From contig JAFXXB010000008.1 in the NCBI GenBank assembly GCA_017542465.1, positions 17,321 through 81,320 of the forward strand: a stretch of 64,000 bases of DNA, written 5' to 3'. Of this stretch, positions 1 to 64,000 are shown piece after piece. Below the pieces are notes generated by a model. The model was not told where the DNA came from. It did no database searches and saw only the letters and a list, made by a program, of their open reading frames with translations. Both the position numbers and the translations under genes were made by a program. This stretch comes from Bacilli bacterium (GTDB taxonomy: Bacteria > Bacillota_I > Bacilli_A > RF39 > UBA660). Numbering within the stretch: position 1 is the stretch's first letter; the number at the start of each line of letters is the position of its first letter.

Positions 1-608
1 TTAATTCTTTTGAAAGATCTCTGTTAGTCATTCTCTCATAATTTTCTAATGGGAATTTAGAATCTATACAAATATTTTTAATAGGATCAGCACCATATAT
101 GATAGCATCAGCAATAGAATCATTTTCTAACTTATGTTGTATATCATATATATCTTTTCTTTCTCCAAATATAGATGTAAGAATATAGTTTAAATTTACT
201 TCACCAAATGTACCACGTGTTTTCTTATCAGTTAATACAGATTGAAGATTAACTATATCTTTAGATAACATATCAATATTTTTTTGAGCTTCATCTATCT
301 TAGTTAATCTTTCTAATACATTATTAAATGTTTTATTAGTTTTATCTAGTGATTCATCTAATCTTTGATTTACCCTATCATTCATCTCAGACAAGCGTCT
401 TTCCATCTTATCATTTAATACACTAAAATCATTTTCAAGACTCTTAGAGAAATCATATTTAAAATCACCAATAGTTTTAGTTACATCATTTTTAAGTTCA
501 GATACATTTTTAATAACTTCTATAGAATTGTCATTTTGTTTCTTAAACATATTTACGATAATTAAAATAATACATACAACCAATAACCCAATAATAATGT
601 AATCCATA
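1..608 (-). CDS. rmuC: DNA recombination protein RmuC, N-terminal part (gene runs off the window start; C-terminal portion missing)
   Basis: ATG at 606-608 (minus strand) and no in-frame stop before position 1. N-terminal TM helix, then a long coiled-coil. The segment KKTRGTFGEVNLNYILTSIFGE matches the RmuC motif QGNWGEVVLTRVLE at the expected position (~190 aa). Confidence 0.6.
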
Positions 609-615
609 TATCCTC

Positions 616-1215
616 CTATTCAACGTTTAATAATTTATTTGATAATTTAGCAACAACAAATGCAATTAAAGTAATAATAACAACCTTAATTAAAGTATAA
701 GGGTCAGTTAAACTTTCAATCAAAGATTTGCCTATATAGCCCCAGAAATAAACCATAAAGGCTTTACCTATTAATAAAGCAATATAGAATTTCTTTTTAC
801 TTACATTTGCAAGTCCTGCAGCAATATTAACAATAAATGCTGGTGTAAATGGAATAGCCATTAAAACAGCTAAACTAGCTAAACTCATATTTTTAATCTT
901 ATCCATCCAATATTCAATACTAACTTGTGTTTTAGGTTTTAACTTTTTAATCATTTTATTTTCTACAAATCTTCTTAGTTTACCATTACATAAATTATAT
1001 GAAATAATACATCCTGTTATAGTAAATACCCAACATATAATTAATCCTAATAGATTACCAAATGTATAAAATACTATAGCTATAAAGATAGCTAAAGGAA
1101 GCACTGGGACAATTGATTCAACAAGTATTAGACCACAAGAAAGAATAGTACCCATAAAACCAAGTCCTAATAAAAATGATTGTAGGTTGTCACTAAATAC
1201 TTGTAATATATTCAT
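616..1215 (-). CDS. DedA/TVP38-family integral membrane protein
   Basis: 199 aa with several TM helices and a DedA-like pattern, e.g. AIVFYTFGNLLGLIICWVF. Confidence 0.45.
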   Translation of the reverse strand: MNILQVFSDNLQSFLLGLGFMGTILSCGLILVESIVPVLPLAIFIAIVFYTFGNLLGLIICWVFTITGCIISYNLCNGKLRRFVENKMIKKLKPKTQVSIEYWMDKIKNMSLASLAVLMAIPFTPAFIVNIAAGLANVSKKKFYIALLIGKAFMVYFWGYIGKSLIESLTDPYTLIKVVIITLIAFVVAKLSNKLLNVE

Positions 1216-1272
1216 ATCCCATCACTCCTTTAATTATACCAAAAAAATAAAGAATAATAAAGTCAGCCTTTA

Positions 1273-3075
1273 CTATTCTTCAGTATCAGTTTGTAAAACA
1301 GCTAGGAAAGCTTCAGGTGGCATTTCTACTCTACCTATAGTCTTCATACGCTTTTTACCTTCTTTTTGTTTTTCTAATAATTTTTTCTTACGAGATATAT
1401 CTCCACCATAACACTTAGCTAATACATTCTTTCTCATTTGTGAAATATTATCTCTTGCAATTACATGTGTACCAATACTTGCTTGTAATGGAACAATAAA
1501 TAATTGTCTAGGTATTATCTTCTTTAATGATGCTATTATCTTTTTACCTCTTTCATAAGCAAAATCTTTATGAACTATCATAGATAATGCATCTACCACT
1601 TCACCATTAATTAAAATATCCATTTTAACTAAATCTTGAGCTTTATATCCACATAATTCATAATCAAATGATGCATAACCTTTAGTACTAGATTTTAATC
1701 TGTCAAAGAAATCATATACTATCTCTGATAAAGGTATATCATAATGAATATTTACTCTGGATTCATTTATATATTCTATATTCTTATATATTCCTCTTTT
1801 ATCTTGACATAATTCCATAATAGGACCAATATATTCAGAAGGAACAAATATAGATGTTTCTACAAATGGTTCTTTAATTTCTTTTATTTTTTCTTTAGTT
1901 GGCATTTTACTAGGTGAATCAATAATTAGTTCTTCACCATTAGTGGTAGTTACTTCATATATAACAGATGGAGATGTTGCAATAATATCAAGATCAAATT
2001 CTCTTCTTAATCTTTCTTCAATTACATCCATATGTAATAATCCTAAGAAACCACATCTAAATCCAAATCCTAAAGCTTCTGATGTTTCAGGTTCAAATGT
2101 TAATGAAGCATCATTTAATTTTAATTTTTCTAAAGCTTCTTTTAATGCATTAAACTTATTAGGTTCTATTGGAAATAATCCTGAATAAACCATTGGTTTC
2201 ATGGGTTTATAACCAGGTAATGGTTCTTGAGCTTCACATCTCTTAACAGTCATGGTATCACCAACTCTAACTGTATCAATGTTCTTAATTGATGCATCTA
2301 CCCAACCTACTTCACCAGGAGTTAATTCATCAACTAATTCCTTATAAGGTCTAGATACACCTATAGCAACTACATCATATTCAGCTCCAGTTTCCATCAT
2401 CTTAATTCTATCATTCTTCTTTATTGATCCAGAAAATACTCTAATAGATGCAACAACACCACGATATGAATCAAAATATGAATCAAATACTAAGGCTTTA
2501 GTTTCCTTTGTATCAGGTTCTTTAGGTGCAGGTATTTTTTCTACTATCTTATCTAATATATCTTTAACACCCTCACCCGTCTTAGCTGAACATAAAACTA
2601 TATCATCTTCAGTAAAACCTAATGTCTTAGTTAATTCTTCAATTCTTTTAGGAACATCAGCATTAGGTAAATCTATTTTATTAATTACAGGAATAATAGT
2701 TAAATCAGACTCTAAAGCTAAATAAAAGTTAGCTAGTGTTTGAGCTTCAATTCCTTGTGCAGCATCAACAAGTAATAATGCACCTTCGCATGCTGCAAGC
2801 GATCTTGAAACTTCATATGAGAAGTCTACATGACCTGGAGTATCTATTAAATGAAATATATAATCTTCATTATTATATTTATAATTTAATTTAACAGCAT
2901 TTAATTTAATTGTTATTCCTCTTTCACGTTCAATATCCATATTATCTAATAATTGATCTTTCATATCATGTGAATCAACATTACCAGTTAATTCTAATAT
3001 TCTATCAGCTAATGTAGATTTACCATGATCTATATGAGCAATAATCGAGAAATTTCTAATATGTTCTAAATCCAT
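1273..3075 (-). CDS. lepA: Elongation factor 4 (LepA), translational GTPase
   Basis: 600 aa. G1 motif AHIDHGKST and DTPGHVDF are present. The characteristic LepA C-terminal domain is present. Confidence 0.95.
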
Positions 3076-3135
3076 AAGAACTCACCTACTTAATTATAAC
3101 AAATAATAGATAATAAAAGAACCTAAATGGTTCTC

Positions 3136-3993
3136 TTAATTATAATTATTTACTAATTGTTTTTGCTTTAAATCTTCAATAGATTGAATTAATGTTTCAT
3201 CACTTAATTCTTGCTTATTAACATTAATATTAATAATATCACCAACTAAATTATATTCTAACATATCTTTAATTAAATCAAATCTGTTATTAGATACTAA
3301 TACTTTAACATATTTAGCTATTTCAGTATTTTCATTATTCAATAAAGTAAATACTAATTCTCTAAATTGATCTTCATCTAGATTATCAGTTACATCTTTA
3401 TTTAAAATCTTATAATCAACAGATCTATTATTTAATAATCTCAATAACATATTGAAGTTACCTTTATATCTATCATTAAATAATTGTTTAAGCGCATCTA
3501 ATCCACCTTCAACTGATAACAAATCATTTAAATAATTCTTTTGAGTATAATCAAGTGTAGTAAATAATTCATCTAAAAGAATATCGTTAAATGTTTGTCC
3601 ATCAATTCTTAATGAATTATATCTTTGATCAATAACAATTTTATCTTCAACTGAAACTGAATAATTACCAATTTCATATGTTTTATCAATTATAGTAAAG
3701 AAATCTGTTCTTTCTTCATCAGTATTATCTAAATACAAATAAATAATCTTAAGCATTTGTGGTGTCTCAAGATTAATTATATATTTATTAATAATATCAA
3801 TTGTCTCGATTGCCTTTTTATTCTTTCTTACTTCATGTATAAATGCATTAATCGTAGGTGTATGTTCTCTATATTTTTTTCTGAAATCAGGATGATTAAA
3901 GAAAATATCTATTTCTTCTTTTCTAAAGTATGGTACTAGTTCAGATTTATCTAGTTCTTCATCTTTAGACTTTAAAAATTTAAATTTAAACAT
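3136..3993 (-). CDS. hypothetical protein (285 aa)
   Basis: Intact ORF with coding-like composition, flanked by rho-independent terminators (about 3104-3124 and 4056-4084). No recognisable motif. Confidence 0.5.
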   Translation of the reverse strand: MFKFKFLKSKDEELDKSELVPYFRKEEIDIFFNHPDFRKKYREHTPTINAFIHEVRKNKKAIETIDIINKYIINLETPQMLKIIYLYLDNTDEERTDFFTIIDKTYEIGNYSVSVEDKIVIDQRYNSLRIDGQTFNDILLDELFTTLDYTQKNYLNDLLSVEGGLDALKQLFNDRYKGNFNMLLRLLNNRSVDYKILNKDVTDNLDEDQFRELVFTLLNNENTEIAKYVKVLVSNNRFDLIKDMLEYNLVGDIININVNKQELSDETLIQSIEDLKQKQLVNNYN

Positions 3994-4055
3994 AGTACCC
4001 CTCCTTTTTATCTCACAGGGTATTATTATATCTTAAATAAACATTAAAGTCAAAG

Positions 4056-4084
4056 AAAAAAAGCCTTAAAATAGGCTTTTATTT
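4056..4084 (-). terminator. rho-independent terminator after dut
   Basis: Stem AAGCCT/AGGCTT with loop TAAAAT, followed by a T-run on the minus strand. Confidence 0.5.
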
Positions 4085-4567
4085 ACTTGTAGAACCAAAT
4101 CCTCCAGTTCTTTCACCATCTGCTTGATCATCATCAGTAAGTAAGTATTTCATGAATACTCCTTGACCAATACATTCACCTTTTTTAATTGTTATATCTT
4201 CATCTTTAACATTAAAGAAAGCAAACATTATATGACCATCATTATCAGGATTACCATAGTAATCTTTATCAACTACTCCAACTGAGTTAGCTAATATTAA
4301 ACCTTTTTTCTTTGGATTAGAACTTCTATTATATAAATATAATACTTCATCATCTTCCATATAGGCTTTAATACCTGTTGGAATAAATGTTGGTGCATCA
4401 CCTTTCTTAAAAGATGGTACAACTATATCTTCAGCACATTCAAAATCATATCCTGCTGCAAATTTTGTTTTTCTTTCAGGAAGATTAATATCTTTATCTT
4501 CCCATCCTTTTGCTACTTCAAATCCTCTTGTTTTCATATAATTCTCCTTAACAGCATCCACAATCAT
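4079..4567 (-). CDS. dut: dUTP diphosphatase (dUTPase)
   Basis: 162 aa. C-terminal motif RTGGFGSTSK matches dUTPase motif 5. Overlaps the 3' end of nrdD by 20 nt. Confidence 0.7.
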   Translation of the reverse strand: MIVDAVKENYMKTRGFEVAKGWEDKDINLPERKTKFAAGYDFECAEDIVVPSFKKGDAPTFIPTGIKAYMEDDEVLYLYNRSSNPKKKGLILANSVGVVDKDYYGNPDNDGHIMFAFFNVKDEDITIKKGECIGQGVFMKYLLTDDDQADGERTGGFGSTSK

Positions 4568-6704
4568 CCATATTATCTAGATGAACGAATCTTTCTTTTA
4601 TTTCTTTAGTTTTTCCTTCATTCCACCAATGTTCTCCAAGATAACCACATGTTCTTCTTGTAACATTCATTCTATTTTTATCTTTATTTCCACAGTTAGG
4701 GCATTCCCATTCGTTATCTTTATTGATAATTATTTCACCATCGAATCCACATACTTGGCAGAAATCACTCTTTGTATTAAATTCAGCATATTGAACATTT
4801 TCATATATATATTTAACCATTTCTTCAAGTGCTTCTAAGTTATTTTCCATATTACCTACTTCAATATAACTTATAGCTCCACCTGTAGATAATTTTTGTA
4901 AACCTGTTTCAAATTCAAGTTTAGCAAATGCATCTATATGTTCTCTTACATCAATATGATATGAATTTGTATAGAAATCTTTATCAGTAATATCCTTAAT
5001 CTTACCAAATCTTTCCTTATCAATCTTAGCAAATCTATAGCATAAACTTTCTGCAGGAGTTCCATATAACGCAAATCCTAATCCTGTTTCTTTCTTCCAT
5101 TCAGCACATTTATCTTTCATGTGTTGCATTACTTTAGTTGCAAATGGTAAACCTACTTCTTTATCTGTATGAGATACACCTTTCATTATCTTAGTTAATT
5201 CATATAAACCAATATAACCTAAAGATAATGTAGAATATCCATTCATTAAATATTTATCAATCTTTTCACCTTTATCAAGTCTTGCTATAGCACCAAATTG
5301 CCAATGAATTGGAGAAATATCAGATACAGTACCCAATAAAGCATGATGTCTACACATTAATGCTTCACGACAAATATCTAATCTTTCATCAAATAATTCC
5401 CAGAATTTATCTTCATCACCATCAGCAATTATTCCTATTTGAGGTAAATTAATTGATACAACACCTTGATTAAATCTACCTTCAAACTTATATTCTCCAT
5501 TTTCATCTTTCCATGGAGATAAGAATGATCTACATCCCATTGGTGAGAACACATTACCATCATAATTCTCTCTCATCTTCTTAGCTGAAATATAATCTGG
5601 ATACATACGTTTAGCAGAGCATTTAACAGCTAAATGAGTTAAATAATCATATTTACCACCTGATAAGTTATTATTCTTATCAAGTACATATACAAGTTTA
5701 GGGAATGCAGGAGTAATATATACACCTACTTCATTCTTTATACCTAATAATCTTTGATTTAATATTTCTTCAATAATCATAGCATTTTCTTCTATATAAG
5801 GATCATCTTCTCTTAAATATAAGAATAATGTTACGAATGGAGCTTGTCCATTTGTAGTCATTAAAGTATTAATTTGATATTGAATAGTTTGTACTCCACC
5901 AGCTAATTCCTTCTTTAATTCTAATTCAACTAGTTCTTTTACTTTATCTTTATCAGCATCCTTACCAAGAACACCTTTTATACGTTTTTCTATTTTCTTC
6001 TTAGATAACCTTAAATATTTACCTAAATGAGACATATCAACTGATTGACCACCATATTGGTTTGATGCAACAGTTGCAATGATTTGTGAGGTTACAATAC
6101 AAGCAACATGGAAACTCTTAGGTGATTCAATCATCTTTCCATTCATAACTGTACCATTATCAAGCATATCTCCTATATTAATTAAACAACAGTTAAATAT
6201 TGGTTGAATAAAGTAATCCATATCATGGAAATGAATAATTCCTTGTTCATGAGCTTCTACTATTTTTTCAGGTAATAATACTCTTTTTGTTAAGTCACGT
6301 GATACTTCACCAGCTATATAATCTCTTTCTGTTGAAGCCATACGTGTATTCTTATTAGAGTTTTCTTCTTTTAATTCTTTATTTTCATCTCTTATAAGTG
6401 AAAGAATAGATTCATCTGTAGTATTTGATTTTCTAACTAAAGCTCTATTATATCTATAAACAATATAATGTTTAGCTAACTCAAAATGACCCATTTCCAT
6501 TAATTTTCTTTCAATTATATCTTGAATATCTTCAACTAATATTCTCTTTTTATTTAAGCTTTCAATATACTTAATTATCTTTTTGACCTCGGCATCAGTT
6601 ACCTTTTCTTCTTCTGGAACTTCTCTATTAGCTCCAGCTATAGCCTTCTTAATTTTTTCAGTATCATAGTCAACAATATGACCATCTCTTTTAATTACCT
6701 TCAT
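4548..6704 (-). CDS. nrdD: Anaerobic ribonucleoside-triphosphate reductase (class III RNR, NrdD)
   Basis: 718 aa with an N-terminal ATP-cone. C-terminal zinc ribbon CxxC...CPNC followed by the glycyl-radical motif RRTCGYLG. Confidence 0.9.
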   Translation of the reverse strand: MKVIKRDGHIVDYDTEKIKKAIAGANREVPEEEKVTDAEVKKIIKYIESLNKKRILVEDIQDIIERKLMEMGHFELAKHYIVYRYNRALVRKSNTTDESILSLIRDENKELKEENSNKNTRMASTERDYIAGEVSRDLTKRVLLPEKIVEAHEQGIIHFHDMDYFIQPIFNCCLINIGDMLDNGTVMNGKMIESPKSFHVACIVTSQIIATVASNQYGGQSVDMSHLGKYLRLSKKKIEKRIKGVLGKDADKDKVKELVELELKKELAGGVQTIQYQINTLMTTNGQAPFVTLFLYLREDDPYIEENAMIIEEILNQRLLGIKNEVGVYITPAFPKLVYVLDKNNNLSGGKYDYLTHLAVKCSAKRMYPDYISAKKMRENYDGNVFSPMGCRSFLSPWKDENGEYKFEGRFNQGVVSINLPQIGIIADGDEDKFWELFDERLDICREALMCRHHALLGTVSDISPIHWQFGAIARLDKGEKIDKYLMNGYSTLSLGYIGLYELTKIMKGVSHTDKEVGLPFATKVMQHMKDKCAEWKKETGLGFALYGTPAESLCYRFAKIDKERFGKIKDITDKDFYTNSYHIDVREHIDAFAKLEFETGLQKLSTGGAISYIEVGNMENNLEALEEMVKYIYENVQYAEFNTKSDFCQVCGFDGEIIINKDNEWECPNCGNKDKNRMNVTRRTCGYLGEHWWNEGKTKEIKERFVHLDNMDDCGCC

Positions 6705-6752
6705 ATATACCTCACCATACTTAAATTATAAACCATGCATTTATATTATTTT

Positions 6753-6768
6753 TGTTGCAAGTGCAACA
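6753..6768. promoter_or_regulatory. Perfect palindrome TGTTGC-AAGT-GCAACA (equivalently TGTTG-N6-CAACA) in the divergent nrdD / crp-fnr intergenic region; candidate Crp/Fnr-family operator
   Basis: 16-bp inverted repeat with the 5-6-5 geometry of CRP-family sites (TGTGA-N6-TCACA). It lies 37-52 nt upstream of the nrdD start and about 45 nt upstream of the Crp/Fnr-family gene start. Confidence 0.35.
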
Positions 6769-6811
6769 TTAATGATTTAAAATAGATTTTATAGGAAGTT
6801 GGTGATGCATT

Positions 6812-7444
6812 ATGTTCGATTTTCCAGTATTTGATGGTATAGAAGAATCAGATGTAAAAAAATTGTTAACCGAATTTAATGCATTAACACTTACATTCAG
6901 AAAAGATGCAACAGTATTATCTAATGTATCTAACACTGACTCATTCTTTATTATTCAAGAAGGTAAAGCAAATATAGTAAGATATAACTTTAATGGAACT
7001 AAAACAATTATGGAAAAAATGGAAAAAGGAGATATATTTGGAGCTTTCTCTGGAACTATTGAAGATGATTTATATGTTATTGCTGCTGAAGATTCAAAAA
7101 TCATAGTATTCGAATATAAAAGATTAATTAATAGATCAGGTAAAAATGTTGAAGCACATAATAAATTAATTGATAATGTATTAAATAAACTTGCTGATAA
7201 ATTATCATACTTTAATGAAAGAATTGAAATATTAACTGAAAAGACAATAAGAGATAAATTATTAAAATACTTTGGATATTTATCTAAAAAACAAATAACT
7301 AAAAGTATTATTATTCCTTTTACTCTATCAGACTTATCTGACTATCTAGCCGTTGATAGATCAGCTATGATGAGAGAAATAAAGAACTTAAATGAAGATG
7401 GTTTAATAGCATCTAAAGGAAGATATATTAATTTAAAATATTAA
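6812..7444 (+). CDS. Crp/Fnr-family transcriptional regulator
   Basis: 210 aa. N-terminal cNMP-binding beta-barrel signature (GDIFGA), then a C-terminal HTH (LSDLSDYLAVDRSAMMREIKNLNEDGLI). Confidence 0.75.
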   Translation: MFDFPVFDGIEESDVKKLLTEFNALTLTFRKDATVLSNVSNTDSFFIIQEGKANIVRYNFNGTKTIMEKMEKGDIFGAFSGTIEDDLYVIAAEDSKIIVFEYKRLINRSGKNVEAHNKLIDNVLNKLADKLSYFNERIEILTEKTIRDKLLKYFGYLSKKQITKSIIIPFTLSDLSDYLAVDRSAMMREIKNLNEDGLIASKGRYINLKY

Positions 7445-7446
7445 AA

Positions 7447-7469
7447 AAAGAAGATTTATATCTTCTTTT
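7447..7469. terminator. bidirectional rho-independent terminator (stem AAGAAGAT / ATCTTCTT)
   Basis: Hairpin flanked by an A-run and a T-run between convergent genes. Confidence 0.5.
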
Positions 7470-7693
7470 TATATTTCTCCCCAATCAAGTTTCTTAAAAC
7501 CATTCTTGATTGATCTTATATTTAATCTTTCTTCAATAGATAAAGGTTTAATTTTAATATTATTAATAATTAATTCATCATCAATAATCTCAACTTCAAC
7601 ATCTTCATCTTCTTTAACTTTTAATTTATTTAAAATATCTTTAGGTAACTCAATACTATAATCTTTTACGATATTTTTTATTGTTGCCTTCAT
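7469..7693 (-). CDS. small AbrB/MazE-like (swapped-hairpin) domain protein, 74 aa
   Basis: IELPKDILNKLKVKEDEDVEVEIIDDELIIN resembles the AbrB/SpoVT/MazE beta-barrel. Lies 13 nt downstream of dnaJ on the same strand. Confidence 0.3.
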   Translation of the reverse strand: MKATIKNIVKDYSIELPKDILNKLKVKEDEDVEVEIIDDELIINNIKIKPLSIEERLNIRSIKNGFKKLDWGEI

Positions 7694-7706
7694 ATTATAT
7701 TACCTC

Positions 7707-8834
7707 CTAATTCGTATATTTATTATATACTTTAAATTCATTAGAATTGTCAAGAGTAGTATTATCTAACTCTTTAATTAATTCTTTTTGTTTACGGTCT
7801 AGTTTACTTGGAATAATAATTGATGCAATTCCATAAGCATCTCCTTTTCTTCCAGTTTTTTCATCATCTACACCTTTGCCTTTAAACTTAAATTTATCAC
7901 CATTTTGAGTACCTGCTGGTATTTCAGCAATAATAGTTCCTTGTACAGTTGGTACATCTTTTTTACATCCTAGAATGGCTTCTGTAATAGTTAAAGGTAT
8001 TTTAACATATACATCTCTTCCATCTCTTTGATAGATTTCATGTTCTTTAACTCTAAAATTAATATATATGTCTCCTCTTGGTCCTCCATAAGCACCAACA
8101 TTAGATTTACCAGGCATACGCATAGTATCTCCATCTTCTACACCACGAGGCACTCTAAGTTTAATAGTTCTTTTATGTTTTACAATACCATCTCCACCAC
8201 AGTTTTGACATTTATTAGTAAATTCAACTCCTGCACCACCACAATTTGGACAAGGCATTTCAGATTGGAACATACCAAATAAAGATTGTCTTTGTTCTAT
8301 TACTCTACCAGCACCACCACATGTTGAACATGTTTTTTCACCAGTTCCACCTTTACCTGAACATACATCACATGTATCTTTAATATTTACTTCAAATGAC
8401 TTTTCAGTTCCGTACACAGCATCTTCAAATGGAATAGTAATATTAACTTCCATATCAGCACCACGAGTTTGTCTTCTTCCTCCTCTTGAACTTCTTCCTC
8501 CAAAGCCACCTGAGAATCCACCACCAAACACTTGTGATAAGATTTCATCAAGTCCCATATCAGAAAAGTCAAATCCTTGGAATCCTCCTCCATATCCACC
8601 TGGGCCAGTTCCATCAAATGCACCTGATCCAAATTGATCATATGTTTTTCTCTTTTGTTCATCAGATAAAACTTGATAAGCTTCACTTATTTCTTTAAAT
8701 TTAGCTTCATCACCAGTTTCTTTATTATCTGGATGGTATTTCTTGGCTAATTTTCTAAATGCTGATTTTACATCTTGTGTAGTAGCATTTTTATCTATAC
8801 CTAATGTTTCATAGTAATCTTTATTACTTGCCAT
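7707..8834 (-). CDS. dnaJ: Chaperone DnaJ (Hsp40)
   Basis: J-domain with HPD. Gly/Phe-rich linker. Four CxxCxGxG zinc-finger repeats (CDVCSGKG, CSTCGGAG, CPNCGGAG, CQNCGGDG). Confidence 0.95.
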   Translation of the reverse strand: MASNKDYYETLGIDKNATTQDVKSAFRKLAKKYHPDNKETGDEAKFKEISEAYQVLSDEQKRKTYDQFGSGAFDGTGPGGYGGGFQGFDFSDMGLDEILSQVFGGGFSGGFGGRSSRGGRRQTRGADMEVNITIPFEDAVYGTEKSFEVNIKDTCDVCSGKGGTGEKTCSTCGGAGRVIEQRQSLFGMFQSEMPCPNCGGAGVEFTNKCQNCGGDGIVKHKRTIKLRVPRGVEDGDTMRMPGKSNVGAYGGPRGDIYINFRVKEHEIYQRDGRDVYVKIPLTITEAILGCKKDVPTVQGTIIAEIPAGTQNGDKFKFKGKGVDDEKTGRKGDAYGIASIIIPSKLDRKQKELIKELDNTTLDNSNEFKVYNKYTN

Positions 8835-10589
8835 CTATTTCACCTTCTCTTTTGTTAATTCGATATATTTCATTAATAATTCATCATAATAGTTAATAGC
8901 ATTAATATATACTTTTTCATCACATATATCAATTCCTAACACTTTAATTCTATCTGTAATGGAAATATCAGAACCTAATGATAAATATTTAATATAATTA
9001 TTAATTATATCTTTATCTCCATTATTAATTAAATTAATAATATTTGCAGATACTACAACTCCTAATATATATGCTAATGGATAAAAATCACGGTAATATA
9101 ATTGTTTTAATATCCATAATTGTGATGAATACTCATCCGGTTCAAAACAATCACCATATTGTTTCTTTTGATATTTATCACATAATTCATTTAAATATTG
9201 TGATGATAACTCATTACCATCTTTAGAATAGATATACATATCTCTCATAATATTTAAATGAGATGTATATCCATAAAAATAATTATTATATATATTTAAT
9301 AATCTAGCAATTCCAAATTGTTTTTCTTTATTATCTATTGAATTATTTATTAGATAATTAGATAATAACATTTCATTTGTTATTGAAGCTATTTCAGCAA
9401 TAATAGTATCTATTCTTCTATGCATTATATCGTTATTTAAATTAACTAATTGATGATTAACAGAATGACCACATTCATGAATCATCTTATAGACTGAAGA
9501 TATATCATCATTAAAAGTTAACATTATCTTTGAATGTCCACCATTAATTGGACAACAGAAATTACCATTATTTCTATTATTATAGTAATAATAATTAATA
9601 TCTTTATTATCAAATATACCTTTAAATAAATCATAGTATTCTTTACCAAATATAGAAACTGTATCTAAACACATTTGCTGTGCATCTTCTACTGAATAAT
9701 TTTTATCATATGACATTAAAGGTTGATCAACATCATATAATCTTAATTTATCTATTTTTAATGTATCTTTTAAATATTCGTAATAATGAAATTGATTAGA
9801 TCTATCAGTAATACTTGATAAAATATCAAGTATTTTAGATGGAATATTTCTATTAAATAACACATAATCAATATAATTATTAAATCCATTTTTAATAGAT
9901 TCATCATTATTAGATTTTACATGTCCATTTAAATATGAAGCAAACTCATCAATATGTTTAGTAAATTGAGAACGATACTTATTATATGCATCCTCTCTTA
10001 CATTTCTATCTTTATTATCTAATAATGATGAAATATTACCTTTATTAATTGTGATAGATTCACCATCTACTTCAACAGTTCCAAAATCATTTATACTATT
10101 ATATAATTCTTGTCTTTTATTAAAAAAAGAGTAATCAATATTAATAGTTCTTTTTTGATTATTAATTATATCATCTAACATATTTTTGTATTTAGATAAT
10201 CTCGTATCATTAATTAGATTATTATATTCTTCTTTATTTAAAACAGATATATAAGAAATTAATCTTGTATATATATTTGATACTTTTTCACTTATTTTTT
10301 TATAATAATTGAGTTTATCAGAACAATCATTTCTAGTCATATCTTCAGCATTAAGTAAAAATAAATAATTATTTATTCTATCTAATTCAAATATAACTTG
10401 ATTATATTCTTCTAAAAAATTATATAAAGTATCATGATTATTTAAAGAATCTACATATAAACTTAATTCATCTATCTTTTTATCAATACTCTTTAAAACA
10501 TCATTTAAAGCATCTAAATCAGAATATATATCAGTTAAGTTCCACATATATTTATCTGGAATATTTGTTTTATTATCATATTTATTCAT
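8835..10589 (-). CDS. pepF: Oligoendopeptidase F, M3B family (PepF paralog 1)
   Basis: 584 aa. HEXXH zinc motif (HECGHSVNH) at the expected position. Overall M3 length and architecture. Confidence 0.8.
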   Translation of the reverse strand: MNKYDNKTNIPDKYMWNLTDIYSDLDALNDVLKSIDKKIDELSLYVDSLNNHDTLYNFLEEYNQVIFELDRINNYLFLLNAEDMTRNDCSDKLNYYKKISEKVSNIYTRLISYISVLNKEEYNNLINDTRLSKYKNMLDDIINNQKRTINIDYSFFNKRQELYNSINDFGTVEVDGESITINKGNISSLLDNKDRNVREDAYNKYRSQFTKHIDEFASYLNGHVKSNNDESIKNGFNNYIDYVLFNRNIPSKILDILSSITDRSNQFHYYEYLKDTLKIDKLRLYDVDQPLMSYDKNYSVEDAQQMCLDTVSIFGKEYYDLFKGIFDNKDINYYYYNNRNNGNFCCPINGGHSKIMLTFNDDISSVYKMIHECGHSVNHQLVNLNNDIMHRRIDTIIAEIASITNEMLLSNYLINNSIDNKEKQFGIARLLNIYNNYFYGYTSHLNIMRDMYIYSKDGNELSSQYLNELCDKYQKKQYGDCFEPDEYSSQLWILKQLYYRDFYPLAYILGVVVSANIINLINNGDKDIINNYIKYLSLGSDISITDRIKVLGIDICDEKVYINAINYYDELLMKYIELTKEKVK

Positions 10590-10592
10590 TTA

Positions 10593-12389
10593 TTATACCT
10601 TTTCTTCTTTATTTAATTCTACAAATCTATCTAACATTGAATTAAAATATTCTATTGCTTTAATATATACATTTTTATCAGTTATATCAATACCTAATAC
10701 TTTAAATACATCAGGATAATCATGATCTGTACCTGTAGATAAGAACTTAATATAATTATCTAACATCTCTTTATTACCATTTAATATTTCACTTGCAACA
10801 TAAGATGCAATAGAAATACACATAGCGTATGCATATAAATAATAATTCATGTAATAATGACTTCTAGATATCCAAGATAATCCATAGTAATCATCTTTAT
10901 TAACTATACCACCTTGATATTTATCTAAATATTCTTTAGTTAAAGATTCCATATAATCAGATGTTATAGTATTACCTTCATTAACATAATCATAGAAATC
11001 TTGTTCCATCTTACCTTCTCTTACAGCTCCAAATAGATTAGATACAATTACACCTAAGATATTTTCAATACCTTTAAGTTTTTCTTTATTATCTCTTCCA
11101 TTTTCAGCTAAATAAGATGATAGTAAACATTCATTGGTCAATGAAGCTACTTCACTTATAAGTGAAGATACATCTCTATATTGTAATGGGTTATTTTCAT
11201 TTATATATTGACCATGTACATTATGCCCACCTTCATGAATAACTGTTGATACAGATTCTATATCATAATTCCAACTCATTAATATACGTGAATCAAAATC
11301 TAAACCTGATATTGAATATCCACCAGAACATTTACCAGGATAACAAGCATAATCAATATAATGTTTATCAAATATCTTCTTAAAATGATTATAATAATCT
11401 TCACCTAATGGTTTAATAGCATTTAAACAAATCTCTTGTGCATCTTCTATAGAATATTCTTTATCATATTTAACAAAATCTAATGCTAAATCACATTGAT
11501 CTAATTCATCAACCTTTAATGTATCCTTAAATACATTATAGTACTTATGTAATACATCTAAGTTTTCCTCTACAGCAGATACAAGAGCAACATAAGCTTC
11601 ATTAGGCATTTTATTACCAAATAATTTAGCATCCCAAGCATCTTTATACCCATGTATTTTTGATGTAGTAATATTAGTCTTAACATAACTATTAAGTAAA
11701 GATGCAGACATAGGTGCATATTGTTTTAATACTTCATAGTATTTGCTTCTTACTTCTTTTCTAATTTCTTTATCATCATTCTTCATCAAACGTCTAAGAT
11801 TAGTTTGAAGGATTTTTTCTTCTTCTCCACCTACTTTAACAGTTCCATAGTTATTAAGTGAATTTAACATTGTTTGAGACATATTCTCATAATTCATAGC
11901 AGCATTAGTTAATTCATTAATAATTATTTCTTTCTCAGATGGTAATATATGCTCTTTTAATCTATAAATATTATCTAAAGTATATTTATATTCATCTAAC
12001 TTTTTATTGTCATATAAAGCCTTATAATCATCATCTGACAAAGATAATATTTCATCATTAAAGAATGAGACATTACTCATATATTTAGTAAATAAATCTT
12101 CTATCTTATTAAGTCTATCCATGTTTTCTGAATTACCTAATTCTTGATCATTAATAACATATGCATAGATATTTAATCTAATTAATAAAGCAGATAAATT
12201 AGCATCATAATCTAAGAATTCATATAATTTATTTGAATCTTTAGTACATCCTTTATATGATGATGCTTTCTCAACTTCGTTCTTAGCTTTATCAAATAAC
12301 TGATTGTATTCATTAATATCCTTACATATTTCAGTTAAATCCCATTTATATTTATCCGGAACTTCTTGTCTCGATTTATATTTTTGCAT
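10593..12389 (-). CDS. pepF: Oligoendopeptidase F, M3B family (PepF paralog 2)
   Basis: 598 aa. HEXXH motif (HEGGHNVHGQY). Paralogous to the adjacent ORF, with shared N-terminal motif PDKYKWDLT / PDKYMWNLT. Confidence 0.8.
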   Translation of the reverse strand: MQKYKSRQEVPDKYKWDLTEICKDINEYNQLFDKAKNEVEKASSYKGCTKDSNKLYEFLDYDANLSALLIRLNIYAYVINDQELGNSENMDRLNKIEDLFTKYMSNVSFFNDEILSLSDDDYKALYDNKKLDEYKYTLDNIYRLKEHILPSEKEIIINELTNAAMNYENMSQTMLNSLNNYGTVKVGGEEEKILQTNLRRLMKNDDKEIRKEVRSKYYEVLKQYAPMSASLLNSYVKTNITTSKIHGYKDAWDAKLFGNKMPNEAYVALVSAVEENLDVLHKYYNVFKDTLKVDELDQCDLALDFVKYDKEYSIEDAQEICLNAIKPLGEDYYNHFKKIFDKHYIDYACYPGKCSGGYSISGLDFDSRILMSWNYDIESVSTVIHEGGHNVHGQYINENNPLQYRDVSSLISEVASLTNECLLSSYLAENGRDNKEKLKGIENILGVIVSNLFGAVREGKMEQDFYDYVNEGNTITSDYMESLTKEYLDKYQGGIVNKDDYYGLSWISRSHYYMNYYLYAYAMCISIASYVASEILNGNKEMLDNYIKFLSTGTDHDYPDVFKVLGIDITDKNVYIKAIEYFNSMLDRFVELNKEEKV

Positions 12390-12417
12390 AATCTCTATCC
12401 CTTCAAATAATAGGTTT

Positions 12418-12443
12418 AAAAGTTCTAGTCACCTAGAACTTTT
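12418..12443 (-). terminator. hairpin (AAAAGTTCTAG-N4-CTAGAACTTTT) immediately 3' of dnaK; weak terminator or attenuator
   Basis: Perfect 11-bp stem 7 nt after the dnaK stop. The U-run is only within the stem. Resembles the partial terminators found between dnaK and dnaJ in other bacteria. Confidence 0.35.
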
Positions 12444-12449
12444 ATTATC

Positions 12450-14273
12450 CTACTTATTTACAAATTCTGCTTCTTGAGCTGTATCATCAGATGATGAATC
12501 ACTTGATTCATTGTTATTAGCATTTGCGTTAGCTCCTGCTTCTTGATATACACGTCCAGCTAATTCCATAGCTTTATCTTGTAATTCTTTAGTCTTATTC
12601 TTTAATGTTTCTACATCAATAGAATCTTTAGACATTTCATCTTTAACAGTTTGAATCTTATCTTCGATGTCTTTCTTTTCATCATCTTTAACTTTATCAC
12701 CAAGATCTCTTAATGCACCTTCAGCAGCAAAGATTGATTGTTCAGCATCATTCTTAGCATCAGCTATTTCTTTTCTCTTTTCATCTTCTGCTTTATTAGC
12801 TTCTGCTTCTTTCATCATCTTATCTATTTCTTCATCAGATAAGTTAGTATTATTTGTAATTGTAATCTTTTGTTCTTTATTTGTACCTAAATCTTTAGCA
12901 GTAACATTAACGATACCATTTGCATCAATATCAAATGTAACTTCAATTTGAGGTACACCACGTCTAGCTGGAGGAATATCTGTTAATTGGAATCTTCCTA
13001 ATGTTTTATTATCAGCAGCCATTGGTCTTTCACCTTGTAATACATGTACATCAACAGCTGGTTGATTATCTTCAGCAGTTGAGAATACTTGTGAATGTTT
13101 ATGAGGAATTGGAGTATTTCTTTCAATTAATTTAGTAAATACACCACCTAATGTTTCAATACCAAGTGATAAAGGAGTAACATCAACTAATACTAAGTCA
13201 TTTACTTCACCAGTTAATACACCACCTTGAATAGCTGCACCCATAGCTACAACTTCATCAGGGTTAACTGATTTATTTGGTTCTTTTCCTAATTCTTTCT
13301 TAACTAATTCTTGAATATATGGAATTCTTGAAGAACCACCAACTAATACTACTTGATCAATATCAGATGAACTTAACTTAGCATCTTTTAATGCTTGTCT
13401 TACTTGATCTAATGTAGAATCAAATAAATCTTTATTTAAATCTTCAAATTTAGCTTTTGATAATTCAGTTTCGAAGTTAACTGGAGCACCATCAACTTGA
13501 CCAATGAATGGTAAACTTATTGTTGTGCTTGATGCTTGAGATAAAGCTTTCTTAGCTTTTTCAGCTTCATCTTTAATTCTTTGCATTGCAGTTGTATCGT
13601 TAGTTACATCTGCTTTAGTATCTTTCTTAATTTCTTCAACAATCCAATCAGAAACTCTCTTATCGAAGTCATCTCCACCTAATTTATTATTACCAGCTGT
13701 AGATTTAACTTCAAATACACCATCACCTAATTCAAGGATAGATACATCGAATGTACCACCACCTAAATCGTAAACTAAAATAGTTTGTGATTTATCTTGT
13801 TTATCTAAACCATATGCAAGTGATGCAGCAGTTGGTTCATTTACAATTCTATCAACTTCTAATCCTGCTATCTTACCAGCATTCTTAGTTGCTTGTCTTT
13901 GAGCATCATTAAAGTATGCAGGAACTGTAATAACAGCCTTTATTACAGGTTCACCAAGATAGCTTTCCGCATCTTTCTTAATCTTACCTAAAATCATTGC
14001 TGAGATTTCTTCAGGTGTATATTCCTTACCATTAGCTTTTACTTTTTTACCAGATCCCATTAATCTTTTAATTGATGAAATAGTATTATCTGCGTTAGTT
14101 ATTGCTTGTCTTTTAGCTTGAGCACCAACTAATATTTCATTACCTTTAAATGCTACTACAGATGGAGTTGTTCTTTCACCTTCTGCATTAGCTATAACTA
14201 CAGGAGAACCTCCTTCTAATACTGAACAACATGAATTTGTTGTACCTAAATCTATACCAATTATCTTTGCCAT
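12450..14273 (-). CDS. dnaK: Chaperone DnaK (Hsp70)
   Basis: 607 aa. [18 protein letters not shown] and VGGSSRIP Hsp70 signatures. Confidence 0.97.
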
Positions 14274-14291
14274 ATATATCTACTTCCTTTC

Positions 14292-14834
14292 TTATTGTGA
14301 TACTTTAACCATGGCAGGTCTAAGTAATTTATCTTTATATATATATCCTTTTTGTAATACATCTAATACTTTATTAGCTTCTACTCCTTCAACAGTTTCA
14401 GTAGCTACAGCTTGATGTATACTTGGATCAAATTCAACATCTTTTTCATCTATAACTTTAACATTCTTATTATCTAAGATTTCTACTAGTTTTCTATATA
14501 TCATCTTAAATCCTTCTAAGAATTGTTTGTTTTCATCATTTTCAAGAGATAAAGCTCTTTCAAAATTATCTATTATCGGTAATAAGGATTTAATTAATTC
14601 TTCACCATCATATTTTAATAGTTTTTGAATATCTTCTTCTCTATGTCTTTGAATATTTTGAAGTTCAGCATTTAATCTTAATGTTTTCTCTTGTTCATTA
14701 ATTAAAGCATCATTTAAGAGTTGTAATTTTTCTTCTAATAGTTTTTCCTTTTTATTATCTTTATGATGTCTTTCATGCTTCTTTTCTTCTTTAACTTCTT
14801 CTTTTATTTCTTCTTGTTTAATTTCTTCGTTCAT
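14292..14834 (-). CDS. grpE: Nucleotide exchange factor GrpE
   Basis: 180 aa. Coiled-coil N-terminus and GrpE C-terminal beta domain. Position between hrcA and dnaK. Confidence 0.9.
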   Translation of the reverse strand: MNEEIKQEEIKEEVKEEKKHERHHKDNKKEKLLEEKLQLLNDALINEQEKTLRLNAELQNIQRHREEDIQKLLKYDGEELIKSLLPIIDNFERALSLENDENKQFLEGFKMIYRKLVEILDNKNVKVIDEKDVEFDPSIHQAVATETVEGVEANKVLDVLQKGYIYKDKLLRPAMVKVSQ

Positions 14835-14843
14835 TTACTTCAC

Positions 14844-15854
14844 CTATTTATCTAAATATTGTTTTAAGAAATTCAATAATGATACAACTTTATCATATTC
14901 CATTCTCTTAGGTCCGATTATTGCTAAAGTTCCTTCTTCATTACCTACATGATAATGAGTCTTGATAATAGTTACATCCTTATCAAATTCTGTTTCATCA
15001 CCTATATATACATTAATACCTTCATCATCAGTTCTTATTTTTTGAACTAATTCATTATTTTCAAGTTTAGATACCATCTCTTTTAATTTGTTTGTATCTT
15101 CATATTCTTGATAATCTAATAGATTAGTCTTTCCTTTAAATACGACATCTGCATTATCGACTGCAAAGTCACGGAAAGCTGATGAGAAGAAATTACATAC
15201 TTCTTCATATCTATTAATTACTTCTTTAATCATAGGTTTAATATCTAATTCAAGTCTTTCATTAACTTTATCAATTGGAGTACCAATTAATGCTTTATTA
15301 ATAATCTCAGATGTTTGAATTAATTCTCTTAAATCAATGTCACCTTCAACATTAACTTGTTTATTTTCAACATCACCTTGATTTGTAACTAATACCGCAA
15401 CAACCTTTTTATAACCATCTTGATCAGTGTTATTATCTAAAGGAATAATACTTATTTGTTTTAAAGTAGCATTCTTAGATGATTCACCAATCACTACAGA
15501 TGTATAGTGCGTAATATCACTTATTATTTCCATACATTTAGAAATAGCATCAGATACCACTAAACTATTATTATTTAATATTGTTTGAAGCTTTAATACT
15601 TCTTCACCATTCATTTCTTTAGGTTTCATTAAGTTTTCTACATAATATCTATATCCTTTTTCAGATGGAATTCTACCACTTGATGTGTGTTCTTTTTCAA
15701 TAAATCCTAAATCTTCAAGTTCAGCCATATCATTACGTATTGTTGCACTAGAAACATTAAATTTATCAACCAAAGATTTTGAACTAACAGGCTTAAAATC
15801 TGAGATATAATTTTCTACTATATCTTTTAATATTGCCTCTTGTCTCTCTCCCAT
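14844..15854 (-). CDS. hrcA: Heat-inducible transcription repressor HrcA
   Basis: 336 aa with an N-terminal winged HTH. First gene of the operon. CIRCE element immediately upstream. Confidence 0.9.
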   Translation of the reverse strand: MGERQEAILKDIVENYISDFKPVSSKSLVDKFNVSSATIRNDMAELEDLGFIEKEHTSSGRIPSEKGYRYYVENLMKPKEMNGEEVLKLQTILNNNSLVVSDAISKCMEIISDITHYTSVVIGESSKNATLKQISIIPLDNNTDQDGYKKVVAVLVTNQGDVENKQVNVEGDIDLRELIQTSEIINKALIGTPIDKVNERLELDIKPMIKEVINRYEEVCNFFSSAFRDFAVDNADVVFKGKTNLLDYQEYEDTNKLKEMVSKLENNELVQKIRTDDEGINVYIGDETEFDKDVTIIKTHYHVGNEEGTLAIIGPKRMEYDKVVSLLNFLKQYLDK

Positions 15855-15865
15855 TTAATCACTTC

Positions 15866-15892
15866 CTAGCACTCTTTTCTTTCAGTGCTAAT
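15866..15892. promoter_or_regulatory. CIRCE operator (cTAGCACTC-N9-aAGTGCTAAt)
   Basis: Matches the CIRCE consensus TTAGCACTC-N9-GAGTGCTAA. Lies 12-38 nt upstream of the hrcA start codon. A sigma-A-like promoter sits just upstream on the minus strand (-35 TTGACA at 15920-15925, -10 at about 15897-15902). Confidence 0.8.
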
Positions 15893-15957
15893 ACTAATAT
15901 AAAACTATAATTAGCACTTGTCAATAGATATTGCTAATTATTTAATATTTGACAACA

Positions 15958-15984
15958 AAAAAATAGGTTTCAACCTATTTTAAT
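15958..15984 (-). terminator. rho-independent terminator (stem ATAGGTT / AACCTAT followed by a T-run)
   Basis: Hairpin plus T-run on the minus strand after ORF 15975..16268. Confidence 0.45.
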
Positions 15985-16268
15985 TTGTTTTGTAATTTAT
16001 TAAATTTCTTTTGTGCTTGTCTAGCATCTACAACTTTATGAGTTGGTGTTGATGGGTATAATGGAATAATCTCAGTTAAATAACACTTATGTGTTGGAGA
16101 CATATCTAATAACTTATTATTAATAACATCTCTATAATTTCCATTTTCTTTTAGTACTACAGTTTTATACTTTCTTTGAATAAATTTCCCATCATCTGTA
16201 CCTATATATTCTTCTACGTGTGCAGAGAATAATTTATTTACGCTAAATAATTCATTCATTTTTTTCAC
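15975..16268 (-). CDS. hypothetical protein (97 aa)
   Basis: ORF with its own terminator. No recognisable motif. Confidence 0.4.
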   Translation of the reverse strand: MKKMNELFSVNKLFSAHVEEYIGTDDGKFIQRKYKTVVLKENGNYRDVINNKLLDMSPTHKCYLTEIIPLYPSTPTHKVVDARQAQKKFNKLQNKLK

Positions 16269-16321
16269 CCCCGGTGATTACATATAATAACACGTATTAA
16301 ACAAAAAGAAAAGGAGAAATT

Positions 16322-16612
16322 TTATTCTCCTCCTTGTATCATATTATCATACTCTCCGTTTTGCATTTTATTACCAATTAAGTTTTGGAAAGCTAAACGA
16401 ACTTCATCATATAAATTCTTATCATTTACATCTTTAAGATATTCTTCACCTTCAATGTTAATAGCTTCAAATATAATATATTCATTTGTTGGAGTATCAT
16501 CTGGTAATACTCTTACAGAATATACAAATCTTCTTCCACCTACATTTACTTCTTCTAACAATAAGAATTCCTTACCATTTTCTAGTGTCACTACATTACC
16601 TATTTCTATCAT
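16322..16612 (-). CDS. small acidic protein, DUF1292-like (96 aa)
   Basis: Pattern MIEIGNVVTLENGKEF...YIIFEAIN resembles the DUF1292 family that is widespread in Firmicutes. Confidence 0.35.
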   Translation of the reverse strand: MIEIGNVVTLENGKEFLLLEEVNVGGRRFVYSVRVLPDDTPTNEYIIFEAINIEGEEYLKDVNDKNLYDEVRLAFQNLIGNKMQNGEYDNMIQGGE

Positions 16613-16629
16613 ATCACTTCACTCCTTTA

Positions 16630-19600
16630 TTATCTTCTAAATGTTGACTTTATATCTTCTAATTCGTCATTTAATTCTTTTCTCAAAGATTCTTCATCTA
16701 CATTTGTTTTATCAATATCACGCTTCATTACACTAATGAAGAATGGATATCCATCAGTTCCATATATTCCAGAACCTTCAACAAAATTATATTTACCATA
16801 TTTATCAATAAAATATGGATTACTTAATATTTCATTTAGTCTATTCTTTTCTTCATCAGTTAAAGATAAATATGTATCAGACTCATCATCATTATGATCA
16901 TGATGAATTTGAATACCTTCTTTTAAATTCATTGCAGGTACTACTTCTTTACCGTTTTCATCTGTCATACCAGCATTTAATACATCAATGAATTGCATTA
17001 TTGATTTATCATAAGTGTTTACGTTTCCTTTTTGATTTTCTAGACTATCTCCATGAACATCATCAAATGAAACATATTCATCTTCATCAACTTCTATTGG
17101 TTCGTTATTACCAAACATTTCATCATATTCTTTTGCTTCCTTCTTAGTAACATAGAAATAATCATCTTTACTATTTAATACAAATAAATGCTCTAAATTA
17201 TCAATAGTTACTTTAGGTTTTAATGATGAAGATGTAATTTTTTTATTGAATTTTTCATCTAAATAATCTCTATTAATATTTTCCTTTTTAGAAGGAGATA
17301 TTTCAGAACCATCTAGATTTTTAGCAATAATCTTACCATTTTCATAATCAAATATTAATTTTAATTCATATTGACGAGCCATCTCTTTTAATTGACTCTT
17401 TTTAATAGCTACCATGATATCTTTAATACTAAATCCACCAGCAGCAGTTGTTACTAGAGCTCCACCGGCAGTAGCAGGAGCATTAACACTAGCAAGTCCA
17501 AATGCTGTTAATAACATACCAGCAATTCCTAATCCAATTTTTTCAACTGGAGGAATTCTTCTTGCTCTAACTTTAACCATTTCTCTTAATGCTGCTTGAT
17601 CTTCTTCAGTAGTTAAATGTATTTCTCTATCATCTACTTTTTCTTCAGGATGTAATAAAGCTCTAGCCATTTTCTCATCCTCAGCAGTATCTTCATATTC
17701 TTCAGATTCTAATAAATCTTCATCATATAACTCTTCTTCTACTTCTTCATAATCTTCAAGATCATCATCATATTCTTCATATTCTGTCTCAGTAGGTTCT
17801 TCTATTGTTTGTTCTGCTTTCTCAATAGGTTCATTTAATTCTTCTTGAACAAGTTCTTCTTTAACCTCTTCTTTAACTTCTTTTTGAGGTTTTGTAGTTT
17901 TTGTTTTTCCTTTAGTTGCATCATCAATCATTCTAATAATGTCGTTCATTTCATCTTCTTCAGAAGCGTATTGAATATCGTTATTTATATAATCTTCAAG
18001 ATCATTATTCTTTTCAGATGTTTCTGGAGAAGTTATTTCATGTATATTATTAGATTCTTTTTCTTCATTATTAACTGATACAGGAACAAATTCTTCTTCA
18101 TTAATACCTTCAACATTTATATCAGTCTTTAATTCTTCTGGAGTAAGAGAAGCATTTTTTTCCTTTTCCATTTCTTCTTTAACTTCAAACAAGACATCTA
18201 CAGCTGATTTTTCAGTTGGTTCTTGAGGTTTGGTTTCAAATGCTTGTGAATATTGTTCTTCACGATTTTGAACTACCTTTTCAGGTTCGTTTGATTCAAT
18301 TTCACCTTTTTCATCATATAATGACTTTTTTTGTAATTGTTCTTCAGTTAAAATTGGTTCATCAGGATTTGTTCTTTCAACATCTTTAAAATCATCTTCA
18401 GTTAATACATCCTCATCATCTTCTATAGGAATATTCTCTGATGGAGTATCTAACTCAACGTTTAAATCATCCTCTGTAACATATTCTCTTTCATCATCAG
18501 TCGATGATGATACTTCTTCACCAAATCTTTCTTTAATTTCTTCTTCAGTTATCGCTGGTTCTTCTTTTTCTTCATATTCTTCTCTAAGAGGAACATGTAC
18601 TATTTCAGGGACTGGAATAGTTTGTTCAATGTTTTGTTGAGCTTCTACAACATCTTCTTTTAATCTAGGAGCTCTAACTGGTCTTAATTCTCTATTTAAT
18701 AATCTAGAACGTCCTTCAGAAGGAGTTTCAGTATTTAATACTTCTTCAACAGGTTCTATAGTTCTACTGATTTCAGGTAAATCACGTAAAGGAGTTTTAA
18801 ATAACTTATTACTTAATGAATATGCTGAATCATGTCTATCTTTATAGAATTTAGTGAACTCTTTACTTTCATCATCAGTTAAACCAAGTTTTCCTTCAAT
18901 TGCAGCAATATAATAGTTTCTTAATGTAGATAAACCTAAGATAATACCATTAACATATTGTTTAACATGATCTTTAATAGTTTTAATCTTTTCTGCAAAA
19001 GTTTTAGGTTTTGATTCTTCCTTAACAACTGGAGTTTCAACTTTTTCATCTACTTTATCACCAGTAGCTCTCGCACTCATGTTATTTAAGAAATCATCAA
19101 ATTTATTGTCGCCTTTTAATACAGTATTCTCTGGTTGAATAACTGGTTTAGGTTCTTCAACCTTTTCTTCCTTAACTGGTTCTACAGTTGTTGATGGTTT
19201 AGATAATCCTAAATCACTTAGGAACATTTCATATTCAGGACCTACAGGTTCATATATATCTCTAGAATAAGCATATGCAATTTGTTCATCTGTTAATCTT
19301 GGATCCCATTTAGGTTCAGTCTTAGTTTCTACTTTAATTGGATCTAATCCATGTTCTCTTAAGAACATTTCATATTCTTGTCCAACTGGTTCATATATAT
19401 CTCTAGAATAAGCATCTAAGATTTGTTCTTCTGTTAATCTTGGATCCCATCCTGGTTTTGTATTATTTGTTTTTTCAACTACAACTGGTGTAGGTTTTAC
19501 TTCAGGTACAACTGGAGCAGATTTTACTTCAGGAGCACTGAATACTTCATCATAAGTAGGATTCTCAACTGGAGTTTCTTCTACTTCTTCAACAGTATTG

Positions 19601-20133
19601 ATAATTGGAGCTTCACTTACCTCAGCTGGTTCAATACCATATGCTTGATTTATAAAATTATTTAATTCAATTTTTGCGTCATATCTTTCTTGTTGAATAG
19701 TTGGTGTTGCTTCTATTTCTTTTCTACCATTTACTAATTGATCATCAATAATTTTCCAGTCAGCAAAAGTATCAGTAAGAATAGTACGATATTGTTCTAC
19801 CATTTCTTCATTATTACTTTTATTAATGAAGTTTAAGATTCCTTCAATTCTCTTATCAAAGAATCTCTTTACTTCTTCACTAGTAACATTCTTGTCGAAT
19901 CCATAATGTTCTAACACAAAATCAGCAACAGTCATAGAATCATCATTGATAAATTCTTTTGCATCACTTAACAATTGTAAGAATTCTTCATCTTCCTCAA
20001 AATTAGGATTATAGCCTAATAAAATATCTAAAGAACGAAGTTTTGCATTTCTCTCTTCTTTTGATAATCTCTCATCATCAATTATAATCTTTCTTAATTT
20101 TTCAACAGTTTCTTGTCTCATAAAATTCGCCAC
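16630..20133 (-). CDS. large acidic protein (1167 aa), function unknown. Carries a 40-aa tandem repeat and a single Ala/Gly-rich hydrophobic segment
   Basis: Long intact ORF. Glu/Asp-rich low-complexity regions. The unit KPGWDPRLTEEQILDAYSRDIYEPVGQEYEMFLREHGLDP occurs twice (nt about 19195-19458). A hydrophobic stretch IGLGIAGMLLTAFGLASVNAPATAGGALVTTAAGG lies at about 17414-17599. Confidence 0.6.
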   Translation of the reverse strand: MANFMRQETVEKLRKIIIDDERLSKEERNAKLRSLDILLGYNPNFEEDEEFLQLLSDAKEFINDDSMTVADFVLEHYGFDKNVTSEEVKRFFDKRIEGILNFINKSNNEEMVEQYRTILTDTFADWKIIDDQLVNGRKEIEATPTIQQERYDAKIELNNFINQAYGIEPAEVSEAPIINTVEEVEETPVENPTYDEVFSAPEVKSAPVVPEVKPTPVVVEKTNNTKPGWDPRLTEEQILDAYSRDIYEPVGQEYEMFLREHGLDPIKVETKTEPKWDPRLTDEQIAYAYSRDIYEPVGPEYEMFLSDLGLSKPSTTVEPVKEEKVEEPKPVIQPENTVLKGDNKFDDFLNNMSARATGDKVDEKVETPVVKEESKPKTFAEKIKTIKDHVKQYVNGIILGLSTLRNYYIAAIEGKLGLTDDESKEFTKFYKDRHDSAYSLSNKLFKTPLRDLPEISRTIEPVEEVLNTETPSEGRSRLLNRELRPVRAPRLKEDVVEAQQNIEQTIPVPEIVHVPLREEYEEKEEPAITEEEIKERFGEEVSSSTDDEREYVTEDDLNVELDTPSENIPIEDDEDVLTEDDFKDVERTNPDEPILTEEQLQKKSLYDEKGEIESNEPEKVVQNREEQYSQAFETKPQEPTEKSAVDVLFEVKEEMEKEKNASLTPEELKTDINVEGINEEEFVPVSVNNEEKESNNIHEITSPETSEKNNDLEDYINNDIQYASEEDEMNDIIRMIDDATKGKTKTTKPQKEVKEEVKEELVQEELNEPIEKAEQTIEEPTETEYEEYDDDLEDYEEVEEELYDEDLLESEEYEDTAEDEKMARALLHPEEKVDDREIHLTTEEDQAALREMVKVRARRIPPVEKIGLGIAGMLLTAFGLASVNAPATAGGALVTTAAGGFSIKDIMVAIKKSQLKEMARQYELKLIFDYENGKIIAKNLDGSEISPSKKENINRDYLDEKFNKKITSSSLKPKVTIDNLEHLFVLNSKDDYFYVTKKEAKEYDEMFGNNEPIEVDEDEYVSFDDVHGDSLENQKGNVNTYDKSIMQFIDVLNAGMTDENGKEVVPAMNLKEGIQIHHDHNDDESDTYLSLTDEEKNRLNEILSNPYFIDKYGKYNFVEGSGIYGTDGYPFFISVMKRDIDKTNVDEESLRKELNDELEDIKSTFRR

Positions 20134-20241
20134 CTTTTTATACTTATTTTTTAATAAGCATACTATTCAACTATACATAATCATTCTATCATAAAAATAT
20201 CAATAAAGTATATGTTTTTTTATCAAAAAATAGAAAAAGCG

Positions 20242-23184
20242 CTAAATATTTTCTAATTTAACGCTTACTAGTTTTGATACACCAGATTCTTGCATTGTTA
20301 TACCATATAAGTTATTGGCATATTCCATTGTTCTCTTCTTATGTGTGATAACAATAAATTGAGTATGATTCTCATAATTTTTAAGATAAGTACAGAATGT
20401 ATCTACGTTATTATCATCTAATGCAGCTTCTACCTCATCTAGTATAACAAATGGTATTAATCTTATATTTAATATACTAAATAATAAAGCAATAGCTGTT
20501 AATGTATTCTCTCCACCAGATAATGTATTGATTGATTTTAAATTCTTACCTGGAGGACATGCAGATATATCTACACCTGTATTTAAATAATCATCTGGGT
20601 TAGTTAATGATAAACTAGCACTTCCACCTTTAAATAATTGTTTAAAGACTTTACCAAATTCTTCATTAACTTTATCAAATGTTTCTTTAAATCTTACTTT
20701 CATTGTTTCATCTAAATCAGTTATAACTTGCATTAAATCATTTATAGCATTCTCTAAATCACTTCTTTGTTCAGTTAAGAATGTATATCTTTCATTAATT
20801 CTATTATATTCTTCAATAGAACCAACATTTACATCTCCTAAATCTCTTATATTACGTCTTAAGTGATTTACTTTAGTTCTTGCTACATCTTCATCTAAAT
20901 CAAGTATATAATCATCTTTAGCTTTTTCATAAGTGATTTGATATTCTTCAGATAATCTATTAAGTAAGTTATCTAATTTAATATCCATCTTACCTATTTC
21001 TATTTCTAATTCTTTAGTTTCATTTAATTTCTTATTATATTCAGAATTAATCTTTCTATTTTGAATTTCTAATTCTTCAATAGATTGAGATAAATCATTT
21101 TTATCATTCTTAAGTTTAGATAAATGTTCACTTGTTAAATCTTTATCAGTAGATATTTTTAAGTACTCATCCATGATCTTGTCTAATTCTTTATCAGATG
21201 CATCATTTTTGATATTATCTACACCTTTAAGTTCATCTTGAATTTTAGTTAAACGATCATTATAAGTGTTTAACTCAGACATTCTTGATGATAATAAAGT
21301 ATTACTGATAGTATAAGCTTCTTTTTGTTTAAATAAGTTAGCTTCTACTATATTTATTTCTTTATCTAATTCATTAAGATTTTCTTCTATATTCTTTATT
21401 TGTACTTCATTTGTACTTAAATCTTTATATAGATTATCTAATTCATATTTAATATTAATTAATCCTGCAGTTTGTTTCTTGAAACCACCTGTCATAGATC
21501 CACCAGTATGTGATATATCACCATCAAGTGTAATAATACGATACTTATAATCTAACTTTTTACCTAATTTATTCATTGAGTCTAAATTATTTACTACTAG
21601 AGTATTACCTAATTGGTTCTCAACTATATTTTGATATAAAGGATCATATGTAACAAGCTCTGATGCTAGTCCAATATAACCTGGAACTTCTTTTGCATCT
21701 TTAATTACATCTTCACTTAATAATCTAGATTTAATAATGCTTATTGGAAAGAATGTTGCTCTTCCTAGTTTATTATCTTTTAAGTATTCAATTGCTTTAG
21801 ATGCATCAGTTTCTTTATCAACAACTATTACATTTTGATTAGCACCTAATGCTGTTTCAATAGCATTTGCATATTTTTCTTCAGTATCAATTAATTTAAT
21901 TAAGATATCATGTAATCCAGATAATCTAGGATTATTAATAACTGATTTAACTGCAAATGGTATTTTAGAATCATTTTCAATAGATTCATTTAAAACTTCT
22001 ATTTTATTTTTAATATTAAATTCATCTCTATTACGTTTATTTAATTCATCTAATAGAGTATTCTTCTTAATATTTAAGTTATTTAATTCTTCTTGTAGTT
22101 TTTCTTCATCTTTTTTATTATCCTTAACTTCTTGAGTTACGTCTTTAATACTATTTTCAAGAACTGTTATATTCTTCTTTAAATCTAATTCATCATTCTT
22201 TAAGTTGATGATGTTATTCTCTAGTTTTTGATCTTCAACTTCATATTTTTTTCTTTCTTGAAGTAATTGTTTCTTACTATCTAATGAATATAATTCTTCA
22301 GATAATTTCATTAACTTATTAGATTCTTCATTTATTTCTTCATCTAACTTTAATAATTTAGCTTTTAATCCTTCTAGTTTTGAATTATCAATAGAATTAG
22401 AGTTATCCATGTTAAGTATTTCTTCATTAACCTTCTCTAATCTATCTTTCTTTTCTTGATAATTATCATTTATATTCTTAATATCAGATGCAAGTAAAGC
22501 TATTTCAATATCTTGAAGTTCTTTCTTATATTCTAAATATTTAGTTGCTACTTCAGCTTGTTCTTTTAATGGATTTAAATTTACTTCTAATTCATTAATA
22601 ACTAATGAAACCTTCTCTAAATTATTATTAGTATTATCAAGCTTACGCATTGTTTCTTCTTTTCTCTTCTTATATTTTAAAACACCTGCAGCTTCTTCAA
22701 TTATTATTCTTCTATCAGATGATTTACCTTTTAAAATATCTTGAATCTTACCTTGAGAAATAATTGAGAATGAATCAGGATTAGATCCTGAATCTAAGAA
22801 TAAATCAGTTATATCTTTTTTTCTTACCTTTGTATTATTGATGTAATATTCATTTTCACCAGTCTTATATACCTCTCTTTTTATTTCTACTTCTTCATAA
22901 GGAGTTGCAAGGTATTTATCTCTATTATCAAATGTTAAAGATACCCAAGCATGATTTTGTTTTTCACGAGAAGATGATCCCATGAAAATAACATCAGTCA
23001 TGGAATCTCCAGATCTAATTTCTTTTAATGATGATTCACCTAATACCCAACGAACAGCATCCACTACATTAGATTTACCAGATCCATTTGGACCTACTAT
23101 ACCTGTAATACCATCATTAACTTGTATTTCAATTGTATCTGCAAATGATTTGAAACCATGTGCTTTTATACTTAATAATTTCAT
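20242..23184 (-). CDS. smc: Chromosome partition protein SMC
   Basis: 980 aa. N-terminal Walker A GPNGSGKSN, long coiled-coils, C-terminal LSGGE signature and Walker B ILDEVEAALD. Has the rnc-smc synteny. Confidence 0.9.
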   Translation of the reverse strand: MKLLSIKAHGFKSFADTIEIQVNDGITGIVGPNGSGKSNVVDAVRWVLGESSLKEIRSGDSMTDVIFMGSSSREKQNHAWVSLTFDNRDKYLATPYEEVEIKREVYKTGENEYYINNTKVRKKDITDLFLDSGSNPDSFSIISQGKIQDILKGKSSDRRIIIEEAAGVLKYKKRKEETMRKLDNTNNNLEKVSLVINELEVNLNPLKEQAEVATKYLEYKKELQDIEIALLASDIKNINDNYQEKKDRLEKVNEEILNMDNSNSIDNSKLEGLKAKLLKLDEEINEESNKLMKLSEELYSLDSKKQLLQERKKYEVEDQKLENNIINLKNDELDLKKNITVLENSIKDVTQEVKDNKKDEEKLQEELNNLNIKKNTLLDELNKRNRDEFNIKNKIEVLNESIENDSKIPFAVKSVINNPRLSGLHDILIKLIDTEEKYANAIETALGANQNVIVVDKETDASKAIEYLKDNKLGRATFFPISIIKSRLLSEDVIKDAKEVPGYIGLASELVTYDPLYQNIVENQLGNTLVVNNLDSMNKLGKKLDYKYRIITLDGDISHTGGSMTGGFKKQTAGLINIKYELDNLYKDLSTNEVQIKNIEENLNELDKEINIVEANLFKQKEAYTISNTLLSSRMSELNTYNDRLTKIQDELKGVDNIKNDASDKELDKIMDEYLKISTDKDLTSEHLSKLKNDKNDLSQSIEELEIQNRKINSEYNKKLNETKELEIEIGKMDIKLDNLLNRLSEEYQITYEKAKDDYILDLDEDVARTKVNHLRRNIRDLGDVNVGSIEEYNRINERYTFLTEQRSDLENAINDLMQVITDLDETMKVRFKETFDKVNEEFGKVFKQLFKGGSASLSLTNPDDYLNTGVDISACPPGKNLKSINTLSGGENTLTAIALLFSILNIRLIPFVILDEVEAALDDNNVDTFCTYLKNYENHTQFIVITHKKRTMEYANNLYGITMQESGVSKLVSVKLENI

Positions 23185-23192
23185 ATTATCAC

Positions 23193-23846
23193 CTAAGCCA
23201 TCTTACTTATTGCATCTTTAGCTGCATTTTGTTCAGCTTCTTTTTTAGAGTGTCCTACCCCTTTACCTAGAACAAGTCCATCCACTAAACAATTAACTTC
23301 ATATATCTTATTGTTTTGAGGTCCTTCCTCTTTTACTACTACATACTCTAAAATCTTTTGTTGAGCTTGTAATACCTCTTGTAAATATGTTTTATAATCT
23401 TCAATAAATTTATGATTACTTTCAACATATGGTTTAATTATATCTAAAGCATATTTCTTTGCTACTGAATAACCATGTTCTAAGAATATAACTGCTAGTA
23501 CAGATTCAAAACAATCTGCAACAATTGATTGAAGACCTTTCTCTACACCATTTCCATATCTTATATGTTTATCTAATCCAATAGATATAGAATATTCATT
23601 TAAAGCTTCTTCACATACATATGATGCTCTAGTTTTAGTCATCTTACCTTCATCACCTTTATAATAAAGATAGAAGTATTCTGATGTTGCTAACTCTAAA
23701 ACAGCGTCTCCTAAAAACTCAAGTCTTTCATATGACTCACAATTATTCTCATTTGCATATGATGAATGAGTTAAAGCAGTTAATAATAATTCTTCATTTT
23801 TTATAACAATACCACGTTCATTTAAAAAATCCATGATTATCACCAT
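23193..23846 (-). CDS. rnc: Ribonuclease III
   Basis: 217 aa. RNase III signature ERLEFLGDAVLE. C-terminal dsRBD. Lies 8 nt upstream of smc. Confidence 0.9.
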   Translation of the reverse strand: MVIIMDFLNERGIVIKNEELLLTALTHSSYANENNCESYERLEFLGDAVLELATSEYFYLYYKGDEGKMTKTRASYVCEEALNEYSISIGLDKHIRYGNGVEKGLQSIVADCFESVLAVIFLEHGYSVAKKYALDIIKPYVESNHKFIEDYKTYLQEVLQAQQKILEYVVVKEEGPQNNKIYEVNCLVDGLVLGKGVGHSKKEAEQNAAKDAISKMA

Positions 23847-23943
23847 ACATAATTATACATAATATCGTAAGTTTAATCTAGATATAATTTACAAAATGCT
23901 TAAAAATTGGTATATTTTAATAGAAATAAAAAGGAATGATTAG

Positions 23944-24798
23944 ATGAAAAAATATGTATTATTAATAGGATTATTAATTATAAGTACATTTGCATTAACA
24001 GGATGTATTAAGAAAGATAATATGGATGATATAAAGATAATTACTACAACATATCCAATTACAAATCTAGCAGAAGAAATATATGGTAATTACTCTACTG
24101 TTACATCTATATATCCAAATGGTGTTAATATTAATGAATATGAAATAACAGATAAACAAATTAAAGAATATGCTAAATCTGATTTATTCATTTATAACGG
24201 ATTAGATGTTAATGAAAAAAGAATAGCTACTAGATTATTAAATCAAAATAAAAAAATTAAACTAATTGATGCCACTCAAGGATTAACTTATTCTTCATCA
24301 TTTGAAGAACTATGGTTATCACCAGCTAATTACTTAATGATGGCTCAAAACATTAAAGTACACTTAAGTGATGAGATTAAATCAACAGTTATTAAAAGGG
24401 ATTTAGATAAGAGATATGAAAACATGAAATTAAAGATATCTAAATATGATGCTCAATTTAAAATAATTGCAGAAAATACTGATAAAAAAGATGTAATAAT
24501 AGCTAATAATTCATTAAAGTTCTTATCTAGATATGGATTTAATATTATTAGTATTGATCCATCAGAAGATAGAATAAGAACAAATACTACTCAAGCAAAA
24601 GAAAACATAAAGAACAATAAAAATAAAACAATATTTGTTATTGATAGTTCAAATGATAAAGTTAATGAAATAACTAAATCACCTACAATAGTAAAATCAA
24701 TGACTATACTATCAGAAGATGATATTAAAAATAATGAAACATATGAAACAATGATGAATAAATTTATAGATAATTTAAGAACTGAGGTGTATTCATAA
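23944..24798 (+). CDS. lipoprotein, function unknown
   Basis: Signal peptide with lipobox (FALTGC). 284 aa. Confidence 0.55.
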   Translation: MKKYVLLIGLLIISTFALTGCIKKDNMDDIKIITTTYPITNLAEEIYGNYSTVTSIYPNGVNINEYEITDKQIKEYAKSDLFIYNGLDVNEKRIATRLLNQNKKIKLIDATQGLTYSSSFEELWLSPANYLMMAQNIKVHLSDEIKSTVIKRDLDKRYENMKLKISKYDAQFKIIAENTDKKDVIIANNSLKFLSRYGFNIISIDPSEDRIRTNTTQAKENIKNNKNKTIFVIDSSNDKVNEITKSPTIVKSMTILSEDDIKNNETYETMMNKFIDNLRTEVYS

Positions 24799-25715
24799 TG
24801 AAAGATTTACTTATATCACATATTGATTTAGATGGAGTATCTCCTAACGTATTATTAAGCTTAACTAATAGAAAATTTGAATATAAGAATATAGAATTAT
24901 CAGATGTAGATAAAACTTTTGATGAATACTTTAAAAAAGATTTAAAGAAATATGAAAACATATATATAGTTGATTTAACATTAACAGAACATGCACATGA
25001 ATTAATTCAGCAATCTAAATTAAATAATATTCATGTATTTGATCATCATGCATCACATGAATTTGCAGTTAATTATGATTACACAGATATTAGAGTTGAA
25101 ATTAACGGAAAGAAAACATGTGGTACTGAATTATTCTATTTATATTTTAAGAAAAAATATAAAGAACTAAATAAACCTAATATAGAAGATTATGTAGATT
25201 TAGTTACTCAATTAGATACATATACATTTAAAGATGAAACTAAAGCTCAAAACTTAAATACTCTACATGATTTATTAGGTCATCAAGAATTTATTAAAAC
25301 TATTACAAGAAGATTAAAGAAAAATAATAAAACATTTGAGTTTACTCAATTTGAAAAGAAACTATTCAAGATTCAAAGAAATAAAATAGATAGATATATT
25401 CTAAATAAAGAATCTGAAATGAAAAAGTTTATTATTGATGGACATAAATGTGGTGTTGTATTTGCTGAAACAAATAAATCAGAATTAGGTAATTATTTAT
25501 CTGGTAAGAATCCTGATTTAGATTTAATAGTATTATGTGATGCTTCATCAAGATTTAGTTTAAGAACTAAAAAAGATGATGTTGATTTAAATGTATTTGC
25601 TTCTCACTACTCTGGTGGTGGACATAAAAAAGCTGCTGGTATTATGTTTAGTGATGAAAACAGAAAAAAAATAATAGAAAACTTTTTTAAAGAAGTAAAA
25701 GAAGATACTAACTAG
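24798..25715 (+). CDS. nrnA: DHH/DHHA1-family phosphoesterase (NrnA-like nanoRNase / pAp phosphatase)
   Basis: 305 aa. DHH motif (FDHHASHE) and DHHA1 GGGH motif (YSGGGHKKAAG). Start overlaps the upstream stop (ATGA). Confidence 0.65.
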   Translation: MKDLLISHIDLDGVSPNVLLSLTNRKFEYKNIELSDVDKTFDEYFKKDLKKYENIYIVDLTLTEHAHELIQQSKLNNIHVFDHHASHEFAVNYDYTDIRVEINGKKTCGTELFYLYFKKKYKELNKPNIEDYVDLVTQLDTYTFKDETKAQNLNTLHDLLGHQEFIKTITRRLKKNNKTFEFTQFEKKLFKIQRNKIDRYILNKESEMKKFIIDGHKCGVVFAETNKSELGNYLSGKNPDLDLIVLCDASSRFSLRTKKDDVDLNVFASHYSGGGHKKAAGIMFSDENRKKIIENFFKEVKEDTN

Positions 25716-25722
25716 TATCTTT
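25700..25722 (+). terminator. rho-independent terminator after the nrnA-like gene (stem AAGATACTA / TAGTATCTT plus T-run)
   Basis: Inverted repeat followed by TTTTTT. Confidence 0.45.
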
Positions 25723-25730
25723 TTTATTTA

Positions 25731-25759
25731 TTGACTATAACTAATTATTTAGATATAAT
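25731..25759 (+). promoter_or_regulatory. sigma-70-type promoter for tRNA-Ser (TTGACT-17nt-TATAAT)
   Basis: -35 TTGACT at 25731-25736 and -10 TATAAT at 25754-25759, 12 nt upstream of the tRNA 5' end. Confidence 0.45.
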
Positions 25760-25771
25760 TATGTTTGTTAT

Positions 25772-25864
25772 GCAGCAGTACTCAAGAGGTCGAAGAGGGA
25801 TCCCTGCTAAGGATTTAGGCGGGCGAATGTTCGCGCGGAGGTTCAAATCCTCTCTGCTGCGCCA
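25772..25864 (+). tRNA. tRNA-Ser (anticodon GCU), class II tRNA with long variable arm, CCA encoded
   Basis: 7-bp acceptor stem GCAGCAG/CUGCUGC, discriminator G, 3' CCA. T-arm GGAGG-TTCAAAT-CCTCT. Anticodon stem GATCC/GGATT with loop CT-GCT-AA (U33, anticodon GCT, A37). Long variable stem-loop of about 21 nt. 93 nt in total. Confidence 0.9.
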
Positions 25865-25878
25865 TTAATTGAATAAAA

Positions 25879-25907
25879 AAGAAGATATTAATTATCTTCT
25901 TTTTTTG
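25879..25907. terminator. bidirectional rho-independent terminator (AAGAAGATA-TTAAT-TATCTTCTT, with an A-run 5' and a T-run 3')
   Basis: Perfect 9-bp stem flanked by AAAAAA and TTTTTTT. Shared by tRNA-Ser (+) and the convergent Cys-rich gene (-). Confidence 0.6.
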
Positions 25908-26091
25908 TTTCACAATTACATTCTTTGCATGCACATTCTTTTTCTTCAGAACAATTACATTCTTTGTTCTCTTCACATCCACATGTACATTCTTCATTGC
26001 ACTTACATTCACCTTCACAAGTACATTCTTTACCTTCTTGGCATCCACATGTGCATTCTTCAGTACAATTACACTTCTTTACTTCTTCCAT
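25888..26091 (-). CDS. small Cys-rich, Glu-rich protein (67 aa, 18 Cys); metallothionein-like candidate metal-binding protein
   Basis: AGGAGG RBS 8 nt upstream of ATG (MEEVKK...). Eight repeats of (K/E)EC-x-C, e.g. EECTCGC, KECTC, GECKC. The listed ORF start (MNRRLIM) is probably a false upstream extension. Confidence 0.55.
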   Translation of the reverse strand: MEEVKKCNCTEECTCGCQEGKECTCEGECKCNEECTCGCEENKECNCSEEKECACKECNCETKKEDN

Positions 26092-26101
26092 GATTAACCT
26101 C

Positions 26102-26650
26102 CTATTCATATATTCTTTCTAAATTAATATTTATTTTAGTTCCTGTTGATCTTATATTATCTGTATATTGATAATAATCATCACCAACATTAACTTTATT
26201 ATATTCATATATTTCTATCTTATCTAGGTCTAATCCTTCAATTTTATACATTCTAGGGTATTTCTTTACAACACTTATTAATAAATCTTCTAATGTATCA
26301 AATACATTATTATCAATTAGCCAAGATGATTCCATTAATACATATTTATTATCTTGTTCAACTACACAGAATGTATGTCTAGCAATCTTATTAGGTACAT
26401 CATATATAATATTATATTTTTTATATGATATGTTTTCTTTATCTAATAAGTAAGCTATTACTTCAGTTTGTTCATAACAAGTACCAACTTTATATTTTAA
26501 AGTATCATCAACACTCATTAATCTATAATTATCTAAATAATAATCTCTCTTTGCATTTTTATGAACAACTCCATCTGATGTAACAAAACCATAATGAATT
26601 TGTTTTATTTCATTTAATATATTTAATAACTTTTCATTCATATTAATCAC
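26102..26650 (-). CDS. hypothetical protein with transglutaminase/NAT-like Cys-His motifs (182 aa)
   Basis: Candidate nucleophile in GTCYEQTEVIAYLL and downstream IARHTFCVVE...ESSW. Resembles the papain-like Cys-His-Asp arrangement of transglutaminase-like proteins and arylamine N-acetyltransferases. Motif-level only. Confidence 0.35.
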   Translation of the reverse strand: MINMNEKLLNILNEIKQIHYGFVTSDGVVHKNAKRDYYLDNYRLMSVDDTLKYKVGTCYEQTEVIAYLLDKENISYKKYNIIYDVPNKIARHTFCVVEQDNKYVLMESSWLIDNNVFDTLEDLLISVVKKYPRMYKIEGLDLDKIEIYEYNKVNVGDDYYQYTDNIRSTGTKININLERIYE

Positions 26651-26670
26651 ATAATTATTATAACATAAAA

Positions 26671-26694
26671 AAGAAGATATTATTTTATCTTCTT
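26671..26694. terminator. rho-independent terminator (AAGAAGATA-loop-TATCTTCTT) after the giant gene
   Basis: 9-bp stem with a 6-nt loop, flanked by an A-run and a T-run. Confidence 0.5.
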
Positions 26695-29600
26695 TTATTC
26701 ATTAGGAATATTATTTATACCTATTTTATCTTTAGCATCTACCTTTTCACTTCTAAAGTTTACATTGTTGGCTTCTGCTATTTTATTTATATCTTGATAT
26801 TCTATTTCTCCTAATGGTAATACTAGTTTCTTGATATCTTCTTCACTTAATAATGACATCTTTTCACTTTCATCAAATACTTGGTTTACTCCTGGTATTA
26901 TCTTATTTCCTTCTTTTCTTGCATATACTCCACATGAGATGTGTCCTATATGTAAGTCTTTTGATACCATCTTTAATGTATCTATTAATACATATTTATT
27001 GTATACCTTATTTAAATCTATTGTTGGATAACTTGTTATTGTCTTATTTATATTATCCTTACTTACTTGAGTTATATCTTGTTCATATAAATCTATTCCA
27101 AGCTTATCACATACTTGTCTTGCATATGTTAATTGATCTAGATTCTTTCCATTATTGATGAATAATGCTGAAACTTTATAATTCTTTTCTTGTAGTAATT
27201 TAGCTGCTACTGCACTTCCTACACTTCCAGAGATTCCAATTAAGACTTTCTTTCTTAACAAGATTGGTAATAACCAGATTAATAATCCTATTATTCCTAA
27301 TCCTCCAATTACTGCTAGAACAATCCACCATGGGAATGGTTTTTTAACATGTATTTCAATGTCATCACCCTTAACCTCTTCTGTGGTTGTTCTTCTTCTT
27401 GTTGTTTCAGTAGTTTCTTCTGTTGTTGTTTCCTCTGTAGTTTCTTCCGTTGGTTTTGTTGTATCTGTTGGAGTTGAAGTTTTTCTAGGTGGTCGAGTTC
27501 CAGTTTCATTAGATGTACTTGAACTAGTTGTAGTTGTAGGTATTTCATCAAAGTATAACTTAAATACTGTTCCATCTTCTACTTCAGGATCTATTTCAAC
27601 TACTCCTCCATGAGAAGGTAATTGATTATCATTCATGAATACTCTTTTTAATGAGAATCCATCATATAAAGTATGAGCATTTTCAAAGTATTGTACATCT
27701 ACCTCTATCTTTTCATTAGATAATATTTGTACTTCTTTAGTCTTTTCAAATGAGTCCACTTTAGCAGTATTTTTATATAATTCTACCGTATATTTAATTG
27801 TTTTAACTTGATTATCATCAATAGATGAAGCAATATTTAATACACCATAGTTATGAGCAGTCATACCTATATTAATATCTTGATTAGTCCAAACAGATAA
27901 ATCTTCTTTTGTCTTAATTTTAGGATTATCAGTTAATGCAACTTTATTATCTAAATTATTAACTTGATATTCATTTGTTTTATAAGCAAAAGTTGGTTGA
28001 ATTAATGATTTAAAGAATCTAACAATTGCTTTACCAGCATTTGCAATAATATTTGATAATGAATTATCAGTAGATATAACCTGACCAGTAACTTTAGTAT
28101 ATGAATTACCAGTTATCGCTGCGGCACCTCTAATAATTGGTGAATTATTATTACATTTTCCTATTTCACCAATAATAAGAACACCTTGATTATCGATTAC
28201 AATACCATTTGCATTTTCCATTGAAGATGTATCATTTGGCTCTATTTCACCATTTGGATCATCAATAATAGTTAATGTACCTTGATTTATAATTCCTTTT
28301 TCAAGTCCATCAAAATTTAATGTATGACCTTCTAAAGCAAGTGTAATATTCACTGAACTTGGAATAGTTACAGTGCTTTCAACTAATACATCATTTCCGA
28401 CTTTGATTGTTCCAGTTTTATTTGTTTGTTCACTTATTACATCAATAACATCATTTAAAGAAGCAAAATATTGATTATTATACTCAAATGAATTATCTAA
28501 ATGAGACTCAACAGCTAAATAACTCTTATTTCCAGCTATAATAACATGATAATGTTCAGGAACATTATTAGCTAAACCACTTATAGGTGTATTTGGTGAT
28601 TCAAATACTCCATCATAGAAGTTAAACGTTCCATCTCCTTTATATAATCCAACATTTTTACCATAGAAATATGGTTTAGTTGTGCTTACTACTCCATCAT
28701 TAACTCCTATAGTCAACGTTGAAGATGCTGATTGTTTTATAGCATATATGTTATTTGCATCGCTAACAGATGAATTTGCATTTACTACTACATCATTTAA
28801 TAGCGTTACATTACTATTTCCTGATACTTCTATAAGGGCAGCATATGTGTTTAAATCACCGTTGATATTTGCTTTTTTAACTAACAATTGAGCGTAATCA
28901 CTAGTATTAATACCTGATACAGAACCATAAGTACATGTTAAATCTATATTAATATCATCAACAACAGTCTTTGAATTATATAAATCTAATGCTACACCAC
29001 CATTAGTAGTTGTCGTTGTATAATTCATGTGTTTAATATAAACGTTACTATATCCTTCAGCACGAATACCAACATTTTTATTAGTGTAAGTTATATTTTC
29101 AATATTTAAATCAGATGATTGACTTACTGTTATACCTCTTCCAACTGGGGATCCTGTTTGTTTAATTTCTCCATTCTTAACAAGAACTTCACTATTAAGA
29201 GTATAAATAAAGGAATCACTACCAGTATGGGTTACATCCATATCATTAATAACAATACTTCCTCTATGCAATAAACTCTTTTTATTATTTCCATCAATGA
29301 TTTGAACATCATTCAAATATGCTGAACCATTACAAACAACATGTAAATAATATTGACTTCCACCAGTTAAACTTGTTGTAAACTCTCCATATCTATCTAT
29401 TACATCAGTTGTATACACAGGAGTAGCTAATGTTGTAGGAGGTTCTACACTATCGGTAATATAGAATTTATAAGTTGTTTTGGCTAAAGAATTAAATAAT
29501 ACTTTTATTTCTAATGTATTGGAATAATCTCTCAAATCAATAGGTATATAATATGATGTCCTACTATAGCTATCAATTACACCATTTGTAATACTTATAT

Positions 29601-32600
29601 CATATCCATTGGTCTTAGTTGGTATGTCAGGATCTGCTATTGAATATACCATAGGTGTGGCAGTTCCACCTTTAAATACCGGATTGTTAAATTCAACGTA
29701 ACCACCCACATTATAAACAGCCTTACCAAATGCATCATCATATTTATCAGCTCTATCATTAACTGATAATTCAACACCATTTAGATATAATTTAGCATCT
29801 CTTTTATTTGTTATTAATCTAGACTTATCATAACCATTTGTACTAAGAGACAAATTATTTCCTAAAGTCATAGTATTCTCATTACTTAATATAGGATTAG
29901 AATTTAGTCCCAATGTTACATTCATTGAACCATTATTAATATCTAATATACCTTTATTAGTTATATATTTATCATCTTTTGATGATATAGTTTTTGAGTT
30001 TAAATCTAAAATAATATTCTTATTATTATTTATAGTTACACTTTCATATAGTGAAAAATCATTTAGTATTTTTAAATTACATACTTGATTATCAGGGCAA
30101 GAATTAATAGCATCTTGTAACTTATTAAATTCTATATTATCATCTACATTTAATACATTATTACCTTTAGTTAATGTCCAAGTAATATATGATTCTTCAC
30201 TTCCTTTATTAAGGATATAACCATTAGGAATATTATTAAGACCATAATCATATATCTTTTTACCTTTTAGTATTCCATCATAGAAATCAAATCTCGTATT
30301 CATTCCACGTAATGTTTCTACTTGACCAAATATTAATGGAGAAGTTGTACTTACATGACCATCCTCATCTGTATCATCATTAGTTATTGTTATATTAGCA
30401 TTAACATCATCACTTACATAGATACCATAAACATTTGAAATAACTGATGTATTAATAATTTTTTGTTCATGTTCATTATCAACATAAATACCATAAGCTC
30501 TTTCATTTGGTCCAGTTACATTTATAGTTGAATTAGAAATTACCGCTTTAGAATTATCATCAATAAACACACCACGATTATATGAATCCCAATGAGACGT
30601 AGATAAAGTAATATTTGTATTATTAATATTAGCTACTGCTCTATCATGTAAATATATACCATTAATTCTATCAAATAATCCCTCACCATTTACAATACTT
30701 ATATTAAAACCATCAGTATTAACAATACCATTAGCAGCTTCTATACCATTTGGGTAATAATTACCTTTGTTATTATATATTTCACCACCAAAGCCATTAA
30801 ATACAGCATAACTTTCGACTAATACACTTGTGTTTTTATTTAAAATCTTTCCACCTGTCATATTAACCACAGCAGAATAACCTTCGCGAATTCCAGTTCC
30901 ACCTGTTGAATTTGTTGAATTTGTAATAATTCCACCTTGATAATCTATAATGCTATTTTCACTAAATAGAATCTCACCATCACCAGCATCCTTATAATCA
31001 ACATTCTTAACTACCACATTACCATGATTAATTAAATCAATTATTTCACCATTATATTCAATATTAATATTTATAATATGATGATCACTTCCATATGTAG
31101 ATCCAAAGTGTAAATAGTATTTTTCTCCACCTTGAATAGTTGTTGAATATGATTGAACACTATATGATTTATTACTATCATTATCATTTACAAAAGGAGT
31201 ATCAGCTGATGTAGGTGCCGTTGAAGTTTTAGTAATCCAAGCCTTAATTTTATAACCACCTAGTGATATATTTGAGAAGTTTAATTTAACCTCACCATTA
31301 TAATCAGTTAAATCTAAAGGTAAGCATCCAGATGATCCCCAATAATCTAAATTAATTACACCATTTTTATAAGTAATATCACCTGAATTATAAACAAAAT
31401 TATCCATTTCAACTGGTTTAGCCATTGTATAAATACCACTTGTTGCACCCGATATAGTTTTAGATTTCATTATTGCACCATCAATTTCAACATAACCACC
31501 TATGTTTTTAATTAATGTTCCATCATTTCTTACTTTATTTATATTAGATTTACCACCATTATTTATTAATGTTGCATTATTAATCAAATATAGTTTACCA
31601 GTTTGATTATTTGTAATTAAAGTAGATTTAATAACTTCATAGAAATTAAGTGTTGCACCATCTATCGTTAAAACACCATTATTTTCTATAATAGTTGCAA
31701 AATCAGATGCAGATTCACTATCTAGTAATCCATTCTTAAATGTTATAATACCATTGTTTAAAATATTATATGAATCACTAGTTGTAATTTTCAGATTATT
31801 TAAATCAAAACTAATATTCTTTGTATTTTTAATTTCCAATTGATATCCTAATGAAGTTTGATATAAAAGTTTCAAATTACATAATGTATCTTTTGGACAA
31901 TCATCAACTGCTTTTTGTATTTTTGAATATTTTACACCAGTATCAATATTTTCAACTAAATCCAACTTTTGTAGAACAACAGTATTTAAGTTTCCATCAG
32001 TACCATAAACTAAATCATAATCTTCAGGTCTATCTGATACACCACCATATATTTGAGTTTCACCTTTGATAATACCATCGTAGAAATTAAAGGTTCCGGC
32101 CTTATGATAAATACCATAAGTAGTACCAGATACAACTGGTGTTGTTTGACTTACATCATCATCATTATTTGATAAAGTTATAGTAGAATCACTGTTTTCG
32201 TAAGTTATAATTCCATATACATTCGTAGTACCATTTGCAATTATAGATGATGAATTAACATTTAAATACATAGCTTCAGTTAAACGAACGCCGTATAGAT
32301 TTTTTGAATTTGAACTACCTGTAATATTAATTGATGTATTATTTAAATTAACATAACGAGGAACATATGGATAACCATATTCTGTATCTATACCATATAA
32401 ACTTCCACCGCCACTTAAATTAATACTTCCACCATTCATCGTTAATTTATTTCTATTAGGTCTTACATATATACCTCTAGAATTACTATTAGAATTTGAT
32501 GTTATATTAATATCATCAATATCAACTATTGATTCATCCATATATAATCCAATAAAATCATTTTGTTTAGTATCATCAACAATATCTAAACCATTAATAT

Positions 32601-35600
32601 AACCATATGAACCTGATGAAAATTTTATTGGTTGGTCTTTGTTATATATCAAACCACCTGATGTATATAGTCTTGATCCATGATTAAGTAATATACCTGT
32701 TCCATATCTACTTGTTGTACTATTCTTAATAATACCATCATTGAATGTAAATTTGCCATTATTTAGAATAATTGATGGATTAGTTCCCTTTTCAATCAAG
32801 GTTAAATCATTGGCTACGATATTACCTACATTAAATAAGCTTTTTTCATTATTATTTTGAGTAATAATTATATCTCTAAATACTAATTGACCACTCTCAA
32901 AAACAAAATAATAATTCTTTCCACCCATTACAGTTGTAGATGCAAAACCAATTTCACTCTTATTATTTGAATAGAATTCAGTTAAATTATCTAAATCTTC
33001 ACCTATATAAAATTTAAAACTATCATCAGATAAAGTATTATAATCAATTTTTATCTCAACATTTCCAGAATAATCAGATAAATCAATTGGTAAATAACCA
33101 TGTCCAGTATAATATGTTTTTACAATGCCATTCTCATATGTATAATTATCACCAGATAATTTAGTGAATTTAGGAGGTATTGCTATACCATATATAGCGT
33201 TTGCACTTGCATTTTTACTACTCTTTGAGTAAACATTCATTGTTCCACCATTAATTTCTGAATATCCACCCTCATTATATAAAATATAACCATCTATATT
33301 CCCACCATCAAAGTCATTAATTTGATCATATGTTCCGTCATTTATATATAATTTACCAGTATAATTGTTTTTAAACACTCTAAGGAATCTATAAGTTCCC
33401 GTAGACATTTTCGTATTTTCTCCATTAACGGTCATAATATTATTATTTTCAAATAAAGCTTGCATACTATTAGCTGAAATATTAGATACATCTATATTAT
33501 TAACAGTTACATTACCATTATTTAATAATCCGCTTGTTCTATTAAATTCAAATATTATTTTACAATCACTTATATTTAATGTGTTATTATTAATAATTTG
33601 ATGAGATTTAATTAAACCTTTATTTTCACTATTATCAACTATATTTAATACTCCATTATTAATCAAACCAGCACCTAAATATAAGTTTTTACCATTTAAA
33701 TCAATAGTTATATTTTGACTGTTCTTAATTGTATTTGAATAGTTAGCCATTTCATATAGATTATCAGCTAATACTCTTAATGTCCCAGAATCACCAATAC
33801 TAGTTAATGCATTTCCTATAGAAGAATACATAATTCCTGATTCAACATGTAAAACATTATTTTGTTTTTCCTTAGTTTGTTTAATGAATTTATAATTATC
33901 ATCACTGCCATTCAATAAATAGTATGATTCTTCAATATCATTAATCAAAGTATATGATGCTTCATTTTTACCATATATAATTCCATCATAAAAATTAAAC
34001 ATAGCGGTTGGAGAATAGACACCATATCTTTCCGATTTAATATATCCGGCTTTATCATTATAAACACCATTTTGAGTTCCATAATATATAGTTCCAGAAC
34101 CTGTATTATATATACCATCTGTAACAAATTTAACATGATCAGTAGATTGATTAATAGAAACATCATTAAGATAAATAGGACCGCTACCAACATTATATAT
34201 TCCTCTAATAAGTGATAAAGGTGTTGGTTCAGAATCAAAGAATGAAGCTGCTTGTCCTGTTTCATTTATTGTAACTTGATTTAGTATCAATGTTGATTCA
34301 TTACTCTTTTTTATAGCAGAATATGGATTTATAGGAATCCAACGAGTTTTTGTAGTAATATTTGAATTCATTATGACATTATTAAAAGTTGTTAAACCTG
34401 TATTATCAATATTAATTTGTTGATATGCATTATGATATAATTCTTTTTCATAATTAAATGTAGAATCTGATACAGTTACTGGAAATCTAGATGTATTATT
34501 AAAATCTCCCGTAAACGTAACATGACTTGCGTTAAATGTATAATTATTTTCTACATTATTAATTATTCCACCATTAACATTTATATAAGCCAAATCTTTA
34601 ATGCCATAAGTAGCATCATATACATCTTCATTAGTTATTTGATCAATAGTACCATCTTCTATATTAATTTTTGATTTATAATTATATACCTCATCAATAG
34701 TTCCACCATTAATATAAATTAATCCTTGATTTCTAGCACCAACTCTAGCATTAAAAGTTCCGTTATTAATAGTTATTTTAGCATTATCATTATTGACTAC
34801 AGATTGAGAACAAGACAAAGTTCCACCATTGATTACGATATTGTCAGAAGCAGATGTATTTGATAAACAATAATATGCATTTGATAATTCTCCATCATTT
34901 ATAGTTAGATGACTAATGCTTGTTTCATATGGTATTAATTCAACTTCCTTAACGGTAAATGTGTTTTCACCTGGGCGTGCATCTTTTGTTAAAGGATAAT
35001 ATATATGTAGATATATCTTTCCATCTCTGACTATTCCATCTCTTTCAGCTATTTGATCTCCTCTAGTTTCCCATAAATCAGAACCACCAGTAACAGGATA
35101 GTCACTTGATGAAATATTAACTCGAGCAACTGCATGAACAGGAGCTACGTGATTATATGTTATTCTTGCTTTTACTTTAGTTCCATTTGGTATACCATTT
35201 GTATCTAATTCAACTAATGCATACGCATTTTTTCCTGGATCTAAACTATTATTTGATACTAAATAACCATCTTCATTTACATTAAAACCATAATCAAAAT
35301 CATATTGGGTTTTATTATAAAATGAAGTATATGTTTTTTTGGCACTTTCAACTAGATTATTAGTGTAATAATCATCATTCATTATAGAATAACCAGATGA
35401 ATCATAATAATATGTACAATGAGCTCCTTGAATTAAGCCACCATTTACAGTCACAGATCCACCATTATTTTCTAATGCACCTCGACATCCAGTATTTCCT
35501 CCTCTAGTTGAAATAATGGATCCTCCATTTATTGTGATATTTGCATCATGTTCATTATAAATAACTTGTGTAATCTCTGTTTGATATACACCATTATCTA

Positions 35601-37665
35601 TAGTTAAATCTGCGCCCGTTTTATTATATATAGCATATGAATAAACATTATACTCTTTAAAAAATACAGTTTCACCAGTTGAATCTCTTAACTCAAGTTT
35701 TCCAGAATTTGTAATTAATGGTTGTTTTACTGAATTGACAAGTTTATAACTATTCATATCAAGTAATATATTCTTAGTATTATCAATTTCAATTGTGTGA
35801 TCTTTTGTTAAATCTTTAACAACATCTATTTCAATTTGAGTAGTTGAATCACCTTTATATTTATTTGCAGCTTCAATTGCATCTTCAAGTAGTGTATATC
35901 TAGTTTTACCGATTAAAGCTTCAATATTAGATACTAATTCTAATGACATTTTATATCCATTTTCATCAGCAAGAGTACTTGGATCATATAAAGGAGGAGT
36001 ATCATTTACAGCTCCATCAACTGCTACTCTACCAATTATAATACCATCATAATAATTAAATTCTCCATGTTCATCGACAAAAACTCCGCCATCCTTACCA
36101 TAAATATAAGGAGAATTATGATCAGGATACTCAATATGTGCCATATCAGTTGAATTATCTTGTCCTACATTTAATATACCATTATTGTCAATTTTAATTG
36201 CATAATTATTATCACTAGTTACTTTACCAGTACTACTTCCGTGATTATACTTACTTATATCAAAAGTTGTATCACTAAAATAATCATTTAGATTTAATTT
36301 ATCATCAATTATCTTTAATTTCGCTCCATCATTAATCTTAATAGTAGAATCATATTTTGTCGAATGAACATTATAACCATTTAAATCCAATGTTAGGTTA
36401 ACACTTTCTACATCTAAATGTTGATTAGTTATGTCATATTCTATTTGAGCAATTATCTCATCGTCACTTGTAATTCCATTATTAATTAAATCATCATGAA
36501 ATGCTTTTAACGAATAATACTCTCTACCTATTAATTCCGCTTTTGGTGAAGATAAAATTAATATAACTGGTTCTAATTCTATAGGATCTATTTCAGTAAT
36601 ATTTCTTTGTTCAATTGAATAGTTTCCTGCATTATCATATGCATGAAAATAATATGTAGCATTTTCATTTACAGTTACAGAATATGTATTATCACCTGTA
36701 GCAGCAATATAATCATCATCGGATATAACTGACGAAATTGAAAAAGCATATTTACTAATTCCGGATTTACCATTTTCCAAAGTAGCATTTTGATCAACAA
36801 TAGAATAAGAAATTGTAGCTTCATCATGAGTAGCATTTAAAGTGACACCATTGATAATTATACTAGGTTTTAATTTATCAATATTTGTAATATGAAGAAC
36901 AGATATCTTAGAATATCCATCTGTTTTATATTTAGATTTGGCATATAAATAACCATTAGTACTTACCTTTAAATAATTATTCTTATCATATACGACAAAA
37001 TTCTTGGAACTTAATTCTTCATCGCTTAATTCAGTAGTTGAATAATAATATGATATTTCAACATCCTCATTAGCTCTAAGTTTAATTTTATCCTCATTAT
37101 CAGTATATAAAAAAACTATTTTATCATTATCAGATAAAGAAACCTCTTTATTATCACTATCATATAATTTATCTATAAAAGCATGTAAATTATCTTGATA
37201 ATCTATTTTTATAATAGCCTTGCTATATGAAGATTTTAAGCCTTCTCTTTTTTCTGTTGGTATAATAGTAATATCATAAGTGTTACCTTTTTCAATGCCA
37301 TCTAATTTGACTATTACACCATCACCATCTAACACAATTTTATTATTAGGAGCATCAATTATTTCATGCGTATTTACATTCAAATATTGAATAGTTATTT
37401 CTGATGGTGCAGATATTTTGACTTCATTTCCATCAATATTCTCTTTAGATTCATGATCTAAGTACTCTAGAATAAAAGATACACTTGTAGGATTATCTTC
37501 TCCATCAACAAAAGCAGATATGTTATTCATACCTTCATCTAGAGAATAAGATTTATCAAAAAGTTTACTACCCAAAAAAGATAATAGTATTACTATTAAT
37601 AATATAGGTATGACTGTAAAAAGTAATTTTTTAGGTATATTCTTCTTGTCTTTCATTCTAGTCAC
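26695..37665 (-). CDS. giant modular cell-surface protein (3656 aa): signal peptide/anchor, five beta-helix-like modules, Thr-rich stalk, C-terminal TM helix, cytoplasmic degenerate MnmA-like domain
   Basis: Uninterrupted 10.97-kb ORF. N-terminal KK + hydrophobic signal. Asn/Gly/Thr/Tyr-rich segments with recurrent NxG(T/S)(L/I) rungs typical of right-handed beta-helices. The motif F(N/D)(F/Y)YDG(I/V) recurs five times, at nt about 36043-36060, 33978-33995, 32075-32092, 30278-30295 and 28608-28625. TT(E)-rich linker at about 27360-27530. TM WWIVLAVIGGLGIIGLLIWLL at about 27262-27335. C-terminal 215 aa resemble the MnmA N-terminal domain. Confidence 0.8.
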   Translation of the reverse strand: MTRMKDKKNIPKKLLFTVIPILLIVILLSFLGSKLFDKSYSLDEGMNNISAFVDGEDNPTSVSFILEYLDHESKENIDGNEVKISAPSEITIQYLNVNTHEIIDAPNNKIVLDGDGVIVKLDGIEKGNTYDITIIPTEKREGLKSSYSKAIIKIDYQDNLHAFIDKLYDSDNKEVSLSDNDKIVFLYTDNEDKIKLRANEDVEISYYYSTTELSDEELSSKNFVVYDKNNYLKVSTNGYLYAKSKYKTDGYSKISVLHITNIDKLKPSIIINGVTLNATHDEATISYSIVDQNATLENGKSGISKYAFSISSVISDDDYIAATGDNTYSVTVNENATYYFHAYDNAGNYSIEQRNITEIDPIELEPVILILSSPKAELIGREYYSLKAFHDDLINNGITSDDEIIAQIEYDITNQHLDVESVNLTLDLNGYNVHSTKYDSTIKINDGAKLKIIDDKLNLNDYFSDTTFDISKYNHGSSTGKVTSDNNYAIKIDNNGILNVGQDNSTDMAHIEYPDHNSPYIYGKDGGVFVDEHGEFNYYDGIIIGRVAVDGAVNDTPPLYDPSTLADENGYKMSLELVSNIEALIGKTRYTLLEDAIEAANKYKGDSTTQIEIDVVKDLTKDHTIEIDNTKNILLDMNSYKLVNSVKQPLITNSGKLELRDSTGETVFFKEYNVYSYAIYNKTGADLTIDNGVYQTEITQVIYNEHDANITINGGSIISTRGGNTGCRGALENNGGSVTVNGGLIQGAHCTYYYDSSGYSIMNDDYYTNNLVESAKKTYTSFYNKTQYDFDYGFNVNEDGYLVSNNSLDPGKNAYALVELDTNGIPNGTKVKARITYNHVAPVHAVARVNISSSDYPVTGGSDLWETRGDQIAERDGIVRDGKIYLHIYYPLTKDARPGENTFTVKEVELIPYETSISHLTINDGELSNAYYCLSNTSASDNIVINGGTLSCSQSVVNNDNAKITINNGTFNARVGARNQGLIYINGGTIDEVYNYKSKINIEDGTIDQITNEDVYDATYGIKDLAYINVNGGIINNVENNYTFNASHVTFTGDFNNTSRFPVTVSDSTFNYEKELYHNAYQQINIDNTGLTTFNNVIMNSNITTKTRWIPINPYSAIKKSNESTLILNQVTINETGQAASFFDSEPTPLSLIRGIYNVGSGPIYLNDVSINQSTDHVKFVTDGIYNTGSGTIYYGTQNGVYNDKAGYIKSERYGVYSPTAMFNFYDGIIYGKNEASYTLINDIEESYYLLNGSDDNYKFIKQTKEKQNNVLHVESGIMYSSIGNALTSIGDSGTLRVLADNLYEMANYSNTIKNSQNITIDLNGKNLYLGAGLINNGVLNIVDNSENKGLIKSHQIINNNTLNISDCKIIFEFNRTSGLLNNGNVTVNNIDVSNISANSMQALFENNNIMTVNGENTKMSTGTYRFLRVFKNNYTGKLYINDGTYDQINDFDGGNIDGYILYNEGGYSEINGGTMNVYSKSSKNASANAIYGIAIPPKFTKLSGDNYTYENGIVKTYYTGHGYLPIDLSDYSGNVEIKIDYNTLSDDSFKFYIGEDLDNLTEFYSNNKSEIGFASTTVMGGKNYYFVFESGQLVFRDIIITQNNNEKSLFNVGNIVANDLTLIEKGTNPSIILNNGKFTFNDGIIKNSTTSRYGTGILLNHGSRLYTSGGLIYNKDQPIKFSSGSYGYINGLDIVDDTKQNDFIGLYMDESIVDIDDINITSNSNSNSRGIYVRPNRNKLTMNGGSINLSGGGSLYGIDTEYGYPYVPRYVNLNNTSINITGSSNSKNLYGVRLTEAMYLNVNSSSIIANGTTNVYGIITYENSDSTITLSNNDDDVSQTTPVVSGTTYGIYHKAGTFNFYDGIIKGETQIYGGVSDRPEDYDLVYGTDGNLNTVVLQKLDLVENIDTGVKYSKIQKAVDDCPKDTLCNLKLLYQTSLGYQLEIKNTKNISFDLNNLKITTSDSYNILNNGIITFKNGLLDSESASDFATIIENNGVLTIDGATLNFYEVIKSTLITNNQTGKLYLINNATLINNGGKSNINKVRNDGTLIKNIGGYVEIDGAIMKSKTISGATSGIYTMAKPVEMDNFVYNSGDITYKNGVINLDYWGSSGCLPLDLTDYNGEVKLNFSNISLGGYKIKAWITKTSTAPTSADTPFVNDNDSNKSYSVQSYSTTIQGGEKYYLHFGSTYGSDHHIININIEYNGEIIDLINHGNVVVKNVDYKDAGDGEILFSENSIIDYQGGIITNSTNSTGGTGIREGYSAVVNMTGGKILNKNTSVLVESYAVFNGFGGEIYNNKGNYYPNGIEAANGIVNTDGFNISIVNGEGLFDRINGIYLHDRAVANINNTNITLSTSHWDSYNRGVFIDDNSKAVISNSTINVTGPNERAYGIYVDNEHEQKIINTSVISNVYGIYVSDDVNANITITNDDTDEDGHVSTTSPLIFGQVETLRGMNTRFDFYDGILKGKKIYDYGLNNIPNGYILNKGSEESYITWTLTKGNNVLNVDDNIEFNKLQDAINSCPDNQVCNLKILNDFSLYESVTINNNKNIILDLNSKTISSKDDKYITNKGILDINNGSMNVTLGLNSNPILSNENTMTLGNNLSLSTNGYDKSRLITNKRDAKLYLNGVELSVNDRADKYDDAFGKAVYNVGGYVEFNNPVFKGGTATPMVYSIADPDIPTKTNGYDISITNGVIDSYSRTSYYIPIDLRDYSNTLEIKVLFNSLAKTTYKFYITDSVEPPTTLATPVYTTDVIDRYGEFTTSLTGGSQYYLHVVCNGSAYLNDVQIIDGNNKKSLLHRGSIVINDMDVTHTGSDSFIYTLNSEVLVKNGEIKQTGSPVGRGITVSQSSDLNIENITYTNKNVGIRAEGYSNVYIKHMNYTTTTTNGGVALDLYNSKTVVDDINIDLTCTYGSVSGINTSDYAQLLVKKANINGDLNTYAALIEVSGNSNVTLLNDVVVNANSSVSDANNIYAIKQSASSTLTIGVNDGVVSTTKPYFYGKNVGLYKGDGTFNFYDGVFESPNTPISGLANNVPEHYHVIIAGNKSYLAVESHLDNSFEYNNQYFASLNDVIDVISEQTNKTGTIKVGNDVLVESTVTIPSSVNITLALEGHTLNFDGLEKGIINQGTLTIIDDPNGEIEPNDTSSMENANGIVIDNQGVLIIGEIGKCNNNSPIIRGAAAITGNSYTKVTGQVISTDNSLSNIIANAGKAIVRFFKSLIQPTFAYKTNEYQVNNLDNKVALTDNPKIKTKEDLSVWTNQDINIGMTAHNYGVLNIASSIDDNQVKTIKYTVELYKNTAKVDSFEKTKEVQILSNEKIEVDVQYFENAHTLYDGFSLKRVFMNDNQLPSHGGVVEIDPEVEDGTVFKLYFDEIPTTTTSSSTSNETGTRPPRKTSTPTDTTKPTEETTEETTTEETTETTRRRTTTEEVKGDDIEIHVKKPFPWWIVLAVIGGLGIIGLLIWLLPILLRKKVLIGISGSVGSAVAAKLLQEKNYKVSALFINNGKNLDQLTYARQVCDKLGIDLYEQDITQVSKDNINKTITSYPTIDLNKVYNKYVLIDTLKMVSKDLHIGHISCGVYARKEGNKIIPGVNQVFDESEKMSLLSEEDIKKLVLPLGEIEYQDINKIAEANNVNFRSEKVDAKDKIGINNIPNE

Positions 37666-37724
37666 CTACTATATAAATAATAACATTTATGCAATAGTTT
37701 TTTCAATATTTTACATTCAATTTA

Positions 37725-37755
37725 TAAAAAAACTAAGTAATTTTATTTACTTAGT
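37725..37755 (-). terminator. rho-independent terminator of htpG (stem CTAAGTAA / TTACTTAG plus T-run)
   Basis: Hairpin overlapping the htpG stop, followed by TTTTTTT on the minus strand. Confidence 0.45.
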
Positions 37756-39554
37756 TCTTCACATATTAAATTAGTTATTTCTGTAGGATTATCTATAGGT
37801 AATCCTTCAATTAATCTTGCTTGAGCATATAATACTTTAGATAACTTTTCTAATTCTTCTTTATTATTATCTTTTTCTAGTTTAATAAGTTTATCAGCTA
37901 TAGGATGTTCTTTATTAATTTCTAATACTTTAACAGCTGATACACTTTGATCTGTAGGCATAGCATTTATGATTTTCTCCATCTCAATTGTTATATCACC
38001 TACAGATGATAAACCAACTGGATGTTTACCTAATCTATTTGTAAATTTAACATCTGATATATCAGATATAGATGCTTTCATTATATCTAACATACTCTTA
38101 TTATCTTCATTATATTTCTTTAATTCTTCTTTTTCTGCATCAGTAGATAAATCCGTTTCTTCTTTTTGAATATTTATTAATTCTTTACCATCATATGTAT
38201 GAAGTGTTTGCATAACAAATTCATCTAAATAGTTATCACAATAAAGGATTTCTATATCTTTATCCTTATAATTATCCACTATAGGTAAGTTATCAATCTT
38301 ATCTATTGTTTCACCACATACATAGTAGATTTTATCATTACTTCTTTCACTTATTTCTTTTAATGTAACCAACTTCTTATCTTTAGATGAAGTAAATAAT
38401 AACAAGTCTTGAAGTTTTTCTTTATCCATACCCCAATTGTTATAACATCCAAATTTTAAATTCATTCCAAACTCTTTAAAGAATTCTTCATATTTTTCTC
38501 TGTTGTCATTTAAGAAAGATTCTAATTCTTTAGTGATTTTAGTATCTAATGATTTAGCTATTGTTTGTACTACGCTATCTTGTTGTAATGTTTCTCTTGA
38601 TATATTTAATGATAAATCTTCAGAGTCTACTATACCTTTAATAAATGAATAATAATCAGGCACTAGTTCTTTACATTTATCCATAATTAATACACCATTA
38701 GAATATAATTGTAAGCCCTTTTCATAATCCTTAGTATAAAAATCAGGAGCAGCTTTTGAAGGAATAAATATTAATGATCTATAATTTACTTTACCTTCAA
38801 TAGAAGATTTAATATGCATGATAGGTTCATTGTAATCAACAAACTTATCCATATAATATGCATTATAATCTTCATCAGATACATTTGTTTTCTTCCATAT
38901 AGGAACCATACTATTTAATACTTCATCATTCATCTTAATTGGATATGTAATATAATCAGAGTATTTCTTAATTAATTCTTTAATTTTATGATCATGTAAG
39001 TATTCAGAATAATTAAAATCCTCTTCATCATCTTTTAAAGTAATAATTATATCTGTACCTACTTCTTCTCTTTCACCATCATTTATTGTATATCCATCAA
39101 TTCCTGATGATTCCCAAGTATAAGCTTTATCTTCTCCATATGCTTTAGATATAACTTTAATATTCTTAGCTACCATGAATGCTGAATAGAATCCAACACC
39201 AAATCTACCAATTATATCAATATCTTCCTTATGTTCATTTTCTGCTTTAAATACTTCTGAACCAGATTTAGCTATAGTACCTAAGTTATTTTCTAATTCA
39301 TCCTTAGTCATACCAATACCATTATCAGAAATGGTTATAGTTTTAGCATCTTCATCAATTGATATATTAATACATAAATCATCTTTATTTACTTTAATCT
39401 TTCTATCAGTTAATGATTTATAATATAATTTATCAATTGCATCTGATGCATTAGATATAATCTCTCTTAAGAATATATCCTTGTTTGTATATATGGAATT
39501 AATCATTAAATCCATAAGTTTCTTTGATTCTGTTTTAAATTGCTTTTTAGCCAT
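37743..39554 (-). CDS. htpG: Chaperone HtpG (Hsp90)
   Basis: 603 aa. N-terminal GHKL ATPase signature FLREIISNASDAIDK and GxGxG (IGRFGVGFYS). Hsp90 middle and C-terminal domains. Confidence 0.95.
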   Translation of the reverse strand: MAKKQFKTESKKLMDLMINSIYTNKDIFLREIISNASDAIDKLYYKSLTDRKIKVNKDDLCINISIDEDAKTITISDNGIGMTKDELENNLGTIAKSGSEVFKAENEHKEDIDIIGRFGVGFYSAFMVAKNIKVISKAYGEDKAYTWESSGIDGYTINDGEREEVGTDIIITLKDDEEDFNYSEYLHDHKIKELIKKYSDYITYPIKMNDEVLNSMVPIWKKTNVSDEDYNAYYMDKFVDYNEPIMHIKSSIEGKVNYRSLIFIPSKAAPDFYTKDYEKGLQLYSNGVLIMDKCKELVPDYYSFIKGIVDSEDLSLNISRETLQQDSVVQTIAKSLDTKITKELESFLNDNREKYEEFFKEFGMNLKFGCYNNWGMDKEKLQDLLLFTSSKDKKLVTLKEISERSNDKIYYVCGETIDKIDNLPIVDNYKDKDIEILYCDNYLDEFVMQTLHTYDGKELINIQKEETDLSTDAEKEELKKYNEDNKSMLDIMKASISDISDVKFTNRLGKHPVGLSSVGDITIEMEKIINAMPTDQSVSAVKVLEINKEHPIADKLIKLEKDNNKEELEKLSKVLYAQARLIEGLPIDNPTEITNLICEELSK

Positions 39555-39652
39555 TTTTACACTTCCTTACAATTAATGTTATAGCACCATTAATTAGCAC
39601 TGTCAATAGTTAAGTGCTAATAGAATAGTAAAGAAAAAGCATAGTACTTAAA

Positions 39653-40276
39653 CTATGCTTTATATAATTGAACTATATAATATGTATTACCAGATTTAGC
39701 TAAACCTATACCTACATATCTAAAGTCCTTCATTAAAATGTTAGCTTTATGAGATGGTGAATTCATTAAGGCTACGTGTGCTTTCTCAACATTTGTAAAT
39801 CCTCTAGCTAAGTTCTCACCAGCATGTGAGTATTTAATTCCTGTTTCATTTAATACAGTATACCATTTATCTCCATTTGGTCTTTGGTGTTCAAAATAAT
39901 TATTATCTCTCATCTCAGCAGCTCTTATGTTTGCAGCTTTTGTTAAACCATAATCATATTTGACAGGTTTTAATCCAGCTTTTGTTCTTTCCTCATTAAT
40001 TAAGTTTATCATTTGTTCTTCTAATGATAATTCTTTATTAACTGTTGTTTGAGTTGTTTCTACCTTTTTAGTAGTAGTTACCTTTTTAGTTGTAGTAACT
40101 TTCTTTGTTGTTTTTTCTTCTTGTTTTAATGGCTCTACTTCATCGGAAGTATTTCCATTATTACTATAAGCAATTTGATCAACTACCATCTCTGGTACAT
40201 TAATCTTATTGTTTACAGTACATCCAGTAAATAATAATATTGCTAATAATAAAATACATAATCTCTTATCAACCAT
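39653..40276 (-). CDS. CAP/SCP/PR-1-like domain lipoprotein (YkwD-like)
   Basis: Lipobox LFTGC and TTKKV repeats. C-terminal CAP-domain motifs (HAGENLARGF...HKANILMKDFRYVGIG). Confidence 0.55.
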   Translation of the reverse strand: MVDKRLCILLLAILLFTGCTVNNKINVPEMVVDQIAYSNNGNTSDEVEPLKQEEKTTKKVTTTKKVTTTKKVETTQTTVNKELSLEEQMINLINEERTKAGLKPVKYDYGLTKAANIRAAEMRDNNYFEHQRPNGDKWYTVLNETGIKYSHAGENLARGFTNVEKAHVALMNSPSHKANILMKDFRYVGIGLAKSGNTYYIVQLYKA

Positions 40277-40369
40277 ACCCTATTTCCCCTTTTGTTAGTT
40301 GTATATTATAACAAAAAGAGGCTTAAAAAGCAAAAATATATACGAACACATATTCGTATATATTTTATA

Positions 40370-41062
40370 TTAATTTTTAAAGAATTTTGTAAATGTTTCT
40401 TCTTGATCTTTTAATACTTCTTCAGTTAATGGATCAAATGGACTCTTTAACTTAGGACTTCTTAAACTCATGTATTTAACACACTTACCATCTTTAAAGT
40501 AGAAATGATCTCCACCAAATGTTCTCTTAACTCCAACATTATAAGTTTTACCATCTTTATCAATAGTATAGTCTTGTGCATAATCTTTAACTGCTTCAAT
40601 TATTTTCTTATAAGCATCAGTAGCTTCTTGTGTTTTAGTAAATGTAGCTTTACCTTTTTTATTTACTTCAACTGTATATAAATCTCTTAATATTTCTTTA
40701 TGATTATCATCCCAGAAATCAATATAATAGATATTTTTAATTCCTTCCTTCTTAGCTACTTCTATAGCTTTTTCAAGTCCAGATCTACACCAAGGGCATA
40801 AAGGATCACCAACATATAAATAGAATGTTTCTTTATTTTCTATTTTCTTAACAATTTCATTTGGATCAACTTTAACATAAGGATTATCTTGAGCGATATC
40901 TAATTCCTTATATTTTAAATCATCTTTAATAACCTTATTATTAATAGATTCATATTCTTTTTTAAAATCTAATGCTTCCTTTCTATACTCTTCTGTACAT
41001 CCACTTAATACGAATGCACCAACTAATAGTACAAGTACTAATAGTATACTTCTCTTTTTCAT
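40370..41062 (-). CDS. thioredoxin-fold lipoprotein with CPWC motif
   Basis: Signal peptide plus lipobox (VLSGC). CxxC active-site-like motif DPLCPWCRS. Confidence 0.5.
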   Translation of the reverse strand: MKKRSILLVLVLLVGAFVLSGCTEEYRKEALDFKKEYESINNKVIKDDLKYKELDIAQDNPYVKVDPNEIVKKIENKETFYLYVGDPLCPWCRSGLEKAIEVAKKEGIKNIYYIDFWDDNHKEILRDLYTVEVNKKGKATFTKTQEATDAYKKIIEAVKDYAQDYTIDKDGKTYNVGVKRTFGGDHFYFKDGKCVKYMSLRSPKLKSPFDPLTEEVLKDQEETFTKFFKN

Positions 41063-41155
41063 ATTCTTTCCTCCTTCATTGATAACTTAATTATACATAA
41101 ACAAAAAAACTAACAAAATAAATTGTTAGTTGAATTAACTAAACTATAGGTTGAG

Positions 41156-41845
41156 TTAACATTCATCATCAAAATGTAATGGAATATCATATGTTATTTT
41201 TCTGCTACCATCTTTTGCTTCTATAGTTAATACTAATGTATCTTCTTTATATATCTTACATGATTGTTCAAAGTGATCAACTTTTATTTTTAATTCACTT
41301 AAATAATCCTCTAGTTTAATATTATTCATTTCAGTACATGTATAAATAGTTTTATCATTTTCTTTTAATATACATGTAATAGATTCATATTTATTAACAT
41401 CATCACCACCACAGTAATTAATGTTATTAATGAATATTGAAGAGTTATTTTTATCATATGCAATTGAACCTGTTACTTTAAATGCATCACATGTAGTTGA
41501 TAATGTTTTAAAATTAAATTTAGGTTTATTATAATTTGCAACAAATATTATAACTGCTATACCTATTAATATTATTAAAGGAATTATAAATAATAAAAAT
41601 GTATTTTTCTTTTTAACTTCTTTTTTTATATTATTACCATCTAAGAAATCATTCACATCTATATTATAATCATTACATATTTCTTTTATTAATGATATAT
41701 CAGGTAAATTAGTACCATTTTCCCATTTAGATACAGCTTGATATGTTACACCATATTTATCCGCTAAATCTTTTTGAGTTAAATGATTATCTAATCTTAT
41801 TTGTTTAATTAAGTTTCCAACTTTCTTTGGATCCATAATAACCAC
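41156..41845 (-). CDS. membrane-anchored XRE-family HTH regulator (HTH - TM - extracytoplasmic domain)
   Basis: N-terminal HTH_XRE (LTQKDLADKYGVTYQAVSKWENG). TM helix FLLFIIPLIILIGIAVIIFV. C-terminal ~120-aa Cys-containing domain. Confidence 0.6.
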   Translation of the reverse strand: MVIMDPKKVGNLIKQIRLDNHLTQKDLADKYGVTYQAVSKWENGTNLPDISLIKEICNDYNIDVNDFLDGNNIKKEVKKKNTFLLFIIPLIILIGIAVIIFVANYNKPKFNFKTLSTTCDAFKVTGSIAYDKNNSSIFINNINYCGGDDVNKYESITCILKENDKTIYTCTEMNNIKLEDYLSELKIKVDHFEQSCKIYKEDTLVLTIEAKDGSRKITYDIPLHFDDEC

Positions 41846-41858
41846 CTAGATAAATTAT

Positions 41859-41883
41859 AACATAAAAAAAGAAGATATTTAAT
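41859..41883. terminator. rho-independent terminator (AAGAAGAT-ATTTA-ATCTTCTT)
   Basis: Stem-loop flanked by A- and T-runs between two minus-strand genes. Confidence 0.45.
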
Positions 41884-41887
41884 CTTC

Positions 41888-42490
41888 TTATTTTATTATT
41901 TTTATTTTATTAATAACAGGTAATTCTTTCTTTAAACCTTGAATAGCCCAGATTAAACCAATTAAGCTTAATACCCATACAGCAGTTGATACTAAACTAA
42001 CTAATGTACCAGCAAATGGAACATGAGCAAGTCTTAATACATATGTTACAAGTCCACCAAAGATATTAATAATTAATTGGATAATAAATAAATTAGATCC
42101 TTGTTTAGCATGGAATAATGCATATTCAGTTTTAGGTTTAATAACATATAATACTATTAAAGATAAAACTCCTAAATATGATAATACTCCATATAACTTA
42201 TCATTTTCTTGTAATCCATCTTCTGTTGTAGTTCCTGTTGTTTCAGTTGTTGTTGGTTCAATTGGTTGAGTAACTTCTAGTGTTGCTGGTGCAGTAGGTT
42301 CAACTGGAGCTACTGGTTCAGCAGGTGCACTTTCTACAACTGGTGTTGGTTCAACTGGTTGAGTTACCACAGGTGCAGTTGGTGCTACAGGTGCAGTTGG
42401 AGCAACTGGTTCAGCTGGTGTAACAGGTTCTGTTGGTTGAACTGGTTCAACAGGTGTTACATTATTATTTAAATTATTATTTTCATTCAT
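41888..42490 (-). CDS. Pro-rich N-terminus / DUF4870-like multi-pass membrane protein
   Basis: PVEPV/PTAPVA repeats followed by three to four TM helices (YGVLSYLGVLSLIVLYV...). Confidence 0.4.
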   Translation of the reverse strand: MNENNNLNNNVTPVEPVQPTEPVTPAEPVAPTAPVAPTAPVVTQPVEPTPVVESAPAEPVAPVEPTAPATLEVTQPIEPTTTETTGTTTEDGLQENDKLYGVLSYLGVLSLIVLYVIKPKTEYALFHAKQGSNLFIIQLIINIFGGLVTYVLRLAHVPFAGTLVSLVSTAVWVLSLIGLIWAIQGLKKELPVINKIKIIK

Positions 42491-42560
42491 ATTTCATTTC
42501 TCCTCTATATTAATTATATCAATAAAAAAGTAGATATTTACAAAATATCTACTTACTTTA

Positions 42561-43088
42561 CTAATTCTTTATAATATTTTTGAACTTAGATAAATCAAAT
42601 TCATTCTCTAATTTATAACCTATACTCTTTTTTAATGATTTAATCTCATCAACCAATACATTATAACGTATACCAGTTATTAAAGATAAACTCATAATAA
42701 ATGAGAACACTATTAATGAGAATAATAATAATCTTATATCACCCATACCAAATGAAGCACATACTGTTATAAATGATAATAATAACATTATTATACTTAT
42801 CAATAATATAAATAATCTAATATTAGATTCAGATTCATATTCATCTATTTTCTTAGCTATTTCAATCTTACATCTAATAATTACTTGATCTAATTTTTTA
42901 ATATTTTCTTTATTGTTAGCAATAATTCTTGTTTTACCAACATTTGATTTAACTTCAATATGACCTTTATCTAATATTCTATATGATATTACATATTTAT
43001 TAATATCATGATCATCATGCTTTCTACTTATCATATCTTGGTATAAATCTTCTACTACAGAAAATACTTTTTTCTTAAACAAACCCAT
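42561..43088 (-). CDS. hypothetical membrane protein (175 aa)
   Basis: Two to three predicted TM helices in the C-terminal half. Confidence 0.35.
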   Translation of the reverse strand: MGLFKKKVFSVVEDLYQDMISRKHDDHDINKYVISYRILDKGHIEVKSNVGKTRIIANNKENIKKLDQVIIRCKIEIAKKIDEYESESNIRLFILLISIIMLLLSFITVCASFGMGDIRLLLFSLIVFSFIMSLSLITGIRYNVLVDEIKSLKKSIGYKLENEFDLSKFKNIIKN

Positions 43089-43144
43089 ACCAATTCACCC
43101 CTGAATTGATAGTTATTATATATCAAAAAAGGCCAGTATGCAAA

Positions 43145-43726
43145 TTACTGACCATCATTATTACGTGTTCTTTTTAATATCTTAACATTATCTTCTGTAA
43201 CATCTTTAAAGTTTACTTCTAATCCATCTATTCCACGTATATCTCTATAGTTTACACATTCTACTCCACATTCTTTAAACATAATTAATACACTTTCAAC
43301 ATCTTCTTTAATAGATTCACTCATTCTATAGTCTAAATAAACTACTTTTTTTACTCCTCTATGTATCATTTGTTTAGCACAGTTAGAACATGGAAATAAT
43401 GTAACATAACATGTAGAATTAGTATAATCTTTTTCTTTTAAACCATCTATTTCTCCATGAATAATATATGGATATTTAGTATTATGTAATTCCTTAGCTC
43501 CACCTTTAAACGGAAATGTATTTATATTCCATTTATAAGGTGAATGATTATATCCAAATGAAATGAATTCACCATCTTCACTTACATAACAAGCACCAAC
43601 TCTTGTTGATGGATCATTACTTCTAAGTGATGCTACTCTTGCAATCATCATCCAGTAATCATCTTCATTAAATTCTAATTCTCTAGCTCCACCTTTATAT
43701 TCATCTGATATTTTATAATCATTCAT
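43145..43726 (-). CDS. dCMP deaminase (ComEB-like) / cytidine-deoxycytidylate deaminase family
   Basis: Zinc-binding motifs HGE (HGEIDG) and PCxxC (PCSNCAKQM) with correct spacing. 193 aa. Confidence 0.6.
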   Translation of the reverse strand: MNDYKISDEYKGGARELEFNEDDYWMMIARVASLRSNDPSTRVGACYVSEDGEFISFGYNHSPYKWNINTFPFKGGAKELHNTKYPYIIHGEIDGLKEKDYTNSTCYVTLFPCSNCAKQMIHRGVKKVVYLDYRMSESIKEDVESVLIMFKECGVECVNYRDIRGIDGLEVNFKDVTEDNVKILKRTRNNDGQ

Positions 43727-44382
43727 CTTGCTTTACCTCTTCCTATGATGTGCTCTTTAATTATATCACGATATCTATCATTAAGTGATTTATAATGTTG
43801 TTCCTCTTCTTCAGGTGTTCTTTCTGCAAAGTACTTTTCAGCATCTAAATCATAACTAATACATTCTAGTATACCACCTTTTAAATTCACTCTTTTACAT
43901 TTATTAACAGTTAAAAGAAATTCTTCTTCCTCAATAGTATCTGATGTAACATTACCATTTTCATCTATTACACATACACCTGTGTAATAATGAGCTAAGC
44001 TTCTACCATTATATTCTTTTAATTTATTAATATAATAGTTTAATATCTCATCATCAGATAATCCTTCTTTTCCATTTACTCTTTTAACATATAAGCCTGG
44101 TTGTTCATCTTCTCTAAATTTATCTATATATAACCCTGAATCTTCTGCTATTGTTGGAATACCTGTAGCATCATAATAAGCTTGAGCTTTAATCGTTGCA
44201 TTTTCTTCTGCAGTTCTTCCATTTTCATCTACATCTATATGTACACCTAACATTTTAGGATTAACTAATTCTAATTCTTCAAAACAAGATAATCTATCTT
44301 GCATTAATTTAAATTTAAAATCATTTCCTGTGGCGAACAATAACTTCATCTTCTTCAACACCTTCCCAATAATCTTCATCAT
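43723..44382 (-). CDS. Ham1/RdgB-family non-canonical NTP pyrophosphatase (ITPase-like)
   Basis: LLFATGNDFKFK (RdgB has ATGNxGK), ENAxxKA and PTIAEDSGL...PGLY (RdgB has ADDSGL...PG). The true start is probably the internal Met (MKLLFATGN), removing most of the 62-nt overlap with the NUDIX gene. Confidence 0.5.
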   Translation of the reverse strand: MMKIIGKVLKKMKLLFATGNDFKFKLMQDRLSCFEELELVNPKMLGVHIDVDENGRTAEENATIKAQAYYDATGIPTIAEDSGLYIDKFREDEQPGLYVKRVNGKEGLSDDEILNYYINKLKEYNGRSLAHYYTGVCVIDENGNVTSDTIEEEEFLLTVNKCKRVNLKGGILECISYDLDAEKYFAERTPEEEEQHYKSLNDRYRDIIKEHIIGRGKAR

Positions 44383-44887
44383 TCAAGGGTAATTCAATAC
44401 CATCTTCTTCATCATATTCAACTATATCATTTTTAGTTGGAACATTTATTTTCTTTTTAGAAGGAAAATATCTATAACCAACTGTTTCCTTAAGTGCTTC
44501 TACTACTTTTATATCAGCTGGTAACCAATCTAATTCTTCTAAATCCTCTAATTCTAACCATATTAAGTTATCATGTTCTAAATGATTATTATCATGATAT
44601 ACAAAATTAATATCATTCTTTAATGTACATAGATATACATCCATATCAAGTACAAAATCAGGATAATCATATTTTACATTCATATAAGGACTAACATAAT
44701 AAAGATCTGCATTTAATTCTTCCTTTATTTCTCTAATTACTGCTCCTTTAGAAGTTTCACCATCTTTTATTTTACCTCCAGGAAACTCCCATTTACCTTT
44801 AAAATCACCATAGCCTCGTTGAGCCGCTAATATACATCCGTCTTTTCCTATAATAGCTGCTGCAACATAAATTGTTTCTTTCTTCAT
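44321..44887 (-). CDS. NUDIX hydrolase (MutT-like)
   Basis: Nudix box GGKIKDGETSKGAVIREIKEELNA (Gx5Ex7REUxEExGU). Confidence 0.7.
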   Translation of the reverse strand: MKKETIYVAAAIIGKDGCILAAQRGYGDFKGKWEFPGGKIKDGETSKGAVIREIKEELNADLYYVSPYMNVKYDYPDFVLDMDVYLCTLKNDINFVYHDNNHLEHDNLIWLELEDLEELDWLPADIKVVEALKETVGYRYFPSKKKINVPTKNDIVEYDEEDGIELPLNDEDYWEGVEEDEVIVRHRK

Positions 44888-44988
44888 TTTTTACCTCTCC
44901 ATTTCTTGTTTGCTAAGTTCATTATAAAATAGATAAGGTATATTGAAAAATGAATAATAGAAATAATAGATATTCCTTGCAGGAATAT

Positions 44989-45885
44989 CTACTTAATATC
45001 GTAATTTATATAATCTTCAATAAATCTCTTTGGAGCATTAGTTAAGAATCTTCTATTAAATACTAATACTATGTCAGATGTCGGTAATTCCTCGGCTACA
45101 TCGATAATCTTATAGTTATCATCGTTCTTAATTAAATCAGAAATTATATAACCTACACCTAAATCATTCTTAACTGCATTTAAAATAACTTCACTTGTAT
45201 GTATATTAATTACTTTACGTGGTTTTACATTATATTTAATAAATAATTCATTTAACATCTTTCTATTACTAGTTCCTTCAATTGGTAATACTAAAGGAAT
45301 ATCTTCTAAATCTTTAATAGATTTAATATTTTTATATTGATCATATACTTTACTATTACATATAAATGTATATTGAGTCTTAGTTAAATCTATTATTGTT
45401 AAATCCATATTATTTGTTTTAATAGGAGATGTATCAATTATAAAGTCTATTGAGTGTTTATTAATTAAATCTAATAATTGTCTTGTAGGACCACTTACTA
45501 AAGTTATCTCTATATTAGGATATTTCTTATGAAAATCTATAATCTTATCAAAGAAGAAGAATGATGCTATATGTGAAGGTAAACCGATATTTAATGTTCC
45601 TCTTTCTAAGTTTTCAGACTCTAACATTAATCTTTCAGCAGTTAATAAATTACCATATGATTTTTCAACATAATATAATAGTTCTCTTCCTTTTTCAGTT
45701 AATTCTATACCATTTGAATTTCTATAGAATAATTGAGTTTCTAATTCTTCCTCTAACTTTTTAATAGATTTAGATATTGCTGATTGAGTAGTATAAGTAA
45801 ATTCAGCAGCTTTAGAGAAACTACCATATTTAGCTACATCATAAAATACTTTATATAGATTTAGATTAATATTTCCTTTTAACAT
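44989..45885 (-). CDS. LysR-family transcriptional regulator (paralog A)
   Basis: 298 aa. N-terminal LysR HTH (LYKVFYDVAKYGSFSKAAEFTYTTQSAISKSIKKLE) and a C-terminal substrate-binding domain. Confidence 0.8.
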   Translation of the reverse strand: MLKGNINLNLYKVFYDVAKYGSFSKAAEFTYTTQSAISKSIKKLEEELETQLFYRNSNGIELTEKGRELLYYVEKSYGNLLTAERLMLESENLERGTLNIGLPSHIASFFFFDKIIDFHKKYPNIEITLVSGPTRQLLDLINKHSIDFIIDTSPIKTNNMDLTIIDLTKTQYTFICNSKVYDQYKNIKSIKDLEDIPLVLPIEGTSNRKMLNELFIKYNVKPRKVINIHTSEVILNAVKNDLGVGYIISDLIKNDDNYKIIDVAEELPTSDIVLVFNRRFLTNAPKRFIEDYINYDIK

Positions 45886-45938
45886 ACAAACACCTCTCGT
45901 TAATTATTATAAATAAAAAAATACTTTATTCAAGTATT

Positions 45939-46337
45939 TTATTTTTCATTTATTAGTTTATCTAATACAGCATTTATCATTTTACGTACTGAATCATCAG
46001 AATATTTCTTAGCTAATTCAATAGCTTCATTGATAACTACTAAATCAGGTGTATCCATATATTTAAGTTCGAATATAGACATTCTTAATATTGCTCTACC
46101 CATTGAATCTAATCTATCAATAGTCCAATCAGTTAAGTTATTATTAGCTATTTCATCTATATCATTCATATATGTAGTAGTTCCATATACCATATCTTTT
46201 ACAAATTCATTTTCTATTTCAAGGTTTTCTTTAATTACATCATCTATATTATATTCAATCTTATTTTTAGTATATAATTCTATTTGATATAAAATAGTCA
46301 TGACCTTTTCTCTTAATTCAGATCTAGTTAATCCCAT
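45939..46337 (-). CDS. nusB: Transcription antitermination factor NusB
   Basis: NusB-like helical protein. The probable start is the internal Met (MGLTRSEL) at 46335-46337 with a GGAGG RBS at 46345-46350. The listed ORF extends 12 codons further upstream. Confidence 0.75.
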   Translation of the reverse strand: MGLTRSELREKVMTILYQIELYTKNKIEYNIDDVIKENLEIENEFVKDMVYGTTTYMNDIDEIANNNLTDWTIDRLDSMGRAILRMSIFELKYMDTPDLVVINEAIELAKKYSDDSVRKMINAVLDKLINEK

Positions 46338-46373
46338 AATTATTCCTCCTGCGCGTAATGTATTATAACACAC

Positions 46374-47003
46374 TTATCTCTTATATTCTAATACTTTTGT
46401 TTTTGCTAAATAATCTTGTAATGACATATTATCTTTATTAAACAAAAATATACATAATGCCGCTAATTCTATTATTAAAGTTATACCAAATATAGTAAAT
46501 ATTGGTAAGAATGCTGTGTTTACTGATAATACTCTAGGTAATATAATAGCAAATAATGTAAATATTGGATTAATAAATAATAATTGTGATCCTAATAATA
46601 ATGATCTAACAAATAAACTTATTATTCCAGGTTTAGTATTCTTTTCATTCACTACCTTAAGTTTTAAGAATACACATCCAAGCGTTCTTCCTTGATTAAA
46701 GAATGCAAATACTACAAAATATAAAAAGTATATACCTAAATATAATGCAAACTCATACACTTGTGATTTAATCAAATCGTAATATTCTTGTCCTGCATAA
46801 TCTTTAAGATAACTATATGCATCCTTTTGTTGAAAATATTCATCATAATTAATATTGGACATCTTAGATGTTACTGCTTCTCTATATCTATCAACATCAT
46901 CAGTATTAAAATTCAATATAGGTGAATTAATTATTAATGCTGATAAAAAACATAAGAATATCATATCAATTGTATATGCAATTATTCGTTTAAACTTTAA
47001 CAT
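46374..47003 (-). CDS. RDD-family-like integral membrane protein
   Basis: 209 aa, three to four TM helices. N-terminal K-R-IIAYTIDMIF pattern resembles RDD family proteins. Confidence 0.35.
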   Translation of the reverse strand: MLKFKRIIAYTIDMIFLCFLSALIINSPILNFNTDDVDRYREAVTSKMSNINYDEYFQQKDAYSYLKDYAGQEYYDLIKSQVYEFALYLGIYFLYFVVFAFFNQGRTLGCVFLKLKVVNEKNTKPGIISLFVRSLLLGSQLLFINPIFTLFAIILPRVLSVNTAFLPIFTIFGITLIIELAALCIFLFNKDNMSLQDYLAKTKVLEYKR

Positions 47004-47034
47004 ATAATCACCTAAATATATTATAACAAAAAAA

Positions 47035-47053
47035 TAAGAGTATTAAACTCTTA
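47035..47053 (-). terminator. stem-loop TAAGAGT-ATTAA-ACTCTTA plus T-run, sitting about 25 nt upstream of the RBS of the RDD-like gene; terminator or attenuator
   Basis: 7-bp stem followed by TTTTTTT on the minus strand, then TATAAT-like and AGGTGA sequences and the ATG at 47003. Confidence 0.4.
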
Positions 47054-47410
47054 TTTTCCCCTTTTTATTTCTTGTATACAATTAAATATATCAATTGTTA
47101 ATATAACTGTACAAAGATTTAAAAGAATAGTGTATTGTGCATATAATGCATTCTTTTGAAATTTATATGGTTTGTTTTGTAGTTAAGAAATTATTATTGG
47201 TCTATTATAGACTATAAGTAAGCTACATCAACAATTGATACCTAAAAAATTTCCCCTTTTTATTCTGTCCCCTTTTGACACCAACTTGAAAACATTTCCT
47301 TCAAGTTATTTGTTATTATATGCACATCTACTATTCTTGTAAAATACCAATTTTCTATACTATATACAACAATTATGAAATACTATAACTTATATTTATA
47401 TATAACATAA

Positions 47411-48319
47411 CTATTTGTTATCTTCTGAGTTTAAATACTTAGAAATAAACATCTTAGGAGCATCTGTTAAGTATTTATCTATATAACCTAAGTTAATTGT
47501 AACAGATGGTAATTCTTCTTTAATATCTAATACTTTAACTAAACCTGAATTAACATCTTTTGCTATTACATCTTCAAGTATATAACCAACACCTAAACCT
47601 TCAAGTATAGATGAAGCTATCATCTCAGATGTTTCAATTGATAATATATTTGTACATACTACATCTTTTTCTAGCATTAATTCATTTAATCTCTTTCTAT
47701 GAGATGAATGAGGTACTGGAAGTATTAAAGGAACATTTTCTAAATCTTTAATACTTTCAGCTTTAATATCTAAATCACTTCTACATGCAAATACATGATA
47801 TGACTTAGTTATTGGTTTAATCATTAATTCTCTTTCAGACTCTGTAATAGGAGAAGTATCTATTAAGAAATCTATTTCATGTTTATCTAATAATTCAACT
47901 AATTCTTTTGTTGATCTAGATATAACTGATACTTCTATATTAGGATAATCTTTATGGAATTTAGCTACTTTATTAAATAAGAAGAATGAAGCTATGTGTG
48001 AAGGACATCCAATAGTTAATTTACCCTTATCTAAACTTGTAGTTTCCATCATTTCTCTTTCACCTATTTTAAGTGAATTATATGCATCTTCTACATATTT
48101 TAATAAATCTTTACCTTTTTCTGTTAGAACCATACCATTTAATGTTCTATAGAATAAAGTAACATTTAAATCTTCTTCTAACTTTTTAATTGATCTTGAT
48201 ATAGCTGGTTGAGATATCATTAAGTTTTTAGATGCTAATGAAACTGAACCATAGTTAGCTACATCATAGAATATCTTATATAAGTTTAAGTTTAAATTAC
48301 TATTATACATGTCTTCCAC
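47411..48319 (-). CDS. LysR-family transcriptional regulator (paralog B)
   Basis: 302 aa. Clear paralog of 44989..45885 (NLNLYKIFYDVANYGSVS...PAISRSIKKLEE). Its start overlaps the 3' end of the upstream radical SAM gene by 17 nt. Confidence 0.8.
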   Translation of the reverse strand: MEDMYNSNLNLNLYKIFYDVANYGSVSLASKNLMISQPAISRSIKKLEEDLNVTLFYRTLNGMVLTEKGKDLLKYVEDAYNSLKIGEREMMETTSLDKGKLTIGCPSHIASFFLFNKVAKFHKDYPNIEVSVISRSTKELVELLDKHEIDFLIDTSPITESERELMIKPITKSYHVFACRSDLDIKAESIKDLENVPLILPVPHSSHRKRLNELMLEKDVVCTNILSIETSEMIASSILEGLGVGYILEDVIAKDVNSGLVKVLDIKEELPSVTINLGYIDKYLTDAPKMFISKYLNSEDNK

Positions 48320-49175
48320 CTCCTTTAGTTGGATATACTTTTAAATCATCATAAACATGTTCAACACCATTTTCAGATTTCTTTAATAATCCGTTTGGAC
48401 TGACTATTAAGTTATTATCTATATCTTCATAATCTCGAATAGATACATTTAAATAATTACTTGATAATCTATTATAATATTCTTGTATTTTCTTAAAATC
48501 TTCATCAGGAACTTCAAATATATTCTTATTTGTTATTGCAGCACCTCTTAATGCATAGAATCTTAATAATTTCCATTTTGCTATCTTATAATTTAATAAT
48601 CTTGAATATATATCTTTACCTACATTATCTAAGTTTTGATATTTACTATTCTCATCTTTTAATATTAATGTATTAATATTTATTTTTAATTGATTTTCAT
48701 CATATTTTTCTCTTATCTTTGGAATAATATCAAATAAATGCTTTGAAGAATCAATCCCACTTCCTTCAAGCTGATAATCTATATCTTCTCTACCTATTTG
48801 TTCATTATAATAAGTACTTGTTGAATCACATGAGAAAGTTATTTGATCTAAATATGGTAATATTTCATCCATATTATCTTCATTTAATAAATATCCATTT
48901 GTAACAATAGAACAAGAGAATCCTAAATCATGTGCTGCTTTAATTAATGGTTTAATACCATAATAGCCTAGAGGTTCTCCACCAGCAAAAGTAATCTTTT
49001 TAATAGGATAACCACCTAATCCTTCATTATATATACGATTAAGGATAGCTAAATTATCTTCTAAAGGTAATTCTTTTTCATTTAATTCTCTAAAACAGAA
49101 TTTACAAGTCATATTACATCTATTACTAATATTCCAGCAAAAAGAATCATACATATTTGTATCAATACTAGACAT
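48303..49175 (-). CDS. radical SAM enzyme with viperin-like motifs (candidate prokaryotic viperin, pVip)
   Basis: CX3CX2C cluster CNMTCKFCF, preceded by N-I-S-N-R. ITFAGGEP. SIVTNG. FSCDS...IGRE, which resembles viperin ISCDS...IGRG. C-terminal KWKLLRFYALRG (viperin RWKVFQCLLIEG) and VPDEDFKKIQEY (viperin IGDEEFERFLER). No auxiliary C-terminal Cys cluster. The probable true start is MSSIDT at 49175 with a G-rich RBS. Confidence 0.55.
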   Translation of the reverse strand: MSSIDTNMYDSFCWNISNRCNMTCKFCFRELNEKELPLEDNLAILNRIYNEGLGGYPIKKITFAGGEPLGYYGIKPLIKAAHDLGFSCSIVTNGYLLNEDNMDEILPYLDQITFSCDSTSTYYNEQIGREDIDYQLEGSGIDSSKHLFDIIPKIREKYDENQLKININTLILKDENSKYQNLDNVGKDIYSRLLNYKIAKWKLLRFYALRGAAITNKNIFEVPDEDFKKIQEYYNRLSSNYLNVSIRDYEDIDNNLIVSPNGLLKKSENGVEHVYDDLKVYPTKGGGRHV

Positions 49176-49307
49176 AATACCCCCCCTAACGAATTTATTG
49201 GTGTATATAATATAACAAAAAGTTATAAAAAGCAAATAAATTATAAGTATAAGTTATAGGAAAAATAGGCTTTTTTTAATAAAAATCAACATTTTTATCA
49301 TAAATGT

Positions 49308-49336
49308 TTGCATATTTTATCAATATTTGGTAAAAT
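49308..49336 (+). promoter_or_regulatory. sigma-70-type promoter for rpsT (TTGCAT-17nt-TAAAAT)
   Basis: Hexamers with a 17-nt spacer, 34 nt upstream of the rpsT ATG. RBS AAGGAAGGAG. Confidence 0.45.
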
Positions 49337-49369
49337 CTTATATGTATTTGAAGGAAGGAGAGAAACTTC

Positions 49370-49636
49370 ATGGCTAATATTAAGAGCGCTAAAAAATCTA
49401 TTAAGACAGACGCTAAAAGAACTGAAGCTAATAAATCAGTAAGATCTAAAATTAAGAATGATATGAAGAAAATCGAAGCTGCAGTAAAAGGAAATGATTC
49501 TAAGAAAGCTAATGCTGAATTAAAGACATTCATATCTGATATTGATACAGCTTGTTCTAAAGGAATTGTAAAGAAGAATACTTGTGCTAGAGAAAAGTCA
49601 AGATTAAATAAAAAAGTTAAAGAAATGAGTAAGTAA
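49370..49636 (+). CDS. rpsT: 30S ribosomal protein S20
   Basis: 88 aa. MANIKSAKKSIKTDAKRTE... is typical of S20. Strong RBS. Confidence 0.9.
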   Translation: MANIKSAKKSIKTDAKRTEANKSVRSKIKNDMKKIEAAVKGNDSKKANAELKTFISDIDTACSKGIVKKNTCAREKSRLNKKVKEMSK

Positions 49637-49684
49637 TCATTTCTTTTTTTATGGTTTATGATAGAATAAATATATGGTGATTAT

Positions 49685-50599
49685 ATGAAAAGAGTTATAT
49701 CTATAATTATTTGTATATCATTAATAGTATTAACAGTAGTATTTTTAAATAAAATAACTAATAGACTAGCATATTACTTCAAAGGAACTCCAAACGTTAA
49801 GTTGGAAGCAAAGAATCAATATGCTAAAGAAAAAGATTATAAATACGTACAAATAACTAACAATTTTACACCTTATAACTATCAAGAATTAATAAATGTA
49901 TTTTATACAATATTAGATTCTGGATATGAAAGATATACTTTCTATTGTCCAGATGAATATCAAGATTGTTTAAAGGATGTAGAATATATCAGTTCTCCTA
50001 AGAACACTGAATCATTAACAACAATTAGTAATTTTGTTCATCCATATAATAACTTTCAATCATTAAAGGTTAAATATGATACAGCTGGTGAAGTCACAGT
50101 TGAGGTAACACATTTATATAATAAAGATGAAATAGTTAAAGTATCAAATAAAGTTGATGCTATATGGAAAGAAATTATTAAAGATGACATGAAAGACTTA
50201 GATATTATATATGCTTTCCATGATTATGTAATAAATCATACTTCATATGATGAAGAATTTGATGAAAAGAAAGATGATAATAAATATGATTCAGCTAGAG
50301 CTATAGGTCCTCTATTTGAAGGTAAAGCTATTTGCTCAGGTTATACTGATATCATGGCAATATTATTAAATAAACTAGGAATAGATAATTATAAAGTAGC
50401 ATCTAATACCCATGTATGGAATGTATTCTATTATGATGGTAAATGGTGGCATATAGATTTAACTTGGGATGACCCAGTTACCAAAGATGGATCTAATAAA
50501 CTTGAACATACATTCTTTAAGATAGATACTGAAACATTAGAAAACTTTAAAATAGATAATCATAGTTTTAATAAATCAATTTATTTAGAATTAAAATAG
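49685..50599 (+). CDS. membrane-anchored transglutaminase-like (Cys-His-Asp) domain protein
   Basis: N-terminal TM. Catalytic-triad-like motifs CSGYTDIMAILL, NTHVWNVFYYDGKWWHID and LTWDD. Confidence 0.6.
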   Translation: MKRVISIIICISLIVLTVVFLNKITNRLAYYFKGTPNVKLEAKNQYAKEKDYKYVQITNNFTPYNYQELINVFYTILDSGYERYTFYCPDEYQDCLKDVEYISSPKNTESLTTISNFVHPYNNFQSLKVKYDTAGEVTVEVTHLYNKDEIVKVSNKVDAIWKEIIKDDMKDLDIIYAFHDYVINHTSYDEEFDEKKDDNKYDSARAIGPLFEGKAICSGYTDIMAILLNKLGIDNYKVASNTHVWNVFYYDGKWWHIDLTWDDPVTKDGSNKLEHTFFKIDTETLENFKIDNHSFNKSIYLELK

Positions 50600-50623
50600 G
50601 AGTTATTACACTCCTATTTATTT
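50598..50623. terminator. bidirectional terminator (AGGAGT-TATTAC-ACTCCT plus T-rich)
   Basis: Hairpin between convergent genes, overlapping the TAG stop of the upstream gene. Confidence 0.45.
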
Positions 50624-52806
50624 TGATATAATTTATTAATCATTTCAGCTAATGATGTTTTTCTACCTTTAGAATAATTATTATTAACAGCCATCATAAA
50701 GGCGTTTGGTTCACCACACATAACTAAGGTTTTCTTAGCTCTTGATACACCTGTATATAATAATTTATTATATAACATTCTTGCATATTCCATACTCATA
50801 GGTAATATTACATGATCAAATTCACTACCTTGTGATTTATGTATACTTATTGCATATGCATGTTTAATTGATGGTATATCTTCTCTCTTTAATATAATAT
50901 TCTTACCATAATAATTAATAGTCATGAATTCTTTAGAATTAGTTTTATTAATCTTTCTAATATATCCAATATCACCATTAAATATTTCTTGATCTGCATT
51001 ATTAACAAGATTTAATACTTTATCATTAACTCTATATATTACATCCCCTATTTGTACTTCATCTTTGTTTTCATTAGGTGGATTAAATAGTTTTTGTAAT
51101 ATTACATTAACATTATCAATTCCATTTTGACTCTTATATTGAGGAATTAATACTTGAACATTACTTTCATCAAACCCTTTTTCTATATATTTCTTAACTA
51201 TTTGAACTAACATATTCTTAATATTATCTCTTTCACATATAATAAAGTTATAATCGTCATGTTTATCTTGTAGATTTTCATCTATATCATTGTCTTTTAT
51301 TTCTTTAGCTAGAATTGGTATAAATGAATTATCTGATTGTCTATAGATATTTGTTAAAGATATATGATTAAACATATCTGTTTGTATTAAATCCTTTAAT
51401 ATATTTCCTGCTCCTACAGATGGTAATTGATTATCATCACCTACTAGTACTAATCTTACATTATGATTTATACCTTTAAGTAAAGAGGCAAATAAATTAT
51501 TATCTATCATTGATACTTCATCTATTATTAACAATTCTTGATTAACTGTATTATATTCATTTACTTGAAATTCATCATTATCAGGATTCCATTTTAAAAA
51601 TCTATGAATAGTAGATGCAGGAAATGCACATGCTTCACTCATACGTTTTGCGGCTCTTCCTGTTGGTGCAAGTAATGTAACCCTATCAACCATTCTTTCA
51701 TAATGTAATCTATTTAATTCTCTATATAATCTTAATATACCATTTATAATTGTTGTTTTACCTGTTCCAGGTCCACCTGTAATTATAGTTATAGGATTCT
51801 CTAATGCTGATTTAATAGCTTCCATTTGTTCTGAATCATATTCAATGTTATATTGTCTTCCTAATGATTGAATACTTTCTTTAAACTTAATAATAGCTGG
51901 ATATGCATTAGAATTAATAACTTTTAATGTTCTAGCTATATAATATTCATCATTAAAGTATTCATATAAATAATATCTATTATCAGCTATTATGATCTTA
52001 TTTAACTTATTTAATTCATCTAAATAATCATCTATATATTCCCCTAAATCTATTTCGTAGTTTTGATAAAGGTAAGCTACTATTTCTTCTTTATATGAAT
52101 ATATATCACCGTTTAAGAATGATAATTGTTTAAGTGATTCAATTATACATGCATTTATTCTTATATCTTTAGTTTCATTATATAATTTGAAATAAATACT
52201 ATCTAATTTATTAAAATCTATTATATCTATTAATGAATAAACATCATTTTCAATTACAGTTTTAGAATTATTAGGATATCTTTTAATTATCTTATTTATT
52301 TCATTTATACTAAATCCTAAACTCTTTAAATATAATAAATCTTCATCTCTATCATAGTAAGATTTAATTGAATTATATATCTTCTCTGATGTAGATTTAG
52401 ATATACCTATAGAAAGTAGATTATCCATACTCTCTTTTATTTTATCTATTGATGATTCTCCATATGCATCAATTATCTTTTTAGCTGTAGTTTTTCCACA
52501 TCCTTTTACAAATGTAGATGATAAAAACTCATATACCGCATCTGTACCAGTTGGTTCAACTCTATTATATTCTGTTACTTTAAATTGATATCCATATTTA
52601 TCATTATTAATATATTCACCATACATAATATATGTATCTTCTGTATTTAAATCTACTACTGTACCTGTAAATGTAACTGACTTATTAACTATATCAGATA
52701 AATTAGTACTAGTTTCTTTAACACGAAAAAGTCCAACAACATAACCATTGTCGGATTGATATATAGATCTAGTATATTTACCTTTAATAAAATCCATATA
52801 AGTCAC
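50614..52806 (-). CDS. recD2: ATP-dependent RecD-like DNA helicase (RecD2/YrrC type)
   Basis: 730 aa. N-terminal OB/HhH region typical of RecD2. SF1 motifs GGPGTGKTT (Walker A), DEVSM (Walker B) and C-terminal helicase motifs. Confidence 0.85.
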   Translation of the reverse strand: MTYMDFIKGKYTRSIYQSDNGYVVGLFRVKETSTNLSDIVNKSVTFTGTVVDLNTEDTYIMYGEYINNDKYGYQFKVTEYNRVEPTGTDAVYEFLSSTFVKGCGKTTAKKIIDAYGESSIDKIKESMDNLLSIGISKSTSEKIYNSIKSYYDRDEDLLYLKSLGFSINEINKIIKRYPNNSKTVIENDVYSLIDIIDFNKLDSIYFKLYNETKDIRINACIIESLKQLSFLNGDIYSYKEEIVAYLYQNYEIDLGEYIDDYLDELNKLNKIIIADNRYYLYEYFNDEYYIARTLKVINSNAYPAIIKFKESIQSLGRQYNIEYDSEQMEAIKSALENPITIITGGPGTGKTTIINGILRLYRELNRLHYERMVDRVTLLAPTGRAAKRMSEACAFPASTIHRFLKWNPDNDEFQVNEYNTVNQELLIIDEVSMIDNNLFASLLKGINHNVRLVLVGDDNQLPSVGAGNILKDLIQTDMFNHISLTNIYRQSDNSFIPILAKEIKDNDIDENLQDKHDDYNFIICERDNIKNMLVQIVKKYIEKGFDESNVQVLIPQYKSQNGIDNVNVILQKLFNPPNENKDEVQIGDVIYRVNDKVLNLVNNADQEIFNGDIGYIRKINKTNSKEFMTINYYGKNIILKREDIPSIKHAYAISIHKSQGSEFDHVILPMSMEYARMLYNKLLYTGVSRAKKTLVMCGEPNAFMMAVNNNYSKGRKTSLAEMINKLYQNK

Positions 52807-52886
52807 CTATTCCATTTTAACATAAAAAAAGAGTATATTTCTATACTCTATATATGTCTATAAAACATAGTTAACAAAAATATAAA

Positions 52887-54263
52887 TTATCTATGCATGC
52901 CTTTTTGTTCAGTTATATTAGAATCAACAGTATTATCAATTTCAGGATTATCAATTATTCCCTTTTCCTTTTGATATCTATCTTCAAACTCTTTATATAA
53001 CTCTTTATTATTTGAATAATCTATATTAGGATCATTTTCATCATAAATAAAATCAGCATCAAGAATGACTAAATCTCCTTCTTCTAGAATAGTATCTCCT
53101 CTTTTATCATCTAAACCTAATACCTCATCAGTTGGGTTTAAATTTCCTTGCCAGTGTATTATGTTTTCTTTATTTAATCTTCCAACATTTGATTCTTTAA
53201 TATCTGTCCATTTAAGACCTAAATCACGCAAGTTTTTAAATAATTGATATAGTTCTTCTTTACTTACTTTAGTACTTGTATCTACTCTCTCAGTTACTTC
53301 AACAAAAAACTTTTCATTATTATTCTCTAATTCTTTACGAAGTAAAGGAGCAATTATATATGGATTATTAGGAAAACTTTTTGTAGCTTTTCCACCTAGT
53401 TTTATAACTTTATCTCCAACCAATAATACACGAGATAAACCTCCACCATTATAGGTAATATCAGATAATTTTGCATTTTCATTTTTCTTAACCTCCAATA
53501 CTATTAATCTAATTATTTCTTTTAATGTTTGATCATTTATTTTTACAAGTTGTTCAGTTTCACAAAAAATAGAATCAATGGCTTTTTCTTCATTATTATC
53601 AATATATGCTTTTACTTTAGATAATGCATTAGGATTATCTTTAACAAAATTCATTAAACTATATAGATTTTGTGCATTTTCAATAAATAAATCTATATTA
53701 TCATACATCATTCGTTCATTATTTCCTTTATATTCAATAGAATTATATTGGATATCACATTTATTCTCAGCTAATATTTTCAAGAATTTGCCTTGATTAT
53801 CTTCATTTAGTCTATTTAACATTTGTGTGTAAAAGTCATTATTTAAATCCATAGTTGATAATACATTTAAAATATTTTCATCAATAAACTCATCAAATTC
53901 GTCATGTATACAGCCATACATATCGTTAAATATATACCCTATTCCATCTGGATATGGATATTTTTTTAATCCTTCAATAAACCTTTCTTTAAAATTAGGT
54001 TGTTTTAATAATATATCCGTATATGATAAAAGAATACCCATATTCGATGAAACAATATATGGAAGAATAACATCAAAATGATTTGCTATTATCTTAGCAT
54101 TTTGATTTCTAAATAAAGGATTATTTAGTTTTTTTCTTATGAAATCACTTAAATCCAAAAAATGATCATTATCAAAACCTGCAGATTCATTTTCAATGTC
54201 TTGTTGTCTTATATTTTCTGATTCATTAAGCAAATTCAATAATTGTCGTTCCATATTTTTCAC
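52887..54263 (-). CDS. hypothetical protein (458 aa) with C-terminal protein-kinase-like motifs
   Basis: Nt about 53034-53456 encode GGGLSRV (Gly-loop-like), VIKLGGK (beta3 Lys-like), WTDIKESNVG (D-x-K-x-x-N catalytic-loop-like) and LVILDADF (DFG-like). The spacing is atypical. Confidence 0.45.
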   Translation of the reverse strand: MKNMERQLLNLLNESENIRQQDIENESAGFDNDHFLDLSDFIRKKLNNPLFRNQNAKIIANHFDVILPYIVSSNMGILLSYTDILLKQPNFKERFIEGLKKYPYPDGIGYIFNDMYGCIHDEFDEFIDENILNVLSTMDLNNDFYTQMLNRLNEDNQGKFLKILAENKCDIQYNSIEYKGNNERMMYDNIDLFIENAQNLYSLMNFVKDNPNALSKVKAYIDNNEEKAIDSIFCETEQLVKINDQTLKEIIRLIVLEVKKNENAKLSDITYNGGGLSRVLLVGDKVIKLGGKATKSFPNNPYIIAPLLRKELENNNEKFFVEVTERVDTSTKVSKEELYQLFKNLRDLGLKWTDIKESNVGRLNKENIIHWQGNLNPTDEVLGLDDKRGDTILEEGDLVILDADFIYDENDPNIDYSNNKELYKEFEDRYQKEKGIIDNPEIDNTVDSNITEQKGMHR

Positions 54264-54328
54264 CTTATCTTAATTTAATTATATCATATATTTATTACAT
54301 GTTTTAATAGAATAAAAAAAGAGAATAA

Positions 54329-54751
54329 TTACTTATTCTCTTCTAATAGTTTAATTATTCCTCTATAAGGTAAAGTAGCACATGTTTTACGAGATGCTTG
54401 TTTATATGTTTCATCAAATACTAATGCTTCTTCAAAATTAGTATCATTATATGGTTCTTCATTAATCATATTCATAAAGTTTTTAACATATTTGATAGCA
54501 TCCTCTACATTCATACCTATCATATTTTTAATCATAATAGATGTTGATGCAGTTGATATTGCACATGCTTCACCAGAAAACTTAATATCCTTAATTATTC
54601 TATCTTCTATCTTCATATAGATATTAATATTATCTATACATGATTCATTGTTGCTATTTACTTTTAAATATCCATCTATTTCATTATCAACTTTATTATA
54701 AGGATTAGTATAATTATCAAATAGTATTTCTCTTTTAGTTTCTACATCCAT
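54329..54751 (-). CDS. sufU: SufU/IscU-like Fe-S cluster scaffold (SufE-like sulfur acceptor)
   Basis: 140 aa. Conserved Cys positions (GEACAIS ... KTCATLP). Immediately downstream of the cysteine desulfurase, with a start/stop overlap. Confidence 0.7.
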   Translation of the reverse strand: MDVETKREILFDNYTNPYNKVDNEIDGYLKVNSNNESCIDNINIYMKIEDRIIKDIKFSGEACAISTASTSIMIKNMIGMNVEDAIKYVKNFMNMINEEPYNDTNFEEALVFDETYKQASRKTCATLPYRGIIKLLEENK

Positions 54752-55959
54752 TATACTAACATCTCCTTCATTATTCTTTCTTTATCAGATAATAATTTTA
54801 CTACTTTATCTATATCTTCTTTATTATTATATAGATATAAAGATATTCTTATAGTATGATCAGTACCAATTACATTCTTTAATAATTTTGCACAATGATT
54901 ACCTGTTCTTACACATATCTTATATTTATTTAAATAATAACCTACATCTTGAGCGAATATATCATCTATATTAATAGCTATAATACCTGAATCAACCACT
55001 TTATTATAAACATGTATATAAGGTATATCTTTAACTTTATCTAAGAAGTATTCCTTTAATTCACATTCATGTTTATATATATTATCTATACCTATGTTAT
55101 TAATATAATTAATAGCTTCACCTAATCCTATAGCACCAGCTATATTTGGTGTACCTGCTTCTAGTCTTAAAGGCAATTCTTTTAATACTATTTCATTAGG
55201 AGTATCAAATGATACATTCATACCTCCACCTAATCTTGTAGGTTTAATCTCATTTAATAACTCTTTCTTTCCATATAATACACCTATTCCAGTAGGTCCA
55301 CATATTTTATGTCCAGAGAAAGCTAAGAAATCAACATCTAAGTCTTTTACATCTACTTTGATATGAGGTACACTTTGAGCACCATCTACAAGCACTTTAA
55401 TGCCTTTTTCATGTGCTAATGCACAAATATCTTTAATAGGTCTAATATCGCCTAAAACATTAGTTATTTGAGCTAATGAGATAACTTTAGTTTTATCTGT
55501 TATAACATCCTTTAAATTATCTATAGTTACATGATAATTATCATCTAATTTAATATATTTAATAACAATACCTAATTCATTAACTAGGTTAAACCATGGA
55601 AGTATTAAAGATGCATGTTCTGCTTCTGTTAATATAACTTCATCACCTTTATTTAAGATATTCTTAAAATATCCATTTATTACCATATTAAGTGAATCAG
55701 TTGTACCTGAAGTAAATACTATTTCATCATTTCTTGCACCAAGAAAAGAAGCAACTATTTCTCTTGCTTTATTATATTCACTTTCAGCTCTTTCAGCTAT
55801 ATCATATTCACCTCTATGAATATTAGCAGGATAATCTGAATAATATTCAGATATCTTACTTATTACACATTTAGGTTTTAATGCTGTAGCAGCCGAATCC
55901 AAATAACAATTATTAGATAGAACTTCAAAATCTTCTCTATTCATAATAATCCCTTCCAC
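54751..55959 (-). CDS. sufS: Cysteine desulfurase (SufS / class V aminotransferase)
   Basis: PLP-Lys motif FSGHKICGP. Active-site Cys in RTGNHCA. About 400 aa. The probable true start is MNRED (GGAAGG RBS) a few codons inside the listed ORF. Confidence 0.85.
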   Translation of the reverse strand: MEGIIMNREDFEVLSNNCYLDSAATALKPKCVISKISEYYSDYPANIHRGEYDIAERAESEYNKAREIVASFLGARNDEIVFTSGTTDSLNMVINGYFKNILNKGDEVILTEAEHASLILPWFNLVNELGIVIKYIKLDDNYHVTIDNLKDVITDKTKVISLAQITNVLGDIRPIKDICALAHEKGIKVLVDGAQSVPHIKVDVKDLDVDFLAFSGHKICGPTGIGVLYGKKELLNEIKPTRLGGGMNVSFDTPNEIVLKELPLRLEAGTPNIAGAIGLGEAINYINNIGIDNIYKHECELKEYFLDKVKDIPYIHVYNKVVDSGIIAINIDDIFAQDVGYYLNKYKICVRTGNHCAKLLKNVIGTDHTIRISLYLYNNKEDIDKVVKLLSDKERIMKEMLV

Positions 55960-56094
55960 GCTTAAAATTATAAAATATTATGGGTAAAAAATCAATTTAC
56001 TGTATATATATTATCAAATAAAAACTGAGTAAATATTACTCAGTTATTTATTATATAATATTCTATTTACAATTTTATACATAATAGTTATATT

Positions 56095-59000
56095 TTATAA
56101 ATCAGCTTTATCTATTATTACAACTGGACGTATACCACTACTGTAATCATTAATATCACCATTGCTGAAGTAACCACCAGTATCAATAAGCCATATATAA
56201 GTATCGTCATGTGCCGATCCAAGCCAGAAAGTAGTATTAGTTATGAAACCAGTCGTTGGGCAATTCCATTCTTCATGGTCACAACCTATACTAGGATCTG
56301 TTACCTCATCATATGTTATTAAACGACTTGTTTTTATAGGAGCTCCATATGACTTTAGTATATTTTCATAATTACGTACATAGTAAGCAACACTATAACC
56401 TGGTGTTTCATAACCTAGATTATTAAAATCTGGTTCTGATCTATAATCTATATCATATATATCGTTACTATCACGTAACCCTCCATATTTTGATTTAATT
56501 CCACTTCCGTCTGACCAATAAAATGATGCAGCGAACGGAAGTGTACCATTCCATAATCCATTTGCAACTGCGCCTCTCACATCACTGCTTTGAACTCCAT
56601 ATCCTTCATCACTATCAGTATATCTTCCAATCTCAACAAGAGTACCAGACACCACTTCATTAATTGTTCCTACTTTTAAATTCCATTTAGAAAGTAAGAC
56701 TATATCGTTTCCGTCATATCTGATAAAGTTGAAACATTCAATTGTATTACCATTTATACATACTTCATCGCCAACTTCAAGATTATCCTTTGTTCTACCT
56801 GTAGGTAATACTATATTCGATTCATTATTATAACCTGCATATATAGTAGTATCATTAGTTATTTTTGTATTGTCAAAATCAAATAAAGTAGTATAAGTAT
56901 TATCTGTATACCAGTTATCAAATATGTAGCCTTCTTTTATAGGATCTGTAGATGGTCTTGTTACTTTTTCACCATATATAATTGTTTGACTTGATACTGA
57001 TGAACCAGCATCAGTATCAAAGGATACAGTAAACTCTGGCATTGTACCTATACGGAATGCAGGAGCAATACCGCTTGCATTGATGATATTGTAGCCGCGA
57101 TCAAGAAAACCTATATCCCTCGTGACGAAGAAACTGTAACTTTGGTCGGAGATAGCTGAACGGAGCCACCAATCTTGTGCTACGTTATTTAGATCCTTCT
57201 TTATTTTTTGATGATTGAATGGATTTGTGACATAATAATCCAATGTCCTCGTGTCTGTTGTTATGTCTTTTTTATTATCGGTTTCGGCATCGAAGCCTAC
57301 TTCTCTTGTTGATAATAGATATATTTTGTTCTTCGTTATATCTTCTTCGGTTATATTTGGCGAAATTCCATCTGGGCCGCTACCAGAAACTATAGAATAT
57401 GTCGGTATGATTACGCTTCTTAATTCGTTCGGTAGTTTGGTATAAAAATCGCCATTTAGGTATGTTATAACTTCTGTTGTTGACCATCCGCCTGTATTCG
57501 AATTTATAGCATTCATTCTGAGCGACGTAACTATATCGGCAAACTCTATTACCGTTCCACACGCTGTCTGCGAATATCCTTCAGTAGAGCATGCTTCTGG
57601 CGTGCTCGTGTTAGTAAGTCTCACTGTGTATGACTCCGGCACGGAATCATTATTCATGTCTATTTCTACTTCTTTTTCACAACCTACTGCATAATAACTT
57701 GAATCGCTTTCTAAATTATTTCTTATAGTAGTCCATGAATCAGTAGTAAATGTTTTACATGGTGAATCAAATTTAGCATATATCGTTGTATCATTAGTTA
57801 TTACTGTATTATCAAAATCAAATACAGTAGTATATGTATCATCTGTATACCAATTATCAAATGTATAACCTTCTTTTGTTGGATCTATTGTTGGTCTTGT
57901 AGCTTTAGCTCCATATGTAATTGTTTGACTTGTTACTGATGATCCTTCATCTGTATCAAATGATACAATATATTTAGGTTTTATTCCGATTCTAAATGCT
58001 GGTGTTACTTCACCAGTTGAATAATCTGCAGAGGCTACTGAACCGCCCATACCAAGAAAATAATTAGAATTTGAACTTTTTTGAGCAGTGCGCAACCATC
58101 CTAAATGAATTTTAAAACCAGGTAAATCCTTTAAAAGATAATAATCTAGAGTTCTCATCCCACTTTTTGTATCATAATTAAAATCATGACGACCTACTTC
58201 ACTCAACGCCAATACAAATACTTTATCATTAGCATTAGCAGATACTCCACCTTTTCCACTTCCTGAAACAACTGGATTTGTATCAATTATCACATTCTTT
58301 AAGTCATCTGAAAGACTATTATAAAATGTACTATTCAAATATGATCTCAAGGAAGACTCTTTCCATCCTCCATCATTCCAGTAGCTATTACTCATAGGTC
58401 TCGAGCCAATTTTTCTTGCAAATTCAATGACAAAACCACATCCAGTTTGTGAAATATCACTTGATGTATTACAATTATCATTTATTGTTGTATTTATAAG
58501 TCTTACAGGGTAAGTGGTATTATTAACCATTATTTCCTTTTCACATCCTACAGGATAATAAGAACTATCATTATTTAGATTAGAAACTATTTCATCCCAC
58601 GAATCTGTTGAGAATGTACCACATAAACTATTATATCTAGCATATAAAGTTACATCATCATTTAATAAATATGTTTCATCTATTTTAATTCCATCAGATA
58701 TTCCTGTATACCATCCATCAAATTCCATTGTTATTGGTGCTGTTGGAATTGGTAGTTCACCTATTTGTTCATTTTTGTTTACTGTTTTAGAAGTTGTTGT
58801 AACAATTCCACCATTGGCATCATATGTAGCTGTATATTCAACAGGCACTTCATCCTGATATGTACCTAATTTTATATACATATCTTTCATTGTTCCTACT
58901 AATATTCTTTGAGCAACATTAGCTTGTTCATTAGCAGGAGCTGCTCCAAACCATACATTCAATGCAAACTCTGGATTATATGATGATAAATCATTTAATT

Positions 59001-61869
59001 TTACCATATTTCCATCATTTATCTTATAGAATATTTCTTGAGTACCAGTATCTTTATTTTTTATTCTCCATATTTTAACTTGATCAATTACAATTCCACT
59101 AAATACTTTTCTTTCATTAGCAGATGATGTTTTTCTTGATGATAAATCATATCCTGATTCATTATCTTTTCTTCTAAATACAAGTCCTGGATAACCAGAT
59201 GCTTCACGCTTAGTATTCATGAACGTTGCTTGAGATACTTGATCAGATGAATTATAACTAACAATAGTGAATCCTATTTCATAATCTTTATCATGATTTT
59301 CTGAATTATATAATTGAATTCCAGTATCTATATATTTTCTTTCACCATCAGCATATGAACAGTTAGTTCCTGTTATAACACCTGTTGAACCGTTAAATGT
59401 ACATTCACCTGGTTCACTAAAGACTGTTGGAAATAAATCATCATTCCAATGTGCAATTAGTGTTATATCACTTTCTGGTGTATATGGTGCAGTTATTTCA
59501 ACTCCATCAGTTAAACTAGTATACCATCCAGCAAATGCTTTATTAAGAGGTGCTGTTGGTGTAGTGAATGATTGAATAGTTTCACCATAATCAACTGTAA
59601 TACTATTTACTTCTCCTCCACCATTACTATCAAATGTTACTGTTACTCTTTCTAATGTATATATAGTTTCTAATATTATATCTTCAGTAATTGTAAATTG
59701 TTTTGTGTAGTTTGTATCATTATCAGACCATTTGAAACTATAATTATTTCTTTCTTGAGCAGTTAACGTAATAGTTTCACCATACATATATGTTCCATTT
59801 GCTGATGAGCCGCTAGTTAAGTATGTTCTATCAGTTATTGTTAATTCACATGGTAATCTATCATATTCATATACTACTTCTGTAGTACCAAATCTACTTA
59901 TTGTAGTTGTTACAGCAGTTGGTGAAATAAATCCTGTATAACTCTTAACTGCTGGTATGATTTGAGCATCACTTGTTTCAGTTAATTCATCTCTATCAGA
60001 TTCTACATATGATCCATCTAATTGTTGTTGTTTATGTATTACTACATATTGTGTATTTGTATTTGCTTCCCATTGAGCATATAAAGTAATCGAATTATTT
60101 TCAGTTATATTTGTTACTTCTACTCCATCTGCATAACTTGTACCTGTTCCTGTAGGATCAGTATTCCATCCAATAAAATGATATCCAGTATATGTAAATG
60201 CATTAGTAGTTAAGTTAGCTGCTGTATCATATGTTAATGTTTTAGCATCCATAGTACCTTCAGCAAACTCACTATTCTTATCGAATACAACTTGATATGT
60301 TTGAGCTGAATAAACTAATGATAAAGTTACAGCATCAGTTATTGTAAATTGTTTTGTGTAGTTAGTATCATCATCAGACCATTTGAAACTATAATTATTT
60401 CTTTCTTGTGCTGTTAATGTAATAGTTTCACCATACATATATGTTCCATTTGCTGATGAACCATTACTCAAGTATGTTCTATCAGTTATTGTTAATTCAC
60501 ATGGTATTCTATCATATTCATATACTACTTCTGTTGTTCCAAATCTGCTTATTGTTGTTGTAACTGCAGTTGGTGATGTAAATCCTGTATAACTATTAAC
60601 TGCTGGTGTGATTTGAGCATCACTTGTTCCAATCAATTCATCTCTATCTACTTCTACATAAGAACCATTTAATTGTTGTTGTCTATGTATTACAACATAT
60701 GGTGTATCAGTATTTTCTTCCCATTCAGCATATAAAGTAATAGTTCCTTCAGTTGCTATATTCTTAACTGGTGTATCTACACTATAACTAGTACCAGTTC
60801 CTGCTGGATTTGTATTCCATCCAGTTAGATGATATCCAGTGTATGTATAAGTTGTATCATTAAAGTTTGCTTCAGTATCATATGTCATTTGTTGATTATT
60901 CATTGATCCTTCAGCATATTCATTATTCTTATCAAATACTACTTCATATGTATTTGGAGTGTATATTTGATAAATCTTTATTGGGCTTGTTATAACAGTA
61001 TCCTCTGTTACTTCATTTCCATTTTCATCAACATATTTATCAAATGTATAACCAGGAACTTCTTCATGAGTTAATGTTCCAACTTTTTGACCATATGTAA
61101 TAGTTTTAGTTCCTACTACATTTCTATCTTTATTATATATATTTATTTCATATGTTTCATATTCACCAACTAATTCAATATCAGTAAATATAGCATTAGA
61201 CTCATATTCACCATTTGCATATATAATTGTTGGAATAATTATTAAAGAAAAACATAGAACAAATACTGAATATTTAAGTTTCTTATCTTTTATATATATA
61301 AATAAGAGTACTATACCTACAAATGCTATAACTAACCAAATAATATATTTTAATATACTATCATGTGTAGTAGGATTGATGATTATATCATCACCTTTAG
61401 TTTCTCCTTCTTCATCTACAAATAAAAGTTTAATAACTAAATTATCTATATTTACCTTATCAACATTTTTAACTGTTTCAGTATATTTAAAAGTAACTTT
61501 AATACTTGTTATCTCATTAGGATTAACTAATCCTTCAGAATAATCATAAGTAATAGACAAATTATTAATAGTATTATTATCACTTACACTTTTAAGATAT
61601 AATGGTTGAGTATCGTTATTCTTTATATTTAATTTAAAAGTAATATAATCATCTTTATTTTCAAATTTAATTTTACTAGTTATTTTATTAGAATCTAAAA
61701 CAGGAGAATCTACATCTATTGTTCCACCTACAGTTTCAACACTGTCAATAACTATAACGTTTGATTCAGCATTTACAACATTAATATTTAATACTAAAAA
61801 TAGTAATGATAATAGTAAAATTAATACTCTTCCACCGTGCTTCATATTGTCTATACTCCTTATTTTCAC
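56095..61869 (-). CDS. giant surface protein (1924 aa) with Listeria-Bacteroides (Flg_new) repeats and three copies of a ~220-aa Cys-containing extracellular domain
   Basis: Signal peptide (VVNA|ES). About 140-aa domain. Two TM helices (aa about 172-215). Multiple LBR/Flg_new units (e.g. KEGYTFDNWYTDDTYTTVFDFDNTVITNDTTIYAKF). Domain copies begin SWDEIVSNL.../SWTTIRNNL... with CEKE, CG-VIEFA and AFRIG motifs. C-terminal copy ends SGIRPVVII. Confidence 0.7.
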   Translation of the reverse strand: MKIRSIDNMKHGGRVLILLLSLLFLVLNINVVNAESNVIVIDSVETVGGTIDVDSPVLDSNKITSKIKFENKDDYITFKLNIKNNDTQPLYLKSVSDNNTINNLSITYDYSEGLVNPNEITSIKVTFKYTETVKNVDKVNIDNLVIKLLFVDEEGETKGDDIIINPTTHDSILKYIIWLVIAFVGIVLLFIYIKDKKLKYSVFVLCFSLIIIPTIIYANGEYESNAIFTDIELVGEYETYEINIYNKDRNVVGTKTITYGQKVGTLTHEEVPGYTFDKYVDENGNEVTEDTVITSPIKIYQIYTPNTYEVVFDKNNEYAEGSMNNQQMTYDTEANFNDTTYTYTGYHLTGWNTNPAGTGTSYSVDTPVKNIATEGTITLYAEWEENTDTPYVVIHRQQQLNGSYVEVDRDELIGTSDAQITPAVNSYTGFTSPTAVTTTISRFGTTEVVYEYDRIPCELTITDRTYLSNGSSANGTYMYGETITLTAQERNNYSFKWSDDDTNYTKQFTITDAVTLSLVYSAQTYQVVFDKNSEFAEGTMDAKTLTYDTAANLTTNAFTYTGYHFIGWNTDPTGTGTSYADGVEVTNITENNSITLYAQWEANTNTQYVVIHKQQQLDGSYVESDRDELTETSDAQIIPAVKSYTGFISPTAVTTTISRFGTTEVVYEYDRLPCELTITDRTYLTSGSSANGTYMYGETITLTAQERNNYSFKWSDNDTNYTKQFTITEDIILETIYTLERVTVTFDSNGGGEVNSITVDYGETIQSFTTPTAPLNKAFAGWYTSLTDGVEITAPYTPESDITLIAHWNDDLFPTVFSEPGECTFNGSTGVITGTNCSYADGERKYIDTGIQLYNSENHDKDYEIGFTIVSYNSSDQVSQATFMNTKREASGYPGLVFRRKDNESGYDLSSRKTSSANERKVFSGIVIDQVKIWRIKNKDTGTQEIFYKINDGNMVKLNDLSSYNPEFALNVWFGAAPANEQANVAQRILVGTMKDMYIKLGTYQDEVPVEYTATYDANGGIVTTTSKTVNKNEQIGELPIPTAPITMEFDGWYTGISDGIKIDETYLLNDDVTLYARYNSLCGTFSTDSWDEIVSNLNNDSSYYPVGCEKEIMVNNTTYPVRLINTTINDNCNTSSDISQTGCGFVIEFARKIGSRPMSNSYWNDGGWKESSLRSYLNSTFYNSLSDDLKNVIIDTNPVVSGSGKGGVSANANDKVFVLALSEVGRHDFNYDTKSGMRTLDYYLLKDLPGFKIHLGWLRTAQKSSNSNYFLGMGGSVASADYSTGEVTPAFRIGIKPKYIVSFDTDEGSSVTSQTITYGAKATRPTIDPTKEGYTFDNWYTDDTYTTVFDFDNTVITNDTTIYAKFDSPCKTFTTDSWTTIRNNLESDSSYYAVGCEKEVEIDMNNDSVPESYTVRLTNTSTPEACSTEGYSQTACGTVIEFADIVTSLRMNAINSNTGGWSTTEVITYLNGDFYTKLPNELRSVIIPTYSIVSGSGPDGISPNITEEDITKNKIYLLSTREVGFDAETDNKKDITTDTRTLDYYVTNPFNHQKIKKDLNNVAQDWWLRSAISDQSYSFFVTRDIGFLDRGYNIINASGIAPAFRIGTMPEFTVSFDTDAGSSVSSQTIIYGEKVTRPSTDPIKEGYIFDNWYTDNTYTTLFDFDNTKITNDTTIYAGYNNESNIVLPTGRTKDNLEVGDEVCINGNTIECFNFIRYDGNDIVLLSKWNLKVGTINEVVSGTLVEIGRYTDSDEGYGVQSSDVRGAVANGLWNGTLPFAASFYWSDGSGIKSKYGGLRDSNDIYDIDYRSEPDFNNLGYETPGYSVAYYVRNYENILKSYGAPIKTSRLITYDEVTDPSIGCDHEEWNCPTTGFITNTTFWLGSAHDDTYIWLIDTGGYFSNGDINDYSSGIRPVVIIDKADL
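56830..58620. repeat. intragenic tandem duplication, 2 x ~936 nt (Cys-domain + LBR unit; aa about 1084-1370 and 1372-1680)
   Basis: Near-identical stretches, e.g. 56851-57020 versus 57790-57960. Confidence 0.65.
59660..60960. repeat. intragenic tandem duplication, 2 x ~660 nt (aa about 305-520 and 522-737 of the 1924-aa protein), high nucleotide identity
   Basis: Long near-identical strings recur with a 660-nt period (e.g. 59821-60090 versus 60481-60750). Confidence 0.7.
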
Positions 61870-61932
61870 TATATATCATTATAACATAAAATAGATAAAA
61901 ATTAATAGAATTAATGAGTTTTTTTTAATAAA

Positions 61933-61960
61933 AAAAGATACATATAAATGTATCTTATAT
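61933..61960 (-). terminator. rho-independent terminator (AAGATACAT-ATAA-ATGTATCTT plus T7) after the T2SSF-like gene
   Basis: 9-bp stem followed by TTTTTTT on the minus strand. Confidence 0.5.
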
Positions 61961-62788
61961 ACCATTGAAGGTTTGTAAAATAGATAGTAATAACAATGCC
62001 ATAACTCCAATACCAGTGAAAATTAACATACGCATTGTTTTACTTTCCATTTTATCTAATCTCTCTTTATATCTTGCTTCTCTTGCTTTTTGTTGTAATG
62101 ATGAAACATTACGAGAGAATGTTAATAATTGTTCTTGTTTTCTTTCTTGTTTACCTAATCCTAAACGATATAATAAACGCATCATTCTCATTGAATCTCT
62201 AACTGGGAATTCTTTAGCAAAATCCATATAAGGTTGAATTGTAGAATCACCAGCATTAATCTTCTCAATCATTTCCTTAAGACCTTCTCTAAAGATTTCA
62301 GGAGCATCACCTACAGATTTACCTAAGGCAACTGGAACTGTATAGTGTTGAATTAAAATCTCTAAGTTCTTTAAGTAATATGGTAATTGAGTATCAATTA
62401 AATGTAAGTGAGATTTATAGTAATTCTTTAATTGTAGATATGGTAGTTTAAACATACCAAAGAATGCAACAAATAATAGTAATACCATTACACCTGACAT
62501 GTATTTAATAAGTAAGAATCCTAATCCTAAAGAAACTAATAAAGCATTCTTTAATCTCGAATTAAATAACTTATCAATATCTACTGCATCACCATATTTA
62601 GCTTTAGCATAGAATTCAAAATCATCTTCTTTTAATCTTTGGAAATATACAGAGTTATCATCAACAAACTTATTAATGTTGAATCCACCTATATATTGCA
62701 TAACTAAGAATACGATGACTGCTAGTAATAAAATTTCATAATACATACTACTCAACCCCCGTATCTTCGTTATAGAACTTTTCACCAC
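61955..62788 (-). CDS. T2SSF-domain membrane protein (TadC/GspF-like)
   Basis: 277 aa. N-terminal TM. About 120-aa helical cytoplasmic domain (LGKSVGDAPEIFREGLKEMIEKINAGDS...MRLLYRLGLG). Two C-terminal TM segments. Topology and size match TadB/TadC. Confidence 0.45.
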   Translation of the reverse strand: MVKSSITKIRGLSSMYYEILLLAVIVFLVMQYIGGFNINKFVDDNSVYFQRLKEDDFEFYAKAKYGDAVDIDKLFNSRLKNALLVSLGLGFLLIKYMSGVMVLLLFVAFFGMFKLPYLQLKNYYKSHLHLIDTQLPYYLKNLEILIQHYTVPVALGKSVGDAPEIFREGLKEMIEKINAGDSTIQPYMDFAKEFPVRDSMRMMRLLYRLGLGKQERKQEQLLTFSRNVSSLQQKAREARYKERLDKMESKTMRMLIFTGIGVMALLLLSILQTFNGI

Positions 62789-63650
62789 TTATAATGAAAT
62801 ATGTATTAATCCATATTACACCATGTAGTAATACTCTAACATACCATTCATTTAACATTATCTTATAAGTGTTAATATTTAATAAGGCTTGAACTAAAAT
62901 AGCTAAACCATATAAAGCAACACCGAATGTTAAGAACTTAGTATGAGATGCTTGTCTATCCATCTTATCTCTATATACACCTTCTACTAAAAGGTCAATG
63001 TCTAACATCATGTTTTCTAGTGATTCACCAGAGTCTTTAGCACCCTCTTTTGTAATTTGTACAAATAATTGATGCATGTTTTTAACCATATAATATGGAT
63101 ATTTCTGATCGAAGTAAGCAACCGCTTCATCAATCGTACCATTTGCATATGCCATATCTATAACTTTACAAACATCTGTATAAACAGGATCCTCTAAGAT
63201 ACCTGAATCTCTAACACCTTCAAGCGCTTTAACAAATGATTGTGTTGTATTAAATTCATTAATTACGTTTGTACAATAAACTTGTACTATTTCAAATATA
63301 TATTCTGAATATGTTTTTTGAGTCTTAAGATAAGACAAATATGGAATGAACATAACAGCTATTGTGAAATATATAATTGCTCTTACTATTGAATAGAAAT
63401 AGAAATAACTAACTACTGCTGCTCCACCACCTATAAGTAATACTTGAATAGCATACTCTTTTGGCGTATAGTCAGCACCTAATTCTTTAGATTTATTTCT
63501 AACTTCTTGATATGTATATGGAGCATATTTATTATATATGTCTCTTATAGTATTAACTATAAAAGTATATACAGATTCACCATTTTGCATTCTATATGAT
63601 AAAACAAATACTGCAATTACAAGCATTATGACTAATTCCATATAAAACAT
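62748..63650 (-). CDS. T2SSF-domain membrane protein (TadB/GspF-like)
   Basis: 300 aa. Same TM / helical-domain / TM architecture. Overlaps the downstream gene by 41 nt. Confidence 0.45.
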   Translation of the reverse strand: MFYMELVIMLVIAVFVLSYRMQNGESVYTFIVNTIRDIYNKYAPYTYQEVRNKSKELGADYTPKEYAIQVLLIGGGAAVVSYFYFYSIVRAIIYFTIAVMFIPYLSYLKTQKTYSEYIFEIVQVYCTNVINEFNTTQSFVKALEGVRDSGILEDPVYTDVCKVIDMAYANGTIDEAVAYFDQKYPYYMVKNMHQLFVQITKEGAKDSGESLENMMLDIDLLVEGVYRDKMDRQASHTKFLTFGVALYGLAILVQALLNINTYKIMLNEWYVRVLLHGVIWINTYFIISGEKFYNEDTGVE

Positions 63651-63666
63651 CCTTTCATATTATTTA

Positions 63667-64000
63667 TTATTGTACTGTACCACCTATATTTGTATCAGTA
63701 GTAACTGGAGCAACTTGTGGTTGTACAGGTTGTTGAACTACTTGTTGTTGAACTTGTGGTTGAGGAGCAACTGGTGCTACTGGAGCTTGTGGTTGAACCG
63801 TTTGTGCCACTTGAGGTTGAGCTGGTTGTTGAGGTGTTTGAGTTGCAACTTGAGGCATCTCTAAACCTTGAACAGCTTCCTTCTTAGCTTGAGCCACTTG
63901 TTCAGGAGTTGATTCATGAATAGTATTTTCACCATTCATATTAAACATATCTCCTTCTGTATTCTTAACTTCAGGTTTCTTTTCTTCTTCTACTGCTTGA
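63667..64000 (-). CDS. C-terminal part of a protein with a Pro/Gln/Val-rich low-complexity tail (gene continues beyond the window end)
   Basis: The reading frame stays open upstream of the listed Met through to position 64000 (...QAVEEEKKPEVKNTEGDMFNM...). The tail has PQ(V/A) repeats. Confidence 0.4.
   Translation of the reverse strand, partial: QAVEEEKKPEVKNTEGDMFNMNGENTIHESTPEQVAQAKKEAVQGLEMPQVATQTPQQPAQPQVAQTVQPQAPVAPVAPQPQVQQQVVQQPVQPQVAPVTTDTNIGGTVQ

Follow-up and report, generated by a model that had tools for sequence, protein, structure and literature searches.

To our knowledge, very few types of metallothionein have been described in bacteria, namely SmtA/BmtA, MymT and the metallothioneins of Pseudomonas. 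MymT is the mycobacterial Cu(I) metallothionein and belongs to the RicR regulon. The SmtA/BmtA proteins (PF02069, family 14) are small metal-thiolate proteins which contain both Cys and His, adopt a zinc-finger-like fold and carry aromatic residues, and smtA is paired with a regulator of the ArsR/SmtB type. Regulation of MymT by RicR is documented (PMC3944814; review PMC11672702), and the cytosolic Cu(I) sinks named in recent reviews are only MymT, CutC, CopZ and Csp (PMC11672702; introduction of PMC13578184). A 2026 paper on a 'thioredoxin-metallothionein chimera' concerns an SmtA-type domain and not the family presented here.

The locus examined lies in a 64,000 nt stretch of a Bacilli bacterium assembly (GCA_017542465.1, contig JAFXXB010000008.1, positions 17,321 to 81,320), hereafter the window, and all positions are counted from its first nucleotide. 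A gene for a small Cys-rich protein follows a gene for a predicted cysteine peptidase-like protein on the − strand, downstream of a giant gene, and the features of the locus are as follows.

25772..25864, + strand, tRNA-Ser(GCT), convergent with the Cys-rich gene
25875..25905, both strands, bidirectional terminator-like hairpin of the Cys-rich gene (−) and tRNA-Ser (+), from folding
25888..26091, − strand, CDS of the 67-aa Cys-rich metallothionein-like protein, from the sequence, gene calls and conserved Cys spacing
26098..26103, − strand, AGGAGG ribosome-binding site of the Cys-rich gene, read from the sequence, with a 6 nt spacer to the ATG
26102..26641, − strand, CDS of the 179-aa transglutaminase-fold cysteine peptidase-like protein, with invariant C55, H89 and E104
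26657..26665, − strand, putative extended −10 promoter TGtTATAAT, read from the sequence, with a conserved TGnTATAAT counterpart in relatives
26669..26696, − strand, terminator-like hairpin and T-run of the giant gene, from folding (−9.9 kcal/mol, z −3.6)

The open frame of the Cys-rich protein spans 25888..26109 on the − strand in the ORF listing of the window. The ATG at 26091 was taken as the start of the gene because it fits the spacing of the AGGAGG and the gene calls on sibling contigs, which give a product of 67 aa (MEEVKK...KKEDN); the TAA stop is at 25888-25890. An earlier note on this DNA had described a strong ribosome-binding site, a 67-aa product with 27% Cys and eight CxC units, all of which were confirmed. 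The protein (7.5 kDa, pI 4.35) contains 18 Cys (26.9%), 19 Glu and 9 Lys, with no His and no Phe, Trp or Tyr, and two of the eight CxC units are extended to CTCGC. It can be read as two 7-Cys units, CNCTEECTCGCQEGKECTC and CKCNEECTCGCEENKECNC, followed by a CAC-KE-CNC tail. The Cys share over the 41 long ORFs of the window is 0.89%, and this frame ranks top in Cys content among all 342 open frames. The AlphaFold2 model (pLDDT 51) is a low-confidence coil with no secondary structure, as would be expected for an apo-thionein, and a signal peptide was not found. The product therefore combines the properties by which metallothioneins are operationally recognised, i.e. a small mass, a very high Cys content, CxC motifs, no aromatic residues and no predicted stable fold without metal. 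Two + strand ORFs, 25869..26093 and 25925..26122, were rejected as mirror artefacts of the repetitive coding sequence.

The 67-aa protein is a member of a previously undescribed family, the core of which is a 7-Cys unit, C-x-C-x3-C-x-C-G-C-x2-G-x2-C-x-C. Membership was tested with the pattern C-x-C-x(2-4)-C-x-C-G-C-x2-[GNKD]-x2-C-x-C, which occurs twice in the 67-aa protein and at least once in 78 of the 83 non-redundant loci. The invariant or nearly invariant columns are C9, C13, C15, G16, C17, Q18, G20, C23 and C25. The family profile was matched by 174 clusters, and by 134 species among the GTDB genomes. The 13-aa core CxCGCQEGKxCxC is retained in 63 loci with GC contents ranging from 0.22 to 0.70, and across these loci variation in the core falls mostly at third codon positions (1.16 bits versus about 0.1 bits). 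This pattern indicates that the gene is real and under protein-level selection. The carriers are mostly gut and rumen MAGs from several phyla, chiefly low-GC Bacilli, and include Clostridia, Akkermansia, Bacteroidales, gut Alphaproteobacteria, Melainabacteria and one actinobacterium; the typical habitat is the anaerobic, sulfide-rich gut. The remark in the earlier note that bacterial metallothioneins are rare in Firmicutes thus needs qualifying, as the CTCGC family is found mostly there, in gut and rumen Bacilli. The module is present either as a stand-alone protein (roughly 46 loci) or fused within other proteins. No name for the family was found in any database, and no Pfam or NCBIfam model; a full-text literature search with the core motif strings returned no paper. 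A tblastn search with one family member against phage and plasmid collections gave no match, in a setting where the low-complexity filter may hide matches.

The closest described proteins differ from this family in several respects. When the 67-aa protein and its longer relatives were scanned against Pfam and NCBIfam, no match exceeded the threshold. The only weak profile matches were to the Mtn family of Diptera (PF02067, Metallothio_5), at E 0.02-0.6 and 10-16 bits, the best for the family being 15.6 bits against a 25-bit cut-off. The two share local patterns (CNCGxDCKCG) and composition, and this is most likely convergent low-complexity similarity. PF02069 was not matched at E <= 1 by the 67-aa protein, nor at E <= 10 by five relatives, in agreement with the earlier view that the protein is unlike SmtA/BmtA; whereas SmtA has a fold, His and aromatic residues, the 67-aa protein contains neither His nor aromatic residues and has no predicted fold. 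MymT is likewise a small cytoplasmic Cys-rich bacterial protein, and members of the new family often adjoin a repressor of the CsoR/RicR type. There is however no detectable sequence relation to MymT, the Cys pattern of the new family consists of CxC-x3-CxCGC-x5-CxC repeats without His, its members are chiefly found in gut anaerobes, and the copy in the window has no adjacent regulator. Csp and CopZ also sequester or chaperone Cu(I) in the cytosol via Cys thiolates, but both are folded, Csp as a four-helix bundle with CxxxC patterns and CopZ in a ferredoxin-like fold that contains one CxxC, whereas the module is predicted to be unstructured and is rich in CxC.

Comparative evidence from gene neighbours and fusions points to metal binding as the role of the family, as the earlier note had suggested for this protein. 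A CsoR/RicR-type repressor gene is the immediate same-strand neighbour in 12 of the 83 non-redundant loci, in two phyla. Six of these are from Bacilli MAGs, where it precedes the Cys-rich gene by 11-14 nt, and six are from gut Alphaproteobacteria MAGs, where it lies downstream of that gene. These neighbours match PF02583 (E 1e-26), have RicR as their top NCBIfam match and retain the C...H...C ligand pattern. Of the stand-alone loci, roughly 46 in number, only about one in four has such a neighbour. It also does not prove copper by itself, because the CsoR family includes sensors of Ni/Co, formaldehyde and persulfide. Among the fusions, the module is joined in frame to ArsR-type HTH regulators in two loci (L009, L028), recalling the smtA pairing, and to a His-rich SlyD-like FKBP protein in one (L081). 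A CopZ-like HMA domain is the fusion partner in two Propioniciclava loci (L022, L031), of which L022 carries four Cys units at the N-terminus, and these fusions lie directly upstream of a P-type ATPase that itself carries an HMA domain. Mixed Cys/His stretches make up many of the tails seen in the fusions. Further fusions are to GrpE, HisRS, MinD-like, YlbF, DeoC and SIMPL proteins, which have no obvious metal logic and could hint at a different function, for example the sensing of redox state or oxidants, or Fe-S binding, and in one case (P0113) to Fer4 domains. Flavodoxin and DUF362 genes were seen within a few genes of the module in 5-6 loci, never as immediate neighbours. The ABC-F ATPase and XRE-HTH genes found near family members were set aside as background synteny, since their distances vary.

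The gene upstream of the Cys-rich gene had been described as a 182-aa ORF with a GTG start. The gene exists, but its true start is the ATG at 26641, giving a 179-aa protein that matches all close homologues in length. (A 182-aa protein upstream of the Cys-rich gene in locus L001 is of equal length by coincidence and is unrelated.) Based on its structural model (pLDDT 91.5), this protein can confidently be assigned as transglutaminase-fold and cysteine peptidase-like, nearest to CPR-C4 and the vasohibins, which supports the earlier proposal of a papain- or transglutaminase-like enzyme. In Foldseek the best match was the CPR-C4 cysteine protease (7ob7/7pjo; E 7e-5 to 1e-4, probability 1.00, TMq 0.59-0.60), followed by about 20 vasohibin chains and then LapG (E about 9e-3), NAT and PNGase, with TglA of Streptococcus among the weak matches at rank 40. 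The nucleophile-like Cys in GTCYEQ and the downstream His already pointed out correspond to C55 and H89 (KIARHT), both invariant in 18 homologues, as is E104 within the family; in the model C55 opens a helix (55-68) and H89 lies in a strand (88-96). The Cys/His spacing resembles that of CPR-C4 (C61/H93; PMC9108980), and the protein is similarly small and predicted to be cytoplasmic, no signal peptide having been found. Identity to CPR-C4 and vasohibins is only 10-19%, and no significant sequence match was obtained in the PDB when it was searched with a profile of the 179-aa family. PF04473 (DUF553) is reached by two homologues (P0030, 26.3 bits; L016, 21.5 bits; cut-off 20.5 bits), but the 179-aa protein of the window has no match to it at E <= 1. 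The pocket of CPR-C4 is positively charged, which has been taken to imply an acidic substrate (PMC9108980), and the product of the gene next to the 179-aa enzyme is very acidic.

The two small genes probably form one transcription unit. The 179-aa gene ends in a TAG whose last two bases double as the first two of the AGGAGG, and this tight junction is also present in relatives. The putative extended −10 lies 15 nt 5' of the ATG of the 179-aa gene, directly past the terminator-like hairpin that separates the giant gene from the unit. Its counterpart in relatives is kept independently of which gene is upstream, suggesting that it acts as the promoter of the 179-aa gene. The promoter appears to be constitutive with no recognisable operator. 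The window was searched for CsoR, ArsR and HMA genes and contained none, and no metal sensor, metal exporter or HMA gene adjoins the unit. At the other end, either strand of 25875-25905 can fold into a hairpin (−13.4 and −13.7 kcal/mol, z about −5), so that the Cys-rich gene and tRNA-Ser plausibly use one bidirectional terminator; the earlier note had already proposed a terminator common to both. Read on the − strand, the 5' arm of the hairpin extends over the final codons of the Cys-rich gene and its stop. A consensus terminator scan, which demands GC-rich stems, found no site and missed this hairpin because its stem is AT-rich.

The pairing of the enzyme gene with the Cys-rich gene is real but facultative. 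The pair recurs, with htpG or a giant gene upstream, in L006, L058, L089-92 and L095-97 as well as the window, and with lepB upstream in L016, where the enzyme is only 34% identical. The Cys-rich gene is found without the enzyme in the syntenic sister genomes L055 and L030, and the enzyme without the Cys-rich gene in L087 and L093. The giant gene precedes the pair in the window, L006, L092 and L095, and htpG stands upstream in L058, L089/90, L093 and L096. It is not a partner of the two small genes, since L096 encodes enzyme and Cys-rich proteins identical to those of the window and has no giant gene.

This polymorphism bears directly on the earlier suggestion that the giant surface protein, the Cys-His enzyme and the Cys-rich peptide constitute a surface-protein maturation module in the style of LapG-LapA. 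The gene order in four loci fits it, and the fold matches include LapG, which is a transglutaminase-like protease acting on a giant adhesin. However, the presence or absence of the giant gene already contradicts it, and a terminator of the giant gene stands ahead of the enzyme gene, which has a putative promoter of its own. Moreover, LapG is periplasmic, whereas the enzyme lacks a signal peptide and its nearest folds are the cytoplasmic CPR-C4 and vasohibins. The enzyme and giant gene thus do not have the properties of an adhesin-processing module of this type, and we give the suggestion scarcely any credence. It is also improbable, if slightly less so, that the Cys-rich peptide is a RiPP precursor with the adjoining enzyme as its leader peptidase or maturase. 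A small Cys-rich ORF placed right after a papain/transglutaminase-fold enzyme with apparent translational coupling would suit such a system, as would the weak match to TglA. Against this, none of the 83 neighbourhoods showed a recurrent radical-SAM enzyme, cyclodehydratase, lanthionine synthetase or dedicated exporter, the 67-aa protein is Cys-rich almost from residue 7 with no leader/core split, and the majority of family members have no such enzyme nearby. RiPP precursors also do not turn up as a domain within the reading frames of GrpE, HisRS, ArsR, CopZ-like and other proteins, as this module does.

A more serious alternative, though in our view still a rather unlikely one, is that the module does not store Cu, Zn or Cd but buffers thiol redox state, persulfides or oxidants, or binds Fe-S as a protein tail, the CsoR-like neighbours then being sensors of the CstR/FrmR type that respond to reactive sulfur species or electrophiles. 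The non-metal sensors within the CsoR family, the sulfide-rich anaerobic habitats, the Fer4 fusion, the flavodoxin and DUF362 genes, and the fusions to GrpE, a chaperone cofactor that could suit redox sensing, are consistent with this. Yet the CsoR-like neighbours have the Cys-His-Cys set typical of Cu(I) sensors and score highest to RicR, a specific link to metal is seen in the fusions with ArsR, with His-rich SlyD and with HMA/CopZ next to a P-type ATPase, CxC spacing is typical of metal-thiolate clusters and not of Fe-S motifs, and the flavodoxin and DUF362 genes are not immediate neighbours. Finally, the ORF might have arisen by chance, or might be an antisense feature, because the DNA here is repetitive and of low complexity, given that 25869-26122 can be read through in several frames of the two strands and that an exact-match look-up did not return the 67-aa sequence. 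This reading, which the earlier note had itself raised, is refuted by the conservation pattern and can practically be dismissed: homologues in different phyla vary at synonymous sites and keep the Cys spacing, an identical 67-aa gene is called on three independent contigs, and the ribosome-binding site is strong.

We therefore consider it probable that the product of 25888-26091 is a cytoplasmic, unstructured metallothionein-like protein of a new family, encoded by the second gene of a two-gene unit. Its 18 thiolates would most likely wrap soft metals, Cu(I) and/or Zn(II)/Cd(II), in metal-thiolate clusters, with a capacity estimated by analogy at roughly 6 divalent ions, or more Cu(I), per protein, and so may buffer or store cytosolic metal. 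The unit would begin at the extended −10 past the upstream terminator and end at the hairpin common to tRNA-Ser, and its first gene would encode a cytoplasmic CPR-C4/vasohibin-like Cys-His peptidase-like protein distantly related to PF04473. More speculatively, and with adjacency as the argument, the acidic Cys-rich protein might be trimmed or degraded by this enzyme, for instance for metal release.

A wider possibility, which we put forward tentatively, is that the CTCGC module is a horizontally spread 'plug-in' metal-thiolate domain of anaerobic gut bacteria. When free it would act as a metallothionein, which CsoR would control in some lineages; as a tail of GrpE, HisRS, MinD-like, YlbF, ArsR or CopZ-like proteins it might couple core functions to metal (or thiol) status; and in the lineage of the window a dedicated vasohibin-like peptidase might process or degrade it, freeing the metal. 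In that event no earlier bacterial metallothionein would have had a protease of its own. The fusions to GrpE, HisRS and MinD-like proteins were unexpected, and may link metal status to proteostasis, translation and cell division. The proteins are tiny and easily synthesised, and there is a cultured carrier, Propioniciclava tarda DSM 22130. Copper and zinc are feed additives as well as tools of host nutritional immunity, and a new metallothionein family with recurrent links to CsoR, ArsR, CopZ and P-type ATPase genes would help to complete the picture of how anaerobes of the gut and rumen handle these two metals.

The Cys-rich gene lies between a tRNA gene and two longer genes on its own strand, arranged in the window as follows.

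25772-25864, + strand: tRNA-Ser(GCT)
25888-26109, - strand: open frame of the small Cys-rich gene
26098-26103, - strand: AGGAGG site, 6 nt ahead of the ATG at 26091
26102-26650, - strand: 182-aa ORF, the upstream neighbour of the small ORF
26695-37665, - strand: giant 3656-aa ORF, upstream on the strand of the small ORF

Gene calls on sibling contigs give an identical 67-aa product, MEEVKKCNCTEECTCGCQEGKECTCEGECKCNEECTCGCEENKECNCSEEKECACKECNCETKKEDN, which contains 18 Cys (27%) and 19 Glu, no His and no aromatics, and has a pI of 4.35. Mean Cys content of the window's 41 long ORFs is 0.89%, and the small ORF ranks first in Cys among 342 open frames. The earlier note's description of eight CxC units, two of them CTCGC, 27% Cys and an AGGAGG site is accurate; two bases of this site belong to the TAG that ends the upstream gene. 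A hairpin with a 13-bp stem (25875-25905) is equally stable on either strand (about -13.5 kcal/mol, z about -5) and could therefore terminate both the small gene and tRNA-Ser, as had been proposed. Its arms are nearly identical to those of the terminator hairpin after the giant gene, 26669-26696 (AAGAAGATA / TATCTTCTT), which could reflect a duplicated terminator cassette or the footprint of an insertion that brought the giant gene. GC content of the window is 26.7%, and its 41 long ORFs end in TAA (22), TAG (17) or TGA (2).

Converging with the Cys-rich gene, with the tRNA between, are genes for a ZnuA-like metal-binding lipoprotein (PF01297, E 5e-35) and a DHH/DHHA1 phosphoesterase (23944-25715, + strand; common junction base 24798), an arrangement that is syntenic in the comparison loci L006, L055, L089, L092 and L095. 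The ZnuA-like gene is 1 kb from the Cys-rich gene on the opposite strand, its synteny is limited to close relatives, and no ABC permease/ATPase gene was seen beside it in the stretch examined. In several relatives the next gene after the Cys-rich one encodes a small single-pass membrane protein whose tail is Ser/Thr-rich (L089:1695-2024, L058:5296-5625 and L092:3970-4230); the window lacks this gene, and there the tRNA comes directly after the Cys-rich gene.

A single-sequence search returned ten small Cys-rich proteins with a common CNCxxxCTCGCQEGKECTC. The profile search matched 174 clusters at 90% identity, nearly all unnamed and free of Pfam domains, and an HMM run exhaustively against 1.84 billion representatives yielded no more than 79 clusters at 50% identity; the profile is specific, as this search brought no flood of eukaryotic metallothioneins. 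The family unit is C-x-C-x(2-4)-C-x-C-G-C-x2-G-x2-C-x-C (7 Cys), present in one to seven copies per protein, and the window protein consists of two units and a 4-Cys tail. Pfam and NCBIfam gave no recognised match, only sub-threshold ones to insect Metallothio_5, and a full-text literature search for the core motif found it in no paper among those covered. Scanning one genome per GTDB species identified 134 carrier species. Most are MAGs from gut or rumen that bear the label Bacilli, 'Tenericutes' or Erysipelotrichaceae; the others include Akkermansia, Muribaculaceae, Rikenellaceae, Clostridia, Christensenella, gut Alphaproteobacteria, Gastranaerophilales, one planctomycete and the cultured actinobacterium Propioniciclava tarda. 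One 63-aa member has ORF6N and Bro-N domain genes, both characteristic of prophage regions, on either side (L005:5000-7154), a setting that hints at mobility; tblastn of a family member against phage and plasmid collections, under a low-complexity filter that could mask matches, gave none.

A 13-residue core is identical in 63 loci with GC of 0.22-0.70, and third codon positions vary (1.16 bits vs about 0.1 bits); as these loci were picked by protein motif, the scant variation at positions 1 and 2 is partly built in, and it is the synonymous changes that carry information. Judged by this conservation, the small ORF is a genuine gene and a member of a conserved unnamed family; the alternative of a non-coding artefact is refuted by it.

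Close homologues of the upstream neighbour are 179 aa long, so its true start is the ATG at 26641; an identical protein is deposited as 'hypothetical protein [Bacilli bacterium]' (GenBank MBR6072844.1). Its AlphaFold2 model, built with 18 homologues (pLDDT 91.5), matched the CPR-C4 cysteine protease first in a Foldseek search of the PDB (E 7e-5, TMq 0.59), then about 20 vasohibin chains and, more weakly, LapG, arylamine N-acetyltransferases, PNGase and TglA, all of which have a transglutaminase/papain-like fold. C55 (GTCYE), H89 (KIARHT) and E104 are invariant among the 18 homologues, and the Cys-His spacing is similar to that of C61/H93 in CPR-C4 (PMC9108980). The model thus supports a putative transglutaminase/papain-like enzyme at the level of fold, which bears out the 'Cys-His papain/transglutaminase-like' label given earlier. 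The window enzyme falls below the PF04473 threshold, its homologues P0030 and L016 score above it, and it has no signal peptide.

The enzyme gene is followed by the Cys-rich gene, at a 10-30-nt junction, in two contexts: the window's lineage (window, L006, L058, L089-92 and L095-97; enzyme identity 68-100%), and L016, where the enzyme is just 34% identical and rplS-lepB lie upstream. In every lineage the enzyme gene is preceded by the terminator of the previous gene and then TGnTATAAT about 15-25 nt ahead of the start codon, which suggests that the two genes form a unit of their own. They do not always go together: in two syntenic sisters the Cys-rich gene comes after htpG (L055) or lepB (L030) and no enzyme gene is present, and in L087/88 and L093/94 there is an enzyme gene but no Cys-rich one. 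In the window's lineage the Cys-rich gene thus has a gene for a vasohibin-like putative peptidase as its partner. The peptidase may trim or degrade the acidic thionein, as the adjacency of the genes suggests; a direct enzyme-substrate relation is less likely than not.

The giant gene is outside this unit. In L096, which encodes 179-aa and 67-aa proteins identical to those of the window, htpG is separated from the enzyme gene by 193 nt only (1834-2026), including a remnant of ~130 nt; presence of the giant gene therefore differs between strains, as an insertion/deletion polymorphism. The gene upstream of the enzyme is htpG also in L058, L089/90 and L093. Of the three-gene order suggested earlier, the enzyme and Cys-rich genes recur and the giant gene is not constant. 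Its C-terminus (26695-27250, - strand) carries, in frame after a transmembrane anchor, a ~185-aa MnmA-like HUP/PP-loop domain (PF03054, E 8e-16) with a degenerate nucleotide-binding motif (SGSVGS), also called in the L095 sibling; it may be a genuine domain in the cytoplasm or else a piece captured from an mnmA gene.

ORFs were called in 83 non-redundant loci and the neighbours clustered. The sole family that was always an immediate same-strand neighbour was a CsoR/RcnR-type repressor of roughly 90-100 aa (PF02583, E 1e-26; top NCBIfam match RicR), found in 12 loci. It lies 11-14 nt upstream of the Cys-rich gene in six Bacilli MAGs and downstream in six gut Alphaproteobacteria MAGs; with two different arrangements in two phyla, a functional link is favoured over inherited synteny. 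All 12 repressors keep Cys...His...Cys, the ligand pattern of Cu(I)-sensing CsoR.

In-frame extension and Pfam scans also revealed the module within larger proteins. Three units are fused C-terminally to ArsR-type HTH regulators (L009:4725-5189, L028:4680-5168), with a separate CadC-like ArsR (ELCVCD) and a P-type ATPase with SCPCALILSVP about 3 kb downstream (L009:8209-10186, L028:8183-10165). In P. tarda (L022; also L031) four units precede a CopZ-like HMA domain, with an HMA-carrying P-type ATPase directly 3', and in L081 the module follows the His-rich tail of a SlyD-like FKBP protein. GrpE starts with the module in the hrcA-grpE-dnaK operons of 10 species (L012, L014, L019, L036, L047, L050, L054, L065, L075 and L086), histidyl-tRNA synthetase (HisRS) ends in it as a Cys/His-rich C-terminal tail in three loci (L026, L044 and L056), and in L060 it stands ahead of a MinD/ParA-like ATPase. 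These last three architectures appear unreported. For them, as for the YlbF, SIMPL and DeoC versions below, a link to metal is less obvious than for the ArsR, CopZ-like/HMA and SlyD fusions. Further versions occur at the C-terminus of YlbF-like proteins of Akkermansia (six loci), the N-terminus of membrane SIMPL proteins (four loci) and on DoxX and DeoC proteins; some carry a signal peptide or transmembrane anchor. In ~200-aa Clostridia proteins (L041:4608-5234, L051:4494-5153), Cys-rich modules flank a conserved central domain (…NDLNVAIIKNNKDLLLNE.CCTCINIMLSNDGRILTSFLGCHNPYIVEQLEKAQK…), and a Pfam scan of the L041 protein gave no match.

These data bear on three other readings. The surface-protein maturation module of giant protein, enzyme and Cys-rich peptide, put forward in the earlier note, is contradicted by the polymorphism of the giant gene, by htpG in its place elsewhere and by cytoplasmic location. 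Were the peptide a RiPP precursor, its place in a small unit with a peptidase-like gene would have to be set against neighbourhoods that, as surveyed, hold no recurring maturases, and against a module that is a domain of housekeeping proteins. A redox, persulfide or Fe-S role is a less likely alternative; the regulators' ligand pattern, like the fusions to HMA, ArsR and SlyD, speaks instead for metal.

The 67-aa protein fits the operational definition of a metallothionein, its metal content being predicted, and is probably a real metal-thiolate protein of a new family, which would most likely serve as a cytosolic metal-thiolate buffer. AlphaFold2 predicts a coil without regular structure for it (pLDDT 51), as is expected of an apo-thionein. 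The CsoR, CopZ and CopA-type contexts favour Cu(I) as the metal; the ArsR fusion and CadA-like ATPase (L009/L028) favour Zn/Cd. In the window no sensor gene adjoins the Cys-rich gene, and the promoter of the two-gene unit looks constitutive. The earlier observation is thus confirmed and its interpretation upheld in part. In current reviews the only Cu(I) sinks named for the bacterial cytosol are MymT, CutC, CopZ and Csp (PMC11672702), and a 2026 paper still limits bacterial metallothioneins to SmtA/BmtA, MymT and a few others (PMC13578184). On the computational case, the family is a new sequence family within a known functional kind, metallothionein, and its module is unusually promiscuous in its behaviour as a domain.

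Follow-up and report, generated by a model that had tools for sequence, protein, structure and literature searches.

A giant surface protein encoded by an uncultured rumen bacterium ends, behind its C-terminal transmembrane (TM) helix, in a copy of the N-terminal HUP/PP-loop domain of the tRNA 2-thiouridylase MnmA that is fused in frame, keeps its fold and has lost its catalytic residues. This tail is part of a C-terminal cassette common to several surface proteins and is not private to the gene studied here, which lies in a 64,000-nucleotide stretch of DNA (the window). The cassette recurs at several loci, its tail evolves under purifying selection, and an ortholog carries a sortase-type signal in its place.

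The gene (Table 1) corresponds to NCBI entry MBR6072845.1 (locus tag IKP76_00810) of a metagenome-assembled genome (MAG) named "Bacilli bacterium". In the list of open reading frames (ORFs) it extends to an in-frame GTG at 37665 (26695..37665, minus strand), and the ATG at 37656 is the likely start. A hydropathy scan of the whole protein found only two hydrophobic segments, at roughly residues 6-34 and 3440-3473. Since basic residues precede the first helix and an RKK cluster follows the second, the tail is predicted by the positive-inside rule to be cytoplasmic. The ectodomain had no match in a Pfam search of the whole protein and no strong internal repeats at a blastp E value of 1e-5. It aligns with a giant paralog (P0004) at 25-66% identity along its length, and its last ~450 residues are homologous to proteins with an NPKTG ending. 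The Thr-rich stalk that follows, which probably spans the cell wall, is found in all tail-bearing relatives and is missing in an NPKTG-bearing positional ortholog (L036).

Table 1. Coordinates of the giant surface-protein gene and its parts in the window.
Feature	Position	Strand	Basis or remark
Giant surface-protein gene	26695..37656	-	3,653 aa from ATG 37656; exact product on 5 contigs
N-terminal signal or anchor helix LLFTVIPILLIVILLSFLG, aa 11-29, preceded by MKDKKNIPKK	37570..37626	-	Hydropathy scan
Ectodomain, ~3,340 aa, rich in Asn, Ile, Thr, Ser and Gly	27541..37569	-	Pfam search, blastp
Thr/Glu/Pro-rich low-complexity stalk, aa 3373-3426, ending in RRRTTTE	27379..27540	-	Sequence
Conserved juxtamembrane motif EVKGDDIEIHVKKPFP, aa 3427-3442	27331..27378	-	Family sequences
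C-terminal TM helix WWIVLAVIGGLGIIGLLIWLLPILL, aa 3443-3467	27256..27330	-	Hydropathy; AF2 helix, model residues 16-39
Pseudo-MnmA HUP/PP-loop domain, predicted cytoplasmic, aa 3468-3653	26698..27255	-	Pfam, NCBIfam, phmmer, AF2, Foldseek
SGSVGS motif of the tail	27214..27231	-	
Cys102 site (Tyr)	within 26995..27018	-	
Cys199 site (Asn)	within 26707..26733	-	
Stop codon	26695..26697	-	DNA homology with L036 resumes exactly here

Across the 3,656 residues searched, PF03054, the tRNA_Me_trans HUP domain, was alone among the Pfam families in passing its gathering cutoff, and it matched the tail over profile positions 1-195 of 202 (58.7 bits against a cutoff of 20.6; E = 8.2e-16). The tail also matched the two curated MnmA equivalog models, about four-fold below their cutoffs (NF001138 of NCBIfam, 67.7 bits against 284, model positions 1-188 of 345; TIGR00420, 57.3 bits against 236.95), and the giant protein stops at about position 188-193 of these 345-351-position models. 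In a phmmer search of the PDB the tail matched E. coli MnmA (2DER; E = 2.5e-15). An AF2 model of the tail (pLDDT 92.8, pTM 0.84) had MnmA structures as its best Foldseek matches in the PDB (rmsd 2.0 Å over 182 columns), the top five all being MnmA/TrmU structures. Homology to the MnmA N-terminal PP-loop/HUP domain is thus confirmed, far beyond chance. It begins 1-2 residues past the TM helix, and the RKK cluster also represents the native KK of the MnmA N-terminus. The MnmA-derived PP-loop tail put forward by the sequence-only reading is therefore borne out by sequence and fold searches and by the profile search it had suggested. Its length of ~215 residues takes in the TM helix, whereas the MnmA-like part measures ~185 residues (aa 3469-3653). 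The absence of the tRNA-binding C-terminal half, also part of that reading, holds for the window copy, in which both PF20259 and PF20258 are missing; no remnant of the MnmA M and C domains was found downstream of the stop codon in the window.

In the Foldseek alignment the tail shares ~31% identity with its E. coli counterpart MnmA; it keeps the same order of motifs, each of them altered. In the motif alignment SGGVDS reads SGSVGS, TPNPDILCNK reads TIDLNKVYNK (Asp99 to Asn, Cys102 to Tyr), ATGHY reads SCGVY, KDQSYFL reads FDESEKMSLL, FPVGEL reads LPLGEI, and KDSxGICFI reads KDKIGINNI (Cys199 to Asn), the protein ending three residues past this last motif. The PP-loop Asp of SGGxDS binds Mg-ATP and is needed for thiolation. 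At this position (Asp17) the window copy has Gly and its relatives Ser or Val; Asp17, Cys102 and Cys199 are replaced in every family member, with an invariant Tyr at the Cys102 site, and Asp99 is replaced in the window copy. The E. coli variants D99A, C102S/A and C199A are inactive, each single substitution abolishing activity (PMC11784392). Judging from these replacements, the tail probably lacks tRNA thiolation activity. The decay of the PP-loop and the catalytically dead state had both been read correctly from the sequence, as had the loss of both Cys residues, although the pairing of PNPDILCN with PTIDLNKV was off by one and the Cys199 site is substituted, not deleted.

An assembly chimera or a sequencing frameshift joining a surface-protein gene to an mnmA-like gene would give the same picture, and some features of the data invite this explanation: MAG contigs break inside the tail, leaving P0004, P0002 and P0156 partial at contig ends, and on one 1-kb contig with 1.5x coverage (L002) unrelated, out-of-frame sequence lies upstream of the cassette. 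Nevertheless, we find such an artefact barely credible. The identical 3,653-aa product occurs on 5 contigs, and in-frame TM-tail junctions recur in five further datasets from different samples (L030, L002, L013, L011 and P0004) and in three different ectodomain contexts. Translation of 26695-27894 on the minus strand is uninterrupted (...TTETTRRRTTTEEVKGDDIEIHVKKPFPWWIVLAVIGGLGIIGLLIWLLPILLRKKVLIGISGSVGSAVAAKLLQ...IGINNIPNE*), and neither a stop codon nor a frameshift separates the TM helix from the MnmA-like region here, in the other assemblies or in the paralogs. The start of MnmA homology directly after the helix also speaks against a chance join, as does the lack, on inspection of the sequence, of any Shine-Dalgarno-preceded start codon in the stretch from helix to tail. 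The only candidate for an internal start producing a free tail is a TTG in the TM-proximal LLRKK, which has no Shine-Dalgarno sequence and was judged unlikely. A gene caller picked this TTG solely on the truncated contig L002.

The ortholog L036 indicates what may have stood at this position before. Its downstream 179-aa gene is 71% identical to that of the window, and its DNA from ~3000 onward aligns by blastn to the window from 26695 downward at 79% identity. The protein ends in ...TKGDEIELINPKTG-TM-KYIKHMTMKEDTI*, as does the similar P0164, and NPKTG belongs to the motifs of class B sortases (PMC11987632; PMC5118464). Because L036 ends in NPKTG, a TM helix and a short tail, the cassette occupies the position of a sortase-type signal. 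The juxtamembrane motif EVKGDDIEIHVKKPFP is homologous to TKGDEIELINPKTG of the orthologs, with the sortase pentapeptide lost in the window copy (IEIHVKKPFP, against IELINPKTG in the orthologs P0163 and P0164). The window protein shows the layout of a sorting signal in its hydrophobic helix (WWIVLAV...LPILL) followed by the basic RKK; no LPXTG- or NPKTG-type pentapeptide precedes this helix, and the 183 residues after the RKK cluster (186 after the helix) set the signal back from the very C-terminal end. No sortase gene was found among the annotated ORFs of the window. One ortholog and one similar fragment suggest that the change ran from NPKTG to cassette.

The cassette recurs within and beyond this MAG. 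It is also carried by the giant paralog P0004 (IKP76_00650) and by two more partial tails in the same MAG, one of which is P0002 (IKP76_00200; contig L001), and an unrelated MucBP-like protein of 1,069 aa (P0005) and its relative L013 carry it beside rplI and dnaB. The comparison of orthologs in related strains that the sequence-only reading had recommended yields the NPKTG signal of L036. In an exhaustive protein search only six relatives outscored true MnmAs (112-194 bits against at most 68 bits), a word-indexed search having given only two. The tail peptides had only chance TM-helix matches in unrelated phyla among the GTDB species representatives, which do not include the source species or differ from it at the query words. 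The family is a handful of sequences confined to a narrow clade. Its copies form a C-terminal truncation series of full length, HUP plus M, and HUP only: the tail of L012/L031 is a full-length dead MnmA with M and C domains, and the organism of L012 shares 97-98% identity in Obg and Smr with the genes at L001. P0007 retains ATGHYA.

The genes next to the cassette differ at every locus and so give no operon clue. Locus B (L001/L012, with the tail, a TPR protein, PfkB and Obg) was considered as the native mnmA locus and rejected on the evidence of L034, in which a class II aminoacyl-tRNA synthetase precedes the TPR-PfkB-Obg block and neither mnmA nor a giant gene is present. The region 50614-55959 of the window was likewise rejected as an emptied iscS-mnmA-recD2 slot, its desulfurase being SufS-type with a SufU-like partner and not of the IscS/YrvO type. 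The genome context of the closest true MnmA (P0008) was uninformative.

Conservation is concentrated in the cassette. Between the window protein and P0004, identity is 40% overall, 68% in the tail and 74% in the TM helix plus juxtamembrane motif, the best-conserved stretch between the paralogs. The frame of the tail has stayed open across copies that are 40-70% identical in a genome of 26% GC. Conservation extends to the hydrophobic core, the turn glycines and, in all members, the loop and the helix behind it ([SG]G[SG][VI]xS-xVAAKxLQ), and the residues at E. coli MnmA Gly14, Ser18, Phe36, Gly127, Asp150 and Pro169-Gly171-Glu172 are invariant in the family. The dN/dS of the tail is 0.08-0.13 between strains and ~0.2-0.41 between paralogs (tail region only for the P0004 pair); the neighbouring PfkB and TPR genes have values of 0.2 and 0.48, and in divergent pairs, where dS is near saturation, values of 0.3-0.6 indicate only moderate constraint. 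Purifying selection on the tail means that it is more than a fossil. Of the possibility raised earlier, that it is the fossil of an ancestral fusion with mnmA, the fusion is supported by the full-length dead MnmA of L012/L031 and the fossil state is contradicted. Tails at different loci of the IKP76 type are 68-78% identical, compared with 41-46% for their positional counterparts in another sample; this greater closeness between loci fits recombination or concerted evolution, and the high similarity among paralogs could reflect gene conversion instead of selection.

Taken together, we lean, with some reserve, towards a tail that selection has kept as a non-catalytic domain for anchoring or docking on the cytoplasmic side, within a cassette formed by the last ~280 residues. 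This cassette would have four parts: an extended Thr-rich stalk, the juxtamembrane motif, the TM helix and a folded, non-catalytic MnmA-derived HUP domain. It may have originated when a surface-protein gene with an NPKTG signal, a helix and a short basic tail was fused directly to an mnmA coding sequence, such that the KK at the N-terminus of the enzyme became stop-transfer charge. The fused MnmA would then have lost its PP-loop Asp and catalytic Cys residues and, in most copies, its M and C domains, and duplication and recombination would have carried the cassette into further surface-protein genes, paralogous as well as unrelated. The resulting protein would be neither cleaved by sortase nor linked to the wall and would stay embedded in the membrane, its stalk carrying the ectodomain through the wall and its compact ~21-kDa cytoplasmic domain serving as a retention or docking knob. 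This knob may touch a shared cytoplasmic partner, or a nucleotide via its still glycine-rich loop. A bolder version, which we hold only tentatively and consider unlikely, is that the exapted tRNA-thiolation domain forms a shared, sortase-independent docking platform, a hitherto unrecognised means of holding large surface proteins, which would couple a set of adhesin-like proteins physically or by regulation to the cytoplasm, and that it may accompany the loss of canonical MnmA activity in this lineage. Nucleotide, tRNA or a desulfurase would be possible ligands of such a platform.

The same domain might instead act as a ligand sensor or signalling tail, a reading with perhaps a minor chance of being correct. 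The PP-loop domain would still bind a nucleotide (ATP, AMP or adenylate), tRNA or a sulfur-donor desulfurase and, by analogy to USP/HUP domains, would link the giant adhesin to conditions in the cytoplasm or signal the load on the ectodomain to the inside. The conservation of the glycine-rich loop and the helix behind it in all members, the many family-invariant residues at E. coli MnmA motif sites and the confidently predicted fold are consistent with this, and the Tyr at the Cys102 site, being invariant, has the look of a newly acquired constraint and not of drift. A desulfurase docking surface could persist as well, because B. subtilis MnmA receives sulfur directly from the desulfurase (PMC11784392). 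Against it, the Mg-ATP-binding Asp is lost in all members, the window copy has neither of the tRNA-binding M and C domains, and the tail is linked to neither an output domain nor a partner gene. It is highly unlikely that the tail still works as an enzyme, a minimal MnmA-like protein held at the membrane that would adenylate or thiolate by means of non-canonical residues or together with a separate subunit: several substrate-cleft motifs persist along with the fold, and P0007 keeps its ATGHYA, but the residues replaced throughout the family and, for Asp99, in the window copy include those at 99, 102 and 199 whose single changes kill the E. coli enzyme (PMC11784392), the anticodon-arm-binding domains are absent, and the scores against the equivalog models fall four-fold short.

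Nor do we think it probable that the tail is a neutral passenger, the decaying remnant of an accidental read-through into mnmA that was homogenised among paralogs by gene conversion and tolerated because any soluble extension on the cytoplasmic side would do no harm. All catalytic residues are indeed lost, the progressive C-terminal truncation among copies looks like decay, the tails at orthologous loci of closely related organisms are 46% identical while Obg is 97% identical, and the family numbers few sequences. However, ~185 codons have remained open in at least five copies with identities down to 40%, in a genome so rich in AT that random frames close quickly, and the low between-strain dN/dS, a tail better conserved than the ectodomain, and the retained core, turn glycines and AF2 confidence all argue for a selected domain.

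The literature search returned no relevant publication on a pseudo-MnmA or a TM-anchored MnmA, in agreement with the earlier statement that no described precedent for the architecture was known; the architecture is new and confined to a narrow clade. It offers a natural case in which a core RNA-modification enzyme was turned into a structural, non-catalytic domain of cell-surface proteins, with three stages visible in the NPKTG ortholog, the full-length dead MnmA tail and the trimmed, HUP-only tail of the window. If a partner or ligand were proven for the tail, surface proteins of the Gram-positive type would gain a new kind of anchoring or signalling module, and the tail would found a new family of pseudoenzymes. 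For annotation, a PF03054 match in such genomes should not count as evidence of MnmA activity, and the repeated cassette breaks MAG assemblies.

Among known systems, the closest by homology is MnmA/TrmU itself (PF03054 + PF20259 + PF20258; PDB 2DER, 2HMA), to which the window tail is homologous over the whole N-terminal PP-loop domain. The relative L012/L031 keeps all three domains, whereas the window tail has neither PF20259 nor PF20258, is attached to the TM helix that follows a 3,400-aa ectodomain and, with the PP-loop Asp, Asp99, Cys102 and Cys199 replaced, is not a functional member. With sortase sorting signals (LPXTG, or the class B NPKTG/NPQTN type) the window protein shares the layout of juxtamembrane motif, helix and basic cluster, and its EVKGDDIEI resembles TKGDEIELINPKTG of the L036 and P0164 signals. 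It differs in having HVKKP in place of the pentapeptide, an added Thr-rich stalk of ~55 residues and 185 folded residues after the helix, so that sortase processing appears unlikely.

The giant surface protein Ebh of Staphylococcus aureus has a C-terminal TM anchor instead of LPXTG, and the window protein shares with Ebh-like giants an N-terminal signal, a giant ectodomain, a single C-terminal TM helix and a predicted cytoplasmic C-terminus. The cytoplasmic part of Ebh is a basic repeat region and not a globular pseudoenzyme; Pfam found none of the Ebh-type FIVAR, GA or DUF1542 domains in the window protein, and no sequence relationship was detected. HUP domains of the USP family occur on the cytoplasmic side of transporters or kinases, where they possibly bind ligands. 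The window tail is likewise a non-catalytic, Rossmann-like HUP domain on the predicted cytoplasmic side of a membrane protein, but it derives from a tRNA-modification enzyme and is placed on an adhesin-like giant.

The giant gene encodes a product recorded in NCBI as MBR6072845.1 (locus tag IKP76_00810, an uncultured 'Bacilli bacterium' MAG), and its probable ATG start at 37656 gives a protein of 3,653 amino acids. Translation showed a single unbroken frame over 26695-27894, so that, as the sequence-only reading required, neither a stop codon nor a frameshift separates the transmembrane (TM) segment from the MnmA-like tail. A hydropathy scan of the whole protein detected only two hydrophobic segments (aa ~6-34 and ~3440-3473); with a basic N-terminus and RKK after the second helix, the positive-inside rule predicts an internal N-terminus, about 3,400 residues outside and the C-terminal tail inside. 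GC content is 24-33% across the window, the tail region being no different, and the housekeeping genes present include lepA, nrdD, hrcA-grpE-dnaK-dnaJ, smc, rnc, htpG, nusB, and recD2. Related contigs came from several further metagenome samples, one labelled STEW19, which we take from the sample names to be of rumen origin.

Features of the window and layout of the 3' end of the giant gene
Feature	Position	Strand	Remark
Two tandem M3/PepF-like oligopeptidase genes	8835-12389	minus	
1,167-aa ORF between hrcA operon and smc	16630-20133	minus	no Pfam match at E <= 0.001
Giant surface-protein ORF	26695..37665	minus	from ORF list; pseudo-MnmA tail at its 3' end
End of ectodomain	within 26695-27894	minus	ends ...GTVFKLYFDEIP
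Thr/Glu/Pro-rich stretch, 54 aa	after ectodomain	minus	ends RRRTTTE
Juxtamembrane motif	after Thr/Glu/Pro stretch	minus	EVKGDDIEIHVKKPFP
C-terminal helix	after juxtamembrane motif	minus	WWIVLAVIGGLGIIGLLIWLLPILL
RKK + 183 more residues, then stop	after C-terminal helix	minus	from translation
Nucleotide-sanitising run: dCMP/cytidine deaminase-like, Ham1/ITPase, NUDIX	43145-44887	minus	
RecD2/YrrC	50614-52806	minus	
458-aa ORF	52887-54263	minus	no Pfam or NCBIfam match
NifU_N/SufU-like	54329-54751	minus	
SufS-family cysteine desulfurase	54751-55959	minus	
Second large secreted protein, 1,924 aa	56095-61869	minus	

The C-terminal half of the 458-aa ORF has protein-kinase-like motifs by eye (GGGLSRV..KVIKLG, DIKESN, LDADF). 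The 1,924-aa protein carries seven Listeria-Bacteroides repeats (PF09479), divergent InlB B-repeats and two DUF6273 copies, and has neither a C-terminal TM helix nor the pseudo-MnmA cassette.

The proposal that the tail is an MnmA-like PP-loop domain was borne out by profile and structure searches. Pfam PF03054 (tRNA_Me_trans HUP domain) matched the giant protein with 58.7 bits (E 8.2e-16) over profile positions 1-195 of 202, and in the 3,656-aa translation no other family exceeded its gathering cutoff; the NCBIfam MnmA equivalog models were matched over their first ~188-193 positions only (67.7 vs a cutoff of 284). In a phmmer search of PDB sequences, E. coli MnmA (2DER) matched the tail at 2.5e-15; the enzymes of B. 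subtilis and S. pneumoniae reached ~3e-9. An AF2 model of helix and tail, built on a 46-sequence alignment (pLDDT 92.8, pTM 0.84), places a Rossmann-like alpha/beta domain after the TM helix, and the best five Foldseek matches in the PDB were all MnmA/TrmU structures (rmsd 1.9-2.7 Å), with LarE, NAD synthetase, TtuA, ThiI, GMP synthetase, and QueC trailing by eight orders of magnitude. The likeness to MnmA is well past chance.

The losses of catalytic features described earlier were all recovered in the alignment, using E. coli MnmA numbering verified by an offset that recovers D99 and C102. The PP-loop reads S-G-S-V-G-S (E. coli S13-G-G-V-D17-S18), with loss of Asp17; Asn and Tyr occupy the Asp99 and Cys102 positions; SCGVY stands in place of ATGHY and FDESEKMSLL in place of KDQSYFL; and the Cys199 motif KDSxGICFI has become KDKIGINNI, the protein stopping three residues later. 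The MnmA variants D99A, C102S/A, and C199A are unable to thiolate tRNA, under the persulfide and [4Fe-4S] models alike (2024 review, PMC11784392). The tail also lacks the central and C-terminal tRNA-binding domains, and neither a remnant of them nor a second mnmA was detectable across the 64-kb window, the interval 50614-55959 included. By every sequence criterion the window tail is predicted to be catalytically dead, and residual enzymology is unlikely.

An artefact is likewise an unlikely source of the fusion. The identical giant protein is recorded on five contigs, and the frame continues across the TM-tail junction in two contigs of related strains, L030 and L002 (95-97% DNA identity), in JGI contig L013, in contig L011, and in the paralog P0004, several of the supporting contigs being short and of low coverage, L002 seemingly chimeric ahead of the cassette and L012 frameshifted. 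MnmA homology starts one to two residues past the TM helix, where 'RKKVLIGISG' and the native MnmA N-terminus 'KKVIVGMSGG' share the KK pair at equivalent positions, and thus the stop-transfer charge is supplied by the enzyme's own N-terminus. Neither a Shine-Dalgarno nor a start signal was seen in the sequence that would make the tail a gene of its own. Upstream of the cassette in L002 and L030 (L002:1-248; L030:1-141) lies different, partly out-of-frame sequence, with a stop directly before VKGDD in L002; this probably reflects assembly chimeras at the low-complexity stalk, a real rearrangement being the less probable source.

To determine whether the cassette recurs, 1.84 billion representatives were searched exhaustively with the tail using HMMER. 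Only six of the 585 matches scored above ordinary MnmAs (112-194 bits vs 68 or less), and these represent three genomic contexts or more. Locus A, in the window, comprises htpG, the giant gene, the 182-aa ORF, and a DHH gene. Locus B, in the same MAG, holds a second giant (P0004, IKP76_00650, 3,570 aa, partial), whose tail carries on in either P0002 or P0156, both of them fragments at contig ends; the contig of P0002 (L001) leads on into TPR protein-PfkB-Smr-Obg. Locus C (P0005 on L011; relative L013) has an unrelated 1,069-aa MucBP-like protein, then rplI and dnaB. All members share the order Thr/Pro-rich stalk, [RK][RK]xTTT..EVKG[DE][DE], TM helix, and pseudo-MnmA, together with Tyr at position 102 and loss of Asp17, which argues for a single origin of the cassette.

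The tails differ in length. In L012, an ortholog of locus B (Obg 97%, Smr 98%, and PfkB 84% identical to L001), the tail is a full-length dead MnmA with the HUP, central (M) and C-terminal (C) domains; P0005 retains HUP and M, and the window, P0002, P0156, and L013 tails retain HUP alone. The L012 tail (3.5x coverage; L012:90-1455) has one frameshift, at ...MIDGK(N/Y), and this junction reads in frame in L031/P0006 (L031:73-1212), a contig that includes a scaffold gap. The fragment P0007 (131 aa, 572-bp contig) keeps a canonical ATGHYA with otherwise pseudo-type motifs (FDESDKLSLL, KIGANNIP), and may represent an intermediate state. The window's MAG has at least three cassette copies, and three of its contigs (P0004, P0002, P0156; L001:1, L029:1) break off or start within the tail at one residue (QVCSKLGIDLYEQ...), because near-identical copies disrupt short-read assembly. 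In a more distant relative (L034:3152-6574), a class II aminoacyl-tRNA synthetase precedes a TPR(627 aa)-PfkB-Obg-UvrD-L32 block, with neither a giant gene nor mnmA ahead of TPR-PfkB-Obg, so that at locus B the giant gene with its cassette is a lineage-specific insertion.

A search with the last 450 ectodomain residues of the giant identified the homologs P0163 and P0164, ending in ...GTLFKLYYGQTKGDEIELINPKTG, a hydrophobic helix, KYIKH/KHIKK, 6-12 residues, and a stop. Contig L036, which carries P0163, is positionally orthologous to the window locus: the 179-aa gene downstream in it shares 71% identity with window ORF 26102-26650, and nucleotide homology (79%) picks up again precisely at the stop codon of the window gene, 26695. 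Its giant gene (L036:1671-3815) ends in TKGDEIELINPKTG-TM-short tail, without Thr stalk or MnmA domain, and the 179-aa and 67-aa downstream genes are common to L036 and window 25815-26695. NPKTG belongs to the motifs recognised by class B sortases (PMC11987632; PMC5118464). Relative to L036, the window has an inserted Thr-rich stalk, the related IEIHVKKPFP without sortase motif in place of IELINPKTG, and the MnmA domain in place of the short basic tail. The added stalk would be what a membrane-tethered, as opposed to wall-linked, protein needs for wall crossing. A segment of ~950 bp (25733-26683), with the 182-aa ORF (26102-26650) and small ORFs, is missing from strains L030/L002, in which the tail's stop directly abuts the convergent DHH-family gene at its 3' end. 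No convincing family match was obtained for the 182-aa protein.

In this genome of 26% GC, at least five copies of the tail, diverged to 40% identity, keep an open frame of ~185 codons. Nei-Gojobori dN/dS of the tail was 0.08-0.13 among three close strains (~9-12 synonymous vs 4-6 non-synonymous changes), 0.20 between P0002 and P0156, 0.3-0.4 among paralog tails 65-78% identical, and 0.3-0.6 for the most distant pairs, with dS saturating; neighbouring genes gave 0.08 (Smr), 0.20 (PfkB), and 0.48 (TPR). The two giants of the MAG are 40% identical overall and 25-35% in mid-ectodomain, the best-conserved parts being the tail (68%) and the TM plus juxtamembrane segment (74%). Within the IKP76-like set, the tails of loci A, B, and C are mutually 68-78% identical, but they share only 41-46% identity with those at the corresponding loci of sample ERZ14210018. 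This pattern points to recombination or concerted evolution of the cassette, which may inflate the apparent conservation among paralogs.

Taken together, these analyses establish that the tail is a genuine MnmA-derived domain that recurs, is folded and under selection, and is incapable of catalysis; by prediction it lies on the cytoplasmic face of a single-pass anchor, and it is part of a cassette that stands where a relative has a sortase signal. We lean modestly toward the cassette being a sortase-independent membrane anchor, in which the globular pseudo-MnmA domain would act as a cytoplasmic retention or docking knob shared by several surface proteins; absence of sortase processing of the giant is a prediction. 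A ligand- or partner-binding sensor tail is a close variant that these data do not separate from the anchor and that we consider rather improbable; in its favour are the conservation of the glycine-rich loop and of the cleft motifs LP[LI]GE and FDE[ST], and the invariance of Tyr102. Slightly less probable still is a neutral fossil, which would fit the progressive truncation among tails, but not their open frames and low omega.

The literature gave no report of a TM-anchored MnmA or pseudo-MnmA, in agreement with the earlier statement that the architecture lacks a described precedent. Both the domain architecture and the pseudoenzyme family are new, and relevant to specialists in pseudoenzymes, tRNA modification, and Gram-positive surface display, a relevance held back by narrow distribution: as far as 1.8 billion representatives show, the cassette is limited to one narrow clade of uncultured Bacilli. 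The giant is similar in overall plan to S. aureus Ebh, a TM-anchored giant surface protein, without any homology to it, and a degenerate sortase signal makes up its juxtamembrane, TM, and basic-cluster part. Finally, the tail is homologous to the N-terminal domain of MnmA, yet it fails four of the five testable features that define the enzyme family, and therefore should not be annotated as MnmA.

What the first reader, a model, noticed from the sequence alone, without database searches (positions are those of the whole stretch)
47411..49235. Candidate prokaryotic viperin (antiviral radical SAM) translationally coupled to a LysR regulator
The 290-310-aa radical SAM ORF carries, beyond the CX3CX2C cluster, the blocks that distinguish viperin-like enzymes (ddhNTP synthases). 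These are ITFAGGEP, SIVTNG, FSCDS...IGRE and the C-terminal extension KWKLLRFYALRG / VPDEDFKKIQEY. This extension aligns with viperin RWKVFQCLLIEG / IGDEEFERFLER, which contacts the nucleotide substrate. There is no auxiliary Fe-S Cys cluster (arguing against MoaA/SPASM enzymes). The ORF is far too long for NrdG. It sits between rpsT and a LysR gene whose start overlaps its stop by 17 nt. That partnership differs from the usual pVip plus nucleotide-kinase pairing. A chain-terminator nucleotide synthase under LysR control would be an interesting regulated defence or nucleotide-signalling module.
Basis: partly seen in the sequence, partly recalled or inferred. Interest (0 to 1): 0.75.

Follow-up and report, generated by a model that had tools for sequence, protein, structure and literature searches.

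The report
Viperin-like radical SAM enzyme wedded to LysR
The gene is a real radical SAM enzyme whose nearest relatives are the antiviral viperins, but it lacks several viperin signature residues and belongs to an undescribed branch that is always coupled or fused to a LysR regulator, so it looks like an enzyme-plus-regulator switch working on nucleotides rather than a standard antiviral viperin.

Summary
A 290-aa radical SAM gene (48303-49175, minus strand) overlaps a LysR gene (47411-48310) by 8 nt (ATGTATAA), not 17.

Viperin is the closest family by profile and by fold. NCBIfam viperin_w_prok scores 133.6 bits and PADLOC pVip gives E 5e-38; the next family scores 62 bits and MoaA about 41. 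The predicted structure matches mouse viperin with TM 0.70-0.78.

It is not a bona fide pVip:
- It scores below the curated cutoff of 180 bits.
- The viperin signature N-Y/W-H reads C-W-N.
- Other signature residues are replaced: K220 to N, N258 to A, E293 to R, Y302 to N.
- The viperin C-terminal PSKS/GGxYxW tail is absent.

It belongs to one clade in which every member with readable context has a LysR gene overlapping its 3' end or fused in frame. At least 28 fusion clusters of 556-581 aa exist. None of about 100 loci carrying weaker relatives has a LysR next to the enzyme.

In the window's lineage the pair sits in conserved housekeeping synteny (recD2, rpsT | rSAM-LysR, RDD, nusB) and is not found in viral contigs. 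Other lineages add CyaB-like CYTH, NUDIX, Ham1, phosphoribosyltransferase and nucleotide kinase genes.

LysR-type boxes flank the operon. A conserved promoter and a roughly 280-nt structured RNA-like element follow LysR.

Best reading: an autoregulated enzyme-regulator module acting on nucleotides. Function is unproven.

The parts
48303..49175 (-). Viperin-like radical SAM enzyme, 290 aa. Cluster Cys are C20, C24 and C27; GGEP is at 65-68. It carries the C-W-N signature at 13-15 in place of viperin N-Y/W-H.
47411..48310 (-). LysR-type transcriptional regulator, 299 aa (HTH_1 plus LysR_substrate). It is the orthologue of the C-terminal half of the fusion proteins.
   Evidence: 66 and 102 bits. 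(phmmer 349 bits to the C-terminal half of P0016)..
48303..48326 (-). Translational-coupling junction: GGAGG (48319-48323), the LysR ATG (48308-48310) and the radical SAM TAA (48303-48305). It also encodes the conserved C-terminal GGGRHV of the enzyme.
   Evidence: CATGTATAA conserved across loci.
49212..49257 (-). Two LysR-type T-N11-A dyads in the operon's own promoter region, with centres 31 bp apart. ATAAC-N5-GTTAT is perfect at 49212-49226 and has one mismatch at 49243-49257. The promoter-proximal dyad lies between a TTGC-type -35 and the -10.
   Evidence: conserved in 11 loci. (both perfect matches in the 64-kb window fall inside the module). (also kept upstream of CYTH in L029-31).
47385..47421 (-). 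Second pair of ATAAC-N5-GTTAT dyads. The one at 47407-47421 is perfect and overlaps the LysR stop codon. The one at 47385-47399 has one mismatch.
47315..47349 (-). Conserved promoter downstream of LysR: TGGTATTTTACAA (-35 TTTACA), a 17-nt spacer, then TATAAT.
   Evidence: 11 of 12 consensus matches. (one exact match in the window). (exactly one exact match in each of 18 clade loci, always just after LysR, and none in 107 other loci).
47028..47306 (-). Conserved non-coding transcript-like element of about 280 nt. It has a 5' hairpin, a 19-bp long-range helix, invariant G-poor loops and a terminator hairpin followed by a U-run. It travels with rSAM-LysR.
   Evidence: No Rfam match at E<=1.

Best explanation
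The locus is an autoregulated enzyme-regulator module. It is not a classical stand-alone pVip.

What is shown:
- A divergent viperin-like radical SAM enzyme is made in fixed stoichiometry with a LysR-type regulator. In some lineages this is by 8-nt translational coupling; in others it is by in-frame fusion.
- LysR-type dyads and a conserved promoter flank the pair.

What is inferred:
- The enzyme keeps the SAM/[4Fe-4S] machinery and part of the viperin phosphate-binding set (R129, N168, K202). I infer that it performs radical chemistry on a nucleotide-type metabolite. The recurring partners fit this: CyaB-like CYTH, NUDIX, Ham1, phosphoribosyltransferase and nucleotide kinases.
- Because N77, H79, K220 and Y302 are replaced, the substrate or product probably differs from canonical NTP to ddhNTP conversion. 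A substrate with fewer phosphates is one possibility.
- The enzyme's substrate or product is the effector of the LysR partner.
- The regulator binds the two dyads in its own promoter, giving autoregulation. It also binds the dyads upstream of the conserved TGGTATTTTACAA promoter just downstream.
- That promoter drives lineage-specific cargo. In this window the cargo is a roughly 280-nt structured RNA or leader followed by the RDD and nusB genes. In other lineages it is nucleotide salvage or house-cleaning genes, or transporters.

The chemistry, the ligand and the regulon are inferred, not shown.
For: 1. Closest family is viperin.
- 133.6 bits for viperin_w_prok, against 62 bits for the next family.
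- PDB viperins at E 4e-23.
- TM 0.70-0.78 over 285 columns.

2. Clade membership.
- the window protein falls in one neighbour-joining clade with all the LysR fusions.
- 10 of 10 clade representatives score 102-146 bits.

3. Obligate LysR link.
- 21 of 21 loci with a strong radical SAM match (at least 223 bits) and readable downstream DNA have LysR overlapping or fused. None of the loci with weaker relatives has a LysR next to the enzyme. The only LysR hit among them is a 51-bit ORF 3.6 kb away on the opposite strand (L100).
- at least 28 clusters of 556-581-aa fusions.

4. Nucleotide-centred partners.
- CYTH is adjacent in L026-31, L126-128, L129-131 and L133-136. Its best NCBIfam hit is CyaB at 53 bits.
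- NUDIX or Ham1 is adjacent or nearby in the window and in L126, L129, L132, L135 and L137.
- A phosphoribosyltransferase plus a kinase occurs in L043 and L135.

5. Regulatory DNA.
- Conserved dyads and promoter.

6. Vertical inheritance.
- The synteny recD2 / rpsT | rSAM-LysR / RDD / nusB is kept while radical SAM identity falls to 33-45%.
- LysR is more conserved than the enzyme: 61-95% against 35-72% amino-acid identity.
Against: - No experiment or ligand prediction was possible. The effector of the LysR is unknown.
- Co-transcription or fusion with a regulator does not by itself prove that the enzyme makes the ligand.
- The conserved downstream promoter is missing in the more distant fusion lineages.
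- Cargo genes differ widely between lineages.
- The window itself has no CYTH within 64 kb.
- Kinase and phosphoribosyltransferase neighbours in two lineages resemble the pVip-plus-kinase logic, so a defence role is not excluded.
- The dyads are AT-rich. The pattern as a whole is no more frequent in the window than chance predicts; only its clustering and cross-locus conservation argue for function.
Confidence: 0.5

Rival explanations
1. It is a LysR-controlled antiviral viperin. On this view the enzyme makes a chain-terminating ddh-nucleotide. LysR keeps it off until infection or stress. NUDIX, Ham1 and CYTH enzymes protect the host from the product or process it.
For: - Viperin is the best profile and fold match.
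- R194, N222, K247, S/A124 and the GGEP, TNG and SxDS blocks are kept.
- The enzyme evolves faster than its regulator, as arms-race genes do.
- A guanylate kinase or dTMP-kinase-like gene plus a phosphoribosyltransferase sits next to the module in L135 and L043. This recalls the viperin-kinase pairing.
- The nearest non-LysR relatives sit beside VirD4-like and serine-recombinase genes.
- Viperin-related but distinct radical SAM enzymes can be defensive, as with Ophion OpnA (10.1101/2025.09.30.679545).
Against: - The score is below the curated viperin cutoff for the window protein and for 10 of 10 clade representatives.
- N77, H79, K220, N258, E293 and Y302 are replaced, and the C-terminal extension is missing.
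- In this lineage the locus is in strictly conserved housekeeping synteny, with no defence genes nearby.
- It is absent from IMG/VR.
- In-frame fusion to a DNA-binding regulator is odd for a bulk producer of a nucleotide poison.
Confidence: 0.22
2. It is a housekeeping or biosynthetic nucleotide- or nucleobase-modifying enzyme. Examples would be salvage or repair of a modified purine or pyrimidine, or synthesis of a nucleoside natural product. On this view LysR is only an ordinary pathway regulator that senses some unrelated metabolite.
For: - The locus behaves as a core, vertically inherited gene pair.
- One lineage has a YhhQ/Vut_1-type transporter, a phosphoribosyltransferase, a guanylate kinase and Ham1 as neighbours.
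- Another has a phosphoribosyltransferase, a second radical SAM gene, a kinase and a DegT aminotransferase.
- Fold hits include the nucleoside- and sugar-modifying enzymes BlsE and DesII, at lower scores.
Against: - An ordinary pathway regulator would not be expected to stay overlapped or fused to one enzyme in all 21 of 21 readable loci and in at least 28 fusion clusters, while every other neighbour changes.
- No curated biosynthetic family comes near the viperin score.
Confidence: 0.18
3. The radical SAM domain is mainly a sensor. Its oxygen-labile [4Fe-4S] cluster and SAM site would report redox, iron-sulfur or SAM status to the attached LysR, with little or no turnover of a second substrate.
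For: - Cluster Cys and GGE are essentially invariant, while substrate-contact positions such as K120, K220, R245 and Y302 drift within the clade.
- The domain is fused to a DNA-binding protein.
- NifU/IscS genes lie directly upstream in L137 and about 5 kb away in the window.
Against: - R194, N222, W246 and K247 equivalents stay conserved, which suggests that a phosphate-bearing ligand is still bound.
- Recurrent CYTH, NUDIX and Ham1 partners point to real nucleotide chemistry.
Confidence: 0.1

Closest known systems
Prokaryotic viperins (pVips; NCBIfam NF038283, PADLOC pVip) and eukaryotic viperin RSAD2 (TIGR04278; PDB 5VSL, 6Q2P)
   Same: - Best profile and fold match.
- Same partial-barrel radical SAM core, with CX3CX2C, GGEP, TNG, SxDS, GR(G), N(T/S)V and (R/K)WK blocks.
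- No auxiliary cluster.
- About 270-290 aa.
- Nucleotide-metabolism genes are often nearby.
   Different: - The score is below the curated cutoffs.
- N-Y/W-H reads C-W-N.
- K220 to N, N258 to A, E293 to R, Y302 to N.
- The C314-K319 loop and the PSKS...GGxYxW tail are absent.
- It is obligately coupled or fused to a LysR regulator.
- Here it sits in conserved housekeeping synteny, not in a defence island.
- The partners are hydrolases (CYTH, NUDIX, Ham1) more often than kinases.
Enzyme-linked transcription factors that make or process their own effector. Examples recalled from general knowledge are BirA (biotin ligase and repressor), NadR and PutA.
   Same: A catalytic domain and a DNA-binding regulator sit in one polypeptide or one coupled unit. 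This suggests that the enzyme reaction sets the regulator's state.
   Different: - No known example recalled or found in the held paper library joins a radical SAM domain to a LysR-type regulator.
- The analogy is functional only. It was not tested.
LysR-type regulators with an adjacent regulated small RNA. OxyR/OxyS and GcvA/GcvB are recalled from general knowledge.
   Same: A LysR gene is next to a separately promoted, terminator-ended non-coding transcript-like element, with LysR-type dyads upstream.
   Different: - Here the RNA lies downstream in tandem rather than divergent, and is about 280 nt long.
- It has no Rfam family.
- Its transcription and its regulation by LysR are unproven.
Ophion OpnA (radical SAM plus PHP plus phosphoribosyltransferase defence system; bioRxiv 10.1101/2025.09.30.679545)
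   Same: - A radical SAM enzyme related to pVips but phylogenetically distinct from them.
- Phosphoribosyltransferase genes are neighbours in some lineages of the present clade (L043, L135).
   Different: - There is no PHP partner here.
- Ophion has no LysR partner.
- Homology to OpnA was not tested.

Membership tests
Viperin / pVip (ddhNTP synthase) | Radical SAM core with CX3CX2C and a GGE SAM-binding motif | tested here: met
   C20, C24 and C27; G65-G66-E67-P68.
Viperin / pVip (ddhNTP synthase) | Score at or above the curated family cutoff | tested here: not met
   NF038283 gives 133.6 bits against a cutoff of 180. TIGR04278 gives 45.7 bits against 450. Ten of ten clade representatives score 102-146 bits. 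A true pVip control, P0104, scores 255 bits.
Viperin / pVip (ddhNTP synthase) | N-Y/W-H motif before the cluster (mouse N77, H79) | tested here: not met
   The window protein has C13-W14-N15. The motif is N-[YW]-H in the mouse and T. virens enzymes and in four true pVips.
Viperin / pVip (ddhNTP synthase) | Nucleotide and phosphate pocket residues (mouse K120, S124, R194, K220, N222, R245, K247) | tested here: inconclusive
   Kept: K60, A64, R129, N168, K202. Changed: K220 to N166, R245 to K200. K120 and K220 vary across the clade. The roles of K120, R194 and R245 are recalled from memory.
Viperin / pVip (ddhNTP synthase) | C-terminal extension: S301-Y302, the beta-8 loop (C314/K319, or Asn/Asp in pVips), PSKS and the GGxYxW tail | tested here: not met
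   Y302 is N255 here and is never Y in 22 clade members. The tail is absent, and the protein ends after a beta-hairpin. Loop roles are taken from 10.1101/2023.09.13.557418.
Viperin / pVip (ddhNTP synthase) | Viperin fold | tested here: met
   AF2 model with pLDDT 87.8. The best PDB matches are 5vsl and 6q2p at TM 0.70-0.78. SuiB, DesII and MoaA are at or below about 0.65.
Viperin / pVip (ddhNTP synthase) | Defence-island or mobile context, or a nucleotide-kinase partner | tested here: not met
   The window lineage shows housekeeping synteny. The clade is not in IMG/VR. Kinases occur only in L043 and L135.
Viperin / pVip (ddhNTP synthase) | Produces ddh-nucleotides and protects against phage | not testable with these tools
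   Needs biochemistry and phage assays.
MoaA (GTP 3',8-cyclase) | Family-level score and a C-terminal auxiliary [4Fe-4S] cluster | tested here: not met
   40-41 bits against cutoffs of 284-325. There is no Cys after residue 116.
NrdG-type activases and SPASM/twitch maturases | Family-level score, or a Cys-rich C-terminal domain | tested here: not met
   NrdG2 gives 28 bits against 131. SPASM families give 62 bits or less against cutoffs of 300-650. There are no extra Cys.
LysR-type transcriptional regulators (the partner gene) | N-terminal HTH_1 plus a LysR_substrate effector domain | tested here: met
   66 and 102 bits. No NCBIfam equivalog reaches its cutoff.

The most novel reading that the evidence does not exclude
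A radical SAM enzyme derived from the viperin lineage has been turned into the dedicated signal generator, or signal converter, of a LysR regulator. A radical-made modified nucleotide, possibly processed by a CyaB-like CYTH enzyme, would then act as an intracellular messenger. This messenger would switch a conserved promoter that, in this lineage, drives a previously undescribed structured RNA of about 280 nt. That would be a new kind of nucleotide signalling: a one-component system with its own radical SAM ligand synthase.
Probability: 0.3. Interest if true: 0.85.

Novelty: new variant of a known kind. Interest (0 to 1): 0.62.

Why it matters
**Evolution of viperins.** If the reading is right, the viperin scaffold, known only for making antiviral chain terminators, has a sister branch recruited into gene regulation. 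That bears on how immune enzymes and housekeeping signalling exchange parts.

**A tractable system.** Radical SAM-LysR fusion proteins give a one-protein system in which to find the product and the effector.

**Annotation.** PADLOC-type pVip profiles hit this protein at E 5e-38. Clade members could therefore be miscalled as defence genes in gut and rumen Bacilli and Christensenellales genomes.

**An unclassified RNA.** The conserved RNA-like element next to the pair is a candidate new non-coding RNA with a clear genetic handle.

Tried and rejected
- **MoaA, NrdG and SPASM readings.** Rejected on scores and on the lack of extra Cys.
- **Known RNA families.** Rfam found nothing at gathering threshold on the whole window or at E<=1 on 46900-49700. 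ARAGORN found no tRNA or tmRNA.
- **CYTH in the window.** None was found among the window's ORFs.
- **GTDB species genomes.** The scan returned only distant relatives (32% identity or less), none with an adjacent LysR.
- **IMG/VR.** Scans for the protein clade and for the RNA motif found no clade member.
- **Covariation in the RNA helix.** All variation is one-sided, through G-U, so the shuffle control is uninformative.
- **AFDB Foldseek.** The library was not available.
- **Literature.** Searches for viperin+LysR and for radical SAM+LysR+CYTH gave nothing relevant. The original pVip paper (Bernheim 2021) could not be read, so I could not check whether it noticed this clade.
- **Alignment A2.** It was too diverse for a metagenome scan, so A3 was used instead.
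Full report
**1. Observation**

The window is low in G+C (about 26%). It matches a metagenome-assembled genome labelled 'Bacilli bacterium', whose identical-length protein MBR6072859.1 is annotated only as 'radical SAM protein'.

On the minus strand, a radical SAM ORF (48303-49235 from a TTG start) and a LysR ORF (47411-48319 from a GTG start) overlap.

The DNA shows better start codons.
- The enzyme starts at ATG 49175, after a G-rich ribosome-binding site. This gives 290 aa, as in database proteins P0001 and P0008.
- LysR starts at ATG 48310, 8 nt after GGAGG.
- The true overlap is therefore the 8-nt ATGTATAA.

The protein has only six cysteines, none after residue 116. rpsT lies divergently upstream. 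Pfam confirms Radical_SAM for the enzyme, and HTH_1 plus LysR_substrate for the regulator.

**2. Which family**

Viperin is clearly the nearest family by sequence.

| Model | Score | Curated cutoff |
|---|---|---|
| NCBIfam viperin_w_prok (NF038283) | 133.6 bits (E 8e-39) | 180 |
| Next best family (W_rSAM_matur) | 62.5 bits | 380 |
| MoaA models | about 40 bits | 284-325 |
| NrdG2 | 28 bits | 131 |
| Eukaryotic viperin (TIGR04278) | 45.7 bits | 450 |

The PADLOC pVip models give E 5e-38. A profile of the five closest homologues hits PDB viperins first, at E 4e-23.

The fold agrees. An AlphaFold2 model (pLDDT 87.8, pTM 0.87) matches mouse viperin 5VSL/6Q2P best. TM scores are 0.70-0.78 over about 285 columns. 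T. virens and N. vectensis viperin-like enzymes come next. SuiB, DesII and MoaA score lower.

So the resemblance is real, but the viperin score is below the curated cutoff.

**3. Residue test**

I verified the mouse viperin sequence against PDB chain 5vsl_A (chain index + 44 = native number). I rebuilt the T. virens sequence. I then aligned both with four true pVips (the P0104 clade; P0104 scores 255 bits), 22 members of the window's clade and 14 other relatives.

True viperins share these residues: N77-[YW]-H79, K120, N122, R194, K220, N222, R245-W-K247, Q250, G256-x-N258, E293 and S301-Y302.

The window protein compares as follows.
- Replaced: C13-W14-N15 for N77-Y-H79; T62 for N122; N166 for K220; K200 for R245; R205 for Q250; A213 for N258; R247 for E293; N255 for Y302.
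- Kept: K60, R129, N168, W201 and K202.

Within the clade:
- The K120 position varies freely.
- The K220 position is E, D, N or Q in the window's sub-branch, and K in most fusions.
- The Y302 position is never Tyr.

The viperin C-terminal tail (PSKS...GGxYxW) has no counterpart. The protein ends after a beta-hairpin.

Basis for the residue roles:
- S124, K220, N222, K247 and K299 line the CTP-centred pocket of 6Q2P, according to a docking study (PMC11970327).
- C314 and K319, or a conserved Asn in pVips, set base selectivity (10.1101/2023.09.13.557418).
- The roles of N77, H79, K120, R194, R245 and Y302 are from my memory of the structural papers.

It is therefore partly met.

**4. The clade and its defining trait**

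An exhaustive profile search of 1.84 billion representative proteins found 121 proteins at E<1e-30.

Six of the best hits are proteins of 561-564 aa with the radical SAM domain at the N terminus, fused to a complete LysR (HTH_1 + LysR_substrate). Their C-terminal halves are close to the window's LysR, up to 349 bits.

In a neighbour-joining tree, the window protein and all fusions fall in one clade. Ten of ten clade representatives score 102-146 bits on the pVip model. Neighbouring clades also carry C-W-N, but they keep K220, R245 and Y302, and they score 111-170 bits.

A second search found at least 28 clusters of full-length fusions (556-581 aa, 40-89% identity). One is named 'LysR substrate-binding domain-containing protein [Christensenellales bacterium]'.

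Across the 111 loci then in hand, the split is clean.
- 22 loci carry a radical SAM gene scoring at least 223 bits on the clade profile. In 21 of them the downstream DNA is readable, and all 21 have LysR overlapping the 3' end or fused.
- None of the loci with weaker relatives has a LysR next to the enzyme. The only LysR hit among them is a 51-bit ORF 3.6 kb away on the opposite strand (L100).

The junction CATGTATAA is conserved at the nucleotide level. Two loci use GTG...TAG instead. This junction explains the conserved C-terminal GG(G/E)RHV of the unfused enzymes: it is encoded by the LysR ribosome-binding site and start codon.

**5. Context**

In the window's lineage the synteny is conserved. 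The order is recD2, a transglutaminase-like gene, and rpsT on one side, then rSAM-LysR, an RDD-family gene and nusB on the other. This order is kept while radical SAM identity falls to 33-45%.

LysR is more conserved than the enzyme: 61-95% against 35-72% amino-acid identity. No clade member was found in IMG/VR.

Neighbours in other lineages:
- A CYTH gene lies directly upstream in L026-31, L126-128 and L133-136, and nearby in L129-131. Its best NCBIfam hit is class IV adenylate cyclase CyaB, at 53 bits against a cutoff of 57.95.
- NUDIX follows the fusion in L126 after a 46-nt gap, and occurs in L129 and L137.
- Ham1 occurs in L132 and L135.
- L135 has a Vut_1 transporter, a phosphoribosyltransferase, a guanylate kinase and Ham1.
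- L043 has a phosphoribosyltransferase, a second radical SAM gene, a dTMP-kinase-like gene and a DegT aminotransferase.

The window itself has a LysR paralogue followed by NUDIX, Ham1 and a dCMP-deaminase-like gene at 43145-45885.

The recurring theme is nucleotide (tri)phosphate chemistry.

The nearest C-W-N relatives without LysR sit beside VirD4-like or serine-recombinase genes.

**6. Regulatory DNA**

*Upstream of the operon.* Two ATAAC-N5-GTTAT dyads, each containing T-N11-A, lie 31 bp apart (49212-49226 and 49243-49257).
- The first sits between a TTGC-type -35 and the -10.
- Both are conserved in 11 loci.
- They are also kept upstream of CYTH in L029-31.

*At the LysR stop codon.* A second pair lies at 47407-47421 and 47385-47399.

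*Statistics for the dyads.* Both perfect matches in the 64-kb window fall inside the module. The pattern as a whole is no more frequent than chance predicts.

*Downstream promoter.* Downstream of the second pair lies TGGTATTTTACAA-N17-TATAAT.
- The exact 13-mer occurs once in the window.
- It occurs exactly once in each of 18 clade loci, always just after LysR, including the fusion loci L026-28 and L043.
- It occurs in none of 107 other loci.
- It is absent from the more distant fusion lineages.

**7. Mechanism**

*Shown:*
- A viperin-like radical SAM enzyme with an altered pocket.
- Obligate coupling or fusion to a LysR regulator.
- Conserved dyads and a conserved promoter.
- Nucleotide-enzyme partners.
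- Vertical inheritance.

*Inferred:*
- The enzyme acts on a nucleotide-type metabolite.
- Its substrate or product is the LysR effector.
- LysR autoregulates the operon and controls the downstream promoter.

I give this reading a probability of 0.5.

*Rivals:*
- A LysR-controlled antiviral pVip (0.22). It is favoured by family resemblance, by the fast-evolving enzyme and by kinase neighbours in two lineages. It is disfavoured by the failed signature tests and the housekeeping context.
- An ordinary nucleotide-modifying pathway enzyme with a conventional regulator (0.18).
- A cluster- or SAM-sensing domain (0.10).

**8. Novelty**

Full-text searches found no paper linking viperin or radical SAM enzymes with LysR or CYTH. 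The broad viperin survey by Shomar et al. does not mention regulators or CYTH. Public annotations of clade members are generic.

I file it as a new variant of a known kind. It is a viperin-like branch defined by a radical SAM-LysR architecture.

Noticed in passing
window 47004-47410 (minus strand); also L022-25, L029-30, L032-34, L036-37, L040-42: The spacer after LysR is as conserved as coding DNA: 0.67-0.98 nucleotide identity, against 0.57-0.78 for the radical SAM gene. It has its own promoter. Its predicted features are a 5' hairpin, a 19-bp long-range helix in which all 17 one-sided changes keep pairing through G-U, invariant G-poor loops, and a terminator hairpin whose stem changes in a compensatory way. 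It follows LysR even in L029, where the downstream genes differ. Rfam gives no hit at E<=1. The fold z-score is -3.4. It is a candidate new non-coding RNA or leader.
   Followed up: partly
window 43145-45885 (minus strand): A second LysR, 298 aa and a paralogue of the module's LysR, is followed tightly by a NUDIX gene, a Ham1/ITPase-like gene and a dCMP/cytidine-deaminase-like gene. This looks like a second regulator-plus-nucleotide-sanitising operon, lying just past nusB. The same LysR-NUDIX-Ham1 order is seen in L024.
   Followed up: partly
P0032, P0042, L054/L056, L001-2, L050-52: A wider set of sub-threshold viperin-like radical SAM proteins carries C-W-N in place of N-Y/W-H. They score 111-170 bits on the pVip model. 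Some are fused to a PfkB kinase, a receiver-like domain or a BpsA_C-like domain. L056 has a CYTH gene nearby. Several sit next to VirD4-like or serine-recombinase genes.
   Followed up: partly
window 54329-55959; L137 3297-4869: NifU-like and probable cysteine-desulfurase genes lie about 5 kb from the module in the window. In L137, Rrf2-IscS-NifU lies directly upstream of a radical SAM-LysR fusion. This may be a link to iron-sulfur cluster supply, or it may be coincidence.
   Followed up: no
window 26695-37665 and 56095-61869 (minus strand): Two very large ORFs of 3656 aa and 1924 aa. They were not examined.
   Followed up: no
window 52887-54263 (minus strand): A 458-aa ORF between recD2 and the NifU-like gene has no Pfam match.
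   Followed up: no
L043 4440-4530; L026 9900-9930: In two fusion lineages the conserved TGGTATTTTTCAA promoter is followed by a strong ribosome-binding site and a tiny ORF before the cargo genes. The ORF is 19 aa in L043 and reads MKK-stop in L026. These may be leader peptides.
   Followed up: no
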